Notes under the pieces: model-generated
What the model was told of the DNA's origin: nothing
The model's database searches: none
Seen by the model: the letters and a program-made list of their open reading frames with translations, nothing else
Assembly (NCBI GenBank): GCA_017515465.1
Contig: JAFWFV010000054.1
Span: 1,479 to 65,478, forward strand
Direction: 5' to 3'
Source: Clostridiales bacterium
Lineage (GTDB): Bacteria; Bacillota; Clostridia; Saccharofermentanales; Saccharofermentanaceae
Length of the DNA: 64,000 bases
Position numbers and translations under genes: made by a program
Part shown: positions 1-64,000 of the stretch, piece by piece
How positions within the stretch are numbered: position 1 is the first letter of the stretch
How the letters are laid out: every line of letters starts with the position of its first letter

Positions 1-458
1 GAGTCTGCAGATTCCGGTACATTCTCGTGGAGCCACAGCATCTTGGTCGCTGAAAAATACGGGTCTATCTTAAGGCCTGTCTTGTTGCAGATCTCCTGTT
101 CACGGCTCCTGATATCGGATCTCCTGCAGATCTCCGATGTCCTTCTGCACTGCCATACGATGGCCTTGTAGGGACTCTTGAACGAGAACTTGTCAAAGGC
201 TATTGTAGTCTCACGCTGGTTTGTGATTCCGATGCCGTCTATGTCCCTTACTGCAAAGGGATTCTCGCTGATGAGATTGGCCATTGCCTTGATCACAGAG
301 TAATAGATCTCCCGGGGATCGTGCTCAACATATCCCGGCTGGGGATAATACTGGGTGATGGGTACGGGAGTGCCCGCCTTGATCACGCCTTTCCTGTCCA
401 GGAGAAATGCCTTGGTGGAAGTTGTTCCCTGATCGATGCAAAGAATGTAATGCTTCAT
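1..458 (-). CDS. glpK: glycerol kinase, N-terminal part (gene runs off the left edge)
   Basis: Reverse translation from the ATG at 458-456 gives MKHYILCIDQGTTSTKAFLLDRK. This carries the FGGY-kinase DQGTTS phosphate-1 motif. The frame stays open to position 1. Confidence 0.8.
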   Translation of the reverse strand, partial: MKHYILCIDQGTTSTKAFLLDRKGVIKAGTPVPITQYYPQPGYVEHDPREIYYSVIKAMANLISENPFAVRDIDGIGITNQRETTIAFDKFSFKSPYKAIVWQCRRTSEICRRSDIRSREQEICNKTGLKIDPYFSATKMLWLHENVPESAD

Positions 459-463
459 GACTC

Positions 464-2068
464 TTACCTGAAATAGATCCTGTTGAGGTCTCTGTACCAG
501 TCATCGTCTATGCCGTCCAGATCCTCCTTCGTAAACCTTACCCTCCAGTTGCCGGTCGCGGTTCCCGGGATGTTCATCCTCGTATCTCCGCCGTATCCCA
601 GCATATCCTGGATGGGGATTATCACTACATCTGCGTGGCTCATCCAGAGAGTCTTGATGACGGCTCTGCAGGACTTGCTCCTTGTGCCGCCTTCGCCCCA
701 GTTGTCGCCCTCGAACCCGCAGTATTCCAGACAGCATCTCCTGACCTGTTCAGGAGCATCATAGAGCCATCCCAGAAGGGTGTTGTTATCGTGAGTTCCG
801 GTATATGCAACGCAGTTCTTTGCAAAGTTGTGGGGCAGGAATGAACTGTCATCACCGGGATTGAATGCAAATTCCATTACTCTCATTCCGGGGATATGGA
901 CATTATCCATGAATTCCTTGAGGTCGGGAGTCATCTCGCCCAGGTCCTCTGCAATGAGCCTGGACCTGTCGCCGAACTTCTTATCCATTACCTCGAAGAA
1001 TTCCAGTCCGGGTCCCTTTTTCCATTCACCCTCCCTGGCAGTCTTGGCATTAGCCTCAACCTCCCAGTAAGAGGAGAATGCGCGGAAGTGGTCGATCCTC
1101 AGATAGTCGTAGAGCTTATAGCTCTCCTCGATACGTGTCATCCACCACTTGTAGCCGTCCTTCTTGTGCTTGTCCCAGTCGTAGATGGGGTTGCCCCAGA
1201 GCTGTCCGTCCTCGGAGAAATAATCCGGGGGAACGCCTGCCACCTTGTCAAAGATCAGAGCCTCCTGCTTGACCTTCCTGACATCCTTGGCAGCTTCCTC
1301 TCCGCCTTCCTTTACAGCCTTCTTGACGGCCTTTTCATATTCTTCGATGAGTTTCTTGACCTTGGCAGGATCTGCCATCTTGAACTGTTCCCTGGCACCC
1401 CATACATCAGCGGAGTCACCTGAAACATAGATGGGCATGTCGCCGATAATAGCTATGCCGCACTCGTTGATCTCCTTTTTGACCTCAGCCCATTCCTGCA
1501 TGAAGATGTACTGCACGAAAGCATGGAACCTGTAATTATCGGTCTGTCTCATCTTATCAACTGCCTTGGGATCGCAGTTCTTAAGCGCCTCGTCAGTCCA
1601 GTCCCACCATGCCTGCTGGTAATTCTCGTCCTTGATGGCCTGATATACTGCTACGTCATCAGCCCACTTATTGTCCTTGGCAAACTTTGTGACCTCCTTC
1701 ATGAGATCCTCGCCTGCCCTGGAATATGCCTTCCTCAGGAGTTCCTCCCTGGCAATCCTCAAGAAATCGTAATCAACACGCCACTTGTTAACGTTATACT
1801 CCGCATTGACGACTTCGTCAGGTGTGAGAAGGCCTCTCTTCATGAGCCTCCTGGGATCTATGAACATCCAGTTGCCTGCAAATGCGGAAAAGCTCTGATA
1901 GGGTGAATCACCCATGCCGGGATATGTAAAAGGCAATACCTGCCAGTACTTCATTCCTTGCTTCTGAAGCTGCCTGGCAAAGCTGATAGCCTCCTCTCCA
2001 AATACTCCGATACCGAATGGTCCGGGAAGTGATGCGATGTGCATCAGAACGCCGCCGCCTCGTCTCAT
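464..2068 (-). CDS. malQ: 4-alpha-glucanotransferase (amylomaltase, GH77)
   Basis: 534 aa. The N-terminus GVLMHIASLPGPFGIG and the internal IDHFRAFSSYWEV are typical of MalQ/GH77. A GGGGGA Shine-Dalgarno lies upstream of the ATG. Confidence 0.9.
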   Translation of the reverse strand: MRRGGGVLMHIASLPGPFGIGVFGEEAISFARQLQKQGMKYWQVLPFTYPGMGDSPYQSFSAFAGNWMFIDPRRLMKRGLLTPDEVVNAEYNVNKWRVDYDFLRIAREELLRKAYSRAGEDLMKEVTKFAKDNKWADDVAVYQAIKDENYQQAWWDWTDEALKNCDPKAVDKMRQTDNYRFHAFVQYIFMQEWAEVKKEINECGIAIIGDMPIYVSGDSADVWGAREQFKMADPAKVKKLIEEYEKAVKKAVKEGGEEAAKDVRKVKQEALIFDKVAGVPPDYFSEDGQLWGNPIYDWDKHKKDGYKWWMTRIEESYKLYDYLRIDHFRAFSSYWEVEANAKTAREGEWKKGPGLEFFEVMDKKFGDRSRLIAEDLGEMTPDLKEFMDNVHIPGMRVMEFAFNPGDDSSFLPHNFAKNCVAYTGTHDNNTLLGWLYDAPEQVRRCCLEYCGFEGDNWGEGGTRSKSCRAVIKTLWMSHADVVIIPIQDMLGYGGDTRMNIPGTATGNWRVRFTKEDLDGIDDDWYRDLNRIYFR

Positions 2069-2185
2069 TTGTCAGTTCCCCCTAATATTATAATATGGTC
2101 TAACCTGGCTATTATAACACTTAAGGCGCTGATTTGATATATTACTGTACTGCCGGCAGGGTGGCAGGGGGGATGCGGGGTGCCC

Positions 2186-2385
2186 GGGTAGAGATTTGGT
2201 CAATGTAGATCTTTACTCTACCCTTTACTCTACCTGGGTAGAGATTTGGTCAATGTAGTTTTTTACTCTACCCTTTACTCTACCTGGGTAGAGTTTTGGT
2301 CAATGTAGTTTTTTACTCTACCCTTTTTCCTACCTGGGTAGAGTTTTGGTCAATATAAAGATCTACTCTACCCTTTACTCTACCT
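2186..2385. repeat. 50-bp tandem repeat, 4 near-identical units
   Basis: Units start at 2186, 2236, 2286 and 2336. Each reads GGGTAGAG-N22-CTCTACCC-TTTA-CTCTACCT, so each unit and each unit junction is an inverted repeat. Confidence 0.9.
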
Positions 2386-3475
2386 TTTCAGCGTCAGGCC
2401 TGGCTTTTGATAACTTCTGGCCGAGGATCAAGATAACTGTCACCAGCGCAACAAAGAGGAAGACAGCAAATACTATCATCCAGACGAACATGTCGGTCAT
2501 GGTCTGCTGGGCAGACATCTCCCAGAAGGGCAGTTCATACCCTGACAGGAAGTTTCTCATCTCGCCGGGAGGGGTCATGTGATCTATTACATTTCCGGGG
2601 GCGAACCTGTCAGTTATGCTTACAACGTAGAATCCGGGTGACGAGATGTTATATCCCGGGATGGAATTTCTCACATCTATCACTGCAACGCCATCTACGG
2701 ATTCCGGCATCATGACCTCATAGGACAACACTGCCGGCGTAACAGGTGTCTCAGATGAGGAGCAGTACTCCTCCAGGCAGTCGAAATAGACATATGCCCT
2801 CAGAGCCCTGTCATCGTGCTCGTCCACTACGCCTATGATCGTATATTCCCTGTCCCACAGGGTGACACGCTCACCGATGACATCGTAGGAGCTGAAGAAC
2901 TTCCACGCCAGTTCGTCATTCAGGACTATCTGGTACTTGTCAACATCCTGGACAGGCAGGAATCCGCCTGACAGGAACTCAAAGGGATGAAAAGCCCTGT
3001 AATTGCCTGATACTGCGTAGATGTCAGCTTCACTATTGATCTCGAAATCCTGATGGGTGCATACCAGATCCGCCCTGACAAATGAACAGAATGCATCTGT
3101 CCAGCCCTCGGGATCTATTGGTTTGTCGGTAGATCTCCTTCGGACTCCTGATGCGGAATCGACGACGCCCTGCAGTACCTTGCGCATGTTATAGATGTCG
3201 GTCTTGGCCAGGCTCTGGCCGTATTCGGTATAGACTGAAGGCGTCTTGTCACCGCCCGATCTGGCTCCTCTGGAGTAGACTGCCACGTGCCTGAACGATG
3301 TCTCTCCTCCCTGACTCCACACTGAGGCCTGGTTTCTCTCAGGGCGGGACCTGTATCCTGAAACGATGCAGATGACGCTTACGATGCACATGATGATGCT
3401 AACGGCAAGTATCACCGCCGGGACATTCTTCAGAAATGAAATGATCTTTTCTCTCATGTTACTTGCCTGCCGCAT
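2375..3475 (-). CDS. MacB/FtsX-type permease-like membrane protein. It keeps the N-terminal TM and the extracytoplasmic core domain but lacks the C-terminal FtsX bundle, so it may be truncated.
   Basis: 366 aa with an N-terminal TM (VPAVILAVSIIMCIVSVICIV). A MacB_PCD-like segment is present (YQIVLNDELAWKFFSSYDVIGERVTLWDREYTIIGVV). Only one further TM precedes the stop, which lies inside the tandem repeat. Confidence 0.5.
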   Translation of the reverse strand: MRQASNMREKIISFLKNVPAVILAVSIIMCIVSVICIVSGYRSRPERNQASVWSQGGETSFRHVAVYSRGARSGGDKTPSVYTEYGQSLAKTDIYNMRKVLQGVVDSASGVRRRSTDKPIDPEGWTDAFCSFVRADLVCTHQDFEINSEADIYAVSGNYRAFHPFEFLSGGFLPVQDVDKYQIVLNDELAWKFFSSYDVIGERVTLWDREYTIIGVVDEHDDRALRAYVYFDCLEEYCSSSETPVTPAVLSYEVMMPESVDGVAVIDVRNSIPGYNISSPGFYVVSITDRFAPGNVIDHMTPPGEMRNFLSGYELPFWEMSAQQTMTDMFVWMIVFAVFLFVALVTVILILGQKLSKARPDAEKVE

Positions 3476-5165
3476 CCTCGAGTCTCACGCGCTGTCCGTC
3501 TTCGAGTGCTTCATCGCTCCTGATGACTACCATTCCTTCATCCAGACCGTCACCTGAGATGGCAGACATTGCTCCGTCCGTTGCCTCGACGGATACATCA
3601 ACCCTGTGCACTGTATAAGTATTGCCGAAGGGCGATCTGTTCTCGCTGATCATGTAGACGAAGGTGCCGGAGTTATCCTCATTTATCGCACCTGATGAGA
3701 CTATGTGGTCGTAGTCCTGATTGGAGCGGTTGGCAACTACTGAAATCGTCTCACCGGGCAGGATGTATTCAGCCTCCAGAGAGCACTTTACGATCCTGCT
3801 CTCCCTGGGTGATTCGGGATCAGGTTTGATGGATATGATCCTGCATGAATCCAGCCAGTACTCATCCGACGTCAGTTCCATTCCGGGCTGAAGGCCTGTG
3901 ATCGAAGCCGTAGGGAACTTAAACGAAGCGGTATATTCCGTAACATCCGGAACGATGATCAGGATGACGGAATCCTTTTCCATGGTATCTCCGTCATCAA
4001 CAGCCAGAGCGAATATCTGACCTGCTGCAGGAGCCTTGATCTCAGTGGCGTTCAGGTTAGCCTCCAGCTCAGCGATCTGCGTCTGGAGCTTTGTGATCTG
4101 GGCAGCCCTGTCAGATGCCTCGTCGCGCGCCTTGTCACGCTCGATGCCCGCAGTGGTCTGGGCATTGGCCAGAGCCCTCTGGGCTGATGTCAATCCTGCC
4201 TGGGCTGTCTCTACAGATGATCTGGCAGACGATACGGAGGGCAGTCCTTCCGCTGTCTCGATGGCTGATTCCGCCTCCTCTATCGCTGCATTGCAGTCAG
4301 CAAGTCTCGAGGATGCCTCATCCAGTCTGGACTGTGCAGATGACAGCTGAGACTGCAGTTCAGTTATCCGGATCCTTCTTTCCTCGATCTCCGCCCTCAG
4401 TTCACCGATCCTGATGGTTCCCTGACTGGGTGTAACTGGTTCTTCGCCCTCTCCGGGTTCTTCGCCCGGTTCCGCCTGCACCGGAAGGGGTGTCGGCGTA
4501 GGGGTGGGGACACCAAGATTCTCCAGCGTTTCTATCTGATCCTCTCTGGTCCCGATCTCGCTCTGCAGTGTGGATATCTGTGAATTGATCGACTCCAGTG
4601 TAGTTGATGCAGAATCAACTTCTGCAGAAAGCGATACGGCCAGCGGCCTGTTCTGTTCCAGTATGGTATTTGCCGCAGCGATCTTATCGCTCTTTCCACG
4701 GGCGGCATTAAGTGCGTCACGGGCTTCATCCAGTGAGACCTGCGCAGACGTTATACCGGCTCTCATTGTATCGTAATCAGTCTCATCGGGAGTCCTGGCA
4801 GCATAGTCCGCCTCTCTCTGAAGCGTGGTCAGCTGCGCCCTGAGTTCATCCAGCTCGCTCTGATCCTCGACGGGATTGAGCGTCATGAGCACGTCTCCTG
4901 CCGCCACCTCATCGTAATCAGATATAAGGACCTGGTCTATGACCCTGCCCTCAATCCCCTTTACCCTGTATGAGGTAACGGGCTCGACAACGGCAGAGGA
5001 ATTGTTCGTGTATGACAGGTTGCCCCTGACCGCACGTTTTCCCACTACCTTCGGTATCATCAGGTTCATTATCGTGTTCGAAAAGAACGTCAGTAATGCC
5101 AGACATGCCACAAAAACTATTATGGCCTTTGTTACCCACTTGCGGTTCTTAAACTTTTCGCTCAT
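3459..5165 (-). CDS. HlyD-family membrane-fusion (periplasmic adaptor) protein with a long coiled coil
   Basis: 568 aa with an N-terminal TM. It has a lipoyl-like hairpin (ISDYDEVAAGDVLMTLNP ... IKAPAAGQIFAL) and a long heptad-rich middle interrupted by PTPTPTPLPVQAEPGEEPGEGEEP. An AGGGAG Shine-Dalgarno is present. Confidence 0.75.
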   Translation of the reverse strand: MSEKFKNRKWVTKAIIVFVACLALLTFFSNTIMNLMIPKVVGKRAVRGNLSYTNNSSAVVEPVTSYRVKGIEGRVIDQVLISDYDEVAAGDVLMTLNPVEDQSELDELRAQLTTLQREADYAARTPDETDYDTMRAGITSAQVSLDEARDALNAARGKSDKIAAANTILEQNRPLAVSLSAEVDSASTTLESINSQISTLQSEIGTREDQIETLENLGVPTPTPTPLPVQAEPGEEPGEGEEPVTPSQGTIRIGELRAEIEERRIRITELQSQLSSAQSRLDEASSRLADCNAAIEEAESAIETAEGLPSVSSARSSVETAQAGLTSAQRALANAQTTAGIERDKARDEASDRAAQITKLQTQIAELEANLNATEIKAPAAGQIFALAVDDGDTMEKDSVILIIVPDVTEYTASFKFPTASITGLQPGMELTSDEYWLDSCRIISIKPDPESPRESRIVKCSLEAEYILPGETISVVANRSNQDYDHIVSSGAINEDNSGTFVYMISENRSPFGNTYTVHRVDVSVEATDGAMSAISGDGLDEGMVVIRSDEALEDGQRVRLEDAAGK

Positions 5166-5183
5166 CTTCTTTATTCTCCCTCA

Positions 5184-6239
5184 TCATTTTACTCCGGCCT
5201 GAGAAACACCTTCTACCAGATAATCCTCACCTCTGAGGAATATCAGGAGAGGCGGCACCATATATAACGCACATGCGGCAAAAGCCATTCCTATCTCATC
5301 CATGTTCACCTGTGCCAGGAACACGGATAAAGGTCTCTTTTCCTCCGATGACAGCATGATCAACGGCTGTTCGACCATGTTCCAGTAATCGATGAACAGG
5401 AGGATGGCCATTGCGAATACCGCATTCTTGCAGTTCGGAAGGACTATGCGTGTAAAGATCTGCCACTCCCCCGCACCGTCGATCCTGGCGGCTTCGATAT
5501 ATGCCGACGGTATCCTGCGCATGTATTTGGTCAAAAGGAACACCGAGAAAGTCGAGAAGACTCCCGGAAGGATTATGGACAGATACGAATCCAGGATGTT
5601 CAGTTTGTCGCTGATCAGATAGTTAGGAACGAGCGTTACCTGGAAGGGCATCAGCATCAATATGACGTAGGAGAAGAACAAAACCTCACGTCTCTTTCTC
5701 CTGTATCTCATGAAGCTGTAGGATGCCATTGATGCGACTATGAGCTGTCCTGCTACTATGGGAACCGTCAGGAGTATGGAATTCCAGTACCTGAACAGAT
5801 AGGAAGGTGTCATGAACAGCAATTTGGAATACTGTTCGACGCTGACCTGCTGGGGGATCAGCTGCAGCTGTGGTCTCCTCGACAGGAACTCTGCCGCACC
5901 GTTGGAGTCTCCGGGCAGGCTCTGAAATATCACGCCGTAATTGGATGTGATCTCTGCAGATGACATGAAGGAATTCAGAAAGGTAAAGAATATCGGTATC
6001 AGAGCCAGCAGAGCCGCCGCTGATATTACCGCAACTCCCAATGCCGTAAATATCCTGTTCTTCAGTCTTCTCTTTGCCAGGATCTTTGCATTGCGAGATC
6101 TGGCGCTTGAAACAAACTTGATCTTTTCCTCAGGCTTAAGCGAGGAAAAATATGAGCTGACCTCCGGCGTAGGCTTATAGACATTACGCCTGGCCAGGGT
6201 TGCCTGTCTTCTTCTCATCTCACGTATCCGGTCATCCAT
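5184..6239 (-). CDS. carbohydrate ABC transporter permease (MalG/CUT1 type) with a basic N-terminal extension
   Basis: EAA-loop region AARIDGAGEWQIFTRIVLPN. I prefer the start at M15 (ATG 6239-6237) because a GGAGGAG Shine-Dalgarno sits 7 nt upstream and this removes the overlap with the upstream gene. The ORF track extends to 6281. Confidence 0.85.
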   Translation of the reverse strand: MDDRIREMRRRQATLARRNVYKPTPEVSSYFSSLKPEEKIKFVSSARSRNAKILAKRRLKNRIFTALGVAVISAAALLALIPIFFTFLNSFMSSAEITSNYGVIFQSLPGDSNGAAEFLSRRPQLQLIPQQVSVEQYSKLLFMTPSYLFRYWNSILLTVPIVAGQLIVASMASYSFMRYRRKRREVLFFSYVILMLMPFQVTLVPNYLISDKLNILDSYLSIILPGVFSTFSVFLLTKYMRRIPSAYIEAARIDGAGEWQIFTRIVLPNCKNAVFAMAILLFIDYWNMVEQPLIMLSSEEKRPLSVFLAQVNMDEIGMAFAACALYMVPPLLIFLRGEDYLVEGVSQAGVK

Positions 6240-6243
6240 AAGG

Positions 6244-7167
6244 TCACTCCTCCGTTCCGGAATCCAGCCTGGATTCCGCAAAGAACAGGATACCCACTAT
6301 AACCACCATGGCGATGCACATTACGACCGCTCCTGTTGACAGCTGTGAATAATCCAGATGCGTAAATTTGTTGTTCATGAAATGCTGCAGAGTATAGAGC
6401 TTGTCGTAGGGATAATCACCCGTCAGGAGGTACTCCTCCCTGAAGATCTTGAACGAATTTATAAGGGACATTATCGCTACGAAAAAGATGGTCGGTCCCA
6501 GATAGAACAGCCTGATGGAAAAGAACCTCCTGATGGCTCCTGCACCGTCCATGACGGAGGATTCTATGATCTCCTGAGGGATGCTGTTCAGGGCGGACAG
6601 GAACAGGATAATGTTCAGTCCCAGGTTCTTCCACAGGAACAGCAATATCAATACTATCTGACCCATCTCATCCTTCATCCAGTCGATCCTGTCAACATTA
6701 AACAGTTCGCCCAGCCATCCGTTCAGCATGCCGTTAAAGCTGAAGAACACCTGCCATATCAGAACGATGGATGCAACGGGCACCATCATGGGCGTCAGCA
6801 GGATGCTCCTGAAGATGCTCCTGCCTGGGATCTTTGAATTGAGGATCAATGCCAGGAGCAGTGACAGCAGTACACCCGCAGGAACGGCGACCGCAGAGAG
6901 GACCGCCGTATTACGTGATGCAGTAATGAATGCTTCGTTCGTCAGGACGTTGGTATAGTTATCCAGTCCTGCAAAGCTGCTGTTGGTCGCAGACTTCTGA
7001 AATGACATCCTGATCAGCATTGCAAAGGGAAAGAAAAAGAACAGTATGACACCCGCAAAAGAAGGGAGGAGAAATCCTGTGGATACTCCCCACTCCCTTA
7101 TCCTTGCTCCGGTCCGGGACAGGCTCTTATGCCTCTTCTGCTTTTGTGTCATACTGCTGTTATCCAT
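6244..7167 (-). CDS. carbohydrate ABC transporter permease (MalF/CUT1 type)
   Basis: 307 aa and multi-TM, with the EAA loop ESSVMDGAGAIRRFFSIRLFYL. Confidence 0.85.
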   Translation of the reverse strand: MDNSSMTQKQKRHKSLSRTGARIREWGVSTGFLLPSFAGVILFFFFPFAMLIRMSFQKSATNSSFAGLDNYTNVLTNEAFITASRNTAVLSAVAVPAGVLLSLLLALILNSKIPGRSIFRSILLTPMMVPVASIVLIWQVFFSFNGMLNGWLGELFNVDRIDWMKDEMGQIVLILLFLWKNLGLNIILFLSALNSIPQEIIESSVMDGAGAIRRFFSIRLFYLGPTIFFVAIMSLINSFKIFREEYLLTGDYPYDKLYTLQHFMNNKFTHLDYSQLSTGAVVMCIAMVVIVGILFFAESRLDSGTEE

Positions 7168-7181
7168 CTATCCTTATTCTA

Positions 7182-9479
7182 TCAGTAATTCTCCTGGGCA
7201 TATACCATGTATCTGGAATACAGGGCATCTGCCACGGCTTCGATACTCTTTCCCTGTGTATAATACGTATCTATCTCCTCTTTTGTGACATTGTACAGAC
7301 CCCAGTCGTAAACACTCACTGTATCTGCTGCCTCTATCTGAGCCAGATAATTATCTTCCAGTTCCCGGGACATCGGTATAACGGGGCCCTGATCGCACCA
7401 GCCGGTCGCTCCCTGATCGCGGACGAACCTGTTCATATAGAGCATGCGCTGTTCCCTGGTGCATCCGTCCGGGTTCTTCATGATCTCAAGGTATTCGTTA
7501 AAGACATCTTTGTTTACCGGTACCGCACCCGAAGAACAGATATTGTGCTGAGACCGTCCTGACAGAAGGGTGTTGATGAATGAAATACATGCGTCCTGTT
7601 TATCTGTCGAGGAAGACACTGCGACTGAGCATGTGGGAACTATCTCGTGTACTGAGCCGTCGATGGAAGGGTAACCCACATACACCGGATATTCTCCGAA
7701 TTCCTTTCTCAGCATATCGTAGAAATATACATCTCCGAAAACGTCCTCATATAATGATACCCTGCCTCTTGCAACCTCTCCGGGATCAATGTACTCCTGG
7801 TACTGCATGGCATCCATCTCCTCCTGGGATATGCCGTTTTCGATCGCGAATCTCACGATGTCCAGCACGCCTTCAGATGTGAGCTTACCTGACCGGTATA
7901 TCCTCTTAAGATCGCATCCCAGAGAATTATACACCAAATCGGTTGAAGTGATCTTGGCCTCAAAACTCTTCCGGTCATTATTGAACCCGTGAAGTGATGA
8001 TACGGATACTTCCGTATCGAATTCGCTTTTCTTTCCAAACAGACCGTAAAGATAGTAACCTGCAAAGATCTGATATACCTTTCCGTCATCCCTGACCAGC
8101 TTATCGCTGAGCGATGACATGTCGAGCACCTGCGAAACATCCATGATCAGGCCGTTTTCGCCAAGGTAGTCGTAGTCCATGAAATCACCGAAGAACATGT
8201 CGGGGACATCTCCCGATGAATACTTCGTCATGAGCTGTGCCCTGACCGCATCATTATCCGTTTCTTCACTCATATCGTACTGACTGTCCAGATCATCGAG
8301 CTTCAGGTAATAATCCTGCTGAGTGGTATTGAATTCATAAGCAGCATTTGCAATGTTACGGTCATTTACCACTCCGAATCCCTGAAGGGTTATCTTCTCC
8401 CTGTCTGCCAGATGGAGATCCTCGTTTACCGATATCAGAGAGATCTCCTCAACATCCAGGTCCTCACCATGATATATGTAGTCACGGTACATATGTGTTT
8501 CATCCAGGAATTTATAGGACAGATCGATATATGAATTTCCGCAGACCGTGGGGGGCTGGATGACCATATTTCCCTTGTCTGCGATGGGCACTGCCTGCTT
8601 ATTTTCCAGATCTATCCTGACCAGTTCGGTGCCTACAGTATCGCAGCAATAATAATTGCAGTAATCTGCTCCGTACCAGTCCATGAGCCTCACTCCACCC
8701 AGTTCAGCGGTGGTGCAGTACCTTTCAACAGTCTCCAGATCCATGTCGATCTCGTAGTACACGTAACTGTCTTCATCATACGCCATTGCTACTTCAGTCA
8801 TGGGGCCACTGCCCATGTCCGACATGTCCATTCCGTATCCGTAGAGCTTTCCGTTCTGTTCAAAGACACCATTCATGTCGAATGAACTGTTATCGTATTC
8901 GAACTCATCCGTCAGATTGCCGTCACGGTCATATCTGCTGATCTTGGTGCCCTGCATACGGACAAAGCCTTCATCCGTCTTTGCAATGCTGCTGTAGAAG
9001 GAGTAGTCATCCGGCTCGGCACTGCCCTGCTTGATCAGATTACCATCGTAATCATAAAGCAGGAAGCCTGATCCGTCGCAGCATACCGCAAACCGGTCTT
9101 CCCCTATATCACAACAGCTCCACACTGAAGCTTCCCGTGGGATCTCCAGTTCCACTTCCTTTTCTATCTGTCCATCATAATTGCAGATGTATAAGTAATC
9201 CTGATCCACGCTGTCAGACTCATCGTCGCAGCCTGCGTATGAACGCGCTAATATGCATGCCTTGTCTCCATAGGCGAAAGGATAGATCGAATCAGACTTA
9301 CGGGGAAGGGTAACATTCTTTCCCACAAAATACGTATTCTTGTAATCCGAGGCTGCCGCCGGATCATTTCCTCCACCGGGAACATTCCCCGGTTCGTCTT
9401 CATCTTTGCTGCATGATGCTAATGAGAGCATCATGCTGAGCATAACTACACCTGCGATCAATCTGTTCTTGTTCATCAT
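7182..9479 (-). CDS. large lipoprotein: N-terminal extra domain of about 350 aa plus a C-terminal family-1 solute-binding-protein-like domain
   Basis: 765 aa. The signal peptide carries the lipobox LSLASC. The C-terminal half has SBP-like segments (SSGDVPDMFFGDF...). It sits directly upstream of the two CUT1 permeases and is a paralog of 10738-13074. Confidence 0.6.
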   Translation of the reverse strand: MMNKNRLIAGVVMLSMMLSLASCSKDEDEPGNVPGGGNDPAAASDYKNTYFVGKNVTLPRKSDSIYPFAYGDKACILARSYAGCDDESDSVDQDYLYICNYDGQIEKEVELEIPREASVWSCCDIGEDRFAVCCDGSGFLLYDYDGNLIKQGSAEPDDYSFYSSIAKTDEGFVRMQGTKISRYDRDGNLTDEFEYDNSSFDMNGVFEQNGKLYGYGMDMSDMGSGPMTEVAMAYDEDSYVYYEIDMDLETVERYCTTAELGGVRLMDWYGADYCNYYCCDTVGTELVRIDLENKQAVPIADKGNMVIQPPTVCGNSYIDLSYKFLDETHMYRDYIYHGEDLDVEEISLISVNEDLHLADREKITLQGFGVVNDRNIANAAYEFNTTQQDYYLKLDDLDSQYDMSEETDNDAVRAQLMTKYSSGDVPDMFFGDFMDYDYLGENGLIMDVSQVLDMSSLSDKLVRDDGKVYQIFAGYYLYGLFGKKSEFDTEVSVSSLHGFNNDRKSFEAKITSTDLVYNSLGCDLKRIYRSGKLTSEGVLDIVRFAIENGISQEEMDAMQYQEYIDPGEVARGRVSLYEDVFGDVYFYDMLRKEFGEYPVYVGYPSIDGSVHEIVPTCSVAVSSSTDKQDACISFINTLLSGRSQHNICSSGAVPVNKDVFNEYLEIMKNPDGCTREQRMLYMNRFVRDQGATGWCDQGPVIPMSRELEDNYLAQIEAADTVSVYDWGLYNVTKEEIDTYYTQGKSIEAVADALYSRYMVYAQENY

Positions 9480-9608
9480 AGTGATCTCCCTGTACCCGTT
9501 TTTTACATGTCAAAAGAATTCGCACCTTTTGGCTTTCAAAAGGATTGTAGCAACGACATGTGTACAAGTTGTCACATACTTGCACCGTTTCAGTTCAAAT
9601 CTGAAAGT

Positions 9609-9641
9609 ATTATAAAAAAAAGTTGTATCGTAAATATATCG
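9609..9641 (-). promoter_or_regulatory. candidate activator-dependent promoter: CGATAT-N5-CGATAC-N10-TATAAT
   Basis: The minus strand reads CGATATATTTACGATACAACTTTTTTTTATAAT. The same architecture and spacing recur at 13103-13135, upstream of the paralogous gene. Confidence 0.4.
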
Positions 9642-9645
9642 CCGT

Positions 9646-10716
9646 TTACGGGATCGTATATTCTACAGTATTACTGACTCTGACATAACCTCCGAACTGA
9701 GAGTTATATTCAGTCAGATAGATCGTATATGTTCCGGGAGAATCATTAAAATACCTGTAGGATAATTCATTCTCGGCATTACGTTCCAGAACGATCTCAC
9801 CGTTATATATGATCCTCCACGTCAGGTTCCGGGCTGTATAGTTCTCATTGGATCTCGACACAGTGTTATCTGGTGCCAGGGTCAATGTATAGATCTCGTT
9901 GGCATAATCATCTGCGTGCGATTCGTTCTCCTCCGTAAAGGAATGGAACTGAGCCTGCTGACCGTTCACCATGACATCCATGGAGCATGAATCATATACC
10001 ATGCCCGGACTGCACCTGCCCAGGAGTGCCCCGGTAAATTCACCGTCAGATGTGACGCTGCCTGAAACATATACATTCTCGAAGCCGGCCATGTACCCCT
10101 CACCCACCAGTATGGCGGCGTATCTGCCTCCGATGACCTCTGCGTTTTCCACTCTCAGGTCAAAGATCCCGATAGGTCCTCCGTTCACGCCAATGATGCC
10201 GTTATGTCCCTGCTGGGGTTCCGTCAGATGTATGTTGGAGATGGTATGGCCCTGGCCGTGGATATTCCCCGAAAAATCATTCATGGGCAGCCATGAATAC
10301 TGATCTAGGTCCAGGTCAGCCATCAGATAAATGTCCACAGATTCACCGTTGCTCTCTTCATTAACATACTTTACGACACCTGCAAACTGCTCGGGAGTCG
10401 ACACACTGAATAAAGGGGCGTTCTGCCTGGCCCAGTCGGTATCGGCGATGGAATAGATGTCAGTCCTGGAGGCAGCGGCAGGAGCGATCGTATTCCTCAC
10501 CTTTTCCGGGTCAGAAGACGGATCTATCGTAGGTGCGGGAGTGGGAGTAGGCGTTGCCTTAAATGTCTCTGATGTCTCAGTGACCTCTACTATCTCCTCC
10601 TCTTCCTCCTCATCATACCTCCTGGCATGATCGGTACGCTCAAAGCTGCACCCCTCCATGATGAGCGAGGATATGGATATCAACATTATCACCCTGATCA
10701 GATCTTTACGTCTCAT
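9646..10716 (-). CDS. secreted protein or lipoprotein of unknown function (GLUG/beta-helix-like middle, Ig-like C-terminus)
   Basis: 356 aa with a signal peptide ending IMEGC and a PTPTPAPT linker. Repetitive G-rich beta-strand segments are present (GIIGVNGGPIGIF, AILVGEGYMAGF, GALLGRC). Confidence 0.45.
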   Translation of the reverse strand: MRRKDLIRVIMLISISSLIMEGCSFERTDHARRYDEEEEEEIVEVTETSETFKATPTPTPAPTIDPSSDPEKVRNTIAPAAASRTDIYSIADTDWARQNAPLFSVSTPEQFAGVVKYVNEESNGESVDIYLMADLDLDQYSWLPMNDFSGNIHGQGHTISNIHLTEPQQGHNGIIGVNGGPIGIFDLRVENAEVIGGRYAAILVGEGYMAGFENVYVSGSVTSDGEFTGALLGRCSPGMVYDSCSMDVMVNGQQAQFHSFTEENESHADDYANEIYTLTLAPDNTVSRSNENYTARNLTWRIIYNGEIVLERNAENELSYRYFNDSPGTYTIYLTEYNSQFGGYVRVSNTVEYTIP

Positions 10717-10737
10717 GGTGATGATTTTACCACAAAA

Positions 10738-13074
10738 CTAACTTCTTTCGTTCAGTACCAGCTGCGCCCTGTTGTTCATGACAGAGATACATTCATCCAG
10801 GCTCTTGTCTCCCGCAAAGTAGGGTTCTATCTCCTCAAATATGATCTGCTCAATATTTGCATCAGTGAAATATGCCCTGTTAAGGGATCCTATCAGATTC
10901 ATGTATGTGGATATGTCATCCTCTCCGGCCTTGATGCAGGGTATTCCCGCAAGTCTCATACTGCCCTCATCCATTCCGCTGTGTGTAGCAAATGCATTGT
11001 CACATGCTCTGTTATATGCCTCGACAGCGCTCTGGCAGTTTTCATTAAATGCATCACGCTCTATGAGGTTCATTCCATCTGAGGTAATATCGCCATTGCC
11101 GACCGTGCCGATGATTGTCTGCCCCTCGTAAGAGATCAAGTACTTTATGAAATCCCAGCAGCTGTCCGGATCAGAAGCTGATGAGGTTATGGCAACTGAA
11201 GAATCGGCATGGATGACAGGTGAACCCTCCTCTGCCGCAGGCAGTCCCAGGAATCTCACATCATCCACATCCCATCCTGCAAATCCGCAGTAGTTCAGGA
11301 TATGAGTGATGCTGGAGACATACCAGTTGTTAGCCGTACTGTTCATCCATTCATCTGCGGGCTGATTATTCGACAGGGATTCCTTTGCATATGTAACTAT
11401 TCCCCTGAAAGCTGGATCATTAAGATCTATCCTGCCATCGTCTTTCACGATGTCTCCCAGAACGGCTCCAAGCAATATCGCCGTGAAATCACGTTTTCCG
11501 GCATTTCCGCTGATCACAACGTCCTTTCCTGACATTACGTTCCTGACAAAGTCTTCATACTCCCCGAAGGTAAATCCCGTCTGATCATCTCTGATGCTGT
11601 CACTCACGGTGGCGATCATCTCGATGTCAAAACAGAGCGGTATGTGATAGAGCTTGCCTCCCCTCTCCAAGGCACGGAGGACGTTATCGAAGTAATCATC
11701 TCTGTTGATACCGTTATCCCCGTCTATATACCGGTTCAGATCGACAAAATGATCACTGTTGCAGAAAGCGAGTTTTCCTCCGCCTCCGAACAGGATGTCA
11801 GGTCCGTCACCATTTTTAAGATCCACCAGGAGCTTGTTCTCCAGAGCAGCTGATGCATCGAGGTAATAGGATGAATCATCATCTGAAATATTGACGCATG
11901 AATCGAAGAAATTCTTCATGTAATATCTGTCATCCACGATCAGGTAATTTTCACTCTGACTGCTGTTATAGTTCTTTATCAGTTCCGGAAAGCCGCTTAT
12001 GAAATACTCATTTTCAGATGCGATCCTGATGATCTTCTTGCCCGCATTGGGATTATTGTCTGATCTGGTGAGGGTATAGAACCTGTGAACCGGTTCCGCT
12101 CTGGAATAGATCGATGTGTCAGGTTCCAGTAAGATCGTGTCATCCGTTACGTCAGCGATCACAGTGCTGCGGCCAAAATAAGGAATATCACAGTTCAGCG
12201 GTGAAAGTATCTTTGTGAAGCTGTGCGAGTCCAGATCTATCTTATATATCGCATTTGTATCGATGGCATATGTTCCGCTGTCACATGTCCTGAACCTGAC
12301 ATCGCGGAGCCGGTCCAGCCAGGCATAATCCGATGTAACATCAGTAACCCTGTCAGCGTCAAGATCGATCTCATAGTATCCCTGATTGAAGGGCTCTGAT
12401 CTGATCATGAGGTATTTATGTTCATCCAGCCTGACGAGATGGCCCACATTCGTCAGATCGGTCTCAGGAAGGTATTCTTCCATGTCGAATTCCTTGATGA
12501 GTTCATCCCCTTCATAGAACTGGTATCTCATTGTATTCGTGGTCATGCCGCTCCTGAGATAACAGTCTATCCTGAGCCCGTCAAAAAGATCAGTCATCAT
12601 ATAATCGTCGTAGTTTTCCAGGTAGGCGTTACCGTTCAGCTCTACGCATTCATTATTCGCCCGGTCTATCTTGACGTCACCGTCATAGAATCTCATTACG
12701 ATCTCACCGTCTATGATCCTGGCGGAATAGAACTGGGGATTAAGCCTGTGGAGCTTTGTTATGTCATATTCCTCTGCCACGCTCCCGTCCGGGAGATATG
12801 CCAGTATCTTGCTGGTGCGTTCTGAAGTTGTCACATCGTGGTCCTGCACATAGTAAAAGAATCTTCCGTCCAGCTGTCCCATATATCCTGACATGCGGTA
12901 ATCACTGCTGTTCCCGCTGAATTCACGGCCCATTTCCAGGACGTCGGTATCATACCAGGCATCGCTGTCGGGAATGAATACTGTCTCCTCCTCCGTCTCT
13001 TTACATGACGTCAGGAACAACATAAAGATCATGCATATCAATACAACTGACGATAGACTTTTTTTCATGTTCAT
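10738..13074 (-). CDS. large lipoprotein, paralog of 7182-9479 (N-terminal extra domain plus SBP-like domain)
   Basis: 778 aa with lipobox FLTSC. An SBP-like segment is present (KNGDGPDILFGGGG). It has the same two-part architecture as the 765-aa protein. Confidence 0.6.
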   Translation of the reverse strand: MNMKKSLSSVVLICMIFMLFLTSCKETEEETVFIPDSDAWYDTDVLEMGREFSGNSSDYRMSGYMGQLDGRFFYYVQDHDVTTSERTSKILAYLPDGSVAEEYDITKLHRLNPQFYSARIIDGEIVMRFYDGDVKIDRANNECVELNGNAYLENYDDYMMTDLFDGLRIDCYLRSGMTTNTMRYQFYEGDELIKEFDMEEYLPETDLTNVGHLVRLDEHKYLMIRSEPFNQGYYEIDLDADRVTDVTSDYAWLDRLRDVRFRTCDSGTYAIDTNAIYKIDLDSHSFTKILSPLNCDIPYFGRSTVIADVTDDTILLEPDTSIYSRAEPVHRFYTLTRSDNNPNAGKKIIRIASENEYFISGFPELIKNYNSSQSENYLIVDDRYYMKNFFDSCVNISDDDSSYYLDASAALENKLLVDLKNGDGPDILFGGGGKLAFCNSDHFVDLNRYIDGDNGINRDDYFDNVLRALERGGKLYHIPLCFDIEMIATVSDSIRDDQTGFTFGEYEDFVRNVMSGKDVVISGNAGKRDFTAILLGAVLGDIVKDDGRIDLNDPAFRGIVTYAKESLSNNQPADEWMNSTANNWYVSSITHILNYCGFAGWDVDDVRFLGLPAAEEGSPVIHADSSVAITSSASDPDSCWDFIKYLISYEGQTIIGTVGNGDITSDGMNLIERDAFNENCQSAVEAYNRACDNAFATHSGMDEGSMRLAGIPCIKAGEDDISTYMNLIGSLNRAYFTDANIEQIIFEEIEPYFAGDKSLDECISVMNNRAQLVLNERS

Positions 13075-13102
13075 ACCCCCATAACAACATCGTTATATCA
13101 GG

Positions 13103-13135
13103 ATTATATGAAACAGATGTATCGATAATGTATCG
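13103..13135 (-). promoter_or_regulatory. candidate activator-dependent promoter: CGATAC-N5-CGATAC-N10-TATAAT
   Basis: The minus strand reads CGATACATTATCGATACATCTGTTTCATATAAT, 29 nt upstream of the ATG at 13074. It mirrors 9609-9641. Confidence 0.4.
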
Positions 13136-13139
13136 TCGT

Positions 13140-14264
13140 TTACGGTAGTCCCATAATGTCGGTTATGCGCAACATCGTACGGGCGGCAACCTCTTCATCC
13201 ATGTTGAGGAATGAGAGCACATATGCAGCCTCCCCGTCAAAGTACAGATTGTACGAAGCAGACATGAAAGGGTCTGTTATCTTGTATTTATAGTATCTGA
13301 CACCGTACTTCTTGCCGCTGTCTGTCAGCTCGGTAGTACGCCCGGTATCTCTCCGTGCAATGTTTGCCGCCATGCTGTTATAGAACTCCTGTGTATGTTC
13401 CATAGTGTCACACTCGACACGCATGACAACATATCTGGTAGCACGTATGTCGTCCGGATCCGAATCCAGCTGGTAAAAGATATCTATATGCGTGACATCG
13501 TGGAACATGGCCATACGGTCCTTATCCATGACGCCTGAAATGCTGATGAAATCATCAGTCTGGATATAGTAGCATCCGGGTTCTCCGATCTCCATATTTA
13601 GATCGAATTCCGACGAATCTATTTCCGTGGCTTTCAACTCATCTACCAGTATCGGCATCCTGTCCTCGGACTTTAGTGCCATATTGCAGTCAACGCCTGA
13701 CATATCGGGAGTAGGTATGTAGAGGATGGGACATATGACATCCAGCAGCTGGGTCATTCCGTTGTCCTTATACTCCATTCCCTGGAGGATCAGCACGTGA
13801 TCGTATTCGGTATAGACAGCTTTCATTTCTGCAGTCCTGAGCTGTGTCATCCCGACCAGGAAACCATACCTGATCGTATCACTTGTCTTTACCTCGATGT
13901 CCTGGGTATTCTCGTTAAAGAATTCCAGTGCATCCTCTTCCGTTTCAAACTGGAGCAGGTGTGCTTCCAGTTCCTTATATGCTCCGTCCTTGCAGGAGAT
14001 GCCCTGTATGAACTCCAGCTGACGTATGGCCTTGTCAGACAAGGTCGGTCTATCAGTCACGGTATACATTCCGGCCAGCATGGCACGGTCGTTCTCAAAC
14101 TGTTCCTCGATCTCGGAATACGAATCGTATTCCTCGGCATCGTATTCCTCCATGGCCCGTTTGAATTCCTCGATGGAAATGATACTCGTGCGCCCTACGG
14201 ATCTGCAGGAGGCACACACGATGACTGTCAGACACAATGTCAATGCTAATACTATCTTCTTCAT
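13140..14264 (-). CDS. lipoprotein, member 3 of a tandem paralog family ending in GLP
   Basis: 374 aa with lipobox VCASC and C-terminus ITDIMGLP. Its ATG overlaps the stop of the upstream paralog (ATGA). Confidence 0.7.
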   Translation of the reverse strand: MKKIVLALTLCLTVIVCASCRSVGRTSIISIEEFKRAMEEYDAEEYDSYSEIEEQFENDRAMLAGMYTVTDRPTLSDKAIRQLEFIQGISCKDGAYKELEAHLLQFETEEDALEFFNENTQDIEVKTSDTIRYGFLVGMTQLRTAEMKAVYTEYDHVLILQGMEYKDNGMTQLLDVICPILYIPTPDMSGVDCNMALKSEDRMPILVDELKATEIDSSEFDLNMEIGEPGCYYIQTDDFISISGVMDKDRMAMFHDVTHIDIFYQLDSDPDDIRATRYVVMRVECDTMEHTQEFYNSMAANIARRDTGRTTELTDSGKKYGVRYYKYKITDPFMSASYNLYFDGEAAYVLSFLNMDEEVAARTMLRITDIMGLP

Positions 14265-15499
14265 GGCAATCCCATTATCTCCAATGCCTCATTAAATGAA
14301 TCGGTGTAGGCAGTATCTGCGTTTCCGATACTGTTCATGCAGAGCGTTATGTATACGTTTTCTCCGTCCAGATACACTTGATAATAATAGCCTGCGATCT
14401 CGAGCCTGAACTTAGTATACCTGATCCCGTCAAGCTCTCCCGAATCAGTCTCCTCCAGGTAATCACCTGCCATTGACAGGCTGCCGAGTATGTCATCGTA
14501 TGCATCAGCGGCGCTGTCTTCATCCGAATAACAGAGCTCATAGATCATGATACCTCCGGATTTGCCCGCTGAATAGGACATGTCGTAGATGATCCCGACC
14601 CGGGTGATCGCATCAGGATCGCCTGCAGAATCCAGGTTCAGACCTGATACATCAAAAGGATCGTCAGACAGATAATACCCTGTTATTGACGAGCTGCGGC
14701 CCTGTCCTGATCCGATCCTGGTTATCGATGGCATTGATGAATCCAATTCCTGATAACCTCGGGCCTCAACGAGAGCCATGAACCTGTCTTCTATCTCAGG
14801 AGTTGCCAGGCAGTCCCAGAAGCTGAGATCCGGAGAAGGGATCTCCAAATAACCGGTCAGTTCAGTCAATTCCACAGTAACATCATTGGACTTGTTTTGC
14901 GATCCCATCAACAGCATTACGCTGTCACAGTCCACATATACGGCGAAGCAAACAGCGCTGTGACCTTTGCATAACGTCGTAAACATGAGATCCATGTCAC
15001 CGTCAACAAGTTTTTCCGAACTAGATTCTGACGTGCCGTCATCTAATGACTTGATATATTTGTTGCATGACTTGTAGGCAGTGTCGGCATCCTCATAGGA
15101 ACCGAACTGCATGCTGCAGCAAAGCACCGATATGACGCCGGGATCATGATCCTCGTTCCTCATATATACAGTTGCCTTTTCTATGCTCTTGGAATAGATG
15201 TTCAGGAGCAATTCCTCAGCTGCATCGGCATAAAGACCGTTGATGCTCTCATCATAAAACAGATGTCTGATGTCCTTGCCCTCTGCCTTAATGAACATGC
15301 CTGCGGACAGTGCGCGGGGATTCTCCAGGTCATCCGTTATCTCCTCGAGGGTATCGTAGCCTTCTGCGTCGTTCTCCTCACATGCGGCATACAGCCTGTC
15401 AGGTGATACCCTGCTCTCCTGCTTCAGAAAAGGAATGGAGCAGGAAAAGACTGATACCGACATCAGGGATATGATCAATACGCATATGACTTTTTTCAT
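14261..15499 (-). CDS. lipoprotein, member 2 of the GLP-terminal paralog family
   Basis: I prefer the start at MKKVICVLIISLMSVSVFSC (the lipobox), which abuts the upstream stop at 15501. The C-terminus is ALEIMGLP. The ORF track extends to 15544. Confidence 0.7.
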   Translation of the reverse strand: MKKVICVLIISLMSVSVFSCSIPFLKQESRVSPDRLYAACEENDAEGYDTLEEITDDLENPRALSAGMFIKAEGKDIRHLFYDESINGLYADAAEELLLNIYSKSIEKATVYMRNEDHDPGVISVLCCSMQFGSYEDADTAYKSCNKYIKSLDDGTSESSSEKLVDGDMDLMFTTLCKGHSAVCFAVYVDCDSVMLLMGSQNKSNDVTVELTELTGYLEIPSPDLSFWDCLATPEIEDRFMALVEARGYQELDSSMPSITRIGSGQGRSSSITGYYLSDDPFDVSGLNLDSAGDPDAITRVGIIYDMSYSAGKSGGIMIYELCYSDEDSAADAYDDILGSLSMAGDYLEETDSGELDGIRYTKFRLEIAGYYYQVYLDGENVYITLCMNSIGNADTAYTDSFNEALEIMGLP

Positions 15500-15500
15500 A

Positions 15501-16730
15501 TCACGGCAACCCCAGGATATCACTGTATTCTTCATACAGATCATCTACAGCATCAGACTGCAGAGAAATAGCACCTATCAGATACACCATGTTGCCTTCG
15601 AGGAAGATAGAATATCTAATATGAGAAAAATTGTCCGCGTAAAGTTTAGTATAGGTTATGCCACCGGTCTCACCGGTATCGGTATTGCTAATGATCTCAT
15701 CGTTTTCTTCCATTAACTCTGTAACGGCATGTTCGTATAAATATGATGCAGATACATCGCCATCCAGAGTAAATGAAAAAGCATAAAATGCCGTATAGCC
15801 GGAAGGCATGGTATAAGCAGCCCTTATCATGCTTATCTGATCCTCATATCCGCTATATATATCCTCGATTCCTGTCATGATAGAAGGGTCGGTGCCCTCA
15901 GTATATATATTCAATACCTGACCTTCCAAATCCACTCTGTCAGAGAATTCTTCAGGATCGAGATATTCCATATCCAGTTCGTCGATCATCAGCAGTATCC
16001 TGTCTTCCACGTCAGGCACTGCCAGACAGTCCCATCTGCTCATATCGGAATAAGGGATCTCCAATATACCGGCATATTCTTCAAATTCATCAGTAATGTC
16101 GTTGCATTTATCCTCATATCCCGTCATTACCATTACCGAGCTGCCCTCAATGTAGACGCTCTGGCAGGATGCACTCCTGACAGAAAATATCTGTGTTGCA
16201 GTACATTCGAGCTTTCCGTCCTCGAAGTGATCCTTGTATGACTGAACCTTCTCATCCTCAGTCAGTCCGGCCATAAGATCGTTGCATGAATTGTAGTATT
16301 TCCAGGCTGCCTCATCGTCATCGAACTCTGCAGACAGGATGGCAAGCCTGACGGTTCCGCCGTCCCTGTTTTCCTCACCCCTGATCATCAGGGTTGCCTT
16401 GTTAATGGACTTGGAATAGAGATTATACAGATAGTCTTCCGAAACAGGCTCAAAGAGTCCGTTGAAAGTGTCGTCATTAAGTGCGTGGCGAATGTATTTG
16501 CCCTCGAGGGAGATGAACATTCCGGCCATCAAAGCGCGCTTGTTTTCGGCATCGCCGGCCATCTCTTCCAGGTCATCGTAATCCTCGCAGTCATACTCAG
16601 AAAGTGCATCATAAACACTATCCGGAGAAATCCTGTTTCCTTTGCCAAAGAACGGGATGCTGCATCCGGATAAAGCCACAGAAAATATAAGAACTGAAGT
16701 AATAATCTTTGTGCGGTCAAAAAAAGCCAT
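15501..16730 (-). CDS. lipoprotein, member 1 of the GLP-terminal paralog family
   Basis: I prefer the start at MAFFDRTKIITSVLIFSVALSGC (ATG 16730-16728), which has a GGGGGA Shine-Dalgarno. The longer ORF to 16865 would run across the prfC start. The C-terminus is YSDILGLP. Confidence 0.7.
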   Translation of the reverse strand: MAFFDRTKIITSVLIFSVALSGCSIPFFGKGNRISPDSVYDALSEYDCEDYDDLEEMAGDAENKRALMAGMFISLEGKYIRHALNDDTFNGLFEPVSEDYLYNLYSKSINKATLMIRGEENRDGGTVRLAILSAEFDDDEAAWKYYNSCNDLMAGLTEDEKVQSYKDHFEDGKLECTATQIFSVRSASCQSVYIEGSSVMVMTGYEDKCNDITDEFEEYAGILEIPYSDMSRWDCLAVPDVEDRILLMIDELDMEYLDPEEFSDRVDLEGQVLNIYTEGTDPSIMTGIEDIYSGYEDQISMIRAAYTMPSGYTAFYAFSFTLDGDVSASYLYEHAVTELMEENDEIISNTDTGETGGITYTKLYADNFSHIRYSIFLEGNMVYLIGAISLQSDAVDDLYEEYSDILGLP

Positions 16731-16755
16731 ATAGTCCCCCTTAACACCACTTCCT

Positions 16756-16777
16756 ATTATATCAAATGTGATATAAT
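16756..16777. promoter_or_regulatory. palindromic pair of divergent extended -10 elements (ATTATATCA-aatg-TGATATAAT)
   Basis: TGATATAAT reads rightward toward prfC at 16769-16777. The perfect reverse complement at 16756-16764 reads leftward toward the lipoprotein operon. Confidence 0.35.
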
Positions 16778-16812
16778 ACGCTATTGCAAATAATAAATAT
16801 AAGGTGAACCAC

Positions 16813-18426
16813 ATGGCTTTGACAACTAACGAAGAGATCACGAGACGCAGGACTTTTGCCATCATCTCGCACCCTGACGCAGGTAAGACAACTATGACGG
16901 AGAAGCTCCTCCTCTACGGAGGCGCCATCCACATGGCAGGATCGGTTAAGGCGCGTAAGGCAGCCCGCCACGCCACATCTGACTGGATGGAGATCGAGAA
17001 AAAGCGTGGTATCTCCGTAACATCATCAGTTATGCAGTTCAACTACGACGGATACTGCATCAACATACTCGATACCCCCGGACACCAGGACTTCTCCGAG
17101 GACACATACCGAACGCTGTGTGCTGCCGATGCCGCAGTCATGCTCCTGGACGGTGCAAAGGGTGTCGAGGCACAGACCATCAAGCTCTTCGCTGTCTGCC
17201 GCAAGAGAGGAATACCCATATTCACCTTTATCAATAAGATGGACCGCGCAGCCAAGAATCCCTTCGATCTGATCGACGAACTGGAAAAGGTACTTGGCAT
17301 CAGATCATGCCCGATCAACTGGCCCATAGGAACCGACGGTGATTTCGAAGGCGTTTACGAGAGATCTTCAGGCAAGGTACTGTTCTTTGACAAGTCCAAC
17401 CAGGATCACGGTGCATCAATGGTAACACAGCAGGTTGCAGGAATAGACGATCCCAAGCTGGCTGAGATGATCTCACCTGACCACTACGAGACACTCCAGA
17501 ACGATATAGAGCTCCTGGACATGGCAGGCGATGAATTCGACAAGGAAAAGGTGGACAAGGGGCTTTTGACACCGGTATTCTTCGGATCTGCCATCACCAA
17601 CTTCGGTGTGGAGACTTTCCTTAAGCACTTCCTGGAGATGAGCCCCATGCCCCAGCCCTATCACACCAGCGACGGATTCGCAGAACCCACAGACGATATG
17701 TTCTCAGGATTCGTATTCAAGATCCAGGCAAACATGGATCCCAACCACAGGGACCGTATGGCGTTCCTGCGTATATGCTCAGGCAAGTATGAGAAGAACA
17801 TGACAGTAAACCACCTGAGACTCGGCAAGAAGATCACCCTGGCCCAGCCACAGCAGTTCATGGCCCAGGACAGGAACATAGTTGAGGATGCTTATGCTGG
17901 AGACATCATAGGCATATTCGATCCCGGTCATTTCAGGATCGGTGATACTCTGATATCTTCTAACCGCAAGTTCGAGTTTGACCCTATCCCCGTCTTCCCG
18001 CCTGAGAATTTCGCACGCGTCGCACCCAAGGATTCCATGAAGCGTAAGCAGTTCCTCAAGGGCATCGAACAGCTCTCACAGGAAGGTGCCGTACAGCTGT
18101 ATAAGCAGCCCGACATCGGAACGGAGACATACATCATGGGCGTTGTAGGCGTACTGCAGTTCGACGTGCTCGAATACCGCCTCAAGGGTGAATACGGAGT
18201 AGACATCCTCAGGACTCCCCTGAACTACCGTCTGGCCAGATGGGTCAAGAGCGATGCAGAAGGCGACTTCGATCCTCACAAGATGACCCTCACCACCACC
18301 TCATGCCTCGTCCTGGACAGAGACGACGAGCCGGTCGTACTGTTCGAATCAGAGTGGGCAGTCCAGTGGGCGATCGACCATAACGAAGCCCTCAAGCTCA
18401 GATTCGAGGACATCCACACCAAGTAA
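16813..18426 (+). CDS. prfC: peptide chain release factor 3
   Basis: MALTTNEEITRRRTFAIISHPDAGKTT (G1 motif), DTPGHQDF (G3) and NKMD (G4). The AAGGTGA Shine-Dalgarno lies 5 nt before the ATG at 16813. The ORF track begins at a GTG at 16804. Confidence 0.9.
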   Translation: MALTTNEEITRRRTFAIISHPDAGKTTMTEKLLLYGGAIHMAGSVKARKAARHATSDWMEIEKKRGISVTSSVMQFNYDGYCINILDTPGHQDFSEDTYRTLCAADAAVMLLDGAKGVEAQTIKLFAVCRKRGIPIFTFINKMDRAAKNPFDLIDELEKVLGIRSCPINWPIGTDGDFEGVYERSSGKVLFFDKSNQDHGASMVTQQVAGIDDPKLAEMISPDHYETLQNDIELLDMAGDEFDKEKVDKGLLTPVFFGSAITNFGVETFLKHFLEMSPMPQPYHTSDGFAEPTDDMFSGFVFKIQANMDPNHRDRMAFLRICSGKYEKNMTVNHLRLGKKITLAQPQQFMAQDRNIVEDAYAGDIIGIFDPGHFRIGDTLISSNRKFEFDPIPVFPPENFARVAPKDSMKRKQFLKGIEQLSQEGAVQLYKQPDIGTETYIMGVVGVLQFDVLEYRLKGEYGVDILRTPLNYRLARWVKSDAEGDFDPHKMTLTTTSCLVLDRDDEPVVLFESEWAVQWAIDHNEALKLRFEDIHTK

Positions 18427-18446
18427 GTTATCATCAGCCGAAATAT

Positions 18447-18479
18447 AAGCCGCAGCATTTTGTTTTGCTACGGCTTTTT
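18447..18479 (+). terminator. rho-independent terminator of prfC
   Basis: AAGCCGCAGCA-loop-TGCTACGGCTT (one mismatch) followed by TTT. Confidence 0.6.
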
Positions 18480-18665
18480 CTCTATGCCTGTTCTCTATAA
18501 ACCCCTGTAAATCGCCGTTCGTAGAGAATAATGTGCAAAATTCTCTATGCAGTGTCTCTATAAACCCCCGAAAAACGCCGTTCGTAGGGAATTCGGTGCA
18601 TTATTCTCTACACCAGTTCTCTATAACCCCCCGAAAATCGCTGTTCGTAGAGAATTCGGTGCCTA
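18478..18665. repeat. tandem repeat of about 63 bp, 3 units
   Basis: Units start at 18478, 18541 and 18604. Each reads TTCTCTA-N5/6-TCTCTATAA(A)CCCC-...-CGTTCGTAGAGAA, which contains TTCTCTA/TAGAGAA inverted repeats. Confidence 0.85.
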
Positions 18666-18684
18666 ATGCTAACGAAGAGTCTCG

Positions 18685-19641
18685 TTATTCGTCTCTCTGG
18701 TATACCCTGACCCAGTCTACTCTCATCTGTGCTCTCTCGTCAAAAGGAGTATCCTCAGCGGGATCACCGGGCCAGTCTCCTCCGACTGCCACATTGAAGA
18801 TGATGTAGAAAGGCTTATTGAAAGGTGCCGGGAATTCAGCCGTCACGCCCGTCATGGGTGATGAGAACCACTCTGTTGCAGTGTAGAAAGGAACGTCATC
18901 GATCAGGAAGGTAATGGATCCGGGCTCCCACTCACATGCATATACATGGAAGTCAGAGGACAGGTTGGAATCAGCTTCGTAGCTGCCCTGGCTCATCTCG
19001 TGGGGATTGCCGTAATGGAGCGTTCCGTATGTCTTGTTCTCAGCGCCGCCTACGATCTCCATGATGTCGATCTCACCTGATACGGGCCACTGACCGGTGG
19101 TGGGCAATAGCCAGAATGCAGGCAGGTATCCCACACCCTCAGGTGTCTTGATCCTGGCCTCTATCCTGCCATATCTGCATGTGAAATGACCATATGTGTT
19201 GACCCTGCCTGAGTAATATGAAACCTTGCCGTCGTCATCTGTCACCTTCGTGGGCTGGATGATCAGCATGCCGTCACTGACATATGAATACTCCTCATCA
19301 GTCGTATATTCCTGAAGCTCGTTATTTACCCAGCGTGAAGGGTGGGATTCCCTGGTCCACATGGGGCTCAATTCATCACCGTCGAACTCGTCACTCCATA
19401 CGAAGTGATATCCCTCGGGAACAACAGCATCCTCGGGCTGAGGGACTGGATCAAAGGGAACGGTGGTCATCTCGGTCGTGGTTGCGGATGTCTCCTCCGT
19501 TGTTTCTTCTGTCTGTTCTACTGACTCTGAAGTCTCGGAAGCATTACCCTCGGATGTGGCGGAGGTCTCTTCTGCAGCATTACATGATGCCAGCAGCGCG
19601 CAGATGAGTGTCAATGCGATTACCGGTTTGATCTTCTTCAT
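18685..19641 (-). CDS. glycoside hydrolase family 16 beta-glucanase (laminarinase/licheninase-like), lipoprotein
   Basis: 318 aa with lipobox LLASC, a T/E-rich linker and the GH16 catalytic motif GEIDIMEIVGG. Confidence 0.85.
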   Translation of the reverse strand: MKKIKPVIALTLICALLASCNAAEETSATSEGNASETSESVEQTEETTEETSATTTEMTTVPFDPVPQPEDAVVPEGYHFVWSDEFDGDELSPMWTRESHPSRWVNNELQEYTTDEEYSYVSDGMLIIQPTKVTDDDGKVSYYSGRVNTYGHFTCRYGRIEARIKTPEGVGYLPAFWLLPTTGQWPVSGEIDIMEIVGGAENKTYGTLHYGNPHEMSQGSYEADSNLSSDFHVYACEWEPGSITFLIDDVPFYTATEWFSSPMTGVTAEFPAPFNKPFYIIFNVAVGGDWPGDPAEDTPFDERAQMRVDWVRVYQRDE

Positions 19642-20857
19642 ATCCTGCTCCTTTTACTATCTCTATGAGCAGTTCACTTATCCTGCCCATAGACTGTTCA
19701 CTGACGTATTCATATACGCCGTGAAAGTTATGACCTCCTGCACAGATGTTGGGGCAGGCAAGTCCCTTATATGATAACATAGCACCGTCAGTTCCGCCTC
19801 TGATGGGCATGATGAGGGGATTTATCCCTGCCCTCTCCATGGCGGCGATGCAGTCGTTTACTATATGCATCCTGTCAGGAACGATCTTCTCTCTCATGTT
19901 GTAGTAGGAATCCCTGATCTCAGGCTTTATAACAGCTCCCGTCCCGGCTGACACATCATTACATATGGATACGAGCCTGGCTTTCTTTTCTTCGAACAGG
20001 GATCTGTCGTGATCTCTTATTATGTATTTCATCACTGCCTGTTCGGGTGATCCTGTCAAGGATATCAGATGGTAGAATCCCTCGTATTCCCTGGTGGTCT
20101 CAGGCCTTTCAGTGCCGGGTATCATGCCGTCTATCTCTTCTGCAACCCTCAGGGCGTTGATCATCTTGCCGTACGCTTCACCGGGATGGACGTTACGGCC
20201 TGTTATGGTGATATCAGCTCCGGCGGCATTGAAATTCTCATAGGAGATCTCCCCTATTATCCCGCCGTCCACCGTATAGGCGTAGTCAGCAGCAAATCTG
20301 TCCAGATCAAAGAACTCAGTCCCCTCTCCTATCTCCTCATCCGGGGTAAATGCTATGCATATGTCACCGTGGATGATCTCCGGATGGTCATGGATATAGC
20401 CTGCCATCGTCATGATCTCAGCTATTCCCGACTTGTCATCAGAACCCAGTAGAGTCGAACCATCAGATGTTAATATGGTCTGACCCACATAATCCAGGAG
20501 TTCGGGAAATTCAGAAGGCGACAGGACCTTGCCGGACGGCAAAGTGATGTCTCCCCCGTCGTAATCAGTGTGCCTTATAGCCTTGATCCCTGCCCCACAG
20601 GCCTCTGGAGACGTATCCATGTGTGCGATGAACCCGATGCGTGGCAAAGTCTTCAAACCCCTTATATGAGCGTAAATGTAACAATGTTCAACGTCAAAAT
20701 AGACGTCATCTGCGACCTGTTCCAGTTCCTTTTCCAGGAGGCGGGCAAGGTCGAACTGTCCGGGCGTGCTCGGATGAAGACCGGACTCCTCGGAAGACCG
20801 GGTATCTATGGATACATACCTTAGGAATCTCTCTGAAACGGAAGCAGTAAGATCCAT
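19580..20857 (-). CDS. pepT: peptidase T (tripeptide aminopeptidase, M20B)
   Basis: 425 aa. The N-terminus is SERFLRYVSIDTRSSE, followed by the IGFIAHMDTSP and GSDDKSGIAEIM metal-ligand motifs. Confidence 0.85.
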   Translation of the reverse strand: MDLTASVSERFLRYVSIDTRSSEESGLHPSTPGQFDLARLLEKELEQVADDVYFDVEHCYIYAHIRGLKTLPRIGFIAHMDTSPEACGAGIKAIRHTDYDGGDITLPSGKVLSPSEFPELLDYVGQTILTSDGSTLLGSDDKSGIAEIMTMAGYIHDHPEIIHGDICIAFTPDEEIGEGTEFFDLDRFAADYAYTVDGGIIGEISYENFNAAGADITITGRNVHPGEAYGKMINALRVAEEIDGMIPGTERPETTREYEGFYHLISLTGSPEQAVMKYIIRDHDRSLFEEKKARLVSICNDVSAGTGAVIKPEIRDSYYNMREKIVPDRMHIVNDCIAAMERAGINPLIMPIRGGTDGAMLSYKGLACPNICAGGHNFHGVYEYVSEQSMGRISELLIEIVKGAGYEEDQTGNRIDTHLRAAGIM

Positions 20858-20858
20858 C

Positions 20859-21440
20859 TTACTTGTTCTTCAGGATAAAACTCTTTGTATTGGAATCGAG
20901 AGCACACAGATTCTTGATTATGAATTCCTTTGGCTCTACGAAATTGCCTCTCGCCCAGAGGCCAATTACAGCCGTACAGCCTCTGGAACGGTAATTTGTA
21001 TGGTATCTGAGGGTGATGTCGCTGATATTGGCTTCGATCTCTTCTGCCTCCAGCTGCCTGAACAGGCCCTCCAGGATCCTGTTGAACCTGTCTCTGAGCT
21101 TACATGTGCTGTTGGGGCTGAACATCATCCTGAATTCGGGACGGTTGTCGTCGATATAGTCTATCAGATGCTTGAAGAACTGTTCGGAACGCAGAGACTC
21201 CAGTTCCAGGACCAGCATTCCCAGATCGATCAGGATGTCATGCTCCATCTTGTCGTAAAGATCAAATACGTCCAGATAATGCTTGTAGAAGGTTCCCCTG
21301 TTGATGTCGGCCTTGTCTGTGATCTCCTTGACGGTGACCTTGTGAAGTTCCTTCTCAACCAAGAGTTCGCATAATGCGTCCTTAATGGCCTTGCGGGTCT
21401 TGAGCGTTCTTCTGTCGTATGTATTTTTACTTTCTTCCAT
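20859..21440 (-). CDS. TetR/AcrR-family transcriptional regulator
   Basis: 193 aa with the N-terminal HTH KVTVKEITDKADINRGTFYKHY. Its stop is 1 nt from the pepT start. Confidence 0.85.
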   Translation of the reverse strand: MEESKNTYDRRTLKTRKAIKDALCELLVEKELHKVTVKEITDKADINRGTFYKHYLDVFDLYDKMEHDILIDLGMLVLELESLRSEQFFKHLIDYIDDNRPEFRMMFSPNSTCKLRDRFNRILEGLFRQLEAEEIEANISDITLRYHTNYRSRGCTAVIGLWARGNFVEPKEFIIKNLCALDSNTKSFILKNK

Positions 21441-21506
21441 CTGACATAGTCCCCATTCGTAATACTATACTATCTTGTTTAGCACTAAATCGTTCTTTTC
21501 GCAACT

Positions 21507-21554
21507 TAAAAAACAGAAATAGAACAGATCCCTTCATTACGAAGGGATCTGTTC
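21507..21554 (-). terminator. strong rho-independent terminator
   Basis: A perfect 14-bp stem (GAACAGATCCCTTC / GAAGGGATCTGTTC) with a 5-nt loop. On the minus strand it is followed by TATTTCTGTTTTTT. Confidence 0.8.
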
Positions 21555-21572
21555 CACGGGTTGGGTTTTACG

Positions 21573-21727
21573 AAAATATCAGGCGTACGTTGAGTACGGG
21601 TCTAACACCGACTCAAACGCAGCGCGTGTTTGTCCGACGATATTTCTGGAGGGTAGGTAGCAGGCAGACACGCCGGATGATCTGCAAGCTTGAAGGGTCG
21701 TGATCTATGTAAAACGCCTGATATTTT
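21573..21727 (-). ncRNA. candidate structured RNA or 3'-UTR element of about 155 nt, family unknown
   Basis: A perfect 13-bp closing helix (AAAATATCAGGCG / CGCCTGATATTTT) encloses about 129 nt containing further helices. It lies between the stop of the small peptide gene and the terminator, and no credible ORF is present. Confidence 0.3.
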
Positions 21728-21755
21728 TCTATCGAATAAGCGTCTAATGTCTTTC

Positions 21756-22025
21756 TCATATAAGGTCCCTGCTCTCAATGATAACGGGGCCATTGCCATT
21801 TCCGTTTCCGGGATTCTTGGGATTCCATCCGCCTACAGGAGGTATGGGTTCAGATACGGGACCGGGGAAAATAGGTCTGTCAGGCATTTCGGGGATCTGG
21901 ATGTACGGAGGATATCCGTCTGTCTTTATTCCAATGGATGCACCCAGGCGCGTATCTGATGAACCGCCGCCTGTAACCTCGTCCAGCTTCTTCTTTTCGA
22001 TCTCATAAGGTTTGTTAGTCTTCAT
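21756..22025 (-). CDS. small secreted-peptide precursor candidate with a double-glycine-type leader and a proline-rich core
   Basis: 89 aa reading MKTNKPYEIEKKKLDEVTGG|G..., with a GGGAGGA Shine-Dalgarno 8 nt upstream. It has its own candidate promoter after the terminator at 22101-22143. The core is 19% Pro, contains NGNGNG and has no Cys. Confidence 0.55.
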   Translation of the reverse strand: MKTNKPYEIEKKKLDEVTGGGSSDTRLGASIGIKTDGYPPYIQIPEMPDRPIFPGPVSEPIPPVGGWNPKNPGNGNGNGPVIIESRDLI

Positions 22026-22100
22026 ACTCTTGTCCTCCCTGTTGTTTTGGTTTGGTTTGTTTGTACCTTAATTATTGCAACAGAGGACATTACAAGCAAT

Positions 22101-22143
22101 AAATAGATAAAGGCCGATATGATGCTTAAGCAACATATCGGCC
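22101..22143 (-). terminator. rho-independent terminator after the CPBP gene
   Basis: GGCCGATATG-loop-CATATCGGCC, followed on the minus strand by TTTATCTATTTATT. Confidence 0.6.
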
Positions 22144-22171
22144 CGTCAGTGTTGTGCTTTGTACGAAAAAC

Positions 22172-23128
22172 TCAGGATTTCTTCTCTTCAGCGGCTTTCT
22201 TTCCTGTAGGAATGAAGAAGAAGATCACTATTCCGATCACCAGAACGATGGTAACGCCGAGTCCTCCTTCGAGTCCGAACGCTCCGCCGTTGAACAGATC
22301 CTTGCCCTCAACGAAGTTGGTCTTCAATACGCTGGGCATCAGCGGATTTCCGCTGACCTGGATACCGTAGAAATTACCCTGGACCATATTCCAGACGGAG
22401 TGGATCGCAGAGCACATCCAGATATTGCCTGTCTTGACGAATACCAGTGATGCAAACAGACCGAACAGTATGAGGTTGATGAAAGCGAGGACGCTGAGAC
22501 CGTCGTTAGCCAGATGCAGGCAGGCAAAGAACAGTGCGTTTATGATCGTACCTGCAACCACCGAGTTCCTCCTGGAGATGCTTGTCAAAAGGAATCCGCG
22601 GCAAACAACCTCTTCCTCCATACCCTGTATGAACCATCCGATGTTATACAGGATAAAGTAAAGCATGCTGAAATTGGAACTCTTCTCTATCGTGATCGCG
22701 CCTGTCAGATAACAGATCAGTATGGCAAGGGAAAAGATCCCGAAGCCGACCACTATGCCTATCAGATAATGGACTACAGCATTCTTCTTGACGAATCCGA
22801 TGGTACGGATCTTTCTCTTTTCAACAAACTTAACATAAAGTGCGAACATTACCGTTATAACACCCAGGAAAACGAGAGTCAGAACAGTAGCAAGTTCTGA
22901 CTGCAGGTATGCCCGGTTGAAAGCATCCGGACCTTTGAAGATCATCGGAACAAATGCGGGAATGGACACCAGCATCGAATCGATGATGTCGCCGATCATG
23001 AGTATAAGGAATGCAATGAGCGTGAGCAATGCCCAGTTCAGACCGGGCTTCCTGCCTTCTTTTGTTTTGGCCAGAGCAGACTCCCTCGCCTCAACAATTA
23101 TATCTGGAACACCAAATATCTCTTTCAT
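22172..23128 (-). CDS. CPBP-family intramembrane glutamic endopeptidase (CAAX protease / Abi, bacteriocin-immunity type)
   Basis: 318 aa and multi-TM. Motifs EEEVVCRGF (EExxxR), FFACLH (FxxxH) and IHSVWN (HxxxN) are present. Its ATG overlaps the upstream stop (ATGA at 23125-23128). Confidence 0.85.
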   Translation of the reverse strand: MKEIFGVPDIIVEARESALAKTKEGRKPGLNWALLTLIAFLILMIGDIIDSMLVSIPAFVPMIFKGPDAFNRAYLQSELATVLTLVFLGVITVMFALYVKFVEKRKIRTIGFVKKNAVVHYLIGIVVGFGIFSLAILICYLTGAITIEKSSNFSMLYFILYNIGWFIQGMEEEVVCRGFLLTSISRRNSVVAGTIINALFFACLHLANDGLSVLAFINLILFGLFASLVFVKTGNIWMCSAIHSVWNMVQGNFYGIQVSGNPLMPSVLKTNFVEGKDLFNGGAFGLEGGLGVTIVLVIGIVIFFFIPTGKKAAEEKKS

Positions 23129-23499
23129 GATTTTGTAACCACATCTCCTGATCTGACATCTGAACTCGTAATACCCGACAGCATGATGCCTACGCTGTCT
23201 CCTTCGTTAGCTTCATCCAGGATCCTCCTGAAAGCTTCGATACCGGATACCGTGCATCCGATCCCGTTAACACTAACTCTGTCATTGACCTTGAGAGATC
23301 CTCTGGAGACCGTACCGGTAACGACCACGCCTCTGCCTGTGATGCTGAACACGTCTTTAACGGTCATCACGAAAGATGCTCCGTAATCCGCAAACATGGG
23401 AACCTTGCCGGATGAACCTTCCTCCTGATTCAAAGCCTCATTAAGGTCCTTCTCATCGTCGGTATCATAATTACCGAGCCTTCCACCTATAATACCCAT
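23125..23499 (-). CDS. stand-alone EF-Tu domain II-like beta-barrel protein
   Basis: 124 aa. FVMTVKDVFSITGRGVVVTGTVSRGSLKVNDRVSV...VSGIEAFRRILDEANEGDSVGIMLSG...RSGDVV aligns by eye with EF-Tu domain II (FLMPVEDVFSI(T/S)GRGTVVTGRVERG...GVEMFRK.LD.G.AGDNVG.LLRG...RGQVL). No GTPase domain is present. An AGGTGG Shine-Dalgarno is present. Confidence 0.75.
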   Translation of the reverse strand: MGIIGGRLGNYDTDDEKDLNEALNQEEGSSGKVPMFADYGASFVMTVKDVFSITGRGVVVTGTVSRGSLKVNDRVSVNGIGCTVSGIEAFRRILDEANEGDSVGIMLSGITSSDVRSGDVVTKS

Positions 23500-23531
23500 A
23501 GACCCACCTCTCTATTTATAGATTCGAATTA

Positions 23532-23559
23532 ATTATACTTCATACATCAAAGGGTTCAA
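23532..23559 (-). promoter_or_regulatory. candidate sigma-70-type promoter of the EF-Tu-D2/CPBP operon
   Basis: The minus strand reads TTGAAC-16 nt-TATAAT. The -35 hexamer is part of the first copy of the repeated GTTTTGAAC motif. Confidence 0.45.
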
Positions 23560-23745
23560 AACTCGTCTCAGGCGCTGCCCAGTTCAAAACTCATCACCGC
23601 GCTGCCCGGTTCAAGAATCGTCTCCGCACGCCTCTTCCCAGTTCAAAACTCATCACCGCGCGCTGCCCAGTTCAAAACTCGTCTCAGGCGCAGTTAAGTC
23701 GCCTCGCGACTTACGCTGTCCGAGCACTGAGACGACGTTTTGAAC
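23553..23745. repeat. array of 5 direct copies plus 1 inverted copy of a GTTCAAAACTCGTCTCAG-like motif
   Basis: GTTCAAAAC (one copy is GTTCAAGAA) occurs at 23554, 23582, 23609, 23641 and 23670, giving a period of 27-32 bp. The inverted copy GTTTTGAAC is at 23737-23745, inside the nudC 3' end. Confidence 0.85.
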
Positions 23746-24554
23746 ACTGTCATCATCTCATTCGTCAGCGAATAATCATCCGGCTGCAGTTCTATCTCGT
23801 CCCTTGATGCCCAAATAGCGACCTTTAGTTCCTTGTCATCCATCCTGATGGTGTCGTCGCCGTCAACTTCACAGAAGAACCCTGCAAGCAGATCACCTGC
23901 ACGGCCCCACGGCTGTGACTTGTAGTATCTTATATTCTTGACCTTAAGCCCCACTTCCTCATAGACCTCACGGACCACTGTCTCTTCCAGGGCCTCACCG
24001 ATCTCAGTGAAGCCTGCAACTAGTGCATAGTAAGGAACGTTGGCGCGGTTGGCATATTTTGTAACCAGGATCCTGTCCTTGTTCATAACTCCTACGATAA
24101 CGGCAGGATTGATCCTGGGATAGATCACATTGCTGCAGACGGGACAGATGCGGGCACGTTCCGTCGAAGAGTTATTGCACTTGCTTCCGCACCTTCCGCA
24201 GTACACCGACTCCTTGTACCACTTGTCGAGATGATAGGCCGTGAAAAGCGCAAACATCAGTTCGCGCGGGCCGGTCCCACGGCGGCGGATATCATGAATG
24301 CTCATGAATTCAAATCCTTCAGGTGCCTTAACGACGGGCGGAGCTGCACGGTATAGATCCTGATCGTCCAATGCGAACAGATATGTATATTCTCCCGCAC
24401 CCAGATTTGCAGCTGTGGGCAGTATAAATCGACCATCATCTATCTTTACGAGACAATTGTTACCGTCAAACACAAATACACTGTCACCCGGATCAGCGAT
24501 CTTACCGGGGATGAATTCATTATGGAGTCTGTGTGGCAATATATCCTGGATCAT
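23694..24554 (-). CDS. nudC: NAD+ diphosphatase (NADH pyrophosphatase), Nudix family
   Basis: Zinc ribbon CGRCGSK...CPVCSN, Nudix box GFTEIGEALEETVVREVYEEVGL, and the NudC-type SQPWGR motif. Confidence 0.85.
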   Translation of the reverse strand: MIQDILPHRLHNEFIPGKIADPGDSVFVFDGNNCLVKIDDGRFILPTAANLGAGEYTYLFALDDQDLYRAAPPVVKAPEGFEFMSIHDIRRRGTGPRELMFALFTAYHLDKWYKESVYCGRCGSKCNNSSTERARICPVCSNVIYPRINPAVIVGVMNKDRILVTKYANRANVPYYALVAGFTEIGEALEETVVREVYEEVGLKVKNIRYYKSQPWGRAGDLLAGFFCEVDGDDTIRMDDKELKVAIWASRDEIELQPDDYSLTNEMMTVFKTSSQCSDSVSREAT

Positions 24555-24557
24555 TTC

Positions 24558-26213
24558 TTACTTTCCGCCTTCGCTTTGTCGTTCCGCCTTCATCTTTTTC
24601 TTACATTCGTACATCCTGCTGTCAGCCAGAGCTTCTACATCTTCAAGATTGTCACGGCCTGCAACATATTCTGCAGTTCCATATGCGATCGACAGAGGAA
24701 CCTGAAGATCGATATCCTTATCGTTATTGATCTCTTCCCTCTTTGCTTCGAAAGCCTTCATCGCATCTTCAAAATTCCCCTCGATGATAGCAGTGAATTC
24801 ATCTCCGCCTGTTCTGAAGCACTTTCCGAACTCGCCCAAAGACTCATCGATGCATCCTGCTGCGGCACAGATAAGCTTGTCACCTTCTGAGTGACCGAAC
24901 TCATCATTTGCTTTCTTAAGGAAGTTAAGGTCCATCTGCATGATAATACATTTATAGGATTCTTTCTTCTTGATCTCACTCTCAAATTCGTAGAATGCTT
25001 CTCGGTTATTGATGCCTGTCAAAGCATCCGTATATGCAACTTTCTGCATTAGTTCTGTCTTGATGCTCTTCTCGCTTATGGCGATCAGTTCCTTCACTTC
25101 GCTGTAACCCATGAGTACGATAAAGATCATCAGACCATATCTTGTAAGCAAAGCAGTATCCCGGGGATTAGCAAAATAGTACCTGATCATATCACCTGCT
25201 CCGGCTATAAACACGATCACGACCGAGATCCCGAGCATCGCTAACCCACGTTTGCGCTTCTTGAGTCTTATGTATCTGATGATCATGAATCCGCAAAGGA
25301 GAAGACCAATTCCTATGATGATATGCGATATAAAGAGCATATCGTGGAAATCCAGACCTGTAGTCCTGACCACTATGAAATTAGCAACTGTATTTGCAGT
25401 AGCCATACCGATGATAGCCTTGATATACCACTTGTTAAGGCAGTCTGTAAAGGCAGCGATGAAAATGATCGTCGGGATCGGCAGCAACATAAGGCACATC
25501 AGTTCGATGATCCTGATCCCGGCGGAATTGCCTGTAATAGCCTGGATCAGGAGCGATCCCGAGTTGGAGTAACATGCAAGTATTACCGCCATGACTCCAA
25601 GGGATACAGTCTCCGTAAACCTTGCTCTGTCCGTGTCGAAGATAAAACCGCAAAGAACCATCATAAGTCCTGCGAGCAATATCATAAAGCACTGCATGAA
25701 CTTAAGGAGGTCACGCTGCATGATGGAGCGGTAGTAATCAGCCCCTTCGGTAAGCTTCATATTGCGGAATGCGGTCCAGTCTGAATCATACAGGGACTCA
25801 TATTCTATCGTAAGGGTCTTCGTTCCCTCGTATTGAGGTATGCTGATGAAGTGCGGATAACTACCATAATAATTACCGTAGAATCTTGGCAGACTGGGAT
25901 GGAAACTGTAGATCAGTTCATCATCAAGATAGACATCAAATAGAAGGTTCGTTTCATCTGTACAAAGAGAGGCTCCACGAACCTTATCTGCATCCAAATC
26001 GCGTGAGATGCGGTGTTTGCCTTCAGATCTGTCAAGTTCAAGTACATTAACAGCACTTCCGTCTTCGGCTGTCCAGCCTTCGGTATAATCTACATCTACT
26101 CCGTTGACCGTTCCGTCAGGGATAGTCATATAGAATATCATGCCGAGTAAAACGAGCATAACAAAAAGGACCACCAGTGTTATATCTGCATAAATCCTGG
26201 TGGACCTATTCAT
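24558..26213 (-). CDS. membrane-bound diguanylate cyclase (extracytoplasmic sensor plus 7TM plus GGDEF)
   Basis: 551 aa. An N-terminal TM and an extracellular domain are followed by about 7 TM helices. The C-terminus carries the GGDEF domain (RTGGDEFTAII). Confidence 0.85.
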   Translation of the reverse strand: MNRSTRIYADITLVVLFVMLVLLGMIFYMTIPDGTVNGVDVDYTEGWTAEDGSAVNVLELDRSEGKHRISRDLDADKVRGASLCTDETNLLFDVYLDDELIYSFHPSLPRFYGNYYGSYPHFISIPQYEGTKTLTIEYESLYDSDWTAFRNMKLTEGADYYRSIMQRDLLKFMQCFMILLAGLMMVLCGFIFDTDRARFTETVSLGVMAVILACYSNSGSLLIQAITGNSAGIRIIELMCLMLLPIPTIIFIAAFTDCLNKWYIKAIIGMATANTVANFIVVRTTGLDFHDMLFISHIIIGIGLLLCGFMIIRYIRLKKRKRGLAMLGISVVIVFIAGAGDMIRYYFANPRDTALLTRYGLMIFIVLMGYSEVKELIAISEKSIKTELMQKVAYTDALTGINNREAFYEFESEIKKKESYKCIIMQMDLNFLKKANDEFGHSEGDKLICAAAGCIDESLGEFGKCFRTGGDEFTAIIEGNFEDAMKAFEAKREEINNDKDIDLQVPLSIAYGTAEYVAGRDNLEDVEALADSRMYECKKKMKAERQSEGGK

Positions 26214-26222
26214 GTTAGCTCC

Positions 26223-29200
26223 TTACTTGATATCAGCGTGGAAATCCTGCAGAGCCTTAACGCCCAGATGAGTGTTGTTCTTTGCAGCCTTGATACCTTC
26301 AGCGGATGCCTTGGCAGCAGCCATTGTGGTGATATAAGGTACTCTGTGCTTGATAGCTTCCTTACGGATGTAAGAATCGTTATGTACAGAAGTCTTGCCT
26401 GCTGGGGTGTTGATGATAAGATCGATATCGCCGTTGGTGATCATGTCAGCGATATTAGGTCTTCCCTCGTAGAGCTTCTTGACCTTTGTAGCCTCGATGC
26501 CTGCTTCCGTGATCATGTCGTATGTTCCGCCGGTTGCGAGGATCTTGAATCCGACCTCGGCGAAAGCCTTGGCAACATCGATAAGATCGCACTTATCCCT
26601 GTCGCATACGCTGAGGAGAACGGTGCCGGATGTGGGGATCTCAGTCTTTGTTGCTTCCTGAGCCTTGAAATATGCTTCACCGAATGAAGGTGACAGACCC
26701 AGTACCTCACCTGTGGATCTCATCTCAGGTCCCAGAACGGGGTCAACCTCCTGGAACATGTTGAAGGGGAATACAGCTTCCTTGACACCGTAGTGAGGGA
26801 TGTTCTTGTGTGTGAGGGAAGGTACGGGTGAAGGCTCACCTGTGAGTTCAGATGTCATGATCTGTGTTGCGAGCCTTACCATGTTGATGGCGCATACCTT
26901 GGATACGAGAGGTACCGTTCTGGATGCTCTCGGGTTAGCCTCGAGAACATATACCACGTCATCCTCGATGGCGTACTGCATGTTCATGAGACCTACGACG
27001 TTCATCTCGATGGCGATCTTCTGTGTGTATTCCTTGATTGTTTCTACCTGCTTGGGTGTGAGGTTCATTGAAGGCAGGATGCATGCGGAGTCACCGGAGT
27101 GAACGCCTGCCAGCTCGATATGCTCCATAACGGCGGGAACGAAGCAGTTCTTGCCGTCGGAGATGGCGTCTGCCTCACACTCTGTTGCATGATGCAGGAA
27201 TCTGTCGATCAGGATAGGCCTGTCGGGTGTAACGCCGACTGCGGCATTCATGTATACGGTGAGCATCTCGTCATCGTGTACGACCTCCATGCCGCGTCCG
27301 CCGAGAACGTAGGAAGGTCTTACCATTACGGGGTAACCGATCTTGTTGGCGATGGCCAGGGCCTCTTCAACGTTGACAGCCATACCTGCCTCAGGCATGG
27401 GGATATTCAGCTTGTCCATCATGGCACGGAAATGATCCCTGTCCTCTGCCAGGTCGATGGTCTCAGGTGATGTACCCAGGATGTTTACGCCGTTCTTCTT
27501 CAGGTCAGCTGCCAGGTTCAGAGGTGTCTGGCCGCCGAATGAGGCGATGACACCCAGAGGCTTTTCCTTCTCATGGATGGACAGAACGTCCTCCAGGGTC
27601 AGAGGCTCAAAGTAGAGCTTGTCGGATGTATCGTAGTCTGTTGATACAGTCTCAGGGTTGCAGTTAACGATGATGGACTCGAATCCCATGTCCTTGAGTG
27701 CGAGTGCAGCATGTACGCAGCAGTAGTCGAACTCGATACCCTGACCGATCCTGTTGGGGCCGCCGCCCAGGATCATAATCTTTCTGTTGTTGGAGCAGGG
27801 GCTCTTGTCCTCTGAGAGATGGTATGTGGAGTAGTAGTAGGCAGCATCCTGTGTGCCGCTTACGTGTACACCTTCCCATGCCTCTCTGATGTTGTATTCA
27901 TAACGCTTGTTGCGGATATCCTCCTCGGGGACCTCCAGGATCTTGGACAGGTATCTGTCTGAGAATCCGTCGAGCTTTGCCTGCAGGAGAACGGGCTTGG
28001 AGGGAACCTCACCCTTGTTCTTCATGAGGGCTTCTTCCTCGTCTACCAGTTCCTTCATCTGCTCGAGGAACCAGTGCTTGATCTTTGTGAGCTCATAGAG
28101 TTCATCGATGGTCGCACCCTTGCGCAGAGCCTCATACATGATGAACTGTCTCTCTGATGAAGGTGTTACGAGCATGCCCAGGAGTTCTTCCTTGGAAAGC
28201 TCGTTGAAGTTCTTTGCAAAGCCCAGGCCGTATCTGCCAGTCTCGAGACTCCTGATGGCCTTCTGGAAAGCTTCCTTGTATGTCTTGCCGATGCTCATTA
28301 CCTCGCCGACGGCTCTCATCTGTGTGCCGAGCTTGTCCTGTGCACCCTTGAACTTCTCGAAAGCCCAGCGTGCGAACTTGATAACAACGTAATCTCCGTC
28401 GGGTACGTACTTGTCCAGTGTGCCGTACTTGCCGCAGGGGATCTCATCCAGTGTGAGACCGCATGCCAGCATTGCGGATACCAGGGCGATGGGGAAACCG
28501 GTTGCCTTGGATGCCAGAGCTGATGATCTGGATGTTCTGGGGTTGATCTCGATGACAACTATCCTGTCTGTTACGGGGTCGTGTGCGAACTGGCAGTTGC
28601 AGCCGCCGATTACTTCGATTGCCTCAACGATCTTGTAGGAAGCCTCCTGAAGCTTTGCCTGGACCTCCTCGCTGATGGTGAGCATGGGAGCAGAACAGAA
28701 GGAGTCACCCGTGTGTACGCCGATGGGGTCGATGTTCTCGATAAAGCATACTGTGATCTTGTTGTTCTTGGAGTCTCTTACGACCTCGAGCTCGAGCTCT
28801 TCCCATCCGCTGATGGATTCCTCTACGAGGACCTGACCTACGAGGCTGGCCTGAAGACCTCTCTCACAGACGACCTTGAGCTCGTCTACGTTATATACGA
28901 GACCGCCGCCTGCACCGCCCATGGTGTATGCAGGTCTGAGGACTACCGGGTAGTGGAGTTCCTCAGCGATCTTGACTGCTTCCTCAACTGAATAAGCCTC
29001 ATGGCTCCTGGGCATCTCGATACCCAGCTTGTTCATTGTATTCTTGAATTCGATACGGTCCTCACCACGCTCGATAGCATCTACCTGAACGCCGATGACC
29101 TGTACGTTATATTTGTCCAGAACGCCTTCCTTGGCCAGCTCTGAACATAGATTGAGACCGGACTGTCCACCCAAATTAGGCAATAATGCGTCCGGTCTCT

Positions 29201-29441
29201 CTTTCTCGATGATCTGAGTAAGTCTCTTTACGTTGAGCGGTTCAATATAAGTGCGGTCAGCAATGCCGGGATCCGTCATGATCGTAGCGGGATTACTGTT
29301 GACCAGAACTATCTCATAACCGAGCTTACGCAGTGCCTTGCACGCCTGTGTGCCCGAATAGTCAAACTCACATGCCTGACCGATGATGATAGGACCTGAA
29401 CCGATAATAAGGATTTTGTTGATGTCGTCTCTCTTGGACAT
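26223..29441 (-). CDS. carB: carbamoyl-phosphate synthase large subunit
   Basis: 1072 aa with two ATP-grasp halves. The N-terminus is KILIIGSGPIIIGQACEFDYSGTQA and the second half has ILGGGPNRIGQGIEFDYCCVH. Confidence 0.95.
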   Translation of the reverse strand: MSKRDDINKILIIGSGPIIIGQACEFDYSGTQACKALRKLGYEIVLVNSNPATIMTDPGIADRTYIEPLNVKRLTQIIEKERPDALLPNLGGQSGLNLCSELAKEGVLDKYNVQVIGVQVDAIERGEDRIEFKNTMNKLGIEMPRSHEAYSVEEAVKIAEELHYPVVLRPAYTMGGAGGGLVYNVDELKVVCERGLQASLVGQVLVEESISGWEELELEVVRDSKNNKITVCFIENIDPIGVHTGDSFCSAPMLTISEEVQAKLQEASYKIVEAIEVIGGCNCQFAHDPVTDRIVVIEINPRTSRSSALASKATGFPIALVSAMLACGLTLDEIPCGKYGTLDKYVPDGDYVVIKFARWAFEKFKGAQDKLGTQMRAVGEVMSIGKTYKEAFQKAIRSLETGRYGLGFAKNFNELSKEELLGMLVTPSSERQFIMYEALRKGATIDELYELTKIKHWFLEQMKELVDEEEALMKNKGEVPSKPVLLQAKLDGFSDRYLSKILEVPEEDIRNKRYEYNIREAWEGVHVSGTQDAAYYYSTYHLSEDKSPCSNNRKIMILGGGPNRIGQGIEFDYCCVHAALALKDMGFESIIVNCNPETVSTDYDTSDKLYFEPLTLEDVLSIHEKEKPLGVIASFGGQTPLNLAADLKKNGVNILGTSPETIDLAEDRDHFRAMMDKLNIPMPEAGMAVNVEEALAIANKIGYPVMVRPSYVLGGRGMEVVHDDEMLTVYMNAAVGVTPDRPILIDRFLHHATECEADAISDGKNCFVPAVMEHIELAGVHSGDSACILPSMNLTPKQVETIKEYTQKIAIEMNVVGLMNMQYAIEDDVVYVLEANPRASRTVPLVSKVCAINMVRLATQIMTSELTGEPSPVPSLTHKNIPHYGVKEAVFPFNMFQEVDPVLGPEMRSTGEVLGLSPSFGEAYFKAQEATKTEIPTSGTVLLSVCDRDKCDLIDVAKAFAEVGFKILATGGTYDMITEAGIEATKVKKLYEGRPNIADMITNGDIDLIINTPAGKTSVHNDSYIRKEAIKHRVPYITTMAAAKASAEGIKAAKNNTHLGVKALQDFHADIK

Positions 29442-29531
29442 AATTAATCACCTCCATATTTATATCTTTATAAATATATCACAATTCTCTGTAATGAAAA
29501 TGACATATTTACCTAAATCGGAAAAAATATT

Positions 29532-29930
29532 TCATACCCACGTATGGGTAACCAATCTGTAGATATAACAGATCAGCAGGAGCACGCCCACCGTTATCAG
29601 GGCAATGTTGTTTGCCTTTTTGGGGATCTTTATGAGGCCCGTCTCATTGAGGATCTCGGCTATGGCGGTAACCGAGATCAATGGCCAGAGCGGGTGAAAG
29701 TGAAATGCCCCCTTGATATCTCCCCTGAACACTGCCATATGGGCTCTCGTGGCTCCGCACAGCGGACAGGGCAGTCCAGTTATCGCCTTGAATGGACATG
29801 TGTAGATCCCCGTCAGTATCAGAACGGCGAGCACGGCAAGGACCACGATCATGACTATGACCGTGGTCTTTCTGCCCGATTTCTTTTTTGATTCGTTATC
29901 TGTCATATGTGCAGAAGAAAAGGCCCGCAT
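29532..29930 (-). CDS. DUF2752-family membrane protein
   Basis: 132 aa with the CPFKAITGLPCPLCGATRA motif typical of DUF2752. The start codon is uncertain (M1 or M9). Confidence 0.7.
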   Translation of the reverse strand: MRAFSSAHMTDNESKKKSGRKTTVIVMIVVLAVLAVLILTGIYTCPFKAITGLPCPLCGATRAHMAVFRGDIKGAFHFHPLWPLISVTAIAEILNETGLIKIPKKANNIALITVGVLLLICYIYRLVTHTWV

Positions 29931-29975
29931 ATCTGCGAGCCTTTGATCAGTTACGTCAACTATTCCTGTTAAGGA

Positions 29976-30215
29976 TTACTTAGCGTAGTTACCATCGATG
30001 AATACAACTTCTTCATCTTCCTTGAAGGGCTCGCCGTAAACCTTTGTCAGGCAGATGATCCAGTCGATCAGTGACCATACACCGCATCCACCAACTGTCA
30101 GGAGCTTAAGAACTCCGAGACCGATCTGTCCTCTGAGGAAACGGTCAACACCGAACTCACCGAGGATCCAGCAGAAAAGCCAACAATACAAGTGTTTATT
30201 AAATCTTTTTTCCAT
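29976..30215 (-). CDS. TM2 domain-containing membrane protein
   Basis: 79 aa with two TM helices and [19 protein letters not shown]...WSLIDWI. Confidence 0.7.
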
Positions 30216-30314
30216 GGTATAAACACCTCCTTCAAAAATTAATTTATCTTATTTCTTATATTTTTACAATACTTTTTATAAAAAAAGCTGATTTTCTGTC
30301 TTATTCTTGCCTAT

Positions 30315-30788
30315 TCAAAGGATTTCTTCCATATACGTCTTCATCGGTCTCAGGCCGAGACTGTCGTAGAATGCACGGGCGCCGGGATTGCACTCCCATA
30401 CATTGAGCGTTACGTCATAACAGGAATTCTCCCGGGCAAAATCCCTCACGTATTCATACAGGCTCCTGCCCACATGCATGCCGCGGGCCGTTTCATCCAC
30501 GCAGAGATCGTCTATGTAAAGGGTCTTTCTGTCCATCAGAACGTTGTCGCCTTCTGACTCCTGAAAAATGCAGAAACAGTAACCCAATACGTTGCCGTCC
30601 TCCGCCAGGGCGACGAATACAGGCCTGGCATCATCCTCAAAAATGGAGAGCAGCTGGGAGTCTGTATATTTACGGCCTATCTTGAATATGTCGGGACGGC
30701 CCTCATGATGGACCAGATCCACCTGGTCTAGAAGATCCTTCACTCTCTGAAGGTCCATCTGCTGCGCCCGTCTGATCGTCTGTACCAT
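30315..30788 (-). CDS. GNAT-family N-acetyltransferase
   Basis: Acetyl-CoA loop ARGMHVGRSLYEYV. I prefer the start MVQTIRRA (ATG 30788-30786), which has an AGGTGA Shine-Dalgarno. The ORF track extends to 30842. Confidence 0.8.
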   Translation of the reverse strand: MVQTIRRAQQMDLQRVKDLLDQVDLVHHEGRPDIFKIGRKYTDSQLLSIFEDDARPVFVALAEDGNVLGYCFCIFQESEGDNVLMDRKTLYIDDLCVDETARGMHVGRSLYEYVRDFARENSCYDVTLNVWECNPGARAFYDSLGLRPMKTYMEEIL

Positions 30789-33700
30789 CTTTCTCACCTG
30801 CCTCCGGAACTTCCTCTGCCTCAACTGCCTGATCGCCGGCATTTTCCTTTTCCTTCATCTCAGCCAGATACTGCTGTGCATCGTCGACTACATCATCGAT
30901 GTCATCGCCAACGTCAACATTGAGAGGCTTGCGCTTGAACAGGATGTCGTACATGATGGGAACGACATAGAGTGTCATGAGAGTACCGTATGTCAGACCT
31001 GCGGCGATGGTTACGGCCATGCCCTTACCAAGCTGTGTCGCCATGCCTGATCCGAACATCATCATGGACATGGCCAGGATGGTGGTCATTGCAGTCATGA
31101 GGATAGGTCTCATACGGGTCTTGCCCGTAGCTATCAGCGCATCCCAGCGCTCCATACCGCCGATCCTGAGCTGGTTGGTATAGTCAACGAATACGATACC
31201 GTTATTAACGATGGTACCCATCAGGATTACGAATCCCAGGATGGACAGCATGGACAGGGGCTGGCCTGTTACCAGGAGACCCAGCATACCGCCGGTAAAT
31301 GCCAGAGGGACTGTAAACAGGATGATGAACGGTGACAGGAGGCTCTGGAACTGGGCAACCATGATCAGATAGATGAACAGGAATGCCAGTGCTGCGAGCT
31401 CGAGCATCTGTGTTACCATCTCGGTGATCTCCGTGGACTCACCTGAGATCTCGATTGAATAACCTTCGGGCAGTGTCTCCGAATATTCGGTGATCTTGGG
31501 ATCGACCTCTCTGGAAACGAGAGTTGCATTATATCCTTCATCAGTCGAAGCGGATACCGTAACGTAATGAGACAGATTTTCCCTTCTCAGTGAGTTGGTG
31601 GTCTTGGTCTCTATTACCTCTGCAAATTCAGACAGCTTATGTGTCTTGTCCTCTTCTTCCTCTTCTGTCTGGTCAGCATCCTCATCTTCTGCCTCATCAT
31701 TTGAAGCTCCGCCGGTGAACATGGCAGCCATCTGGCTCATGGATGATGAAGAACCTCCCATCATGCCTGCCATTGAACTCATGGAAGAACCGCCCATCGA
31801 GCCTCCGCCCATGGAAGCTGCGGCAGAAGCCATGTCGACTTCCTCGAATTCCACATCCATCAGATTCTCCTTGGTAAGAGTATCCGTGTTATCAACTATT
31901 ACGACCTTCATCTGGGTTCCGTTTACGGTGATCGATGTGGAATTGACAGACTGTGAGGTGTGACTCATTATCTCTGCGAATATCTGGGCAACCGTAAGAC
32001 CGTAGCCCATTGCCTTGTCACGGTCTATTATGACCTGGAGGGTATCTGTGCCTTCCTCAAAGTTATCCGTAGCATCAACGAGTCCTTCCTGACCGTTCAG
32101 GAGCTCCTTGACCTCTCCGCTGATCCTCTCTAATTCCTTATAGTCCTCTCCGTAGATCTTGACTGAATATCCGGATCCGCCTCCGAGCATGGAGGAATCG
32201 AGCATCTGGCCTGATGATACTGTTATCTCGCCGGGGAATGATGCCAGATCCTCCTCGATGACCTTGCTTACTGCCTTGACTGTCTCTGCAGGTGCATCCT
32301 TGGCCAGGTGTGCACTGCAGGTATATCTGCCGTAGGAACCGGACTGGGTGCTCATGCCGCCGAAGAAACCGGCAGTTGATGAGGAGTCCATGACACCTAC
32401 GTTTTCAACCTTGTCTAAGCCCAGGAGCAGTTCGATGATCTCATCTACCTCCTGATAGGATTCCTCACGGGTATATTCCTCCGGAGTCTGAATACTGATA
32501 CTGATCTCGTTCGTGGTCATCTCAGGGATATAGACTATGCCCATGACGAGCACCTGCCATACGGAAAAGGCCAGTAGCACTACCGTTATGAACAGGGGAA
32601 CGATCTTAAACTTCAGACACCACTTGAGCGACCTGCCGTAGGCATTCTGGATCTTGTCCATGATCTTGTGTTCCTTGGGCATCAGATTCCTCATGAGCGT
32701 GGAGGAGGATGCGGGAACGACTGTAAGAGCGATACCGAGGGATGCCACGAGACAGTATCCGATGGACATAGCCATAGGATACATCAATGTCCTTACCGTT
32801 CCGCTGGCAAATACGCCCGGCAGGAATACGCAGATGGTGGTAAGCGTGGAGGCAATGATGGCTCCCCTTACCTGCTTTGCTCCCTGAACGGCAGCTCTGG
32901 GTGCCGGCAGCCCGAGTCCGCGCAATCGGAATATGTTTTCCATTACGACGACGGAGTTGTCAACGAGCATTCCTATGCCCAGCGACAGACCGGACAGCGT
33001 GATCATGTTCAGCTGCAGGCCTGTGAAATACATCAATACTATGGCCAGGAGCACCGACAGAGGGATACTGATGGCAACAACTATTGTAGGCTTGATAGAT
33101 CTCAGGAATATAGCCAGGATGACGATTGCCAGGATGGCACCGATGATCATGCTCTGGAATACGGATTCAACGATCATCCTGATGTAGTCACCCTGGTCCA
33201 CCAGGTTGACAGTATGCATTCCGGGGAATTTCTCACACAACTCCTCCAGTTCCTTGTTGCATGCCTTTGATACGTCGTTGGTACCGACGCTGGATGACTT
33301 GTATATATTGAGTATTATCGTATCCGATCCGTTGAGCTTGCTGTAGGATTCTCCTGCATTGTCAATGATCTGGATATCCGCGATGTCTGACAGATGTACC
33401 GTTCCTATCAGTTCGTTATCGATCAGGAGAGCCTGTGCTATCTCATCGGAGCTGGCAAATTCCTCACCGACCCTCAGGAGCCATGAGTTATCGTCCTTGT
33501 CGTCGATATAACCCACAGGCATTGAGAAGTTCTGTGCATATATGAGCTGCGAGAGCGTGGACGGAGATATCAATGCATCGGCGTTGGCATTCTCGAGTGC
33601 CGCATCCCTGGCGCTGTCATACTGGGCCTGTGCAGCATCCAGCTGAGCTTGTGCAGTAGCGAGCGCCGTTGCCGCCGTGGAGAAGCCGACTGCCGCATCC

Positions 33701-35199
33701 AGCTGGCCCTGTGTAAGGCCTCCGAATGCAGATTCCAGACCGTTTAACATCTGGGGGATGTTGTTCGCCATTCCCGACAGTCCGTCCAGTGTGGAACTGA
33801 TCCTGCTGAGCAGTGAATCCAGCATCCCTGTTGTATCGATGCTGCGTATCTGTTCTATGATCGCCGTGATGGATGTGACGGCGGATGCTATCCTCCTGGT
33901 GGTTGCGATCAGTCTGTTGAATGTTGAACCGTCAACATTCGCACCGATGTTATTGAGCATGTCGATTATGCTGTCGATGCCGGCAACAATTCCTGCGATC
34001 TGTTCGGGATCAACGCCTGATGCGGCGAGATTAGCCTCGGTCAGTTCATCCATTGCTGCTCTGAAGGATGCCTGAGCACTGTCCCTGTCAGCTGATGCCT
34101 GGTTATATGCCTCCTGTGCGGCGTCATATTCAGACTGTGCCTGATCCACTGCCTGGCTCAGTTCAGCGTATTCCTCGGACGCGGGATCGTAATCGGGGCT
34201 TGCAGTGTAATCATCCAATGCCTGCTGTGCAGCAGCTAATGCCGCCTGCTTTTCACTCAGGGTCTGGGTTGCAGCGTTGAGAGCCTCATTGGCGGCATCA
34301 AGCGCTGCCTGGGCAGCATCTACTGCAGCCTGTGCCTCGTTGACCCTGGCCTCAGCAGCGTCGGGCAGAGTATCTATCTGATCCCTTAATTCCTGCAATC
34401 TGGTCTTAAGGTTATTTATTGCATTCTTTATATTCTTTGCGATACCCGGAGCCTGCCTGTCCAGCTGTGAGAAGATGGCTCCGGACATGGTGGAGCCGAA
34501 TCCGGATTGTGCACTCTCCAGCTGTTCGGTTGCATCCTCCAGCTGTGTTCTGGCCTCATCCAGCTGTTCCTGAGCCTCTGCCAGTTTCTCGTCCGTCTTT
34601 GCCAGTATCCGGTCGTTCAGTTCATCTATCTTGTCCTGATTGAGTTCCACCTGGATCGTCTGCTCTACCATACCTATGGTGGAAATGCTTGCTACGCCCT
34701 CCTGTCTGGAGATGGCGGGTATTACTTCATAATTGACGAAATCGGTAAGCTGGTAGATGTCGTATCCGTCACGCTCGATCGCAACATAGAGTGTCGCCAG
34801 CATGTCCATGCTGATCTCCATTATGTTGGGTGTCATGGCGGAATCGGGGAGTGAACTCTCCACCTGATTGATGGCGGATGAGACCCTGACCATGGCGGTG
34901 TTCATGTCCGTTCCGTCAGCGAATTCCATCTGGATCATGGAGAAGTTCTCGGAACTGGTGGACAGTACGTTCTCAACGCCTGATATGGTGCCCAAAGCAT
35001 TTTCCATGGGCATCGTAACCTCGTCCTCAACCTTTTCCGGGCTCGCACCGGGATAAGCGGTGATAACGATAAGATAAGGGAGGGACATCTCGGGGAGCAG
35101 ATCCATCTGAAGCTTGGTAAGCGATACCGCACCCATGGCAATGATTATTATCGTCGCCACAAGTATCGTAAAAGGTTTTTTAACGCTAAATCTCTCCAT
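30703..35199 (-). CDS. RND-superfamily (AcrB/HAE-like) transporter with a ~350-aa coiled-coil insertion and a Met/Gly/Ser-rich acidic insertion
   Basis: 1498 aa. The N-terminus is KKPFTILVATIIIIAMGAVSL. The TM4 region reads LSLGIGMLVDNSVVVMENIF and the TM10 region reads ILMGTIVNNGIVFVDYTNQL. An Ala/Gln/Glu-rich heptad region lies at about residues 190-545. Confidence 0.8.
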   Translation of the reverse strand: MERFSVKKPFTILVATIIIIAMGAVSLTKLQMDLLPEMSLPYLIVITAYPGASPEKVEDEVTMPMENALGTISGVENVLSTSSENFSMIQMEFADGTDMNTAMVRVSSAINQVESSLPDSAMTPNIMEISMDMLATLYVAIERDGYDIYQLTDFVNYEVIPAISRQEGVASISTIGMVEQTIQVELNQDKIDELNDRILAKTDEKLAEAQEQLDEARTQLEDATEQLESAQSGFGSTMSGAIFSQLDRQAPGIAKNIKNAINNLKTRLQELRDQIDTLPDAAEARVNEAQAAVDAAQAALDAANEALNAATQTLSEKQAALAAAQQALDDYTASPDYDPASEEYAELSQAVDQAQSEYDAAQEAYNQASADRDSAQASFRAAMDELTEANLAASGVDPEQIAGIVAGIDSIIDMLNNIGANVDGSTFNRLIATTRRIASAVTSITAIIEQIRSIDTTGMLDSLLSRISSTLDGLSGMANNIPQMLNGLESAFGGLTQGQLDAAVGFSTAATALATAQAQLDAAQAQYDSARDAALENANADALISPSTLSQLIYAQNFSMPVGYIDDKDDNSWLLRVGEEFASSDEIAQALLIDNELIGTVHLSDIADIQIIDNAGESYSKLNGSDTIILNIYKSSSVGTNDVSKACNKELEELCEKFPGMHTVNLVDQGDYIRMIVESVFQSMIIGAILAIVILAIFLRSIKPTIVVAISIPLSVLLAIVLMYFTGLQLNMITLSGLSLGIGMLVDNSVVVMENIFRLRGLGLPAPRAAVQGAKQVRGAIIASTLTTICVFLPGVFASGTVRTLMYPMAMSIGYCLVASLGIALTVVPASSSTLMRNLMPKEHKIMDKIQNAYGRSLKWCLKFKIVPLFITVVLLAFSVWQVLVMGIVYIPEMTTNEISISIQTPEEYTREESYQEVDEIIELLLGLDKVENVGVMDSSSTAGFFGGMSTQSGSYGRYTCSAHLAKDAPAETVKAVSKVIEEDLASFPGEITVSSGQMLDSSMLGGGSGYSVKIYGEDYKELERISGEVKELLNGQEGLVDATDNFEEGTDTLQVIIDRDKAMGYGLTVAQIFAEIMSHTSQSVNSTSITVNGTQMKVVIVDNTDTLTKENLMDVEFEEVDMASAAASMGGGSMGGSSMSSMAGMMGGSSSSMSQMAAMFTGGASNDEAEDEDADQTEEEEEDKTHKLSEFAEVIETKTTNSLRRENLSHYVTVSASTDEGYNATLVSREVDPKITEYSETLPEGYSIEISGESTEITEMVTQMLELAALAFLFIYLIMVAQFQSLLSPFIILFTVPLAFTGGMLGLLVTGQPLSMLSILGFVILMGTIVNNGIVFVDYTNQLRIGGMERWDALIATGKTRMRPILMTAMTTILAMSMMMFGSGMATQLGKGMAVTIAAGLTYGTLMTLYVVPIMYDILFKRKPLNVDVGDDIDDVVDDAQQYLAEMKEKENAGDQAVEAEEVPEAGEKDGTDDQTGAADGPSESEGSSRPGGSGPS

Positions 35200-35241
35200 T
35201 AGATCTCCTTATCCAAAAACGATTGTTGATTTTACAACGTA

Positions 35242-35997
35242 TTATTTATCTGTGTCAATATTTTCAGGTTCCAATTTTTCAAGCATCAACTGCCTTGCCT
35301 CATGGCTAAGATCATCAGTAGTGGAACCTTTCACCTTTTCTCTGTCAAAAACATCCAGGACATCAATATAAACGTGAGTCCTTCTCCAGGGATATCTGTC
35401 CTTTACGTCCTCTGCGCCCCTGATCGTGGCAACGACGATGGGCACATTGGCCTTCTGAGCGATCTTGAATACGCCTGCGTGGAACTTCAACAGCTTATAT
35501 TTCTTGCTCCTGGTACCCTCAGGATAGACGACGATGGATACTTCGTCACGCTTGATGAGATCAACTGCATCCAGGATAGTCTTCATGGAATTCCTGGGAT
35601 TAGTCCTGTCTATGGGCAGGAAACAGCACTTTCTGATGACCCTGCCGTAGATGAAATAGTTGAAGTTCTCAGGCTTTGATATAAAGGCGGGATCGTATTT
35701 GCGGAATGCATACCATGAGATGATGGGATCGAAATTACTCCTGTGGTTGCATACCAAGAGGAATCTGCCTGAAGGGATCTGATCGAATCCTGTTGTATGG
35801 ATCTTTATCCTTAATATCTTCATGGCGATTCTGGTGGAACTGTTCAGGAGCCAGCGGTAGAACTTGCTGTTCCTGTCATATGTCATGACCTTCTTGCTGA
35901 TGAACAGAGGTGAGATCAGCCATATGAGAAGGTAGATGACTACAACGGCCAGAACGGCCCAGAGTATTCCAAGCAATACGTACTTCAAAATCAGCAT
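35242..35997 (-). CDS. plsC: 1-acyl-sn-glycerol-3-phosphate acyltransferase
   Basis: 251 aa with an N-terminal TM and the motifs NHRSNFDP (HX4D) and YPEGTRS. Confidence 0.85.
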   Translation of the reverse strand: MLILKYVLLGILWAVLAVVVIYLLIWLISPLFISKKVMTYDRNSKFYRWLLNSSTRIAMKILRIKIHTTGFDQIPSGRFLLVCNHRSNFDPIISWYAFRKYDPAFISKPENFNYFIYGRVIRKCCFLPIDRTNPRNSMKTILDAVDLIKRDEVSIVVYPEGTRSKKYKLLKFHAGVFKIAQKANVPIVVATIRGAEDVKDRYPWRRTHVYIDVLDVFDREKVKGSTTDDLSHEARQLMLEKLEPENIDTDK

Positions 35998-36025
35998 TTG
36001 TTAAACATTCCTTTCGGGTTGTTGA

Positions 36026-36445
36026 TCACATCTTAAAGCCCAGGGGCAGGAGTTCGGACAGGGCGTGAGCTTCCAGTTCGTCCTTCTCGTCCTTGAGGAC
36101 GATGAGGAAGGAATCGGGATCGCAGAACTCGTTCATTACCTGCCTGCATACTCCGCAGGGCGGGCATTTGCATGTCTTTGTCTCACCGGTCTTTCCGCCG
36201 GCGACAGCTATTGCCTTGAAATCGGACTTGTTCCTGTAGCCGTCGGATACGGCTTTAAAGAAAGCGACCCTCTCGGCACAGCATGTTGGTGTGTAAGACG
36301 CATTTTCGATGTTGGCTCCCAGATATATCTTCTCGTCTGCCGTCAGGAGCGCTGCTCCCACAGTAAAGCCAGAATAAGGCGCATATGCCATATCCCTGGC
36401 CCTTGCGGCTTCGTCTGCCAACTGATAAAAATCGATCCTCTTCAT
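36026..36445 (-). CDS. cdd: cytidine deaminase
   Basis: 139 aa with the zinc ligands CAERVA and CPPCGVCRQ. Confidence 0.9.
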   Translation of the reverse strand: MKRIDFYQLADEAARARDMAYAPYSGFTVGAALLTADEKIYLGANIENASYTPTCCAERVAFFKAVSDGYRNKSDFKAIAVAGGKTGETKTCKCPPCGVCRQVMNEFCDPDSFLIVLKDEKDELEAHALSELLPLGFKM

Positions 36446-36455
36446 ATTGTTTCTC

Positions 36456-39400
36456 CTATCGGTTCGTAATGACTATGAGCGATTCGCCCGGCTGCAGGTT
36501 ATATCTTCTGTATGAATTGGACAGCCTCATCGTCGTTAGGTGTCTGCCGTCACTTGAATACCTGTCTACGGAAGAGCTCAAAAAGCTCTGTCCGGCATTA
36601 TACATCAGGAACTGCTTCAGGCTGTCCGAGGTGTTAGTAACCACCATGTAGGTCGAGTTGTCTCTGTCGAACTGGGCCGTTGAACAGTCTGCCAGGAAGG
36701 ATTCGGCACTCTGGCCGCTGTCGGATCTCATGGGATCTGCAACGTTTACATACATCCTGTCGGAACCTGCAAAATCCTTTATGAGGCTCAGCATGTTGAG
36801 GGCCATTATCATCTCCTCCCCCTTCTCGAAAACGTTCTCGTCCTCATAAAGAGCAGGCTTGAAGGATGTGCGGCAATTGATCATCGCCATCTCCGTCGAT
36901 ATGGAATCCTCACCCAGTACGGCAGTAATATACTGTGCCAGGTTAAATGAGCCGTTGAAATCAAGTGAGCTGATGAACTCGCCCATGTCCATGCCGGTGG
37001 TTACTCGGGGAGCCTTGTACTGGACCTCCTCATAGACCTCCGAGAGGTTCTGCAGATATGTCTTGCCATCGTCCTGGACAGAGGTCAGGAGCATGCCGGA
37101 ACAATGGGCATCGGCAGAGGAAAGCATGGTCCCTCCGTCGTATCTCATGCCGTCTATGAATACCACCTTGTCCTTGATATCCGTATAGAACTCGGACTGG
37201 GTGATCATGCCGATGACGAAATCAACAAAGCTGCCCCTCTGGACATCGCTGACAAAGCAATCCTCCGTATCGTTGATCTCGATATAGACGTGCTCGAACT
37301 GTCTGCTCCAGGGCAGTGCCGTTCCGTTGTTGATCCTGATGGTCCCGTATTCGGAGGATACAGATCCGCACATGTAGGCTATGATGTTGTTCACCTGTTC
37401 GGGAGTCGTATAGGAACCCAATACGAACCAGGGGTCAGCTCCTGCATCCCTGGTGAGCCTGAGGCTCTTTTCCAGAGACCTGACGTCTGATACCTGATAT
37501 GTTGTTCCCTCGCTGTCAGTGTAGGATGCACCGGTGGACAGTTCTGAGATGCCGTAGAGCACGCTGCCCGAGAATCCGTTGGACCCGATGCCCAGGTTAT
37601 TGAGCCTGATGGCAGAAGGTGCCCCTGCTATTATGGCTGAGGAAAAGCTTTCGGGAATATCCGAATCACCAATGCTGTCAGGTCCTACATAGATGTGGTC
37701 GATCAGAATGGATCCCACGCCTTCGAAGGAGACGTTGAACCTGATCTCCTCATCACTGATCATGTAGTCGTTTACGATGAATACGGCCGAGTATTCCGTA
37801 TAGTTGTTCTTGAGCTTTCTGCACTTGACTCCCTGTCTGCCGAAGGTCTCACCGTCCAGCCAGAGGTTTACCGTGCCGGGTGCGGCCCTGCCCTCCTCTG
37901 CCTTGATGTAGACGCTTACCTTATAGAACTTGTCAGATGCAAAGTTGTCCCTGGCAGTTCCCGGGAGCTTCTGGCTCATGACGTGGATGTTGTGGGTGCT
38001 GCCTGTCATCCTGACGGAGTTGGCCCCGTCGTAGGGATCGGGTGACAGTTCGATGCTGGTTCCTGTTCCGTATGCGTCCCATACGCCCTCATCGGGAGAC
38101 AGGCTCCAGTCATTTCCGTCCGTTACGGACAGTGATGTATATGAATTCGATGTCTCGATGAAGCAGATGTCACCCATGGTGATCGCATCATCGGGAGCGG
38201 AGTTCTCCAGTGTGAAATCCGACAGGACTGATGAAGTATAGAGTTCATCGTCCATGGCAAATATTATCCTGTTGTTCGTACAGGGATAGATGCCGCTGAT
38301 GCCGTTGTTCTCGGATGAGATGGAAACGGCTTCACCTGTCTTGTCGGAGACGATCATGGCCGTCTTGTCGTTTGTGAGGACTATTATCTGGCCGTTGTCC
38401 GTTACAGTGATCTCGCGGGCCAGATCCCTGCTGTCCATGGTCGCGGAAAGCAGACGGCATGAACCGTCATCAGCTATCGCAGTTATGGAACCGTCATCAT
38501 TCAGGATATATACCTGGTCCTGATGGCACACCAGTGATGAAACATTCCTGTCTGAATAGATGTCGCCTGTATCCTCAACGCTGTAGATCAGACCGCCGGT
38601 GGATCTGAGGATCGTATTATCCTCCAGGATGACAATGGTCGTATCCCCTGCCGAATCGATAACGACGGGCTTGGATGATACGGGCAGGGTTATGGGATAA
38701 TACCTGCCGTTCTCGTAAACAAAGAGCTTGTGATCCGATGTAAGTACCGTGAGGTTATTAGATGTTGCGGCGCAGGATACCACTGACATGCTGCCGTCCC
38801 TGTCCTCAGGACCCATCTCCATAAATGATCTGCCGTCAGGTGATGAGAATACGACGCCGTCGCCGGTGACTGCAAAGATGCTGCTGCCATTGCAGGAGAT
38901 ATCAGCGAAGCTGACGTTACCGCCGTCATATGCCTTGATCAGCTGTTCGGAGGTGATGTCTGCCAGTATGGTTCCTGACTCCGTCAATGCGGCAACGGTG
39001 TTCTGCAGGCAGACTGTCTTTATCACCGTCTTGTCGATATTTGCAGACATCTCCATCTCGATGGGGGATATCTGGCCTAACCGGGCGGATTCGAATCCCG
39101 TGATCCTGCCCTCGTATCTCAGCTGCATGCTGCCGCTGCCGTCAATGGATACGACCCTGACGGGCGCTCCTATGGCGCGGGATGTATTGATCTTGCTGGC
39201 CAGTACGTCCTCAGGAGAGAAGAAAAGTGACTTCCCCTCGCTGTCCAGGACGGTAAGGGAATAATAAGCAGATTCCTTTTCAAATGAGGGATTTCGTATC
39301 AGGTTAACGTTGGGGATGTAATCCAGATTGATGCCCGTACCCTTGTACTGTGCATTCTCCATCTGTGTAGTCAGGGACAGGGTCACGAGTTCAGCTCTGA

Positions 39401-39527
39401 ACCCGAAGAGGGCCGTAAGCAGGAGGATCGTAAGGGACAATATGACCACGATGGCCAGTATCAGGATGCCCAGCTTGAGCCTCTTGCGCCTGAGATTGCC
39501 GAACCTGAAGGATTCAAGCCTGTTCAT
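36456..39527 (-). CDS. membrane-anchored multidomain extracytoplasmic protein (propeller-like region, CBM-like module, C-terminal glycosidase-like region), function unknown
   Basis: 1023 aa with one N-terminal TM. The central segment (WSLSPDEGVWDAYGTGTSIEL...SILIDHIYV) resembles a CBM4/9/22-type beta-sandwich. The remaining domain guesses are by eye only. Confidence 0.4.
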   Translation of the reverse strand: MNRLESFRFGNLRRKRLKLGILILAIVVILSLTILLLTALFGFRAELVTLSLTTQMENAQYKGTGINLDYIPNVNLIRNPSFEKESAYYSLTVLDSEGKSLFFSPEDVLASKINTSRAIGAPVRVVSIDGSGSMQLRYEGRITGFESARLGQISPIEMEMSANIDKTVIKTVCLQNTVAALTESGTILADITSEQLIKAYDGGNVSFADISCNGSSIFAVTGDGVVFSSPDGRSFMEMGPEDRDGSMSVVSCAATSNNLTVLTSDHKLFVYENGRYYPITLPVSSKPVVIDSAGDTTIVILEDNTILRSTGGLIYSVEDTGDIYSDRNVSSLVCHQDQVYILNDDGSITAIADDGSCRLLSATMDSRDLAREITVTDNGQIIVLTNDKTAMIVSDKTGEAVSISSENNGISGIYPCTNNRIIFAMDDELYTSSVLSDFTLENSAPDDAITMGDICFIETSNSYTSLSVTDGNDWSLSPDEGVWDAYGTGTSIELSPDPYDGANSVRMTGSTHNIHVMSQKLPGTARDNFASDKFYKVSVYIKAEEGRAAPGTVNLWLDGETFGRQGVKCRKLKNNYTEYSAVFIVNDYMISDEEIRFNVSFEGVGSILIDHIYVGPDSIGDSDIPESFSSAIIAGAPSAIRLNNLGIGSNGFSGSVLYGISELSTGASYTDSEGTTYQVSDVRSLEKSLRLTRDAGADPWFVLGSYTTPEQVNNIIAYMCGSVSSEYGTIRINNGTALPWSRQFEHVYIEINDTEDCFVSDVQRGSFVDFVIGMITQSEFYTDIKDKVVFIDGMRYDGGTMLSSADAHCSGMLLTSVQDDGKTYLQNLSEVYEEVQYKAPRVTTGMDMGEFISSLDFNGSFNLAQYITAVLGEDSISTEMAMINCRTSFKPALYEDENVFEKGEEMIMALNMLSLIKDFAGSDRMYVNVADPMRSDSGQSAESFLADCSTAQFDRDNSTYMVVTNTSDSLKQFLMYNAGQSFLSSSVDRYSSDGRHLTTMRLSNSYRRYNLQPGESLIVITNR

Positions 39528-40416
39528 TAGCCGTCTCCTCCTGTCCGTGATTCTTGAGATAGATCTTCTTCGCCAGGAAGAAGAGTGCGGGAACGGTCAT
39601 CATGAACTGAATGGTATAAAGACCGAATAACTGCTGGGTGTCAAAGCCGGTGAGTTCTGATATGTAATACAGACCCGATCCGAAGAAATTAAACACCGAG
39701 TGAACGATCACAGATACTATTAGATTGTCGTAAGCATAATATGTCAGTGCCATAAACAGTCCCGCTATGATGGCATATCCTATGTGGAGGGACACTCCGT
39801 GTAATATGCCGAATAATACTGCTGAAATGACCGCTGCGATTCCGGGTGAGAACACCTTGCTGATAGATCCGTAGGCTATGCCCCTGAATGCTATCTCCTC
39901 CTCAAAAGGAACGATCACGATCAGCGAAATGATGTAGAGGATCTGATCCCAGACGGGGTAGATTATCTCATCATCGTAGGTCTTTATGTGGTCGGAATAC
40001 TCCTGTACGGATTCCTTCATGGAATCCAGGTATTCACTGATGATCCTCGCAAACCTCATGTATGTGGTCACGAATGCCAGGAGCGCCAGACCCATGGCGA
40101 TCCCGAACAGGATCATGCTTATCCTGGGAACGGAGACCCTGATCAGGTCTCCTCCGGTCTTGAACAGGAACATGCCGGCAAACCTGGATATGATCAGCAG
40201 AAATGAGATCCCCAGTACTGATGTCGCCATGCTGTACAGACCCTGGTAATAACCGATATCAAATCCGAAATACAGCAGAGCCAGACCGGATACGATGTCG
40301 GATACGTAGAGCACCGCGATGGAAAGCGCTGTACAGAGCGTTACGTTCATCAGCCCTCTGGCTGTATCCATGAACCACTTTCTGTTGAACTTTGCAGGAG
40401 CTATACCGGTTTCCAA
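39514..40416 (-). CDS. CPBP-family intramembrane protease (second copy in the window)
   Basis: 300 aa and multi-TM, with motifs EEEIAFRGI, FGILHG and VHSVFNF. Confidence 0.8.
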   Translation of the reverse strand: METGIAPAKFNRKWFMDTARGLMNVTLCTALSIAVLYVSDIVSGLALLYFGFDIGYYQGLYSMATSVLGISFLLIISRFAGMFLFKTGGDLIRVSVPRISMILFGIAMGLALLAFVTTYMRFARIISEYLDSMKESVQEYSDHIKTYDDEIIYPVWDQILYIISLIVIVPFEEEIAFRGIAYGSISKVFSPGIAAVISAVLFGILHGVSLHIGYAIIAGLFMALTYYAYDNLIVSVIVHSVFNFFGSGLYYISELTGFDTQQLFGLYTIQFMMTVPALFFLAKKIYLKNHGQEETANEQA

Positions 40417-40422
40417 ATCAAC

Positions 40423-40794
40423 TTACCCTGCCGCGCTGCCCCTGACCCTGGCGCCCTGCTTGATCGTGCCGTAGTATCTCCTCATGAAGCATACGAAAGC
40501 AGTCTCAAGCTCGATGGAATCCTTGATGGAATAGAACAGCTGGTCTCCCGTTACGGAAAACTCAGTCCTCATGATGACCAGTTCAGGATCCTCATGTGAT
40601 CCGTCGTCGGGAACGTAATTATACATCACGACATACTCGTTCTTGTTCAGAACGAAGGTATCGATCATGGACAGGTAGTATTCCTTACGGGTGTAAGGAT
40701 CCCTGATGACGATAAGCTCGTTATCGTTCTTATCGCTGATCCTGTCCGGTTTCTTGACGGATTTGGCCTGGGGCTTCCTGCGGTTGCTCTTCAT
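40423..40794 (-). CDS. DUF1292-like protein with a basic N-terminal tail
   Basis: 123 aa. The DUF1292-type pattern is present (LIVIRDPYTRKEYYLSMIDTFVLNKNEYVVMYNY...ELVIMR). Confidence 0.55.
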   Translation of the reverse strand: MKSNRRKPQAKSVKKPDRISDKNDNELIVIRDPYTRKEYYLSMIDTFVLNKNEYVVMYNYVPDDGSHEDPELVIMRTEFSVTGDQLFYSIKDSIELETAFVCFMRRYYGTIKQGARVRGSAAG

Positions 40795-41105
40795 CAGTTG
40801 CCGCCTTCCTGATCTCCGTCTTCCTCGTCAAAGAGCTGATCGCACAGCTCATCGTAATAATCGTAGATGATGTCTTCCTTGTCCTCATCAATTGTCTGGA
40901 GCATGATCTCGCCATTCTCGCCTTCGATCTGTTCCATAATGATCATCTCAGTCTCTTCCTCATCCTCCTCATTGGTCAGGAGAACAGCATACGACTTGCC
41001 GTTAAGGTCGAACTGATCTGCATATATGAATTCCAGGATGTCTCCTGTCTCTTCGTCAACGATCTTGATGATGGAATCCTCGTTGGTGTTGTCCATATTA
41101 TCCAT
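40794..41105 (-). CDS. DUF1292 domain protein
   Basis: IIKIVDEETGDILEFIYADQFDLNGKSYAVLLTNEE...MIIMEQIE. I prefer the start at MDNMDN (ATG 41105-41103), which has a GGAGGT Shine-Dalgarno 5 nt upstream. Confidence 0.7.
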   Translation of the reverse strand: MDNMDNTNEDSIIKIVDEETGDILEFIYADQFDLNGKSYAVLLTNEEDEEETEMIIMEQIEGENGEIMLQTIDEDKEDIIYDYYDELCDQLFDEEDGDQEGGN

Positions 41106-41214
41106 ATGTAACCTCCGCATGTTAAGATTGACGCACACAATGCGACATTATATTTTAACATATTTATTATTATAATGTGAGACAGGAATTAAGTTGCCGC
41201 AATAAAGCCTAATA

Positions 41215-41634
41215 TCAGCCCAGGAATTCCTGGAGGATGATCTCGGCAGCCACCTGGTCGATTACCTTTTTCTGGTTCCTGGCCTTGACGTTCGTGTCGT
41301 GGAGATATCTGGATGCAATGACCGTGGTAAAGCGCTCGTCCCTGAGATGGATGGGCAGGTCCACCCTCTCCTTGAGCCTTTCAGCGAAGAGGTTGGCCTT
41401 TCTCTCGGACTCGGATTCGGTCCCGTCAGTCCTTTTGGGCTGGCCCAGTACGATCTCCGTTACGTTCTTTTCATTGATGATCTCGGTGATCCTGTTCAGG
41501 GCCCATTCATCATCGACGCCGTTCCAGTTGATCGTCTCAAAACCCTTGGCGATAATGCGCAGTTCATCAGACAAGGCAACACCAATGTGCCTCATACCGA
41601 AGTCGATACCCATTACGCGGCCTTTATTCTGCAT
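41215..41634 (-). CDS. ruvX: Holliday-junction resolvase-like nuclease RuvX (YqgF)
   Basis: RVMGIDFGMRHIGVALSD is a YqgF-type N-terminus. The start at M6 shares TGATG with the ireB stop. Confidence 0.85.
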   Translation of the reverse strand: MQNKGRVMGIDFGMRHIGVALSDELRIIAKGFETINWNGVDDEWALNRITEIINEKNVTEIVLGQPKRTDGTESESERKANLFAERLKERVDLPIHLRDERFTTVIASRYLHDTNVKARNQKKVIDQVAAEIILQEFLG

Positions 41635-41915
41635 CAGAGCTTGGAACAATATTCGGAGATGATGACCTCCAGGAGTTCGTCCCTGTCGATCCTCTTGATA
41701 TATCCCCTGGCACCCTTATAACTGGTGATATAGGTAGGATCTCCCGAAATAAAATAGCCTACGAGCTGATTGATGGGATTATATCCCCTCTCCTTAAGTG
41801 CTCCATAGACATAGGTCATGAGGACACGTGCATTCGCTGTCCTGTCACCTGAGAAATTAAATTTCGTGGTATCAGTTTCCACCCGGGAGTCCTCCACATA
41901 ATTACTGATAGGCAT
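41634..41915 (-). CDS. ireB: IreB-family regulatory phosphoprotein (UPF0297)
   Basis: 93 aa reading TKFNFSGD...VYGALKERGYNPINQLVGYFISGDPTYITSYKGAR. Confidence 0.85.
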   Translation of the reverse strand: MPISNYVEDSRVETDTTKFNFSGDRTANARVLMTYVYGALKERGYNPINQLVGYFISGDPTYITSYKGARGYIKRIDRDELLEVIISEYCSKL

Positions 41916-41980
41916 ATTCTATCACAGAACAGCCCGTGTGGTACACAATTATTTTGCGTTTGTCGATATATCCGGTTCCC

Positions 41981-42724
41981 TCAGAGCACCTTGGCCAGGA
42001 ATGTCCTGAGCCTGTCATTAGAAGGGTCGTTAAAGATCTCATCAGGCGCGCCATCCGTTATGATCTTGCCCTCTGCCATAAAGATCACGCGGGATGCAAC
42101 TTCCCTGGCAAAGCCCATCTCATGGGTAACGACGGCCATCGTCATGCCTTCGCTCGCCAGCTGCTTCATAACGTCCAAGACCTCGCCGACCATCTCGGGG
42201 TCAAGTGCTGATGTGGGTTCGTCAAAGAGCAATACGTCAGGCGACATGCACAGCGCCCTTACAATTGCGATCCTCTGTTTCTGGCCTCCGGAAAGCTGGT
42301 TGGGGTATGCGCCGGCACGGTCCTGCAGGGCAACCTTGGCCAGCAGATCCATCGCCTTGGCCTCGGCATCTTCCTTACTCATCCCCAGGAGCTTTCTGGG
42401 ACCTAGGGTCATGTTGTCCAGGACCGTCATATGGGGGAAAAGGTTAAAGTGCTGGAACACCATTCCCATCTTCTGGCGGAGCTTGTTGATGTCAGTCTTG
42501 GGTGAAGTAATGTCCACGCCCTCGAACAGGATCTTGCCCGCACTGGGACGTTCCAGGAGATTAAGGGATCTGAGGAAGGTTGATTTGCCTGAGCCGGAGG
42601 GCCCGATAATGGCTACGACCTCTCCCCTGCCGATGGTGGTGGTAACGCCGTCTAAGGCCCTGATCTCACCGTTATTGTAGTATTTCTTCAGGTCCGTGAC
42701 CTGTATCAGCCTGTCATCGTTCAC
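41981..42724 (-). CDS. amino-acid ABC transporter ATP-binding protein
   Basis: Walker [10 protein letters not shown], signature LSGGQKQR and Walker [12 protein letters not shown]. It is GlnQ-like. Confidence 0.9.
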
Positions 42725-43472
42725 TGTTTCTCAGCCTCCTCTCGAGAAGGGATACCATCTTGGAAAAGAACATGACTATGACGAGATAGATGGCAGCAAC
42801 GGCCAGGAGAGGCATAAATGCCGAGTAGGTGCGGCTCCTGATTATGTCTCCTCCCTTTGTCATGTCCTCCAGTCCGATGTAACCTGATACGGAAGTCTCC
42901 TTGAGGAGAACGATAAATTCGTTTGCCAGTGCAGGCAGCACGTTCTTAAATGCCTGTGGAATGATGATGTAGATCATGGTCTGGACATAATTAAAGCCCA
43001 GGGACCTGCCTGCCTCGAACTGTCCTTGATCGATGCTCATGATGCCCGATCTGATTATCTCGGCCACATATGCGCCGGAGTTGATGCCGAAAGCCAGTAT
43101 CGCCACCAATACCTTGTTCTTGGACGAAGCGAAGATGACGAAATATGCGATCATGAGCTGGACGACTACAGGTGTTCCCCTGATCACAGTCAGATATAAG
43201 TTGGTTACAGCATTTAAGAAGGACAGTACAGCCTTGCCGAAACCGGGTCTCATCTCAACGGAGATCTTGTCATATGTGGACCTGACAATGGCACAGATGA
43301 TACCCAGTGCAATGCCGAGCAATACTGCAAAGAAAGTAACCTCGAGAGTCAGTCCCAGGCCCTTGACGATATACATGTACCTGTCATCCTTGACAAAGTT
43401 CAGGATGAACTCATCACCTATCCCTGCCAGCCATTCGCTGAGCCACGCCGGCATATCAAAACAACAGATCAA
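42714..43472 (-). CDS. amino-acid ABC transporter permease (His/Glu/Gln/Arg type)
   Basis: 252 aa and multi-TM. The EAA region reads [24 protein letters not shown]. Confidence 0.85.
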
Positions 43473-43516
43473 AACAATTCCTCCGGTTTCACGCGTATTT
43501 TACTATTGTAAAAAAT

Positions 43517-43551
43517 AAAAGAGCGGAAATAAAGTACTATTTCCGCTCTTT
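43517..43551 (-). terminator. intra-operon hairpin/terminator between the SBP and permease genes
   Basis: AAAGAGCGGAAATA-loop-TATTTCCGCTCTTT (14 bp) with T-tracts on both sides. Confidence 0.6.
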
Positions 43552-43574
43552 TTGTTAATATTCAGCCTAAACTA

Positions 43575-44348
43575 TCAGCCGTTGGAAGGAATGTACTTCT
43601 CGATGATGGCTGCGATGGTGCCGTCATCAGTCATTGCCTTCAGGGCATCGTTGATCTTGTTCAGGAGCTCTTCGTTGTCCTTGTTGAGGCACATAGCGTA
43701 GTCCTCTACAGCGTAAGGTGTATCAAGGATAACGAGGCCTTCGTTAGCCTCAACGAAAGCGTTTGCAGGCTCGTTGTCGATGACTACTGCATCAACCTGA
43801 CCGTTTGTCAGAGCCAGGACTGCGTCTGCACCCTTGTTGAATCTCTCAACCCTGTCATCGCCTACTTCATCAGACATGTAGATGTCACCTGTTGTACCCT
43901 GCTGAACGCCTACTGTGTAATCGCCTGCGATGAGAGCGTCTGCATCTGCGATGTCAGAACCGTCTGCAACGATGATAACCTGGATGCCTGTAGCATAAGG
44001 TGTTGTGAAGTTGACTGACTTGAGTCTGTCCTCTGTAACTGTCATGCCGGCACATCCGATGTCGTACTTGCCTGCCTGAACGCCTGTGATGATGGAATCG
44101 AACTCAACATCCTGGATCTCCAGCTCGAGACCGAGTCTTGTTGCTACCTCAGCAGCGATCTCCTGGTCGATGCCTACGATCTTGTCACCCTCATAGAATT
44201 CATAAGGGGGGAAGAAAGCATTTGTAGCCATGATGAGCTTGCCATCTTCTACTGTCAGCTTATTGCTGCTTCCTGCACAGCCTGCAAGAGCGAGGCCCAT
44301 AGCACCGATGAGTGCGGCAGAAACAACTTTTGTAAGTAAATTCTTCAT
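43575..44348 (-). CDS. amino-acid ABC transporter substrate-binding lipoprotein
   Basis: I prefer the start MKNLLTKVVSAALIGAMGLALAGC (the lipobox), which has a GAGGAGA Shine-Dalgarno. It has the family-3 SBP pattern (MATNAFFPPYEF, GMTVTEDR). Confidence 0.85.
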   Translation of the reverse strand: MKNLLTKVVSAALIGAMGLALAGCAGSSNKLTVEDGKLIMATNAFFPPYEFYEGDKIVGIDQEIAAEVATRLGLELEIQDVEFDSIITGVQAGKYDIGCAGMTVTEDRLKSVNFTTPYATGIQVIIVADGSDIADADALIAGDYTVGVQQGTTGDIYMSDEVGDDRVERFNKGADAVLALTNGQVDAVVIDNEPANAFVEANEGLVILDTPYAVEDYAMCLNKDNEELLNKINDALKAMTDDGTIAAIIEKYIPSNG

Positions 44349-44501
44349 AATCTCTCTCCTCAAATTAAATATGCCGCAATGCGACACAGTAATTATATGT
44401 TCTGTTTCCTTTGTAAGCACTTATTTAATTTGACAAAGAAACACGTTTTTAATTGATTTTTTTGTCATTAGTGCCTTAAGATTCCCGCTTTTGAGGGTGT
44501 T

Positions 44502-45332
44502 TTGAACAAATTGTTTCAGACGGGATGCATCATTCCTTATAATCTAACCATGAGGACTTTTAAAGACAGCATATATGCCAGGATCAGGCAGTTGGAACAG
44601 CTCATCGATGCGAAGGAGCAGGCGTTAGCCGTGGCCCCTGACGGCTTCCTTAAGATCTGCGGCAGCAGCCGGGACAAGTTATATCACGTTAACGGAAATG
44701 TCATGAAATACATGACACATGATACCTGCAGTCCCCTGCCGGGACTTCTGGCCCAGAAATCCTATGATGCAGATGTTCTCAGATGTGCCCGAAAGGAACT
44801 GAGGCTCCTGAAAAATGTATATGATCGATATCCCTCACCCGGTATCGAAGGGTTATATGAGGACCTCAGCCCGGTCCGCAGGGAACTGGTAAGACCTGTG
44901 ATCACACCCGATGACGAGTTTATCGCCTCCTGGATTAACACACCGTATATACATAAGCCATTTGACAATGACACCCCTGTCATACTCACCGGAAAGGGCG
45001 AACGGGTCAGGTCCAAATCGGAGAAGATAATAGCCGATTTCTACGATTCACATGGTGTTCCATATAAATACGAGTGCCCGCTGACCGGTACCGACGGCCG
45101 GGTCCTCTATCCCGACTTTACCCTGCTTTCTGTCAGGAGACGTACAGTCATCTACCACGAGCACTTCGGAATGGCCGATGATCCCGATTACCTGGTCAGG
45201 AATATGCCCAGGCTCTTTTTCTACGAGGATCTGGGGATACTGCTCGGAGACAATCTGATCATTACCTGCGAAACGAAAAACAGGCCTTTTAACACCACAG
45301 GACTGGAAGAAATGATAAAAAGGATCCTGTGA
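44502..45332 (+). CDS. PD-(D/E)XK (restriction-endonuclease-fold) nuclease-like protein, function unknown
   Basis: 276 aa. The C-terminal core RVRSKSEKIIADFYDSHGVPYKYECPL...LYPDFTLL...VIYHEHFGM has the S-E...YE...PDF...EH pattern of PD-(D/E)XK modules. The start is either TTG 44502 (GAGGGTG Shine-Dalgarno) or ATG 44550. Confidence 0.5.
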   Translation: MNKLFQTGCIIPYNLTMRTFKDSIYARIRQLEQLIDAKEQALAVAPDGFLKICGSSRDKLYHVNGNVMKYMTHDTCSPLPGLLAQKSYDADVLRCARKELRLLKNVYDRYPSPGIEGLYEDLSPVRRELVRPVITPDDEFIASWINTPYIHKPFDNDTPVILTGKGERVRSKSEKIIADFYDSHGVPYKYECPLTGTDGRVLYPDFTLLSVRRRTVIYHEHFGMADDPDYLVRNMPRLFFYEDLGILLGDNLIITCETKNRPFNTTGLEEMIKRIL

Positions 45333-45580
45333 CAGACTCCATGGCATTTATTTGCCGTCAAATGGAGTCTGTTCTTGCTTACAACAGGACTCCAGGGCAT
45401 TCATTAACTGCCAAATGGAGTCTGTCCTGTCTTATAACCGGACTCCAAACCAGCGAAAATGTGTTGTTCAGAGTCCCTAGAACACTGATACTGTACTCTA
45501 AACAGCAGTTTTAAGGTGGTATGGAGTCTGTTCCTCAGTTGAAGCAGACTCCATCGGTTGAATTTTCGTCATTTTGGAGT
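45332..45580. repeat. array of four hairpins built on GACTCCA/TGGAGTC (9 motif copies)
   Basis: Stems are at 45332-42/45362-72 (11 bp, perfect), 45388-94/45416-22, 45440-45/45471-76 and 45521-30/45545-54 (10 bp, perfect, opposite polarity). An extra TGGAGT lies at 45575. Confidence 0.85.
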
Positions 45581-45685
45581 ACAAATCACACCGTCAGGAG
45601 CAACTTTCTGTAATACAAGAGTAACCTAATCACATAATATCCAGTGATATAATTATTTAGATTATAAATAAATGTGAGGGATTAG

Positions 45686-47140
45686 ATGGTTTTCTCGAGT
45701 CTGTTTTTCGTATTTGTATTTTTGCCGATCAACCTGATCCTGTATTTCCTGACGAAATCAACCAAGGCAAAGAACTATATCATGCTCATATTCTCGCTGA
45801 TCTTCTATGCATGGGGCGAGCCTATCGCAGTATTCCTGATGATCGGCATGGCCCTGGTGGATTACCTGATCGCCAGAGGCATCTACGCAGTAGGTCCCAA
45901 GACAAAGATAGCAAAGACCGGTCTCATACTCTGCTGTATGGTGGACCTGGGCCTGCTGGGACTGTTCAAATATGCAACATTCTTCGTAAGCGAGTTCAAG
46001 AACATATTCGGCGTTCCCGAGAACATCGCCAACATCGTACTTCCCATCGGTATCTCATTCTACACATTCCAGCTCCTGTCCTACGTAGTTGACGTATACA
46101 GGGGCGAGGTCGAAGCACAGAAGAGCTTCCCCACGCTGCTCATGTATGTCAGCCTGTTCCATCAGTGTATCGCAGGTCCTATCGTCAGATACAGCACGGT
46201 AAACAAGGAGCTCACCGACCGTAAGGTAACCGTTGCCGACCTCTCATACGGCATCACCAGATTTACGGTAGGTCTGGCAAAGAAAGCAGTCCTCGCCAAC
46301 TCCTGCGGCGCCATCGCAGACTCGATGCTGGTTGCGGACAAGATCGCACCCGACGAGGCACTGGCCCTCATCGCCACCAGGCCCACCCTGGCACTGTGGA
46401 TCGGAGCCCTGGCCTATATGTTCCAGATCTATCTGGACTTCTCCGCTTATTCCGACATGGCGATCGGCATGGGCCGCATGATCGGATTCCACTATCTGGA
46501 GAACTTCAACTATCCCTACATCGCCAACTCCGTTACGGATTTCTGGAGAAGATGGCACATGTCACTGTCCTCCTTCTTCCGTGACTACGTATATATCCCT
46601 CTGGGCGGCAACAGATGCTCCACCGGCAGGCAGATCCTGAACCTCCTGGTAGTCTGGGCTCTGACAGGTTTCTGGCACGGCGCATCCTGGAATTACATGC
46701 TCTGGGGTCTTTACTACTTCGTATTCCTGGTAATAGAAAAGTTCGTGCTGAAGAGAGTGCTGGAAAAGATCCCGGTAATCTCCAACATCATCACGCTGAT
46801 TATCGTTTATTTCGGCTGGGTACTGTTCAAGTTCACTGACTTCAAGGTCCTCGCCGCAGCACTTAAGGGCATGTTCGGCAACACTGCTGCCGGATTCACC
46901 AACTTCGAGACGAGCACACAGGTCGGAAACAACGTATTGTTCCTCATCATCTGTGCCATCGCCTGCACACCCATCGTCCCCGCCATCTCAAAGCTGGTGG
47001 ACAAGAAGTTCAACAATTCGCCCAAGGCAAGGGCGGTATATGCCCTGGGAACCATCCTGGGACCTATCCTCTGCCTGCTCCTGGCTACCATCTTCCTCGT
47101 TGGAGATACATATAACCCGTTCATGTACTGGAAATTCTAA
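45686..47140 (+). CDS. MBOAT-family membrane O-acyltransferase (AlgI/DltB/PatA-like)
   Basis: 484 aa and multi-TM. It carries the conserved FWRRWHMSLSSFFRDYVYIPLGGNR histidine motif. Confidence 0.85.
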   Translation: MVFSSLFFVFVFLPINLILYFLTKSTKAKNYIMLIFSLIFYAWGEPIAVFLMIGMALVDYLIARGIYAVGPKTKIAKTGLILCCMVDLGLLGLFKYATFFVSEFKNIFGVPENIANIVLPIGISFYTFQLLSYVVDVYRGEVEAQKSFPTLLMYVSLFHQCIAGPIVRYSTVNKELTDRKVTVADLSYGITRFTVGLAKKAVLANSCGAIADSMLVADKIAPDEALALIATRPTLALWIGALAYMFQIYLDFSAYSDMAIGMGRMIGFHYLENFNYPYIANSVTDFWRRWHMSLSSFFRDYVYIPLGGNRCSTGRQILNLLVVWALTGFWHGASWNYMLWGLYYFVFLVIEKFVLKRVLEKIPVISNIITLIIVYFGWVLFKFTDFKVLAAALKGMFGNTAAGFTNFETSTQVGNNVLFLIICAIACTPIVPAISKLVDKKFNNSPKARAVYALGTILGPILCLLLATIFLVGDTYNPFMYWKF

Positions 47141-47164
47141 AAGGGATAAGATTAGGAGAATATC

Positions 47165-48559
47165 ATGTTCAATAAAGACAAGTTCGATTACAAGGTTCTG
47201 GGCATCAACATCTTCTCGGTGCTGTTCATCATAATGTCCATCGTTTCCTGGATACCGGCTTTCCACCCCAAGGAATCCGAATCCGAGAAGAGAGCTCTGA
47301 AGGAGTTCCCCACACTTACTGCCGAGACATTCTTCAGCGGTGAATACTTCAGCGGCATAAGCGACTGGTTCGCAGATACATATCCCCTGAGGGACATGTA
47401 CGTCGCCCTCAACACAGGCATCAACTCACTGCTCAAGCCCTCATCCGTACAGATCCACGGTGACGTACAGCAGGGAGATGAGATCCCTACCGCACCTATG
47501 CAGACTGATGAGACTCCTGCAACTGTTGAGACGTCAGCAGACGTATCACAGCCCACCGGAGAATCCACTGATACATCAGAGTCATCTGATGCCACTGACG
47601 CCACAACGGAATCAACACCCGAGGTAACAGATCCCGACATGACCAATGTCCCCGTGGAGCAGCTGGGCGCTCTCCTGATCGTTGGTGACACAGCTTACGA
47701 GTACTATAACTTCGTACAGTCAACAGCTGACAAGTACATCACAACCATGAACCGTGCAGGTCAGGTATGTGCAGGCAAGGCAAACGTCTATACCATGATC
47801 ATCCCTACCAGCATGGACATCACACTGCCCCAGTCAGTAAGAGATACGGTAACCAACGTATCCAACCAGCAGGATGCCATCAACTACATGTACGGTTCCA
47901 TCAACGGCGTAAACAAGGTTCCTCTCTACGATACACTGAAGCAGCACAGGAACGAGTACATCTACTTCAGGAACGACCACCACTGGACAGCGCTCGGCGC
48001 ATGGTATGCATACCTGCAGTACGCTGAGATGAGAGGCGGCCCGCATGCCAACATGCAGACCGACTTTACGGAGAGGACATTCTCAGGATTCAGAGGAACG
48101 TTCTATAACGATTCCGGAAAGAATCCCGCACTCAACAATCCCGATACGGTATATGCATACACACCTAATGCAACCAACCATATCGACTGCACCCAGAAAG
48201 ACGGCAAGCCGCTTTCCTGGAACATCATTACCGATGTTAACGACTGGCGTGCCGATTCCAAGTACAACGCTTTCATCGGCGGTGATAACCCCTGGTCTGT
48301 CATCGTCAACCCCAACAAGAGCGACGGATCGGCCGTACTGATCATCAAGGATTCCTTCGGCAACGCATTCACGCCCTTCCTGGTACCTGACTATCAGTAC
48401 GTATACGTATTAGACTACAGATACTACAAGCTGATCTCCGGAAATAAGCTCTCACAGGTAGTGACCAACTACAACATCAAGGACGTCATCTTCTGCAACA
48501 ACATCTCGTCCACCAGAAACTCAGGACTCGTAGACGCTCTGTCAGATTTCGTCCAGTAA
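47165..48559 (+). CDS. DHHW-family extracytoplasmic protein (AlgX/AlgJ/PatB-like partner of the MBOAT)
   Basis: 464 aa with an N-terminal TM and an acidic S/T-rich linker. The eponymous FRNDHHWT motif is present. Confidence 0.8.
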   Translation: MFNKDKFDYKVLGINIFSVLFIIMSIVSWIPAFHPKESESEKRALKEFPTLTAETFFSGEYFSGISDWFADTYPLRDMYVALNTGINSLLKPSSVQIHGDVQQGDEIPTAPMQTDETPATVETSADVSQPTGESTDTSESSDATDATTESTPEVTDPDMTNVPVEQLGALLIVGDTAYEYYNFVQSTADKYITTMNRAGQVCAGKANVYTMIIPTSMDITLPQSVRDTVTNVSNQQDAINYMYGSINGVNKVPLYDTLKQHRNEYIYFRNDHHWTALGAWYAYLQYAEMRGGPHANMQTDFTERTFSGFRGTFYNDSGKNPALNNPDTVYAYTPNATNHIDCTQKDGKPLSWNIITDVNDWRADSKYNAFIGGDNPWSVIVNPNKSDGSAVLIIKDSFGNAFTPFLVPDYQYVYVLDYRYYKLISGNKLSQVVTNYNIKDVIFCNNISSTRNSGLVDALSDFVQ

Positions 48560-48582
48560 GAGAAAACATAGGCGCAAACAAA

Positions 48583-48619
48583 GATCCCGGCCACATGATG
48601 TGACCGGGATCTGTTTTTT
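48583..48619. terminator. bidirectional rho-independent terminator between convergent genes
   Basis: GATCCCGG-loop-CCGGGATC is followed by TGTTTTTT on the plus strand. The complementary strand is followed by TTTGTTTG. Confidence 0.7.
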
Positions 48620-48638
48620 GTAAACTAAACTAAGCTGA

Positions 48639-49127
48639 TCAGACGTCGTGATCGATGGTGGAATCGATCTCCTTGAGATTGGTCTGTACTCTGGCGATGT
48701 TCTCGCTCAATGTATTGTTTACGTCCTCGAGCAGGCTCTTTACATACAGGTGGGCGTTGCGGCGGAGCTCCTCTGCCTGTGCCTCTGCATTGGCGATGAT
48801 ATTGGCAGCCTCTTCCCTGGCGCCTCTGGTGATCTCATGATCATTGACCTTCATGGCATACATTCTGTTGGCATCGTCCAGGATCTTCTTGTTCTTCTCA
48901 CGGGCAGTGTTGATGATATCCTGAGCCCTGGCCACGATATCGTTGGCCTGTGCCACTGATGCGGGAAGCTGATTTCTCAGAGCCTCGAGTGAGTTGATGG
49001 TCTCTGATCTCTCGATGGAGCACTTGTCAGTAAAGGGAACTGATGATGCGTCCTTCACCTGATCGATGAGGAACTCGATGTGCTTGATGGGATCATACCT
49101 GCCCTGATTAACGTTGCCATTGTCCAT
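48639..49127 (-). CDS. hypothetical coiled-coil protein (ATP-synthase b/E-subunit-like heptads)
   Basis: 162 aa, no TM, Ala/Glu/Asn-rich helical sequence (AREEAANIIANAEAQAEELRRNA). It sits immediately downstream of coaD. Confidence 0.4.
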   Translation of the reverse strand: MDNGNVNQGRYDPIKHIEFLIDQVKDASSVPFTDKCSIERSETINSLEALRNQLPASVAQANDIVARAQDIINTAREKNKKILDDANRMYAMKVNDHEITRGAREEAANIIANAEAQAEELRRNAHLYVKSLLEDVNNTLSENIARVQTNLKEIDSTIDHDV

Positions 49128-49131
49128 TAGA

Positions 49132-49620
49132 TTAAATCCTGCCTTTCATTAGCTTAGCTTTTACTATGTCAACGATCTCTGCGGGAACCATCTTGGAGAT
49201 GTCGCCGCCGTAATGTCCGACTTCCTTGACGATGCTGGAACTGATGAGGGACATGTCATCCCTGCAGGGCAGGAGCAGACAGTCATATTCGGGATATAAC
49301 AGCCTGTTAGCCAGAGCAAGTTCCGCTTCGTATCTGAAATCAGACTCCGATCTGATGCCCCTCACAACTGCACAACAGCCAAGCTGCTTATACAGATCAA
49401 CGAGTAGACCGGATGAACTGATCACTTCTATATTATCATAATCTGCGAGAGATAATCTCACAAGTTCTTCTCTCTCCTCAGCCGTAAAGAGCGTCTGTTT
49501 TGCAGAGTTCTCCATTACTGCGACAACGAGCTTGTCGCATACTCTGGATGCCCTTCTGGCGATGTCTCTGTGACCCCTGGTAAACGGATCAAAGCTTCCG
49601 GGAAAAAGCAGGACCTTCAA
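49132..49620 (-). CDS. coaD: phosphopantetheine adenylyltransferase
   Basis: LFPGSFDPFTRGHRDI (the HxGH-type nucleotidyltransferase motif), 162 aa. Confidence 0.9.
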   Translation of the reverse strand: MKVLLFPGSFDPFTRGHRDIARRASRVCDKLVVAVMENSAKQTLFTAEEREELVRLSLADYDNIEVISSSGLLVDLYKQLGCCAVVRGIRSESDFRYEAELALANRLLYPEYDCLLLPCRDDMSLISSSIVKEVGHYGGDISKMVPAEIVDIVKAKLMKGRI

Positions 49621-49625
49621 TGATA

Positions 49626-50204
49626 TTACCCCTCTCTGTCATCTCTACTAAAGAATGTTATCACTGTAAGCGAATAACTACAAGAACGAACATCCTTTAG
49701 AGCCATCTCTGACGTGTCAAAGGGCAGGTCGGAGCTGTGCTCGCACATCAGTATCCCGTCCTCGGTGAGCATGTCATATTCCTTAATGATCTCACATGTT
49801 CTCCTGCATGCTGCCTCAGCCATCTTATAGGGCGGATCCATGTAGATGAGATCGAACTTCTCACCCGACTCGCCCAGCCTGATGAGTGCCTGATCGTAGT
49901 TCATCTTAAGGATCTTAAAAGGACCGTTCCTGTCCTCCCTGATCTTTTCCAGATTGCGCTTTATGACGGATATCTGTTCCCCGCCCTTGTCCACCATCAC
50001 GGCAGATCTCGCGCCCCTGCTCACCGCCTCTATGGCGATCTGGCCGCAGCCGGAGAACAGGTCCAGGACACGGGCATCATATACCCTGGTCTGGATTATG
50101 GAAAACAGAGATTCCTTGACCTTGTCCGTCGTGGGCCTGGTGGTATCCCCCTTGGGTGCAAAGAGCACCGCTCCCTTATATTTCCCCGTGACTACCCTGG
50201 GCAT
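49626..50204 (-). CDS. rsmD: 16S rRNA (guanine966-N2)-methyltransferase
   Basis: VLDLFSGCGQIAIEAVSRGA (SAM motif I) and IYMDPPY. Confidence 0.85.
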   Translation of the reverse strand: MPRVVTGKYKGAVLFAPKGDTTRPTTDKVKESLFSIIQTRVYDARVLDLFSGCGQIAIEAVSRGARSAVMVDKGGEQISVIKRNLEKIREDRNGPFKILKMNYDQALIRLGESGEKFDLIYMDPPYKMAEAACRRTCEIIKEYDMLTEDGILMCEHSSDLPFDTSEMALKDVRSCSYSLTVITFFSRDDREG

Positions 50205-52349
50205 TTAAAGACCTCCCATCCTTCCCCTGAACCTGAGTTCAAAGAGCATCTTGATGGATGAGGATATCCTCTCCTTTTCCTCCGTATCGGCACCTGTCAG
50301 CACCTTATTGGTGAATTCCAGAGCCTCCTTGACCAGATCCATGTCTGTATAGAGGTTAGCCGCTCTGAGGGACGGTATGCCGTGCTGTCTGGTACCGAAG
50401 AAATCACCGGGGCCTCTCAGGTTCAGATCGGCCTCCGCCAGTTCGAATCCGTCCGTGGATTCACACATCATCTTCATCCTCTGGAGAGCCACTTCGGATC
50501 TGCTCTCTGATACCAGTATGCAGTATGCGGCCTTGTCGGACCTTCCGACTCTGCCCCTGAGCTGGTGGAGAGTTGACAGGCCGAACCTGTCCGCATCCAT
50601 TATCACCATGAGATTGGCATTGGGATTATCCACGCCTACTTCTATTACGGTTGTGGATACCAGTATCCTGATCTCTCCGGAACTGAACTTCTCCATTACG
50701 GAGAGTTTCTTCTTTTCGTTCAGGGCGCCGTACATGATCTCGCAGCTGTAATCCTTTGTTATCCCCTTGTCGTCCAGGATCTTCTTCATCTCCTTTACGC
50801 TGATGACGCCGGCAGATTCCTCGGACATGCCGATCATGTTATCGTCGTAGATCTCGTCCTCGTCCTCATCGACCTTGGCGCAGACGATGTATACCTGTTC
50901 TCCCGCACGGAGCTTGGCCATTATGGAGGCGTAGATCTTATCGTCGTTTTTGGAGGGCAGGAAGTGTGTTGATACTGGCTTTCTGCCTGCAGGCTTCTGC
51001 CTGATTATGGATGTCTGCATATCGGAATATATGACCATTGCCAGTGTCCTGGGGATGGGCGTAGCGGTCATTACCAGATTGTGCACCATGTAATCGTCAG
51101 AGCTCATCAGGAGCTTCTCACGCTGCTTAACGCCGAACCTGTGCTGTTCGTCTGCAATGACCAGCGCCAGGTCCTTAAAGGATACGTCATCAGTTAGGAG
51201 CGCGTGAGTTCCTATCACGACTCCTGCAGAACCGTCCGATATCCTTTCCTTGATCTGTTTCTTTTCAGATGCTTTCGTCTTGCCCAGAAGGAGCGATACG
51301 TTTATGCCGCTGCCCTTGAGGAGGGACAGGGCAGTATCGTAATGCTGCTTCGCCAGGACTGATGTGGGAGCCAGAAGTGCCGCCTGCTTTCCCATCAGAG
51401 CTGTCATGGCCATTGAAAGTATGGCAACTGCAGTCTTGCCTGAGCCTACATCTCCCTGGACCAGCCTGTTCATGGGAACGTCGTGCATCAGGTCTGACTG
51501 GACCTCCGATATGGCTTTCTTCTGATCAGCCGTGAGTTCGAATCCCAGATTATCAAGTATGGCCTTCCACCTCTTTGATACGTCGGGAGAGATCCTGGCA
51601 GGAACCACTACGGGGGCCTTTTCGGTGATGGTCTTTTCCTTCTGCATCGCCATGCCCATGCCGAGTATTATGAGTTCCTCATAAGCTATCCTGATCCTGC
51701 CCCTTTCAGCCTCCTCGGGACTTGAGGGAAAATGAACGAGATAATATGTTTCGGAAGGCCCCGGCAGGTTATGTATCCTGGTAAGTTCAGAAGGGATCAC
51801 GTCGGGCAGGAGGCTGCCGCATTTATCCAGCGCAGTCCTGATCCATTTGGACAGATCCCTGGAAAAGATACCTGCCGTCTGGTGATAGACGGGCTTGATC
51901 ATTGACATTCCGGACACCTTGTCCTGATGCTCCATGTAGGGATTTACCATGGTGAGCTGGCCGTTATAGTACTGCACCTTGCCGTGGACGAATACCTCAT
52001 CGCCCTTTGCAAACTTCGTTGTTATATATGGTGAATTAAAGAAGGTGATCCTGATCCTGGCCATATCATCCTCCACCAGGAAAGAGACGTTTCTGGTCCT
52101 GCTCCTGGGATTGATGGCAGGAGCCGTGGCAACCGTTCCGGAAAATGAACATTCCTCCCCGTCCATGCACATGGTAAAGTGCTTTGTCATGCGCCAGTCC
52201 TCGTATCTCCTGGGCAGGTACGTTATGAGATCATAGACCGTCCTGATATCGAGTATCTCCAGCTTCTCGGCCTTTTTGGGACCGATGCCGTAGAGATCGG
52301 ATACGGGTGATGTGAGGGTAAGATCATTCACAGTATCTTCCTCCTGCAA
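50205..52349 (-). CDS. recG: ATP-dependent DNA helicase RecG
   Basis: 714 aa with an N-terminal wedge domain. Motifs are GDVGSGKT (Walker A), DEQHRFG, and TATPIPRT within VMTATPIPRTLA. Confidence 0.9.
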   Translation of the reverse strand: MQEEDTVNDLTLTSPVSDLYGIGPKKAEKLEILDIRTVYDLITYLPRRYEDWRMTKHFTMCMDGEECSFSGTVATAPAINPRSRTRNVSFLVEDDMARIRITFFNSPYITTKFAKGDEVFVHGKVQYYNGQLTMVNPYMEHQDKVSGMSMIKPVYHQTAGIFSRDLSKWIRTALDKCGSLLPDVIPSELTRIHNLPGPSETYYLVHFPSSPEEAERGRIRIAYEELIILGMGMAMQKEKTITEKAPVVVPARISPDVSKRWKAILDNLGFELTADQKKAISEVQSDLMHDVPMNRLVQGDVGSGKTAVAILSMAMTALMGKQAALLAPTSVLAKQHYDTALSLLKGSGINVSLLLGKTKASEKKQIKERISDGSAGVVIGTHALLTDDVSFKDLALVIADEQHRFGVKQREKLLMSSDDYMVHNLVMTATPIPRTLAMVIYSDMQTSIIRQKPAGRKPVSTHFLPSKNDDKIYASIMAKLRAGEQVYIVCAKVDEDEDEIYDDNMIGMSEESAGVISVKEMKKILDDKGITKDYSCEIMYGALNEKKKLSVMEKFSSGEIRILVSTTVIEVGVDNPNANLMVIMDADRFGLSTLHQLRGRVGRSDKAAYCILVSESRSEVALQRMKMMCESTDGFELAEADLNLRGPGDFFGTRQHGIPSLRAANLYTDMDLVKEALEFTNKVLTGADTEEKERISSSIKMLFELRFRGRMGGL

Positions 52350-52969
52350 ATGCCGGAGAGAGGGCAGGATGCGCAGTCCGGATTACGGGACGTGCAGTAT
52401 GACCTTCCCAGTTCAACAGCCAGATGTCCTATGGCTATCTTCTCGCTGTCAGGTATCACTTTGTTGAGATCCGTTAATACCTTGTCCGGATCGATATTAT
52501 CCGTCAGTCCTATCCTGAACATGACCCTCTTGCAGTGGGTATCCACAACTATAGCGGGGATGCCGTAGATCTCGCCAATGATGAGATTTGCGATCTTTCT
52601 GCCTATGCCTTTGCACTCCATGAGAAGATCAGGATCATCGGGAACCCTGCCGTTCCATACCGTCTGATATCTGTGTGCAAAATCCTTTACAGCAGCGGTC
52701 TTGGATGCTGTAAGTCCGCAGGGCTTTATCACCTCGCTGATGTCACCTGCAGGTGCGTTATCTATCTGTTCCATGTCCGGGTATCTGCCGAACAGTTCTG
52801 ATGCGGTGATGTTCACTCTCTTGTCTGTGCACTGGGCGGATAATATACCCCTTATTGCCAGCCGTTCAGGAAGGTCGGTATCCAGTGAACAGCAGGCATC
52901 GGGAAAGGCTTCATGGAGGAGTCTGATCACTTCCTCCGCACGTTTTTTCCTGGTCAGACGCTCAGCCAT
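52328..52969 (-). CDS. nth: endonuclease III (DNA-(apurinic/apyrimidinic site) lyase)
   Basis: 213 aa. It has an HhH-GPD fold (GIGRKIANLI) and the C-terminal 4Fe-4S cluster CTSRNPDCASCPLSGIC. Confidence 0.9.
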   Translation of the reverse strand: MAERLTRKKRAEEVIRLLHEAFPDACCSLDTDLPERLAIRGILSAQCTDKRVNITASELFGRYPDMEQIDNAPAGDISEVIKPCGLTASKTAAVKDFAHRYQTVWNGRVPDDPDLLMECKGIGRKIANLIIGEIYGIPAIVVDTHCKRVMFRIGLTDNIDPDKVLTDLNKVIPDSEKIAIGHLAVELGRSYCTSRNPDCASCPLSGICRRKIL

Positions 52970-54511
52970 TTAATCTTCCTTCGGAGGCATTCCGAAAGCA
53001 AAGTCGAAGCGGGCACCGCCCAGCTCTCCGCTCTCGTCGCATGTTATGGTCTGGCCGTGAGCTGCCAGGATCTGCTTGCAGATATAAAGGCCCAGGCCAA
53101 AGCCTTCCACCTTACGGGAGGCGTCGGCCTTGTAGAAGCTCTCGAATATCCTCTTGCGCTTGCTCTCCTCAATACCGGGACCTGAGTCCTCAATTGAGAT
53201 GTTGATCTTTCTCTCACGGGGCTTGGAATCCGTCGTAACCTTGATGATGCCTCCCACGGGAGTGAACTTTATGGCATTGGATATGATGTTCACCAGCACC
53301 CTGCACAGCTGCTCGGCATCGCCATAAGCGATGTTCTCGGGGCCGGGATCCAGGGATGTTACTATCCTGATGTTCTTGTCCTTGAGCTGGCTCTCCAGGT
53401 TATCGATGATGTCCTTGATCATGTCGGTAAGGTTAAATGCCTCCACCAGTTCGGGGTTGAGATGAGCCAGTGACGAAGCCTCGGTCATGGATACGACAAG
53501 CTTTCTGATCCTGTCTGTCTCCTGCTTGATGAGGTTCAGATATCTGTCCCTGCCCGAGGGCGGGATGGTGCCGTCCAGCATGGCGGTTACAAATCCGTTT
53601 ATGGATGTCAGAGGGGTCCTGATATCGTGTGCGATACTCGATATGAAGAGCTCTCTGTCCTTCTCCTGATTCTCCAGTGATTCGATCATGTTGTTGACCG
53701 TTGAACCCATCTGGGAGAACTCAGAAGAAAGCCTGAAACCTGCCTCGTCCTCATCAGTATATTTGGGATTGACCCTGGCCTTGAGGTCGCCTTCTGCCAC
53801 CCGGCTTATGACCTTGGAGATCTCCTTGACGGGTTCCAGGCTCATCCATACGAATACTACGTAAAGCGAGATGGCTACGAGTATTGCGATTATGGCGGGC
53901 AGAAGTATTACGCTGAAATATTCTGAATTGACCGTGGTGGGATCTGCTATTCGCATGACAACGCAGAAGTATTCCGTGCCGGGTATCTCGATGCATCTGA
54001 CAGACGAGATCACCTCGGAGCTGTAGTCATCGTAGCCGCTCATCTCGCCTGTCTTGGCCTGGCTCAGCAGGTCCAGTGCCCTGCCTTCGGCGAGATAATA
54101 CCTGCCGTTGTCTCTCCTGTTTGCCTTGATCTGGCCGGCGCCGTCTCCGATCAGCTGGTTGCGGCAGAGTATCATGCCGTCTTCGTCAACGAGATAGATG
54201 GATCCGTTGCGCCTGTATATGCCGGAATCAACGAATCTCATTATGGTCTTGGATGTCTCGAAACTGAAGGGATCCGGAGAATCATTATCAAGCGTGAACC
54301 TGAAGGGTTTGCCGTCTATCAGGGTTACGCAGTCTGATACGAAATCCATCGTCATGAGCTCCGCTTCATCCTTGTTGTTGATGATCAGGTTGTTGTGCAT
54401 GTTCTCATATGTCAAAAAGAGCATGACAGCAAATACGACCACCGTCGAAAATACAAGGAAAGTTATGATAAAAGTCGCGAAGTTAGTGGAAACCTTCTTG
54501 CCGGAGCTCAT
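52970..54511 (-). CDS. sensor histidine kinase (extracytoplasmic sensor, HAMP, HisKA, HATPase_c)
   Basis: 513 aa with two TM helices, the H-box SSIAHDIRTPLTS and the G-box region DSGPGI...GFGLGLYIC. Confidence 0.85.
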   Translation of the reverse strand: MSSGKKVSTNFATFIITFLVFSTVVVFAVMLFLTYENMHNNLIINNKDEAELMTMDFVSDCVTLIDGKPFRFTLDNDSPDPFSFETSKTIMRFVDSGIYRRNGSIYLVDEDGMILCRNQLIGDGAGQIKANRRDNGRYYLAEGRALDLLSQAKTGEMSGYDDYSSEVISSVRCIEIPGTEYFCVVMRIADPTTVNSEYFSVILLPAIIAILVAISLYVVFVWMSLEPVKEISKVISRVAEGDLKARVNPKYTDEDEAGFRLSSEFSQMGSTVNNMIESLENQEKDRELFISSIAHDIRTPLTSINGFVTAMLDGTIPPSGRDRYLNLIKQETDRIRKLVVSMTEASSLAHLNPELVEAFNLTDMIKDIIDNLESQLKDKNIRIVTSLDPGPENIAYGDAEQLCRVLVNIISNAIKFTPVGGIIKVTTDSKPRERKINISIEDSGPGIEESKRKRIFESFYKADASRKVEGFGLGLYICKQILAAHGQTITCDESGELGGARFDFAFGMPPKED

Positions 54512-54523
54512 AACTGATGCTCC

Positions 54524-55252
54524 TTATTTGGTCTCGAACTTGTAGCCCTTGCTCCAAATGGTCCTGATAGCCCATGACTGGCTGCCGTCCGGCTTCTCGA
54601 TCTTCTCTCTGATCCTCTTGATATGGACGTCTACTGTCCTGGATTCGCCGTAGAACTCATATCCCCATACATTCTCCAGGAGCTGCTCTCTGGTGAATAC
54701 ACGGTCGGGATTGGATGCCAGGAAGAACAGGAGTTCCAGTTCCTTGGGAGGCATATAGATCTCTGCACCGTCAACGGTAACGACATATCTGGCCTTATCA
54801 ACGGTAAAACCGGGATAAGATACTATCTCACCTGTGGCTGAACCCTGCTGGGTCTGTTCTGCTGCAGGAGCCTTCTTGTCAGTCCTTCTGAGGACTGCCT
54901 TGACCCTGGCCAGGAGCTCCTTGGGCTCAAAGGGCTTGGGTACGTAATCGTCAGCACCCAGTTCGAGGCCGATGATCTTGTCGAGGGTGTCAGTTCTCGC
55001 CGTAAGCATGATGATCGGTACGTCTGAGACTTTTCTGATCTCACGGCAGATGTCATTGCCGTCCATGCCGGGAAGCATGAGGTCAAGGATAATGATATCC
55101 GGACCGAAAGTCTCAAAAGCAGCTACGGCCTTGTCACCCTGCATGCAGGTGGAAACCTGGTAGCCTTCCTTCTCGAAATACATCTTCTGTACTTCGATGA
55201 TGCTCTGATCGTCATCAACCAATAATACTTTCTTGGGCGCCATGTTGATCAC
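54524..55252 (-). CDS. OmpR/PhoB-family response regulator
   Basis: Receiver domain LLVDDDQSI...DLMLPGMDG, with a winged-helix C-terminus (VDVHIKRIREKI, GYKF). Confidence 0.9.
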   Translation of the reverse strand: MINMAPKKVLLVDDDQSIIEVQKMYFEKEGYQVSTCMQGDKAVAAFETFGPDIIILDLMLPGMDGNDICREIRKVSDVPIIMLTARTDTLDKIIGLELGADDYVPKPFEPKELLARVKAVLRRTDKKAPAAEQTQQGSATGEIVSYPGFTVDKARYVVTVDGAEIYMPPKELELLFFLASNPDRVFTREQLLENVWGYEFYGESRTVDVHIKRIREKIEKPDGSQSWAIRTIWSKGYKFETK

Positions 55253-55704
55253 TCCTCTTTATTGATATTCTGGACTTCGTGGGCAAATGAATTAGGATCA
55301 GTAAAATCCTTATAAACGGACGCAAACCTGACGTATGCAACCTTGTCGATCTTGATGAGCCTGTCCATAACGAACTCTCCGATCTCGGTGGTCGTTATCT
55401 CTCTGGAAGGTCTCGATGAGATCATGTTCTCGACTTCGTTGCAGATGTCGGTGAGGACCCTGTTGGATACGGGACGCTTGGAGCAGGAAGCATTAAGTCC
55501 TGCCAGGAGCTTGTCCCTGGAGAATTCCTGTCTCGTTCCGTCTTTCTTGATGACCTGGGGCTGGATACCCTCTATCCTCTCCAGAGTAGAGAAACGCTCG
55601 CCGCAGTTTTCACACTCGCGGCGGCGTCTGATAGCATTAATGCTGTCCGCATTCCTGGAATCTATTACCTTGCTGGCCTCCTGGCCACACTTGGGACATT
55701 TCAC
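55249..55704 (-). CDS. nrdR: transcriptional repressor NrdR
   Basis: MKCPKCG...ECENCGERFST zinc ribbon plus an ATP-cone, 151 aa. Confidence 0.9.
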   Translation of the reverse strand: MKCPKCGQEASKVIDSRNADSINAIRRRRECENCGERFSTLERIEGIQPQVIKKDGTRQEFSRDKLLAGLNASCSKRPVSNRVLTDICNEVENMISSRPSREITTTEIGEFVMDRLIKIDKVAYVRFASVYKDFTDPNSFAHEVQNINKEE

Positions 55705-55727
55705 TTAGGACACGCTGTTCTGTCCGG

Positions 55728-57140
55728 TCAGGACTCAGGATCTCTTCCGAACATGAACCAGGGCTTTGCAGATCTGCTGGGTCTCTCGCTCTGTTCAGGT
55801 GATACGTTTACCTGAGGTCTGCCACCCTGCTGTACAGGCTGGGGAGCGGGCTGGGAAACAGGCTGCTGGTAAGGAGGTACCTGTGTCTGAACGGGCTGCT
55901 GGGGAGCGATGGGCTCGGGTGCAGGTACGGGTTCTTCTACAGGGGCTACCACTACGGGTGCAGGCTGAGGCTTGACTACTGAATTAACGGAATCATCACC
56001 GAACAGGAATCCGGGTGCGGGTCTGGCGGGCTGTTCCTGGATCTGAGGCTGTGCAGACTTAACGGGAGCTGCTGACACGGGAGCTGCTGCGGGAGCGGGC
56101 TTGCTGTCAGAGATCAGGTTGGGATTGCTCCTGGACAGTACAGATGTGCTGGCTCTGTGACCTGCTGATGCGTTAACTGTATTATCGAATCCTGTTGCGA
56201 TAACAGTGATCATGATCTCGTCTTCGAGTGAAGAATCAACAACGGCACCGACGATGATGTCTGCCTCTGAAGATACCTCATCGCGGATAACGGAAGCTGC
56301 CTGATCGATCTCCTGCAGTCTCATGTTGCGTCCGCCTGTGAAGTTTACGATTACGCCGCTGGCGCCTTCGATAGTCGTATCGAGGAGAGGTGAACCGATG
56401 GCCTGCTTAACAGCTGCCTGAGCTCTGCCCTCACCGGAGGCACGGCCGATACCCATGTGGCATACGCCTGCCTTGGTCATTACTCTTCTGACGTCTGCGA
56501 GGTCGAGGTTGATGAGACCGGGGATGGCAACGAGGTCGGAGATACCGGCTACACCAAACTTCAATACCTGATCTGCCATATTGAAGGATTCCTCGATGGA
56601 TGTTCCTTCGTCAACTACTTCGAGGAGCTTGTCATTAGCTACGACGATGAGTGAATCTACATACTTTGCCAGTTCGCGGATACCGCGCTCTGCATTTGCT
56701 GCTCTCCTGGAACCCTCAAAACCGAAAGGCCTGGTTACTACTGCAACTGTGAGGATGCCCAGTTCCTGAGCGATCTGAGCAACTACGGGAGCTGCACCTG
56801 TACCGGTTCCGCCGCCCATACCTGCTGTGATGAAGAGCATGTCTGTGTTGTTGATAGCCTCTGCGATCTCATCCTTGGACTCCTCAGCAGCCTTCTCGCC
56901 AACGCTGGGATCAGCACCGCAGCCGAGGCCCCTGGTAACTTTCTGTCCGATCTGGATCTTAACTGCAGCTTTGCATCTTGCAAGTGCCTGATTGTCAGAG
57001 TTTACACTGATGAATTCAATACCCTGTACTCCGCTGTCAACCATTCTGTCAACGGCATTGCAGCCACCGCCGCCTACACCGATAACCTTGATAGTTGCAA
57101 AATTCTCCTCGTCTAATACAAAACCTCTTTTGTCAGACAT
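55728..57140 (-). CDS. ftsZ: cell division protein FtsZ with a long P/A/Q-rich linker
   Basis: IKVIGVGGGGCNAV and the tubulin signature GGGTGTGAAP. The C-terminal linker is about 130 aa. Confidence 0.95.
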   Translation of the reverse strand: MSDKRGFVLDEENFATIKVIGVGGGGCNAVDRMVDSGVQGIEFISVNSDNQALARCKAAVKIQIGQKVTRGLGCGADPSVGEKAAEESKDEIAEAINNTDMLFITAGMGGGTGTGAAPVVAQIAQELGILTVAVVTRPFGFEGSRRAANAERGIRELAKYVDSLIVVANDKLLEVVDEGTSIEESFNMADQVLKFGVAGISDLVAIPGLINLDLADVRRVMTKAGVCHMGIGRASGEGRAQAAVKQAIGSPLLDTTIEGASGVIVNFTGGRNMRLQEIDQAASVIRDEVSSEADIIVGAVVDSSLEDEIMITVIATGFDNTVNASAGHRASTSVLSRSNPNLISDSKPAPAAAPVSAAPVKSAQPQIQEQPARPAPGFLFGDDSVNSVVKPQPAPVVVAPVEEPVPAPEPIAPQQPVQTQVPPYQQPVSQPAPQPVQQGGRPQVNVSPEQSERPSRSAKPWFMFGRDPES

Positions 57141-57331
57141 GCCATCTTCCTCCGTCTATACAAATTAACGTGCACACATTAGATATAATACAGCAACATA
57201 CAGATTTTAACCCAAAGAGCCCCTCTCTTCAACAAAAATATGGATGCTATATGTCAATAATGTTAAATATACATAGTTTGATTGTATCATTATTCGTAAA
57301 AAATCAACAATATTTTTACATTCGGCAGATA

Positions 57332-58501
57332 TCACTGCTGAACGTCAGGCTCAGCGTCCGTGTTCTGTTCTGAGGTATCCTCTTCGATGACAAACTGTCT
57401 GTATACATATTCCTCGCCCGTCATGTCCAGTGAACCGCTGGGGAATCCATCGTTAAAGACCTTGGAATCAATGGCATAGAGGAGCCATGCTGTGTCGGTC
57501 GATATCTGCTCCAGGCTGTTGATCTTGACCTGCAGTGTGTGCTTGTTAGGCAGGATTATGGTCAGGAAGATGTAGCCGCTGGGCAATACCCTGACCTCCT
57601 TTGTATGCTCGAACAGTGAATACTCCTTGTTGGAGCTGTTGGTGTCAGCCGCCAGCAGTGCTCCCATCACGATAAGAGCCTTCTGGTAATCGCTGTAGTT
57701 GTCGATGATTATCTCCCTGCCTACTGCGGCATGGGTGATGTTCAGACCGCTTATGACGGGAGCCACGTTCCTGCCGTCTTCAAATGAATTCATCTCCAGG
57801 ACTATGCCGTTATCGTCAACTGATGCATATCCGTCAGGTGTCCTGACATTGGCGATCTTGCTCCTCTCATCCACCTTGATGGTGACCGTGGAGGGGATGC
57901 TGAAGGTTATCTTGCATCCTCTCACGTAGGCGGAGCTGTCTTCTATGGTCTTGGACGCTCCTATGTAATCGGCAAAGAACAGATGCTTGCCGTACTGGAT
58001 CCCGGACATGGAAATAACGTCCTCAGTCTTGAGGTAATAGTTGCCTTCCACGTTGATGGTCAGGATCTTAAATGCCGGCAGCGTAGCTATCAGCAGGATG
58101 ATGATTATCACGATCAGCCCCAGGAAGATCGCCAGCGTGCTCTTGGCACTGAGAGGGAATGTCTTGAAGAATTCCCTTTCCGCCTCGACTATGTCGTCCA
58201 GCTTATTTGTGTGGGCAGGCTCAAATTCCTCGTAGAAGTCCTCATCGTCCTCCCCGTAGTATTCCTCGTCCTCTTCCTGTTCCTGCTCTTCCTCTTCGTC
58301 ATCGTCCTCGAAGAGCTCGTCTAACTTCTCTTCGGTAACGACAAACACACCGCCGTTCCCGCCGGCAGTTTCTGATGAGCTTTCTTCAGGCTCTGATCCG
58401 GATCCTTCGTGATCAGCGGAAGATGGCTTATCCGACACCTCTTCCCCGTCCTGATCCCCGTCATCCATTCCGAAAAGATCATTGAGTTCTTCGTCGTCCA
58501 T
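57332..58501 (-). CDS. ftsQ: FtsQ/DivIB-type division protein with an acidic disordered N-terminus
   Basis: 389 aa. A single TM is followed by a POTRA-like segment (ILTINVEGNYYLKTEDVISMSGIQYGKHLF). Confidence 0.7.
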   Translation of the reverse strand: MDDEELNDLFGMDDGDQDGEEVSDKPSSADHEGSGSEPEESSSETAGGNGGVFVVTEEKLDELFEDDDEEEEQEQEEDEEYYGEDDEDFYEEFEPAHTNKLDDIVEAEREFFKTFPLSAKSTLAIFLGLIVIIIILLIATLPAFKILTINVEGNYYLKTEDVISMSGIQYGKHLFFADYIGASKTIEDSSAYVRGCKITFSIPSTVTIKVDERSKIANVRTPDGYASVDDNGIVLEMNSFEDGRNVAPVISGLNITHAAVGREIIIDNYSDYQKALIVMGALLAADTNSSNKEYSLFEHTKEVRVLPSGYIFLTIILPNKHTLQVKINSLEQISTDTAWLLYAIDSKVFNDGFPSGSLDMTGEEYVYRQFVIEEDTSEQNTDAEPDVQQ

Positions 58502-58514
58502 AGAAGCTATTTTA

Positions 58515-59627
58515 TCAATTTTTCGGAGTAATTGCTTTATTAATTGATTCAGCGATGATCCTGTTGGTGTCAGGCATGGAAAGAGCCTTGCTGCAGCGCC
58601 TCATTTCAGCCTGTCTGGCAGGATCTGAGAGGATGTCAGTAAGTACGGGCATGAGCTTTCCTGCCTTTACGTCGTCATCTGATACGACCTCACAGCCGCC
58701 ATGGTCCTTGATCTGCATGGCATTATATGTCTGATGGTCATGTGCGGCATGAGGATAGGGGACCAGTATCGCACATGCTCCCGTTGCGCATATCTCCGCA
58801 CACGTAACAGCTCCTGCTCTCAATATGCAGCAGTCAGCAGCAGAGAGATAGAGCCCGGGGTCGTCGATATATTCTCTGGCATCCAGGTTGGGGAACCTGT
58901 CAGACAGCCTCCTGAACTCCTCTGAATGCTGTTTTCCGCAGCTCAGAACGAATTTAACATTGTTACACTGCCCGTCATTTAAGGCTTTTTCGACAAATCC
59001 GGTCAGAGTGGCTGCTCCCAGGGATCCTCCCATTACAAACACCAGTCTGTCATCATCAGCAAGACCCAATTCCTGTCTGGAACGGTCCCTGTCAAAGGTA
59101 AACATGCGGCTCCTGACGGGATTTCCCGTATAGACTATCTCACCAGCCGATGAAAAGTACTTCTCGATATCGGGAAAGCCGGTCATGACCAGCACTGCCT
59201 TCTTGCCGAAGCGTCTGTTGGCTCTGCCGGGGAATGCATTTGCCTCGTGGAGCATTGTGGGGACCTTTGCCTTTTCAGCCTCCAGCAGCAATGGAACGGA
59301 AGAATAGCCGCCTGTGGTGATAACAGCCATGGGCTTAAATGATCTTATCAGTTCCCTGCATATCTTCCTGCCCTTGGGCATTGTCATTACGGCTCTGGCC
59401 AGCTTTGGCGAGGGTTTCATGGGGAAAGGCTCAGCAGGAACGTTATGGAACTCATAACCAGCCTTGGGGACGAGTTCCCCCTCCAGCTTGTCCTGACGGC
59501 CCGTGAATATGCATTTGCATGTATCTCCCCTGGATTCATAGAACTCTGTCAATGTATCGGCAATGGTTATTGCAGGATTGATGTGTCCGGATGTTCCGCC
59601 GCCGGTAATGATAAATCTGTATTCCAT
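58515..59627 (-). CDS. murG: UDP-N-acetylglucosamine--N-acetylmuramyl-(pentapeptide) pyrophosphoryl-undecaprenol GlcNAc transferase
   Basis: ITGGGTSGHINPAITIA N-terminal motif, 370 aa. Confidence 0.9.
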   Translation of the reverse strand: MEYRFIITGGGTSGHINPAITIADTLTEFYESRGDTCKCIFTGRQDKLEGELVPKAGYEFHNVPAEPFPMKPSPKLARAVMTMPKGRKICRELIRSFKPMAVITTGGYSSVPLLLEAEKAKVPTMLHEANAFPGRANRRFGKKAVLVMTGFPDIEKYFSSAGEIVYTGNPVRSRMFTFDRDRSRQELGLADDDRLVFVMGGSLGAATLTGFVEKALNDGQCNNVKFVLSCGKQHSEEFRRLSDRFPNLDAREYIDDPGLYLSAADCCILRAGAVTCAEICATGACAILVPYPHAAHDHQTYNAMQIKDHGGCEVVSDDDVKAGKLMPVLTDILSDPARQAEMRRCSKALSMPDTNRIIAESINKAITPKN

Positions 59628-60979
59628 CAGGCATTCACCTTCATGTCTTCAACTTCGTTTTCCTTTGTCTCGGAACCGAACCTGGAGCTGGCCAGTATGA
59701 GTCCGAAAGCAATGAGCAGAGCGATCTGGGCAGATCCGCCGTAACTGATAAAGGGCAGTGTAACGCCTGTGGAAGGCATGATCTGCAATTCTACCGCGAT
59801 GTTCATGAAAGCTTCAACGAACACTATCGCCGTGGATCCGGCAGCAACTACCCTGTAATAGACATTCCTCGTATTCCATATGACGGCCATGCACATGCCC
59901 AATATGACCATGTATATGATTATGAGGAACATTCCTCCCACGAATCCCGTCTCCTCCACGAATACGGAATAGATATAGTCGTTCTGGGCCTCGGAGATAT
60001 AGTTGAACTTCGATCTGGATTCACCCATGCCGACGCCCCAGAGTCCGCCTGATCCAAGTGCATAATGAGCATTGTCGATCTGTCTGGTATCGTCCTTGGT
60101 GAGGGTGGATTCCTCGTCTTCCTCATCCTGGTTAAAGATCGCGATCCTCTTGAAGACGTGACTGAAGTTGCCCATTACCTTTTCCTCGATCTTGGCAGCC
60201 TGTTCATCCGGCATTATCGCATAAGCTGATGCACCGAATACGATGCCGACGCCAAGGATTATCGCCATTCCCAGGATCCAGGACCTGTGGTTTATTCCTG
60301 ATGCCAGAGCGCAGATGAATACGATGGCCGCAATGATGAGCGCACAGGATCCGTGAGGTTCCATGAGTATGAAAAGGTCAACAACGACCGCTCCCATGAT
60401 GGGGATGATAAAGTCGAACATGGTATCCATCAACAGCTGTCCGCGCTTGGATTTTGCCTTGAGCTTTCCCGTCTGCCTGTAGTTCACTATGAACTGCCTG
60501 TATGCCGCAAAGCTGATTACCAGAAGGAACTTAACGAACTCAGAGGGCTGGAACTGGAAACCACCGATGATGAACCATCTTCTGGCACCGTTGTACTGCT
60601 GTCCGGCAATGAGGGTAACTGCCGCCAGTGCCAGCGCCATGCCGCCTGAGAGGAGGCATATCAGCAGATATCTCTTGAAGAAGAATCTGGGAATGTCGAT
60701 GAAATGAAGAGCGATAATGAATCCGAAGCCAATCGCCGTGAACCTGATCTGCTTCTTTACATAGAACAGTGAATCCTGCTGCTCAGCATAGCCGATGGGG
60801 CTGGATACTGAATAGAGGATAACAAGTCCCAGGCACACTATTACCACCAGCATGATCAGGAGCGGCAGGTTAGTCCTGTTTACATGCTTTTTGATGAACC
60901 TTCTCTCCTCACCGTGGGAAGCGTTCGTGCTGATCAGCTGTTCGATCTGTGCCTTGGACTGAAGTTCCGTCATGTTCAC
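59627..60979 (-). CDS. ftsW: SEDS-family peptidoglycan glycosyltransferase FtsW/SpoVE
   Basis: 450 aa with about 10 TM helices. SEDS motifs are present (QPSEFVKF, TGVTLPFISYGGSA). Confidence 0.85.
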   Translation of the reverse strand: MNMTELQSKAQIEQLISTNASHGEERRFIKKHVNRTNLPLLIMLVVIVCLGLVILYSVSSPIGYAEQQDSLFYVKKQIRFTAIGFGFIIALHFIDIPRFFFKRYLLICLLSGGMALALAAVTLIAGQQYNGARRWFIIGGFQFQPSEFVKFLLVISFAAYRQFIVNYRQTGKLKAKSKRGQLLMDTMFDFIIPIMGAVVVDLFILMEPHGSCALIIAAIVFICALASGINHRSWILGMAIILGVGIVFGASAYAIMPDEQAAKIEEKVMGNFSHVFKRIAIFNQDEEDEESTLTKDDTRQIDNAHYALGSGGLWGVGMGESRSKFNYISEAQNDYIYSVFVEETGFVGGMFLIIIYMVILGMCMAVIWNTRNVYYRVVAAGSTAIVFVEAFMNIAVELQIMPSTGVTLPFISYGGSAQIALLIAFGLILASSRFGSETKENEVEDMKVNA

Positions 60980-62424
60980 TCATCTCCCATGGCAGCGAAA
61001 TCCGCCGCCAGTTTCTCGAATCCGAATGAGTGTGATGCCTTGAACAAGAGGACATCTCCGTCCTTTACGTAGGACATCAGTTTCTGTCTCACCTCATCCG
61101 TATCGATACATTCGATTATATCTATCTTTTTATCGATCTGTCTGACTCCGTCTATGAAATCCTGTCTGTTGTCACCCGTAACGAAGAGGGCATCAACGCC
61201 GTATCCGCCCAGTGTCTTTCCGACCATCTTGTGAAGTGAAGAGGAGAAATCACCCAGCTCCAGCATGCCTCCCAATACGGCTATCTTCCTGCTGCCGGCT
61301 CCGATGACCTCCAGGTTGCCGAATGCGGCCTCCATGGATTCGGGAGAGGCATTATACGCATCGTCTATCACAGTATATTTCTTTGTGAACCTGACCTCGC
61401 CCCTGCCCTGTGTCTGCTTAAAGTCCTCAACGGCCTTTACCGCGTCATCCTTGGGGATCTTGAGAACCGCACCGCACATGAGGGCAAAGAGAGCATTCCT
61501 GACGTTGTGGATACCGTTCAGATGGCTGAGCCTGATCTTTTTGATGTGGAGCGTCTTGTCGATGAGCCTCAGCGTTGCATCGAATGTCACTCCGCCTGTC
61601 TTGTTGAATATGATGTTCTCGGCAAAGCACTCCAGTGCCAGTTCGGAATTCTGTCCGGAGCAGGATACGGATGCTACGAGATTATTGATGGGAACTATCT
61701 CATTTACGTGATCCACCAGGGTCTTGTCGTCGCCGTTAACGATGACCATTCCCGTATCGACCAGGCCTTCTATTATCTCGCACTTTGCATCCATGATGTT
61801 TTCCCTGCTTCCCAGTCTCTCGATGTGGGAATAGCCGATCTGCGTGATGATGGCGATATCGGGACATGCGATGTTCGTTAGATAGGATATCTCTCCCTTG
61901 AGCCTCATGCCCAGTTCCAGAACGAGTGTCTTTGTATCGGAAGGGGCAGACAGGATCGTCATGGGCATGCCGATCTCGTTGTTCTCGTTGAGCTTGGTGG
62001 AATAGCAGTTGCCTCCGCACTTCAGGACTTCATATACCATGTTCCTGGTGGATGTCTTGCCCACTGATCCGGTGACACAGACAGTCTTGCAGCCCAGCTT
62101 GAATCGGTAGTGCCTGGCGAGGAGTCCCAGAGCCTTTACGGAATCCTCAACAATGACGGATACAGTACCTTCGGGGATCTTTTCCCTGTTGTCAGCCAGG
62201 ACCGCAGCTGCGCCCTTGTCCAAGGCATCTGAGATGAAATCGTGACCGTCAAACCTCTCTCCTGCGATGGCAATATACAGGTTACCCTGTTCTATGGTCC
62301 TGGTATCCTTGGATACTCCGGCCACAATCAGTCTGGAATAGTGAACGCCTGAAACGCCGGGGGCATATATCTCGCCCTCTACGGCAGATGCGATCTCTTC
62401 CACTGTAAACTCACACCAACTCAT
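60976..62424 (-). CDS. murF: UDP-N-acetylmuramoyl-tripeptide--D-alanyl-D-alanine ligase
   Basis: VTGSVGKTSTRNM P-loop and the Mur ligase middle and C-terminal domains. There are 4-nt overlaps with both neighbours. Confidence 0.9.
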   Translation of the reverse strand: MSWCEFTVEEIASAVEGEIYAPGVSGVHYSRLIVAGVSKDTRTIEQGNLYIAIAGERFDGHDFISDALDKGAAAVLADNREKIPEGTVSVIVEDSVKALGLLARHYRFKLGCKTVCVTGSVGKTSTRNMVYEVLKCGGNCYSTKLNENNEIGMPMTILSAPSDTKTLVLELGMRLKGEISYLTNIACPDIAIITQIGYSHIERLGSRENIMDAKCEIIEGLVDTGMVIVNGDDKTLVDHVNEIVPINNLVASVSCSGQNSELALECFAENIIFNKTGGVTFDATLRLIDKTLHIKKIRLSHLNGIHNVRNALFALMCGAVLKIPKDDAVKAVEDFKQTQGRGEVRFTKKYTVIDDAYNASPESMEAAFGNLEVIGAGSRKIAVLGGMLELGDFSSSLHKMVGKTLGGYGVDALFVTGDNRQDFIDGVRQIDKKIDIIECIDTDEVRQKLMSYVKDGDVLLFKASHSFGFEKLAADFAAMGDE

Positions 62425-63959
62425 AGATCTGCAAATCCTCTCAACTTTTCTATTTCTGCTACGGCCTGTGCAGCTTTCTCATGGTCATCGAAATGATGCT
62501 TAACACCGTTTATCTCCTGATAGGTCTCATGACCCTTGCCTGCGATCAGCACGGTATCGCCTTCACGGGCTTCGGAGACAGCCTTGAATATGGCTTTGCT
62601 CCTGTCAGGCTCCACTTCATATAGACCGTTTGTATTATTTATGCTCATCAATATGTCGTTTATGATCGCCATGGGATCCTCGGTCCTGGGATTGTCTGAG
62701 GTGATGACAGTCAGATCGCTCATCTCTCCTGCGACCTTACCCATCTCAGTCCTTCTGGCGGAAGGTCTGTCACCTCCGCAGCCGAACAGGGTGATCACCC
62801 TGCCGGAAGTGAATTCCTTTGCCGTTTCAATGACATTGGAAAGAGCTTCCCCGTTATGGGCATAATCAACGAGTATGTTAAGTCCCAGTCTGTTATCCAC
62901 AGGTTCGAGCCTGCCCGGCACCCTGACGCCCGCAAGCGCTTTGATGGAAGTCTTAAGATCAAGTCCTTCCAGATAGGCGGCGGTGATGGCACAAAGAGCA
63001 TTATACACGTTAAACCTGCCCGGTATCGGTACAAAAACTTCCTCCGGATATGTCTCATGATTGATCACTATGTCAAATATCGTTCCGTTGATATTGTCTC
63101 TGCTTCCGAACCTGAGGTTCTTTGCCATGATGTCGGCATCATTATCGATGCCGTAATAAACTGTTCTTACGCCGCATTCATCAGCCCTGGCCCTGATCTC
63201 GTCTATGCGGGCTGAATCAGCATTGACCGCTGCCTTGTAGCAGTGATCGAATATCAGGAGCTTGCTGGCAAAATAGTCCTCCATATCAGGATGCTCTATC
63301 CCGCCTATGTGGTCACTGTAGAGATTCGTAAAACATCCGACCTCATACTTCATGCCGCATACGCGTTCAAGCTTTAAGCCCAGTGAGGATACCTCCATGA
63401 CGCAGCTGTCAAAACCTGATCTGGAAAGCCTCGAGAGGAATTCATACGTTACGGGGGCTTCGGGAGTGGTATGTACCGCTTCTTCCCTCTTGTCTCCTAT
63501 AAGGTTACATACGGTGCCCATGAGCCCGGTCTTGGATCCTGATGCGGAGAGTATGCTGTGAAGCATGAAAGCCGATGTGGTCTTGCCCTTTGTTCCAGTG
63601 ATCCCGTATAGCTTTATGGCCTGTTCGGGATGGTCGTACATGTTGGCTGAGATCTTTGCCATGCCGGTCCTGGTATCGTCTATGGCCAGGATCGTTACCT
63701 TGCCCTGCGACAGGGATACGAGTTCATCGTCAGATAAGACATCCTGCTTGTTGTCGCATACTACGACCGAAGCTCCCAGGGATATGGCTTTTTCTATGTA
63801 TCTGTGGCCGTCCGTTCCGCCGCCTATCACTGCGATGAACATGTCGCCAGATGTTACCTTTCTGGAATCCCATTTGATGCCTGCAAAGGATACATCCTCA
63901 TCTCCTGCGATGAGTCTGTGACCGATTCCTGACAAAGCCTCTTTCAGTATGAATTCCAT
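62421..63959 (-). CDS. murE: UDP-N-acetylmuramoyl-L-alanyl-D-glutamate--2,6-diaminopimelate ligase
   Basis: ITGTKGKTT P-loop, DYAHN, and the DNPR motif characteristic of meso-DAP-adding MurE. Confidence 0.9.
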   Translation of the reverse strand: MEFILKEALSGIGHRLIAGDEDVSFAGIKWDSRKVTSGDMFIAVIGGGTDGHRYIEKAISLGASVVVCDNKQDVLSDDELVSLSQGKVTILAIDDTRTGMAKISANMYDHPEQAIKLYGITGTKGKTTSAFMLHSILSASGSKTGLMGTVCNLIGDKREEAVHTTPEAPVTYEFLSRLSRSGFDSCVMEVSSLGLKLERVCGMKYEVGCFTNLYSDHIGGIEHPDMEDYFASKLLIFDHCYKAAVNADSARIDEIRARADECGVRTVYYGIDNDADIMAKNLRFGSRDNINGTIFDIVINHETYPEEVFVPIPGRFNVYNALCAITAAYLEGLDLKTSIKALAGVRVPGRLEPVDNRLGLNILVDYAHNGEALSNVIETAKEFTSGRVITLFGCGGDRPSARRTEMGKVAGEMSDLTVITSDNPRTEDPMAIINDILMSINNTNGLYEVEPDRSKAIFKAVSEAREGDTVLIAGKGHETYQEINGVKHHFDDHEKAAQAVAEIEKLRGFADL

Positions 63960-63963
63960 GGTA

Positions 63964-64000
63964 TCAGTTATTCTCCCCTTCTCCGGCCTCTTCCTGCTGT
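63964..64000 (-). CDS. 3' end of an upstream gene (by dcw synteny possibly a class B penicillin-binding protein)
   Basis: An open frame ends ...QQEEAGEGENN-stop (TGA at 63966-63964). Only 11 codons are visible, and the identity is inferred from position alone. Confidence 0.25.
   Translation of the reverse strand, partial: QQEEAGEGENN

Follow-up and report, generated by a model that had tools for sequence, protein, structure and literature searches.

A stand-alone EF-Tu domain II protein facultatively paired with a CPBP-family intramembrane protease in a Clostridiales bacterium

Results

Layout of the locus

The window, by which we mean the whole stretch of 64,000 nt that was analysed, carries on its minus strand the genes of a stand-alone EF-Tu domain II protein (D2; proteins of this kind are called D2-only), of an intramembrane protease of the CPBP family, and of a small orphan protein, PEP (Table 1). 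The genes flanking the locus are housekeeping ones. The interval between nudC and D2 is occupied by a tandem repeat whose copy number varies among strains (a 28-nt indel relative to a same-species contig, L001) and whose unit is missing in three related genomes (L012-L014). The -35 element of the predicted D2 promoter falls within the last repeat unit. A search of the whole window against Rfam gave no match at gathering thresholds, and the E-value mode around the locus returned noise only.

Table 1. Features of the locus, with positions in the window
Feature	Position	Strand	Basis
29-nt tandem repeat, ~4.8 copies, nudC/D2 interval	23554..23691	.	TRF
Predicted sigma-70-like promoter of D2, TTGAAC-16-TATAAT	23532..23559	-	10/12, consensus match only
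D2-only protein, 124 aa, N-terminal tail and one EF-Tu-type domain II barrel	23125..23499	-	
CPBP (Rce1-like) intramembrane protease, 318 aa	22172..23128	-	profile, motifs, synteny
Intrinsic terminator 3' of CPBP	22097..22144	-	11-bp G+C-rich stem 22144..22111, then U-run
Predicted long hairpin ahead of PEP	22031..22089	-	MFE and centroid structures, prediction
PEP, orphan 89-aa ORF, charged GG-type N-terminus and Pro/Gly-rich acidic core	21756..22025	-	
Structured, highly conserved spacer PEP-tetR	21441..21755	-	conservation and fold
TetR-family regulator adjoining pepT	20859..21440	-	profile; context gene only

A single EF-Tu domain II barrel

Residues 57-122 of the window D2 match Pfam GTP_EFTU_D2 (PF03144; 1.4e-12, 48.3 bits against a cut-off of 30.3), the NCBIfam models of EF-Tu align with it only at model positions ~207-297, and neither a G domain (PF00009) nor domain III was found in it by Pfam and NCBIfam profiles. 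EF-Tu chains of the PDB are matched at E = 1e-20 over residues 205-295. The AlphaFold (AF2) model consists of a disordered tail of 40 residues and a barrel at residues 41-124 with pLDDT above 90, which Foldseek superposes with domain II of EF-Tu (rmsd 1.1 A, 85 columns, about 45% identity); model and superposition together reveal the six-stranded beta-barrel of that domain. Compared with EF-Tu, one hairpin is shortened by a 5-residue deletion, and the pocket for the tRNA acceptor end shows two changes, K for E215 and S for N273. Thus, both profiles and fold bear out the description given in the first-pass annotation, of a 124-aa EF-Tu domain II protein that is not a normal translation factor. 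As the G domain and domain III are missing, a D2-only protein cannot be a GTPase or deliver aminoacyl-tRNA to the ribosome.

A word-indexed search that used the window D2 as its only query returned 5 proteins and made the family seem rare, an impression corrected by a profile search, in which 114 of the 120 best matches were single-barrel proteins of 120-153 aa. The rarity of stand-alone domain II implied earlier was therefore mistaken: a large family is already present in RefSeq under the name 'EF-Tu/IF-2/RF-3 family GTPase', a misleading label for proteins devoid of a G domain. Its members have about 120-150 aa, with an N-terminal tail of 36-58 residues, a linker and a barrel that ends the protein, and the window D2 conforms to this size and layout. 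The tail carries a motif, M-G-L-F-D-F-F-K-K-x-K-T-D/E-x-E-x-Y-Y-E, of which M1 is conserved in all 110 sequences compared, F4 in 98, K/R8 in 104, K/R9 in 102, D/E13 in 97 and Y17 in 75. The N-terminus of the window D2 (MGIIGGRLGNYDTDDEKDLNE) can be aligned with this motif at M1, at G2 and over the acidic stretch, and it has lost the FDFFKK core. In the AF2 prediction the motif forms a coil that leads into a helix of low confidence, which does not dock on the barrel. When the motif was considered as an amphipathic membrane anchor, its hydrophobic moment did not exceed that of shuffled sequences, a measure by which the known MinD anchors were equally undistinguished.

In the barrel, the pocket positions E215, D216, F218, T228, E259, F261, R262 and N273 are largely kept in the family; the pattern of EF-Tu itself, EDFTEFRN, is the commonest one (34/113), and most others are its conservative variants. 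The family thus shares clear homology, fold and most pocket residues with EF-Tu domain II, and differs from it by its own N-terminal motif and by 'TV' in place of 'P[IV]' before xDVF. This 'TV' signature, which the window D2 possesses, occurs in 97 of 113 family members and in 0 of 117 tuf segments. The window barrel scored 96.2 bits with an HMM of the family and 78.5 bits with an HMM of tuf domain II, and the resulting difference of +17.7 bits falls within the range of family members (17 to 46) and outside that of genuine tuf domains (-33 to -57). By raw distance the window D2 is equally close to tuf and to D2-only family members, and in a neighbour-joining tree it groups with an MFxFxKKK subfamily, apart from the subfamily that is paired with CPBP. 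These sequence comparisons place it in the large D2-only family, as a divergent member whose N-terminal motif is degenerate. The suspicion that it might be a pseudogene fragment of a nearby tuf or selB paralog was rejected: the HMM discrimination speaks against a tuf fragment, and no significant similarity was found to prfC (RF3; 16804-18426), the only translational GTPase among the window ORFs scanned.

D2-only genes were found in an operon with rlmL/dagK, after sigH beside DUF3783 and gltX, after a gene of a transglutaminase-like protein, and before that of a DNA glycosylase. Culturable carriers of the family include Acetatifactor muris (WP_103241691.1) and a Frisingicoccus strain. In metagenome and viral scans based on the D2-only alignment, the back-translated patterns matched the part of the barrel shared with tuf, and all new loci proved to be genuine EF-Tu genes or contig-end fragments.

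A resident CPBP gene with probable coupling to D2

The CPBP protein matches the Rce1-like profile PF02517 (3.3e-18, 66.2 bits against a cut-off of 22.4). Its EExxxR, FxxxH and HxxxN motifs, reported as intact in the first pass, were located at E172-E173-x3-R177, F201-x3-H205 and H243-x3-N247 and are invariant in 33 orthologs, and the protein is apparently an active protease. It belongs to a Clostridia subfamily of 310-335 aa, recognisable by a conserved C-terminal NGGAFGLEGG segment, and its cytosolic N-terminus is likewise conserved (P8, E-A-R, G29-KPG-NW); one ortholog carries the source name 'lysostaphin resistance A-like'. A second CPBP paralog in the window has only 33% identity over 87 aa to the one adjacent to D2, which argues that the partner of D2 is specific to the subfamily. 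In the related genomes L012-L014 the order CarB-GGDEF-NudC-CPBP-PepT-GH16 is preserved without D2, PEP and TetR, and in L014 the slot between nudC and CPBP is filled by a different gene of 326 aa. CPBP is thus a resident gene that has been inherited vertically, and its subfamily is a common one among Clostridia.

The stop codon of D2 overlaps the start codon of CPBP (ATGA, within ..TCATGA..), as noted in the first pass. In the relatives, a Shine-Dalgarno (SD) sequence (GAGGGAGG, AAGGGAG or CAGGAG) lies 8-9 nt ahead of the CPBP ATG; the window gene has only AGGAG, 16 nt upstream, and no well-spaced SD. Loss of this element together with the ATGA overlap suggests that translation of CPBP depends on coupling to D2.

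The pairing recurs in a Lachnospiraceae clade (L021, L092-L096), where CPBP, 43-45% identical to the window protein over its full length, is followed by D2 after 15-24 nt. The gene order is therefore opposite to that in the window, in which D2 is upstream, and in both cases the genes are co-oriented and tightly spaced. In L096 the pair is kept though both flanks differ. Within Lachnospiraceae the D2 gene stays in stable synteny and not in variable islands. In a sister lineage (L226-L229) the GuaA...D2|SbcCD synteny is likewise found, with neither CPBP nor a remnant of it, and such persistence of D2 indicates that neither gene needs the other nearby. Among 80 loci of CPBP orthologs, D2 was present within 4 kb in 1 and absent from 79; of the distinct D2 contexts, a small sample, 2/8 include CPBP and 6/8 do not. 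The pairing thus arose twice independently and is facultative. Its conservation, raised earlier as a test, holds in so far as it recurs in a second and unrelated lineage, and fails for the great majority of CPBP loci and most D2 contexts. No paper describing a combination of D2-only protein and CPBP was found, including by search for both Pfam accessions together, which agrees with the earlier statement that no such system was known; a CPBP protein with a partner derived from EF-Tu is not otherwise known.

PEP and the sequence ahead of it

The double-glycine-type N-terminus and strong SD attributed to PEP were both verified: the SD (GGGAGGA) is placed 7 nt upstream of the gene, and the leader MKTNKPYEIEKKKLDEVTGG has I(-12), L(-7) and V(-4) before GG, so that cleavage would be expected after G20. 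This pattern occurs in 2-3 of the 289 six-frame ORFs of the window, which makes it uncommon and not decisive. The core, previously given as 68 aa, is 69 aa long; the remaining description was accurate, with 18.8% Pro (reported as 19%), no Cys, an NGNGNG tract and a net charge of -2, and there is no hydrophobic segment. The codon-usage score of PEP (0.444) equals that of real genes and is higher than in every non-coding-frame window. In three PEP alleles residues 1-41 do not vary, and the six changes are confined to 42-85; relative to L001, 4 of 6 nucleotide differences are non-synonymous. No homolog was found among 1.84 billion representative proteins apart from PEP's own same-species cluster, and at the 80 CPBP loci PEP occurs in this species only. 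Earlier doubts about the gene are therefore supported by its lack of homologs beyond the species and countered by its gene-like codon usage. NCBIfam leader and bacteriocin models gave no match at E <= 1, the sole Pfam match was noise (Statherin, 0.046), and the C39-peptidase ABC exporter that had been proposed as a thing to look for was absent from the 64-kb window (all ORFs of at least 700 aa and most of at least 300 aa scanned). A 48-aa ORF at 21759..21613, whose start forms an ATGA overlap with the PEP stop, was discarded as non-coding-like (codon-usage score -0.19).

Between CPBP and PEP, a terminator and a likely promoter had been proposed. The terminator stands: although missed by a simple terminator scan, it is evident in the predicted fold of 22026-22175 (z = -5.1). 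The promoter scan gave no convincing candidate for PEP. In the predicted hairpin that follows, UGUCCUCUGUUG pairs with the PEP SD (22039..22033) and would sequester it.

Discussion

The reading that we prefer, and to which we give nearly an even chance, is that the locus is a composite of a two-gene D2-CPBP operon and a separate insertion, with D2 acting by an adaptor mechanism. A resident CPBP gene would have received, in this lineage, a D2-only gene inserted between nudC and CPBP, which may have brought or acquired its own promoter. The insertion would have replaced the ribosome-binding site of CPBP, leaving it to be translated via coupling to D2, and the result would be a two-gene operon closed by the terminator. 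Downstream, a separate event would have introduced the orphan PEP gene, the conserved structured spacer and the TetR regulator. On the protein level, D2 may serve as a cytosolic adaptor comparable to Pbp11 (below), with a barrel that binds either the acceptor end of tRNA or some other molecule recognised by EF-Tu domain II, and with a flexible tail that contacts the partner; made in a fixed ratio with CPBP, it could regulate the protease or be its client. Since one subfamily came to lie beside D2 twice independently, a functional D2-CPBP link is probably real; it would be facultative, and PEP would lie outside it. Most bacterial CPBP proteins lack a known substrate or regulator, and repeated recruitment beside one subfamily provides a concrete, testable partner. 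Against this reading stand the degenerate N-terminal motif of the window D2, its altered pocket residues and its equal raw distance to tuf and to the family, together with the arguments for chance neighbours given below.

The closest characterised analogue in architecture is the archaeal Pbp11. This protein of Thermococcales (PDB 7ANU) has an EF-Tu domain II-like barrel and an N-terminal tail needed for tRNA binding, and it interacts with the PAN-20S proteasome; it was presented as an orphan whose sequence resembles that of EF-Tu only weakly (PMC9540759). The likeness concerns only the layout, a small stand-alone EF-Tu domain II barrel after a flexible tail. The window D2 matches the Pbp11 model NF041207 weakly (8.4e-5, 22.5 bits, far below the cut-off of 100), and its barrel, unlike that of Pbp11, is close in sequence to bacterial EF-Tu. 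The N-terminal motifs are unrelated, and the partner is the proteasome there and a putative membrane CPBP protease here.

An alternative, somewhat unlikely in our estimation, is that D2 and CPBP are chance neighbours, D2 having been absorbed into the CPBP transcription unit, with unrelated functions, and D2-only proteins acting autonomously, for example in translation. The near-absence of D2 from CPBP loci (79/80), the diverse contexts of D2-only genes from rlmL/dagK to the DNA glycosylase, and the retention of D2 without CPBP in the sister lineage are all in its favour. Moreover, as L014 shows, the gap between nudC and CPBP is a variable slot, so the insertion of D2 could have been opportunistic. 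On the other hand, the two independent juxtapositions involve the same CPBP subfamily, though the genomes hold other CPBP paralogs, and they were reached in opposite gene orders, each co-oriented and tightly spaced. The pair in L096 outlasted the change of both flanks, and the window CPBP lost its own SD. A rough, inferred estimate for two events in ~8 contexts, allowing 10 CPBP paralogs per genome, gives P <1e-3. Since one subfamily came to lie beside D2 twice independently, a functional D2-CPBP link is probably real; it would be facultative, and PEP would lie outside it. Most bacterial CPBP proteins lack a known substrate or regulator, and repeated recruitment beside one subfamily provides a concrete, testable partner.

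A more general proposal, distinctly unlikely in its full extent, is that D2-only proteins are widespread bacterial mimics of EF-Tu domain II, which would sense aminoacyl-tRNA or the translational state with their kept acceptor-end pocket and pass this signal to different partners through their N-terminal motif, a specific CPBP protease being such a partner in at least two lineages. If true, they would constitute a bacterial counterpart of the archaeal link between Pbp11 and the proteasome, connecting translation to proteolysis. The kept pocket and conserved N-terminal motif make the family a tractable candidate for a tRNA- or translation-linked regulator. It comprises at least hundreds of distinct sequences, is common in gut and rumen Clostridia, and is labelled "GTPase" without having a G domain.

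Self-immunity to bacteriocins is conferred by CPBP/Abi proteins of the PlnI and SagE type, and MroQ, another member of the CPBP family, participates in maturation of the AgrD pheromone. PEP could accordingly be a secreted double-glycine peptide, a bacteriocin or a signal, with CPBP as its Abi-type immunity or processing protein and D2 as an accessory. We consider it highly unlikely. The leader-like N-terminus, with its hydrophobic residues at -12, -7 and -4 before GG, the gene-like codon usage with a strong SD, and the distribution of allelic changes, which resembles diversifying selection on secreted peptides, agree with it, as do the MroQ and self-immunity precedents. However, PEP has no homologs, no match to leader or bacteriocin models and no exporter in the window, a terminator separates it from CPBP, and its core is acidic, free of Cys and without a hydrophobic segment. 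The window CPBP shares the PF02517 match and three motifs with PlnI, SagE, MroQ, SpdC/LyrA and LnsB, yet it belongs to a distinct Clostridia subfamily and lies outside a bacteriocin locus, showing no co-inheritance with a structural gene. Its synteny in relatives devoid of PEP indicates an origin other than acquisition as a cognate immunity gene. Thus, of the PEP maturation and immunity system suggested earlier, only the leader-like and allele patterns speak in favour, and the three-gene module breaks up: PEP is confined to one species, CPBP is syntenic in relatives lacking D2 and PEP, and D2 occurs mostly elsewhere. For genome mining, a Gly-Gly N-terminus beside a CPBP gene is insufficient to call a bacteriocin or immunity module. 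Some members of the CPBP family are non-proteolytic partners, as is reported for LnsB in lipoprotein N-acylation (PMC7387801).

The first-pass annotation had also raised a phage- or toxin-sensing module. Here a free domain II would mimic the surface of EF-Tu on which phage proteins or interbacterial toxins dock, and would titrate these or trigger CPBP, much as the T4 Gol peptide activates the Lit protease by binding EF-Tu. The likeness is conceptual only, lying in protease action that involves EF-Tu domains II/III; Lit is a zinc protease unrelated to CPBP, which cleaves full-length EF-Tu in domain I, and the toxins known to bind domain 2 come from Gram-negative systems; both points weigh against this reading. 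Domain 2 of EF-Tu is a documented toxin docking site, being the exclusive target of CdiA-CT of E. coli NC101 (PMC5737660), and EF-Tu complexes with CdiA/CdiI and Tse6 were among our sequence and structural matches. Nevertheless, such a role is very improbable, as no defence or phage signal was detected at the locus by PADLOC, PHROGs or its flanking genes, the three locus proteins and canonical family members had zero PADLOC/PHROG matches, the 39 matches on viral contigs comprised barrel-only EF-Tu genes and contig-end fragments, none of them a gene of the D2-only family, the flanks are housekeeping, and the D2 gene stays in stable synteny.

A further observation concerns the segment from PEP to tetR. 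As a plasmid-borne element it was not recognised: PLSDB gave no match, and neither the window nor the loci contained a further copy. TetR, like PEP, is missing at the syntenic locus of relatives L012-L014. The spacer between the two genes, which has no Rfam match, differs at 1 of its 315 nt, compared with about 2% in flanking genes, and its predicted fold (z = -5.9) includes an 18-bp terminator hairpin at 21557..21519.

A family of stand-alone EF-Tu domain-II proteins

The most interesting outcome of this work lies outside the framing of the first-pass annotation, and is a large, mis-annotated and uncharacterised family of proteins consisting of EF-Tu domain II alone. A search with the 124-aa D2 protein of the window yielded only five relatives, and a profile of these returned thousands of candidates, 114 of the 120 best being single-barrel proteins of 120-153 aa. 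They share a layout of N-terminal motif (consensus MGLFDFFKKPKTDLEQYYE), variable linker and a barrel that ends the protein, tail and linker together taking 36-58 residues. Covered by no Pfam model, the motif is strongly conserved across the family (M1 in 110 of 110 proteins, F4 in 98, K/R8 in 104, K/R9 in 102, D/E13 in 97, Y17 in 75). Members in RefSeq (among them Acetatifactor muris, WP_103241691.1; an uncultured Acetatifactor; Frisingicoccus) are named "EF-Tu/IF-2/RF-3 family GTPase", which is misleading because the G domain is absent. The pocket is largely conserved too: at the residues with which EF-Tu holds the aminoacylated 3' end (E215, D216, F218, T228, E259, F261, R262 and N273 were compared), the commonest pattern (34/113) is identical to that of EF-Tu, and most remaining members have conservative Q215 or V228 variants. 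In two proteins, P0126 and P0215 (248 and 238 aa), the motif is followed by two tandem barrels; in P0172, gene calling seems to have fused a D2-only gene with a fragment of MatE.

The window protein matches Pfam GTP_EFTU_D2 (1.4e-12), and aligns only to positions ~207-297 of NCBIfam EF-Tu models and to residues 205-295 of EF-Tu chains in the PDB (E = 1e-20). Its AlphaFold2 model has a disordered 40-residue tail and a barrel at residues 41-124 (pLDDT >90) that fits onto domain II of EF-Tu (1.1 A, 85 columns). It had been considered that D2 might be a fragment of a nearby translation factor. Its N-terminal motif is degenerate, two pocket positions are altered (K215 and S273), and in raw distance it is equally near to tuf and to the family. 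A family HMM from which it had been left out gives the barrel 96.2 bits, versus 78.5 from a tuf-domain-II HMM; this difference of +17.7 compares with 17 to 46 in family members and -33 to -57 in 117 real tuf domains, and rejects a tuf fragment. It also has "TV" preceding xDVF, as in the family, where tuf has P[IV], and neighbour-joining groups it with the MFxFxKKK subfamily. On these comparisons D2 is a divergent member of the D2-only family. Derivation from prfC, 5 kb away, was rejected by sequence comparison. That gene, encoding peptide chain release factor 3 (domains GTP_EFTU, EF-G_D2 and RF3_C), is unrelated to D2 and is the sole translational GTPase among the window ORFs scanned.

Stand-alone barrels of this kind are already known from archaeal Pbp11, an EF-Tu domain-II-like protein that binds the PAN-proteasome and cannot bind tRNA without its N-terminal tail (PMC9540759). 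By this likeness, we infer that D2-only proteins may be adaptors: the acceptor end of a tRNA, or some other ligand of domain II, would sit on the barrel, and partners would be contacted through the tail, in some lineages including the CPBP subfamily described below. The tail is flexible and undocked in the AlphaFold2 models, consistent with a partner-binding linear motif.

Pairing of D2 with the intramembrane protease

The earlier description of three ORFs (all on the minus strand), of the D2 domain, of the D2 stop overlapping the CPBP start and of the CPBP motifs is confirmed. The 318-aa protease is Rce1-like/CPBP (3.3e-18), and its EExxxR, FxxxH and HxxxN motifs, an intact catalytic triad of motifs, are invariant in 33 orthologs. 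With a promoter-like site, translational coupling and a terminator-like hairpin, D2 and CPBP have the sequence hallmarks of a two-gene operon. The window CPBP has lost the well-spaced Shine-Dalgarno sequence present in its orthologs and depends on the ATGA overlap, which indicates that CPBP has been integrated with D2 into one translational unit. A second CPBP/Rce1-like paralog in the window (300 aa) is only 33% identical to it over 87 aa of the catalytic core, so the partner of D2 is a specific CPBP subfamily.

Locus features (window coordinates unless a locus is named)
Feature	Position	Strand	Remark
Promoter-like site	23559..23532	-	5' of D2
Tandem repeat, 29 nt	23554-23691		nudC-D2 gap; 4.8 copies; consensus GTTCAAAACTCATCACACGCGCTGCCCA
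D2	23125..23499	-	
CPBP	22172..23128	-	
Terminator-like hairpin, U-run	22144..22097	-	3' of CPBP; predicted
Predicted hairpin	22031-22089		UGUCCUCUGUUG paired with PEP Shine-Dalgarno; A/C-rich 33-nt loop
PEP	21756..22025	-	
PEP-tetR spacer	21441-21755		
Terminator hairpin, 18 bp	21557..21519		immediately 5' of tetR-pepT
tetR	20859..21440	-	
prfC	16804-18426	+	
CPBP paralog	39514-40416	-	
Three long ORFs	13140-16865	-	consecutive, overlapping
Other long ORFs	7182-9479; 3459-5165; 36456-39527	-	
Unrelated 326-aa gene	L014 2977-3957		Mageeibacillus sp. UBA4314
D2-DUF3783	L220 4001-4757		also L221, L222

A module of D2, CPBP and the peptide gene PEP, as first proposed, is not supported by comparison with relatives. 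The order D2-CPBP-PEP-TetR-PepT-GH16 is identical in a 98% identical metagenome contig of the same species (L001), and PEP is confined to this species. Clostridia contain 784 relatives of the window CPBP, and for 80 orthologs in genomes that represent their species we compared the surrounding loci. Ruminococcaceae bacterium YRB3002, a Clostridia MAG and Mageeibacillus UBA4314 have the three closest loci (CPBP 55-57% identical), which share CarB-GGDEF-NudC-CPBP-PepT-GH16 and have no D2, peptide or TetR; CPBP is therefore the resident, flanked by lineage-specific insertions. Clearly, CPBP was not acquired together with PEP. In the Mageeibacillus locus a different gene fills the nudC-CPBP gap, so the content of this slot is variable.

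The link between D2 and CPBP alone is partly supported, by a second CPBP-adjacent context and by the loss of the Shine-Dalgarno sequence. Searches with the window protein and eight family proteins found a D2-like gene within 4 kb at only 1 of 80 CPBP loci (L021), and 2 of 8 D2-only contexts examined were CPBP-adjacent. L021 belongs to a Lachnospiraceae clade (with L092-L096) with the order GuaA-264aa-CPBP-D2, then SbcCD; its CPBP is 43-45% identical to that of the window over full length, D2 begins 15-24 nt downstream, and L096 keeps the pair between different flanks. A sister lineage (P0144; L226-L229) retains the GuaA...D2, SbcCD synteny (72% nucleotide identity in the D2-SbcCD region) with no CPBP or remnant of it. 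The two D2s are not mutually closest relatives by neighbour-joining, and the pairings differ in origin: the window's D2 was inserted 5' of a CPBP that was the resident gene; the Lachnospiraceae D2 is itself the resident, with a CPBP upstream in some loci and none in others. We put the chance of two such juxtapositions among ~8 contexts below 1e-3, an inferred rough estimate, not a computed statistic. A facultative functional link is plausible.

In other subfamilies, D2-only genes lie between rlmL and dagK, 3' of a gene for a TM-anchored transglutaminase-like protein (A. muris), 5' of a purine DNA glycosylase gene, or alone. In a further context, between a cysS-mrnC-rlmB-sigH cluster and gltX-groESL, D2 overlaps the DUF3783 start by 8 nt; this translation/housekeeping setting may be more informative on the core role of the family than the CPBP pairing.

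The proposed Lit-like defence found no backing. PADLOC and PHROGs gave zero matches for the three proteins and canonical D2-only members, the surrounding genes are of the housekeeping kind (nudC, a GGDEF protein gene, carB, pepT, GH16, prfC), and D2-only genes are syntenically stable. Since toxins dock on EF-Tu domain 2 (PMC5737660), D2 could conceivably act as their decoy, though nothing at the locus points to it.

The peptide ORF and non-coding sequences

The Shine-Dalgarno sequence (GGGAGGA, strong) and N-terminus (MKTNKPYEIEKKKLDEVTGG) of the 89-aa PEP were as first described; its core has 69 residues, not 68 (18.8% Pro, Cys-free, net charge -2), and scanning revealed no convincing promoter where one had been thought likely. 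The case for a real gene rests on this Shine-Dalgarno sequence and an in-frame codon-usage score of 0.444 (0.429 +/- 0.14 for the window's real genes), above all non-coding-frame windows (maximum 0.361). Several results speak against a conserved role: an exhaustive phmmer search of 1.84 billion representatives matched nothing beyond the cluster of PEP itself, Pfam and NCBIfam models gave no match, and PEP is absent from the 80 CPBP loci and other D2 loci. Across three alleles residues 1-41 are invariant, all six replacements falling in residues 42-85; against L001, six nucleotide differences give four amino-acid changes. This pattern, though the numbers are tiny, would fit a secreted, diversifying peptide. 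The bacteriocin/immunity reading is possible but weakly supported, there being neither homologs or family matches nor a C39/ABC exporter among the window's large ORFs.

The 146-nt CPBP-PEP spacer differs from L001 at one position, and its predicted hairpin would occlude PEP translation initiation. The PEP-tetR spacer has 1 difference in 315 nt, the flanking genes having ~2%, mostly synonymous; its predicted fold is much more stable than those of shuffled sequences (z = -5.9), and it contains the 18-bp terminator hairpin and has no Rfam match. A role as attenuator or as sRNA is conceivable. Upstream of D2, the 29-nt repeat differs from L001 by one 28-nt and one 5-nt indel, and relatives lack it; every unit has a -35-like TTGAAC hexamer on the gene strand. 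Possible explanations for the repeat are a scar left by an insertion, a series of operator sites and a promoter region subject to phase variation.

Long minus-strand ORFs of 374, 427, 454, 765, 568 and 1023 aa elsewhere in the window have no Pfam match at E-value limits of 1e-4 or 1e-5; three lie in a row and overlap.
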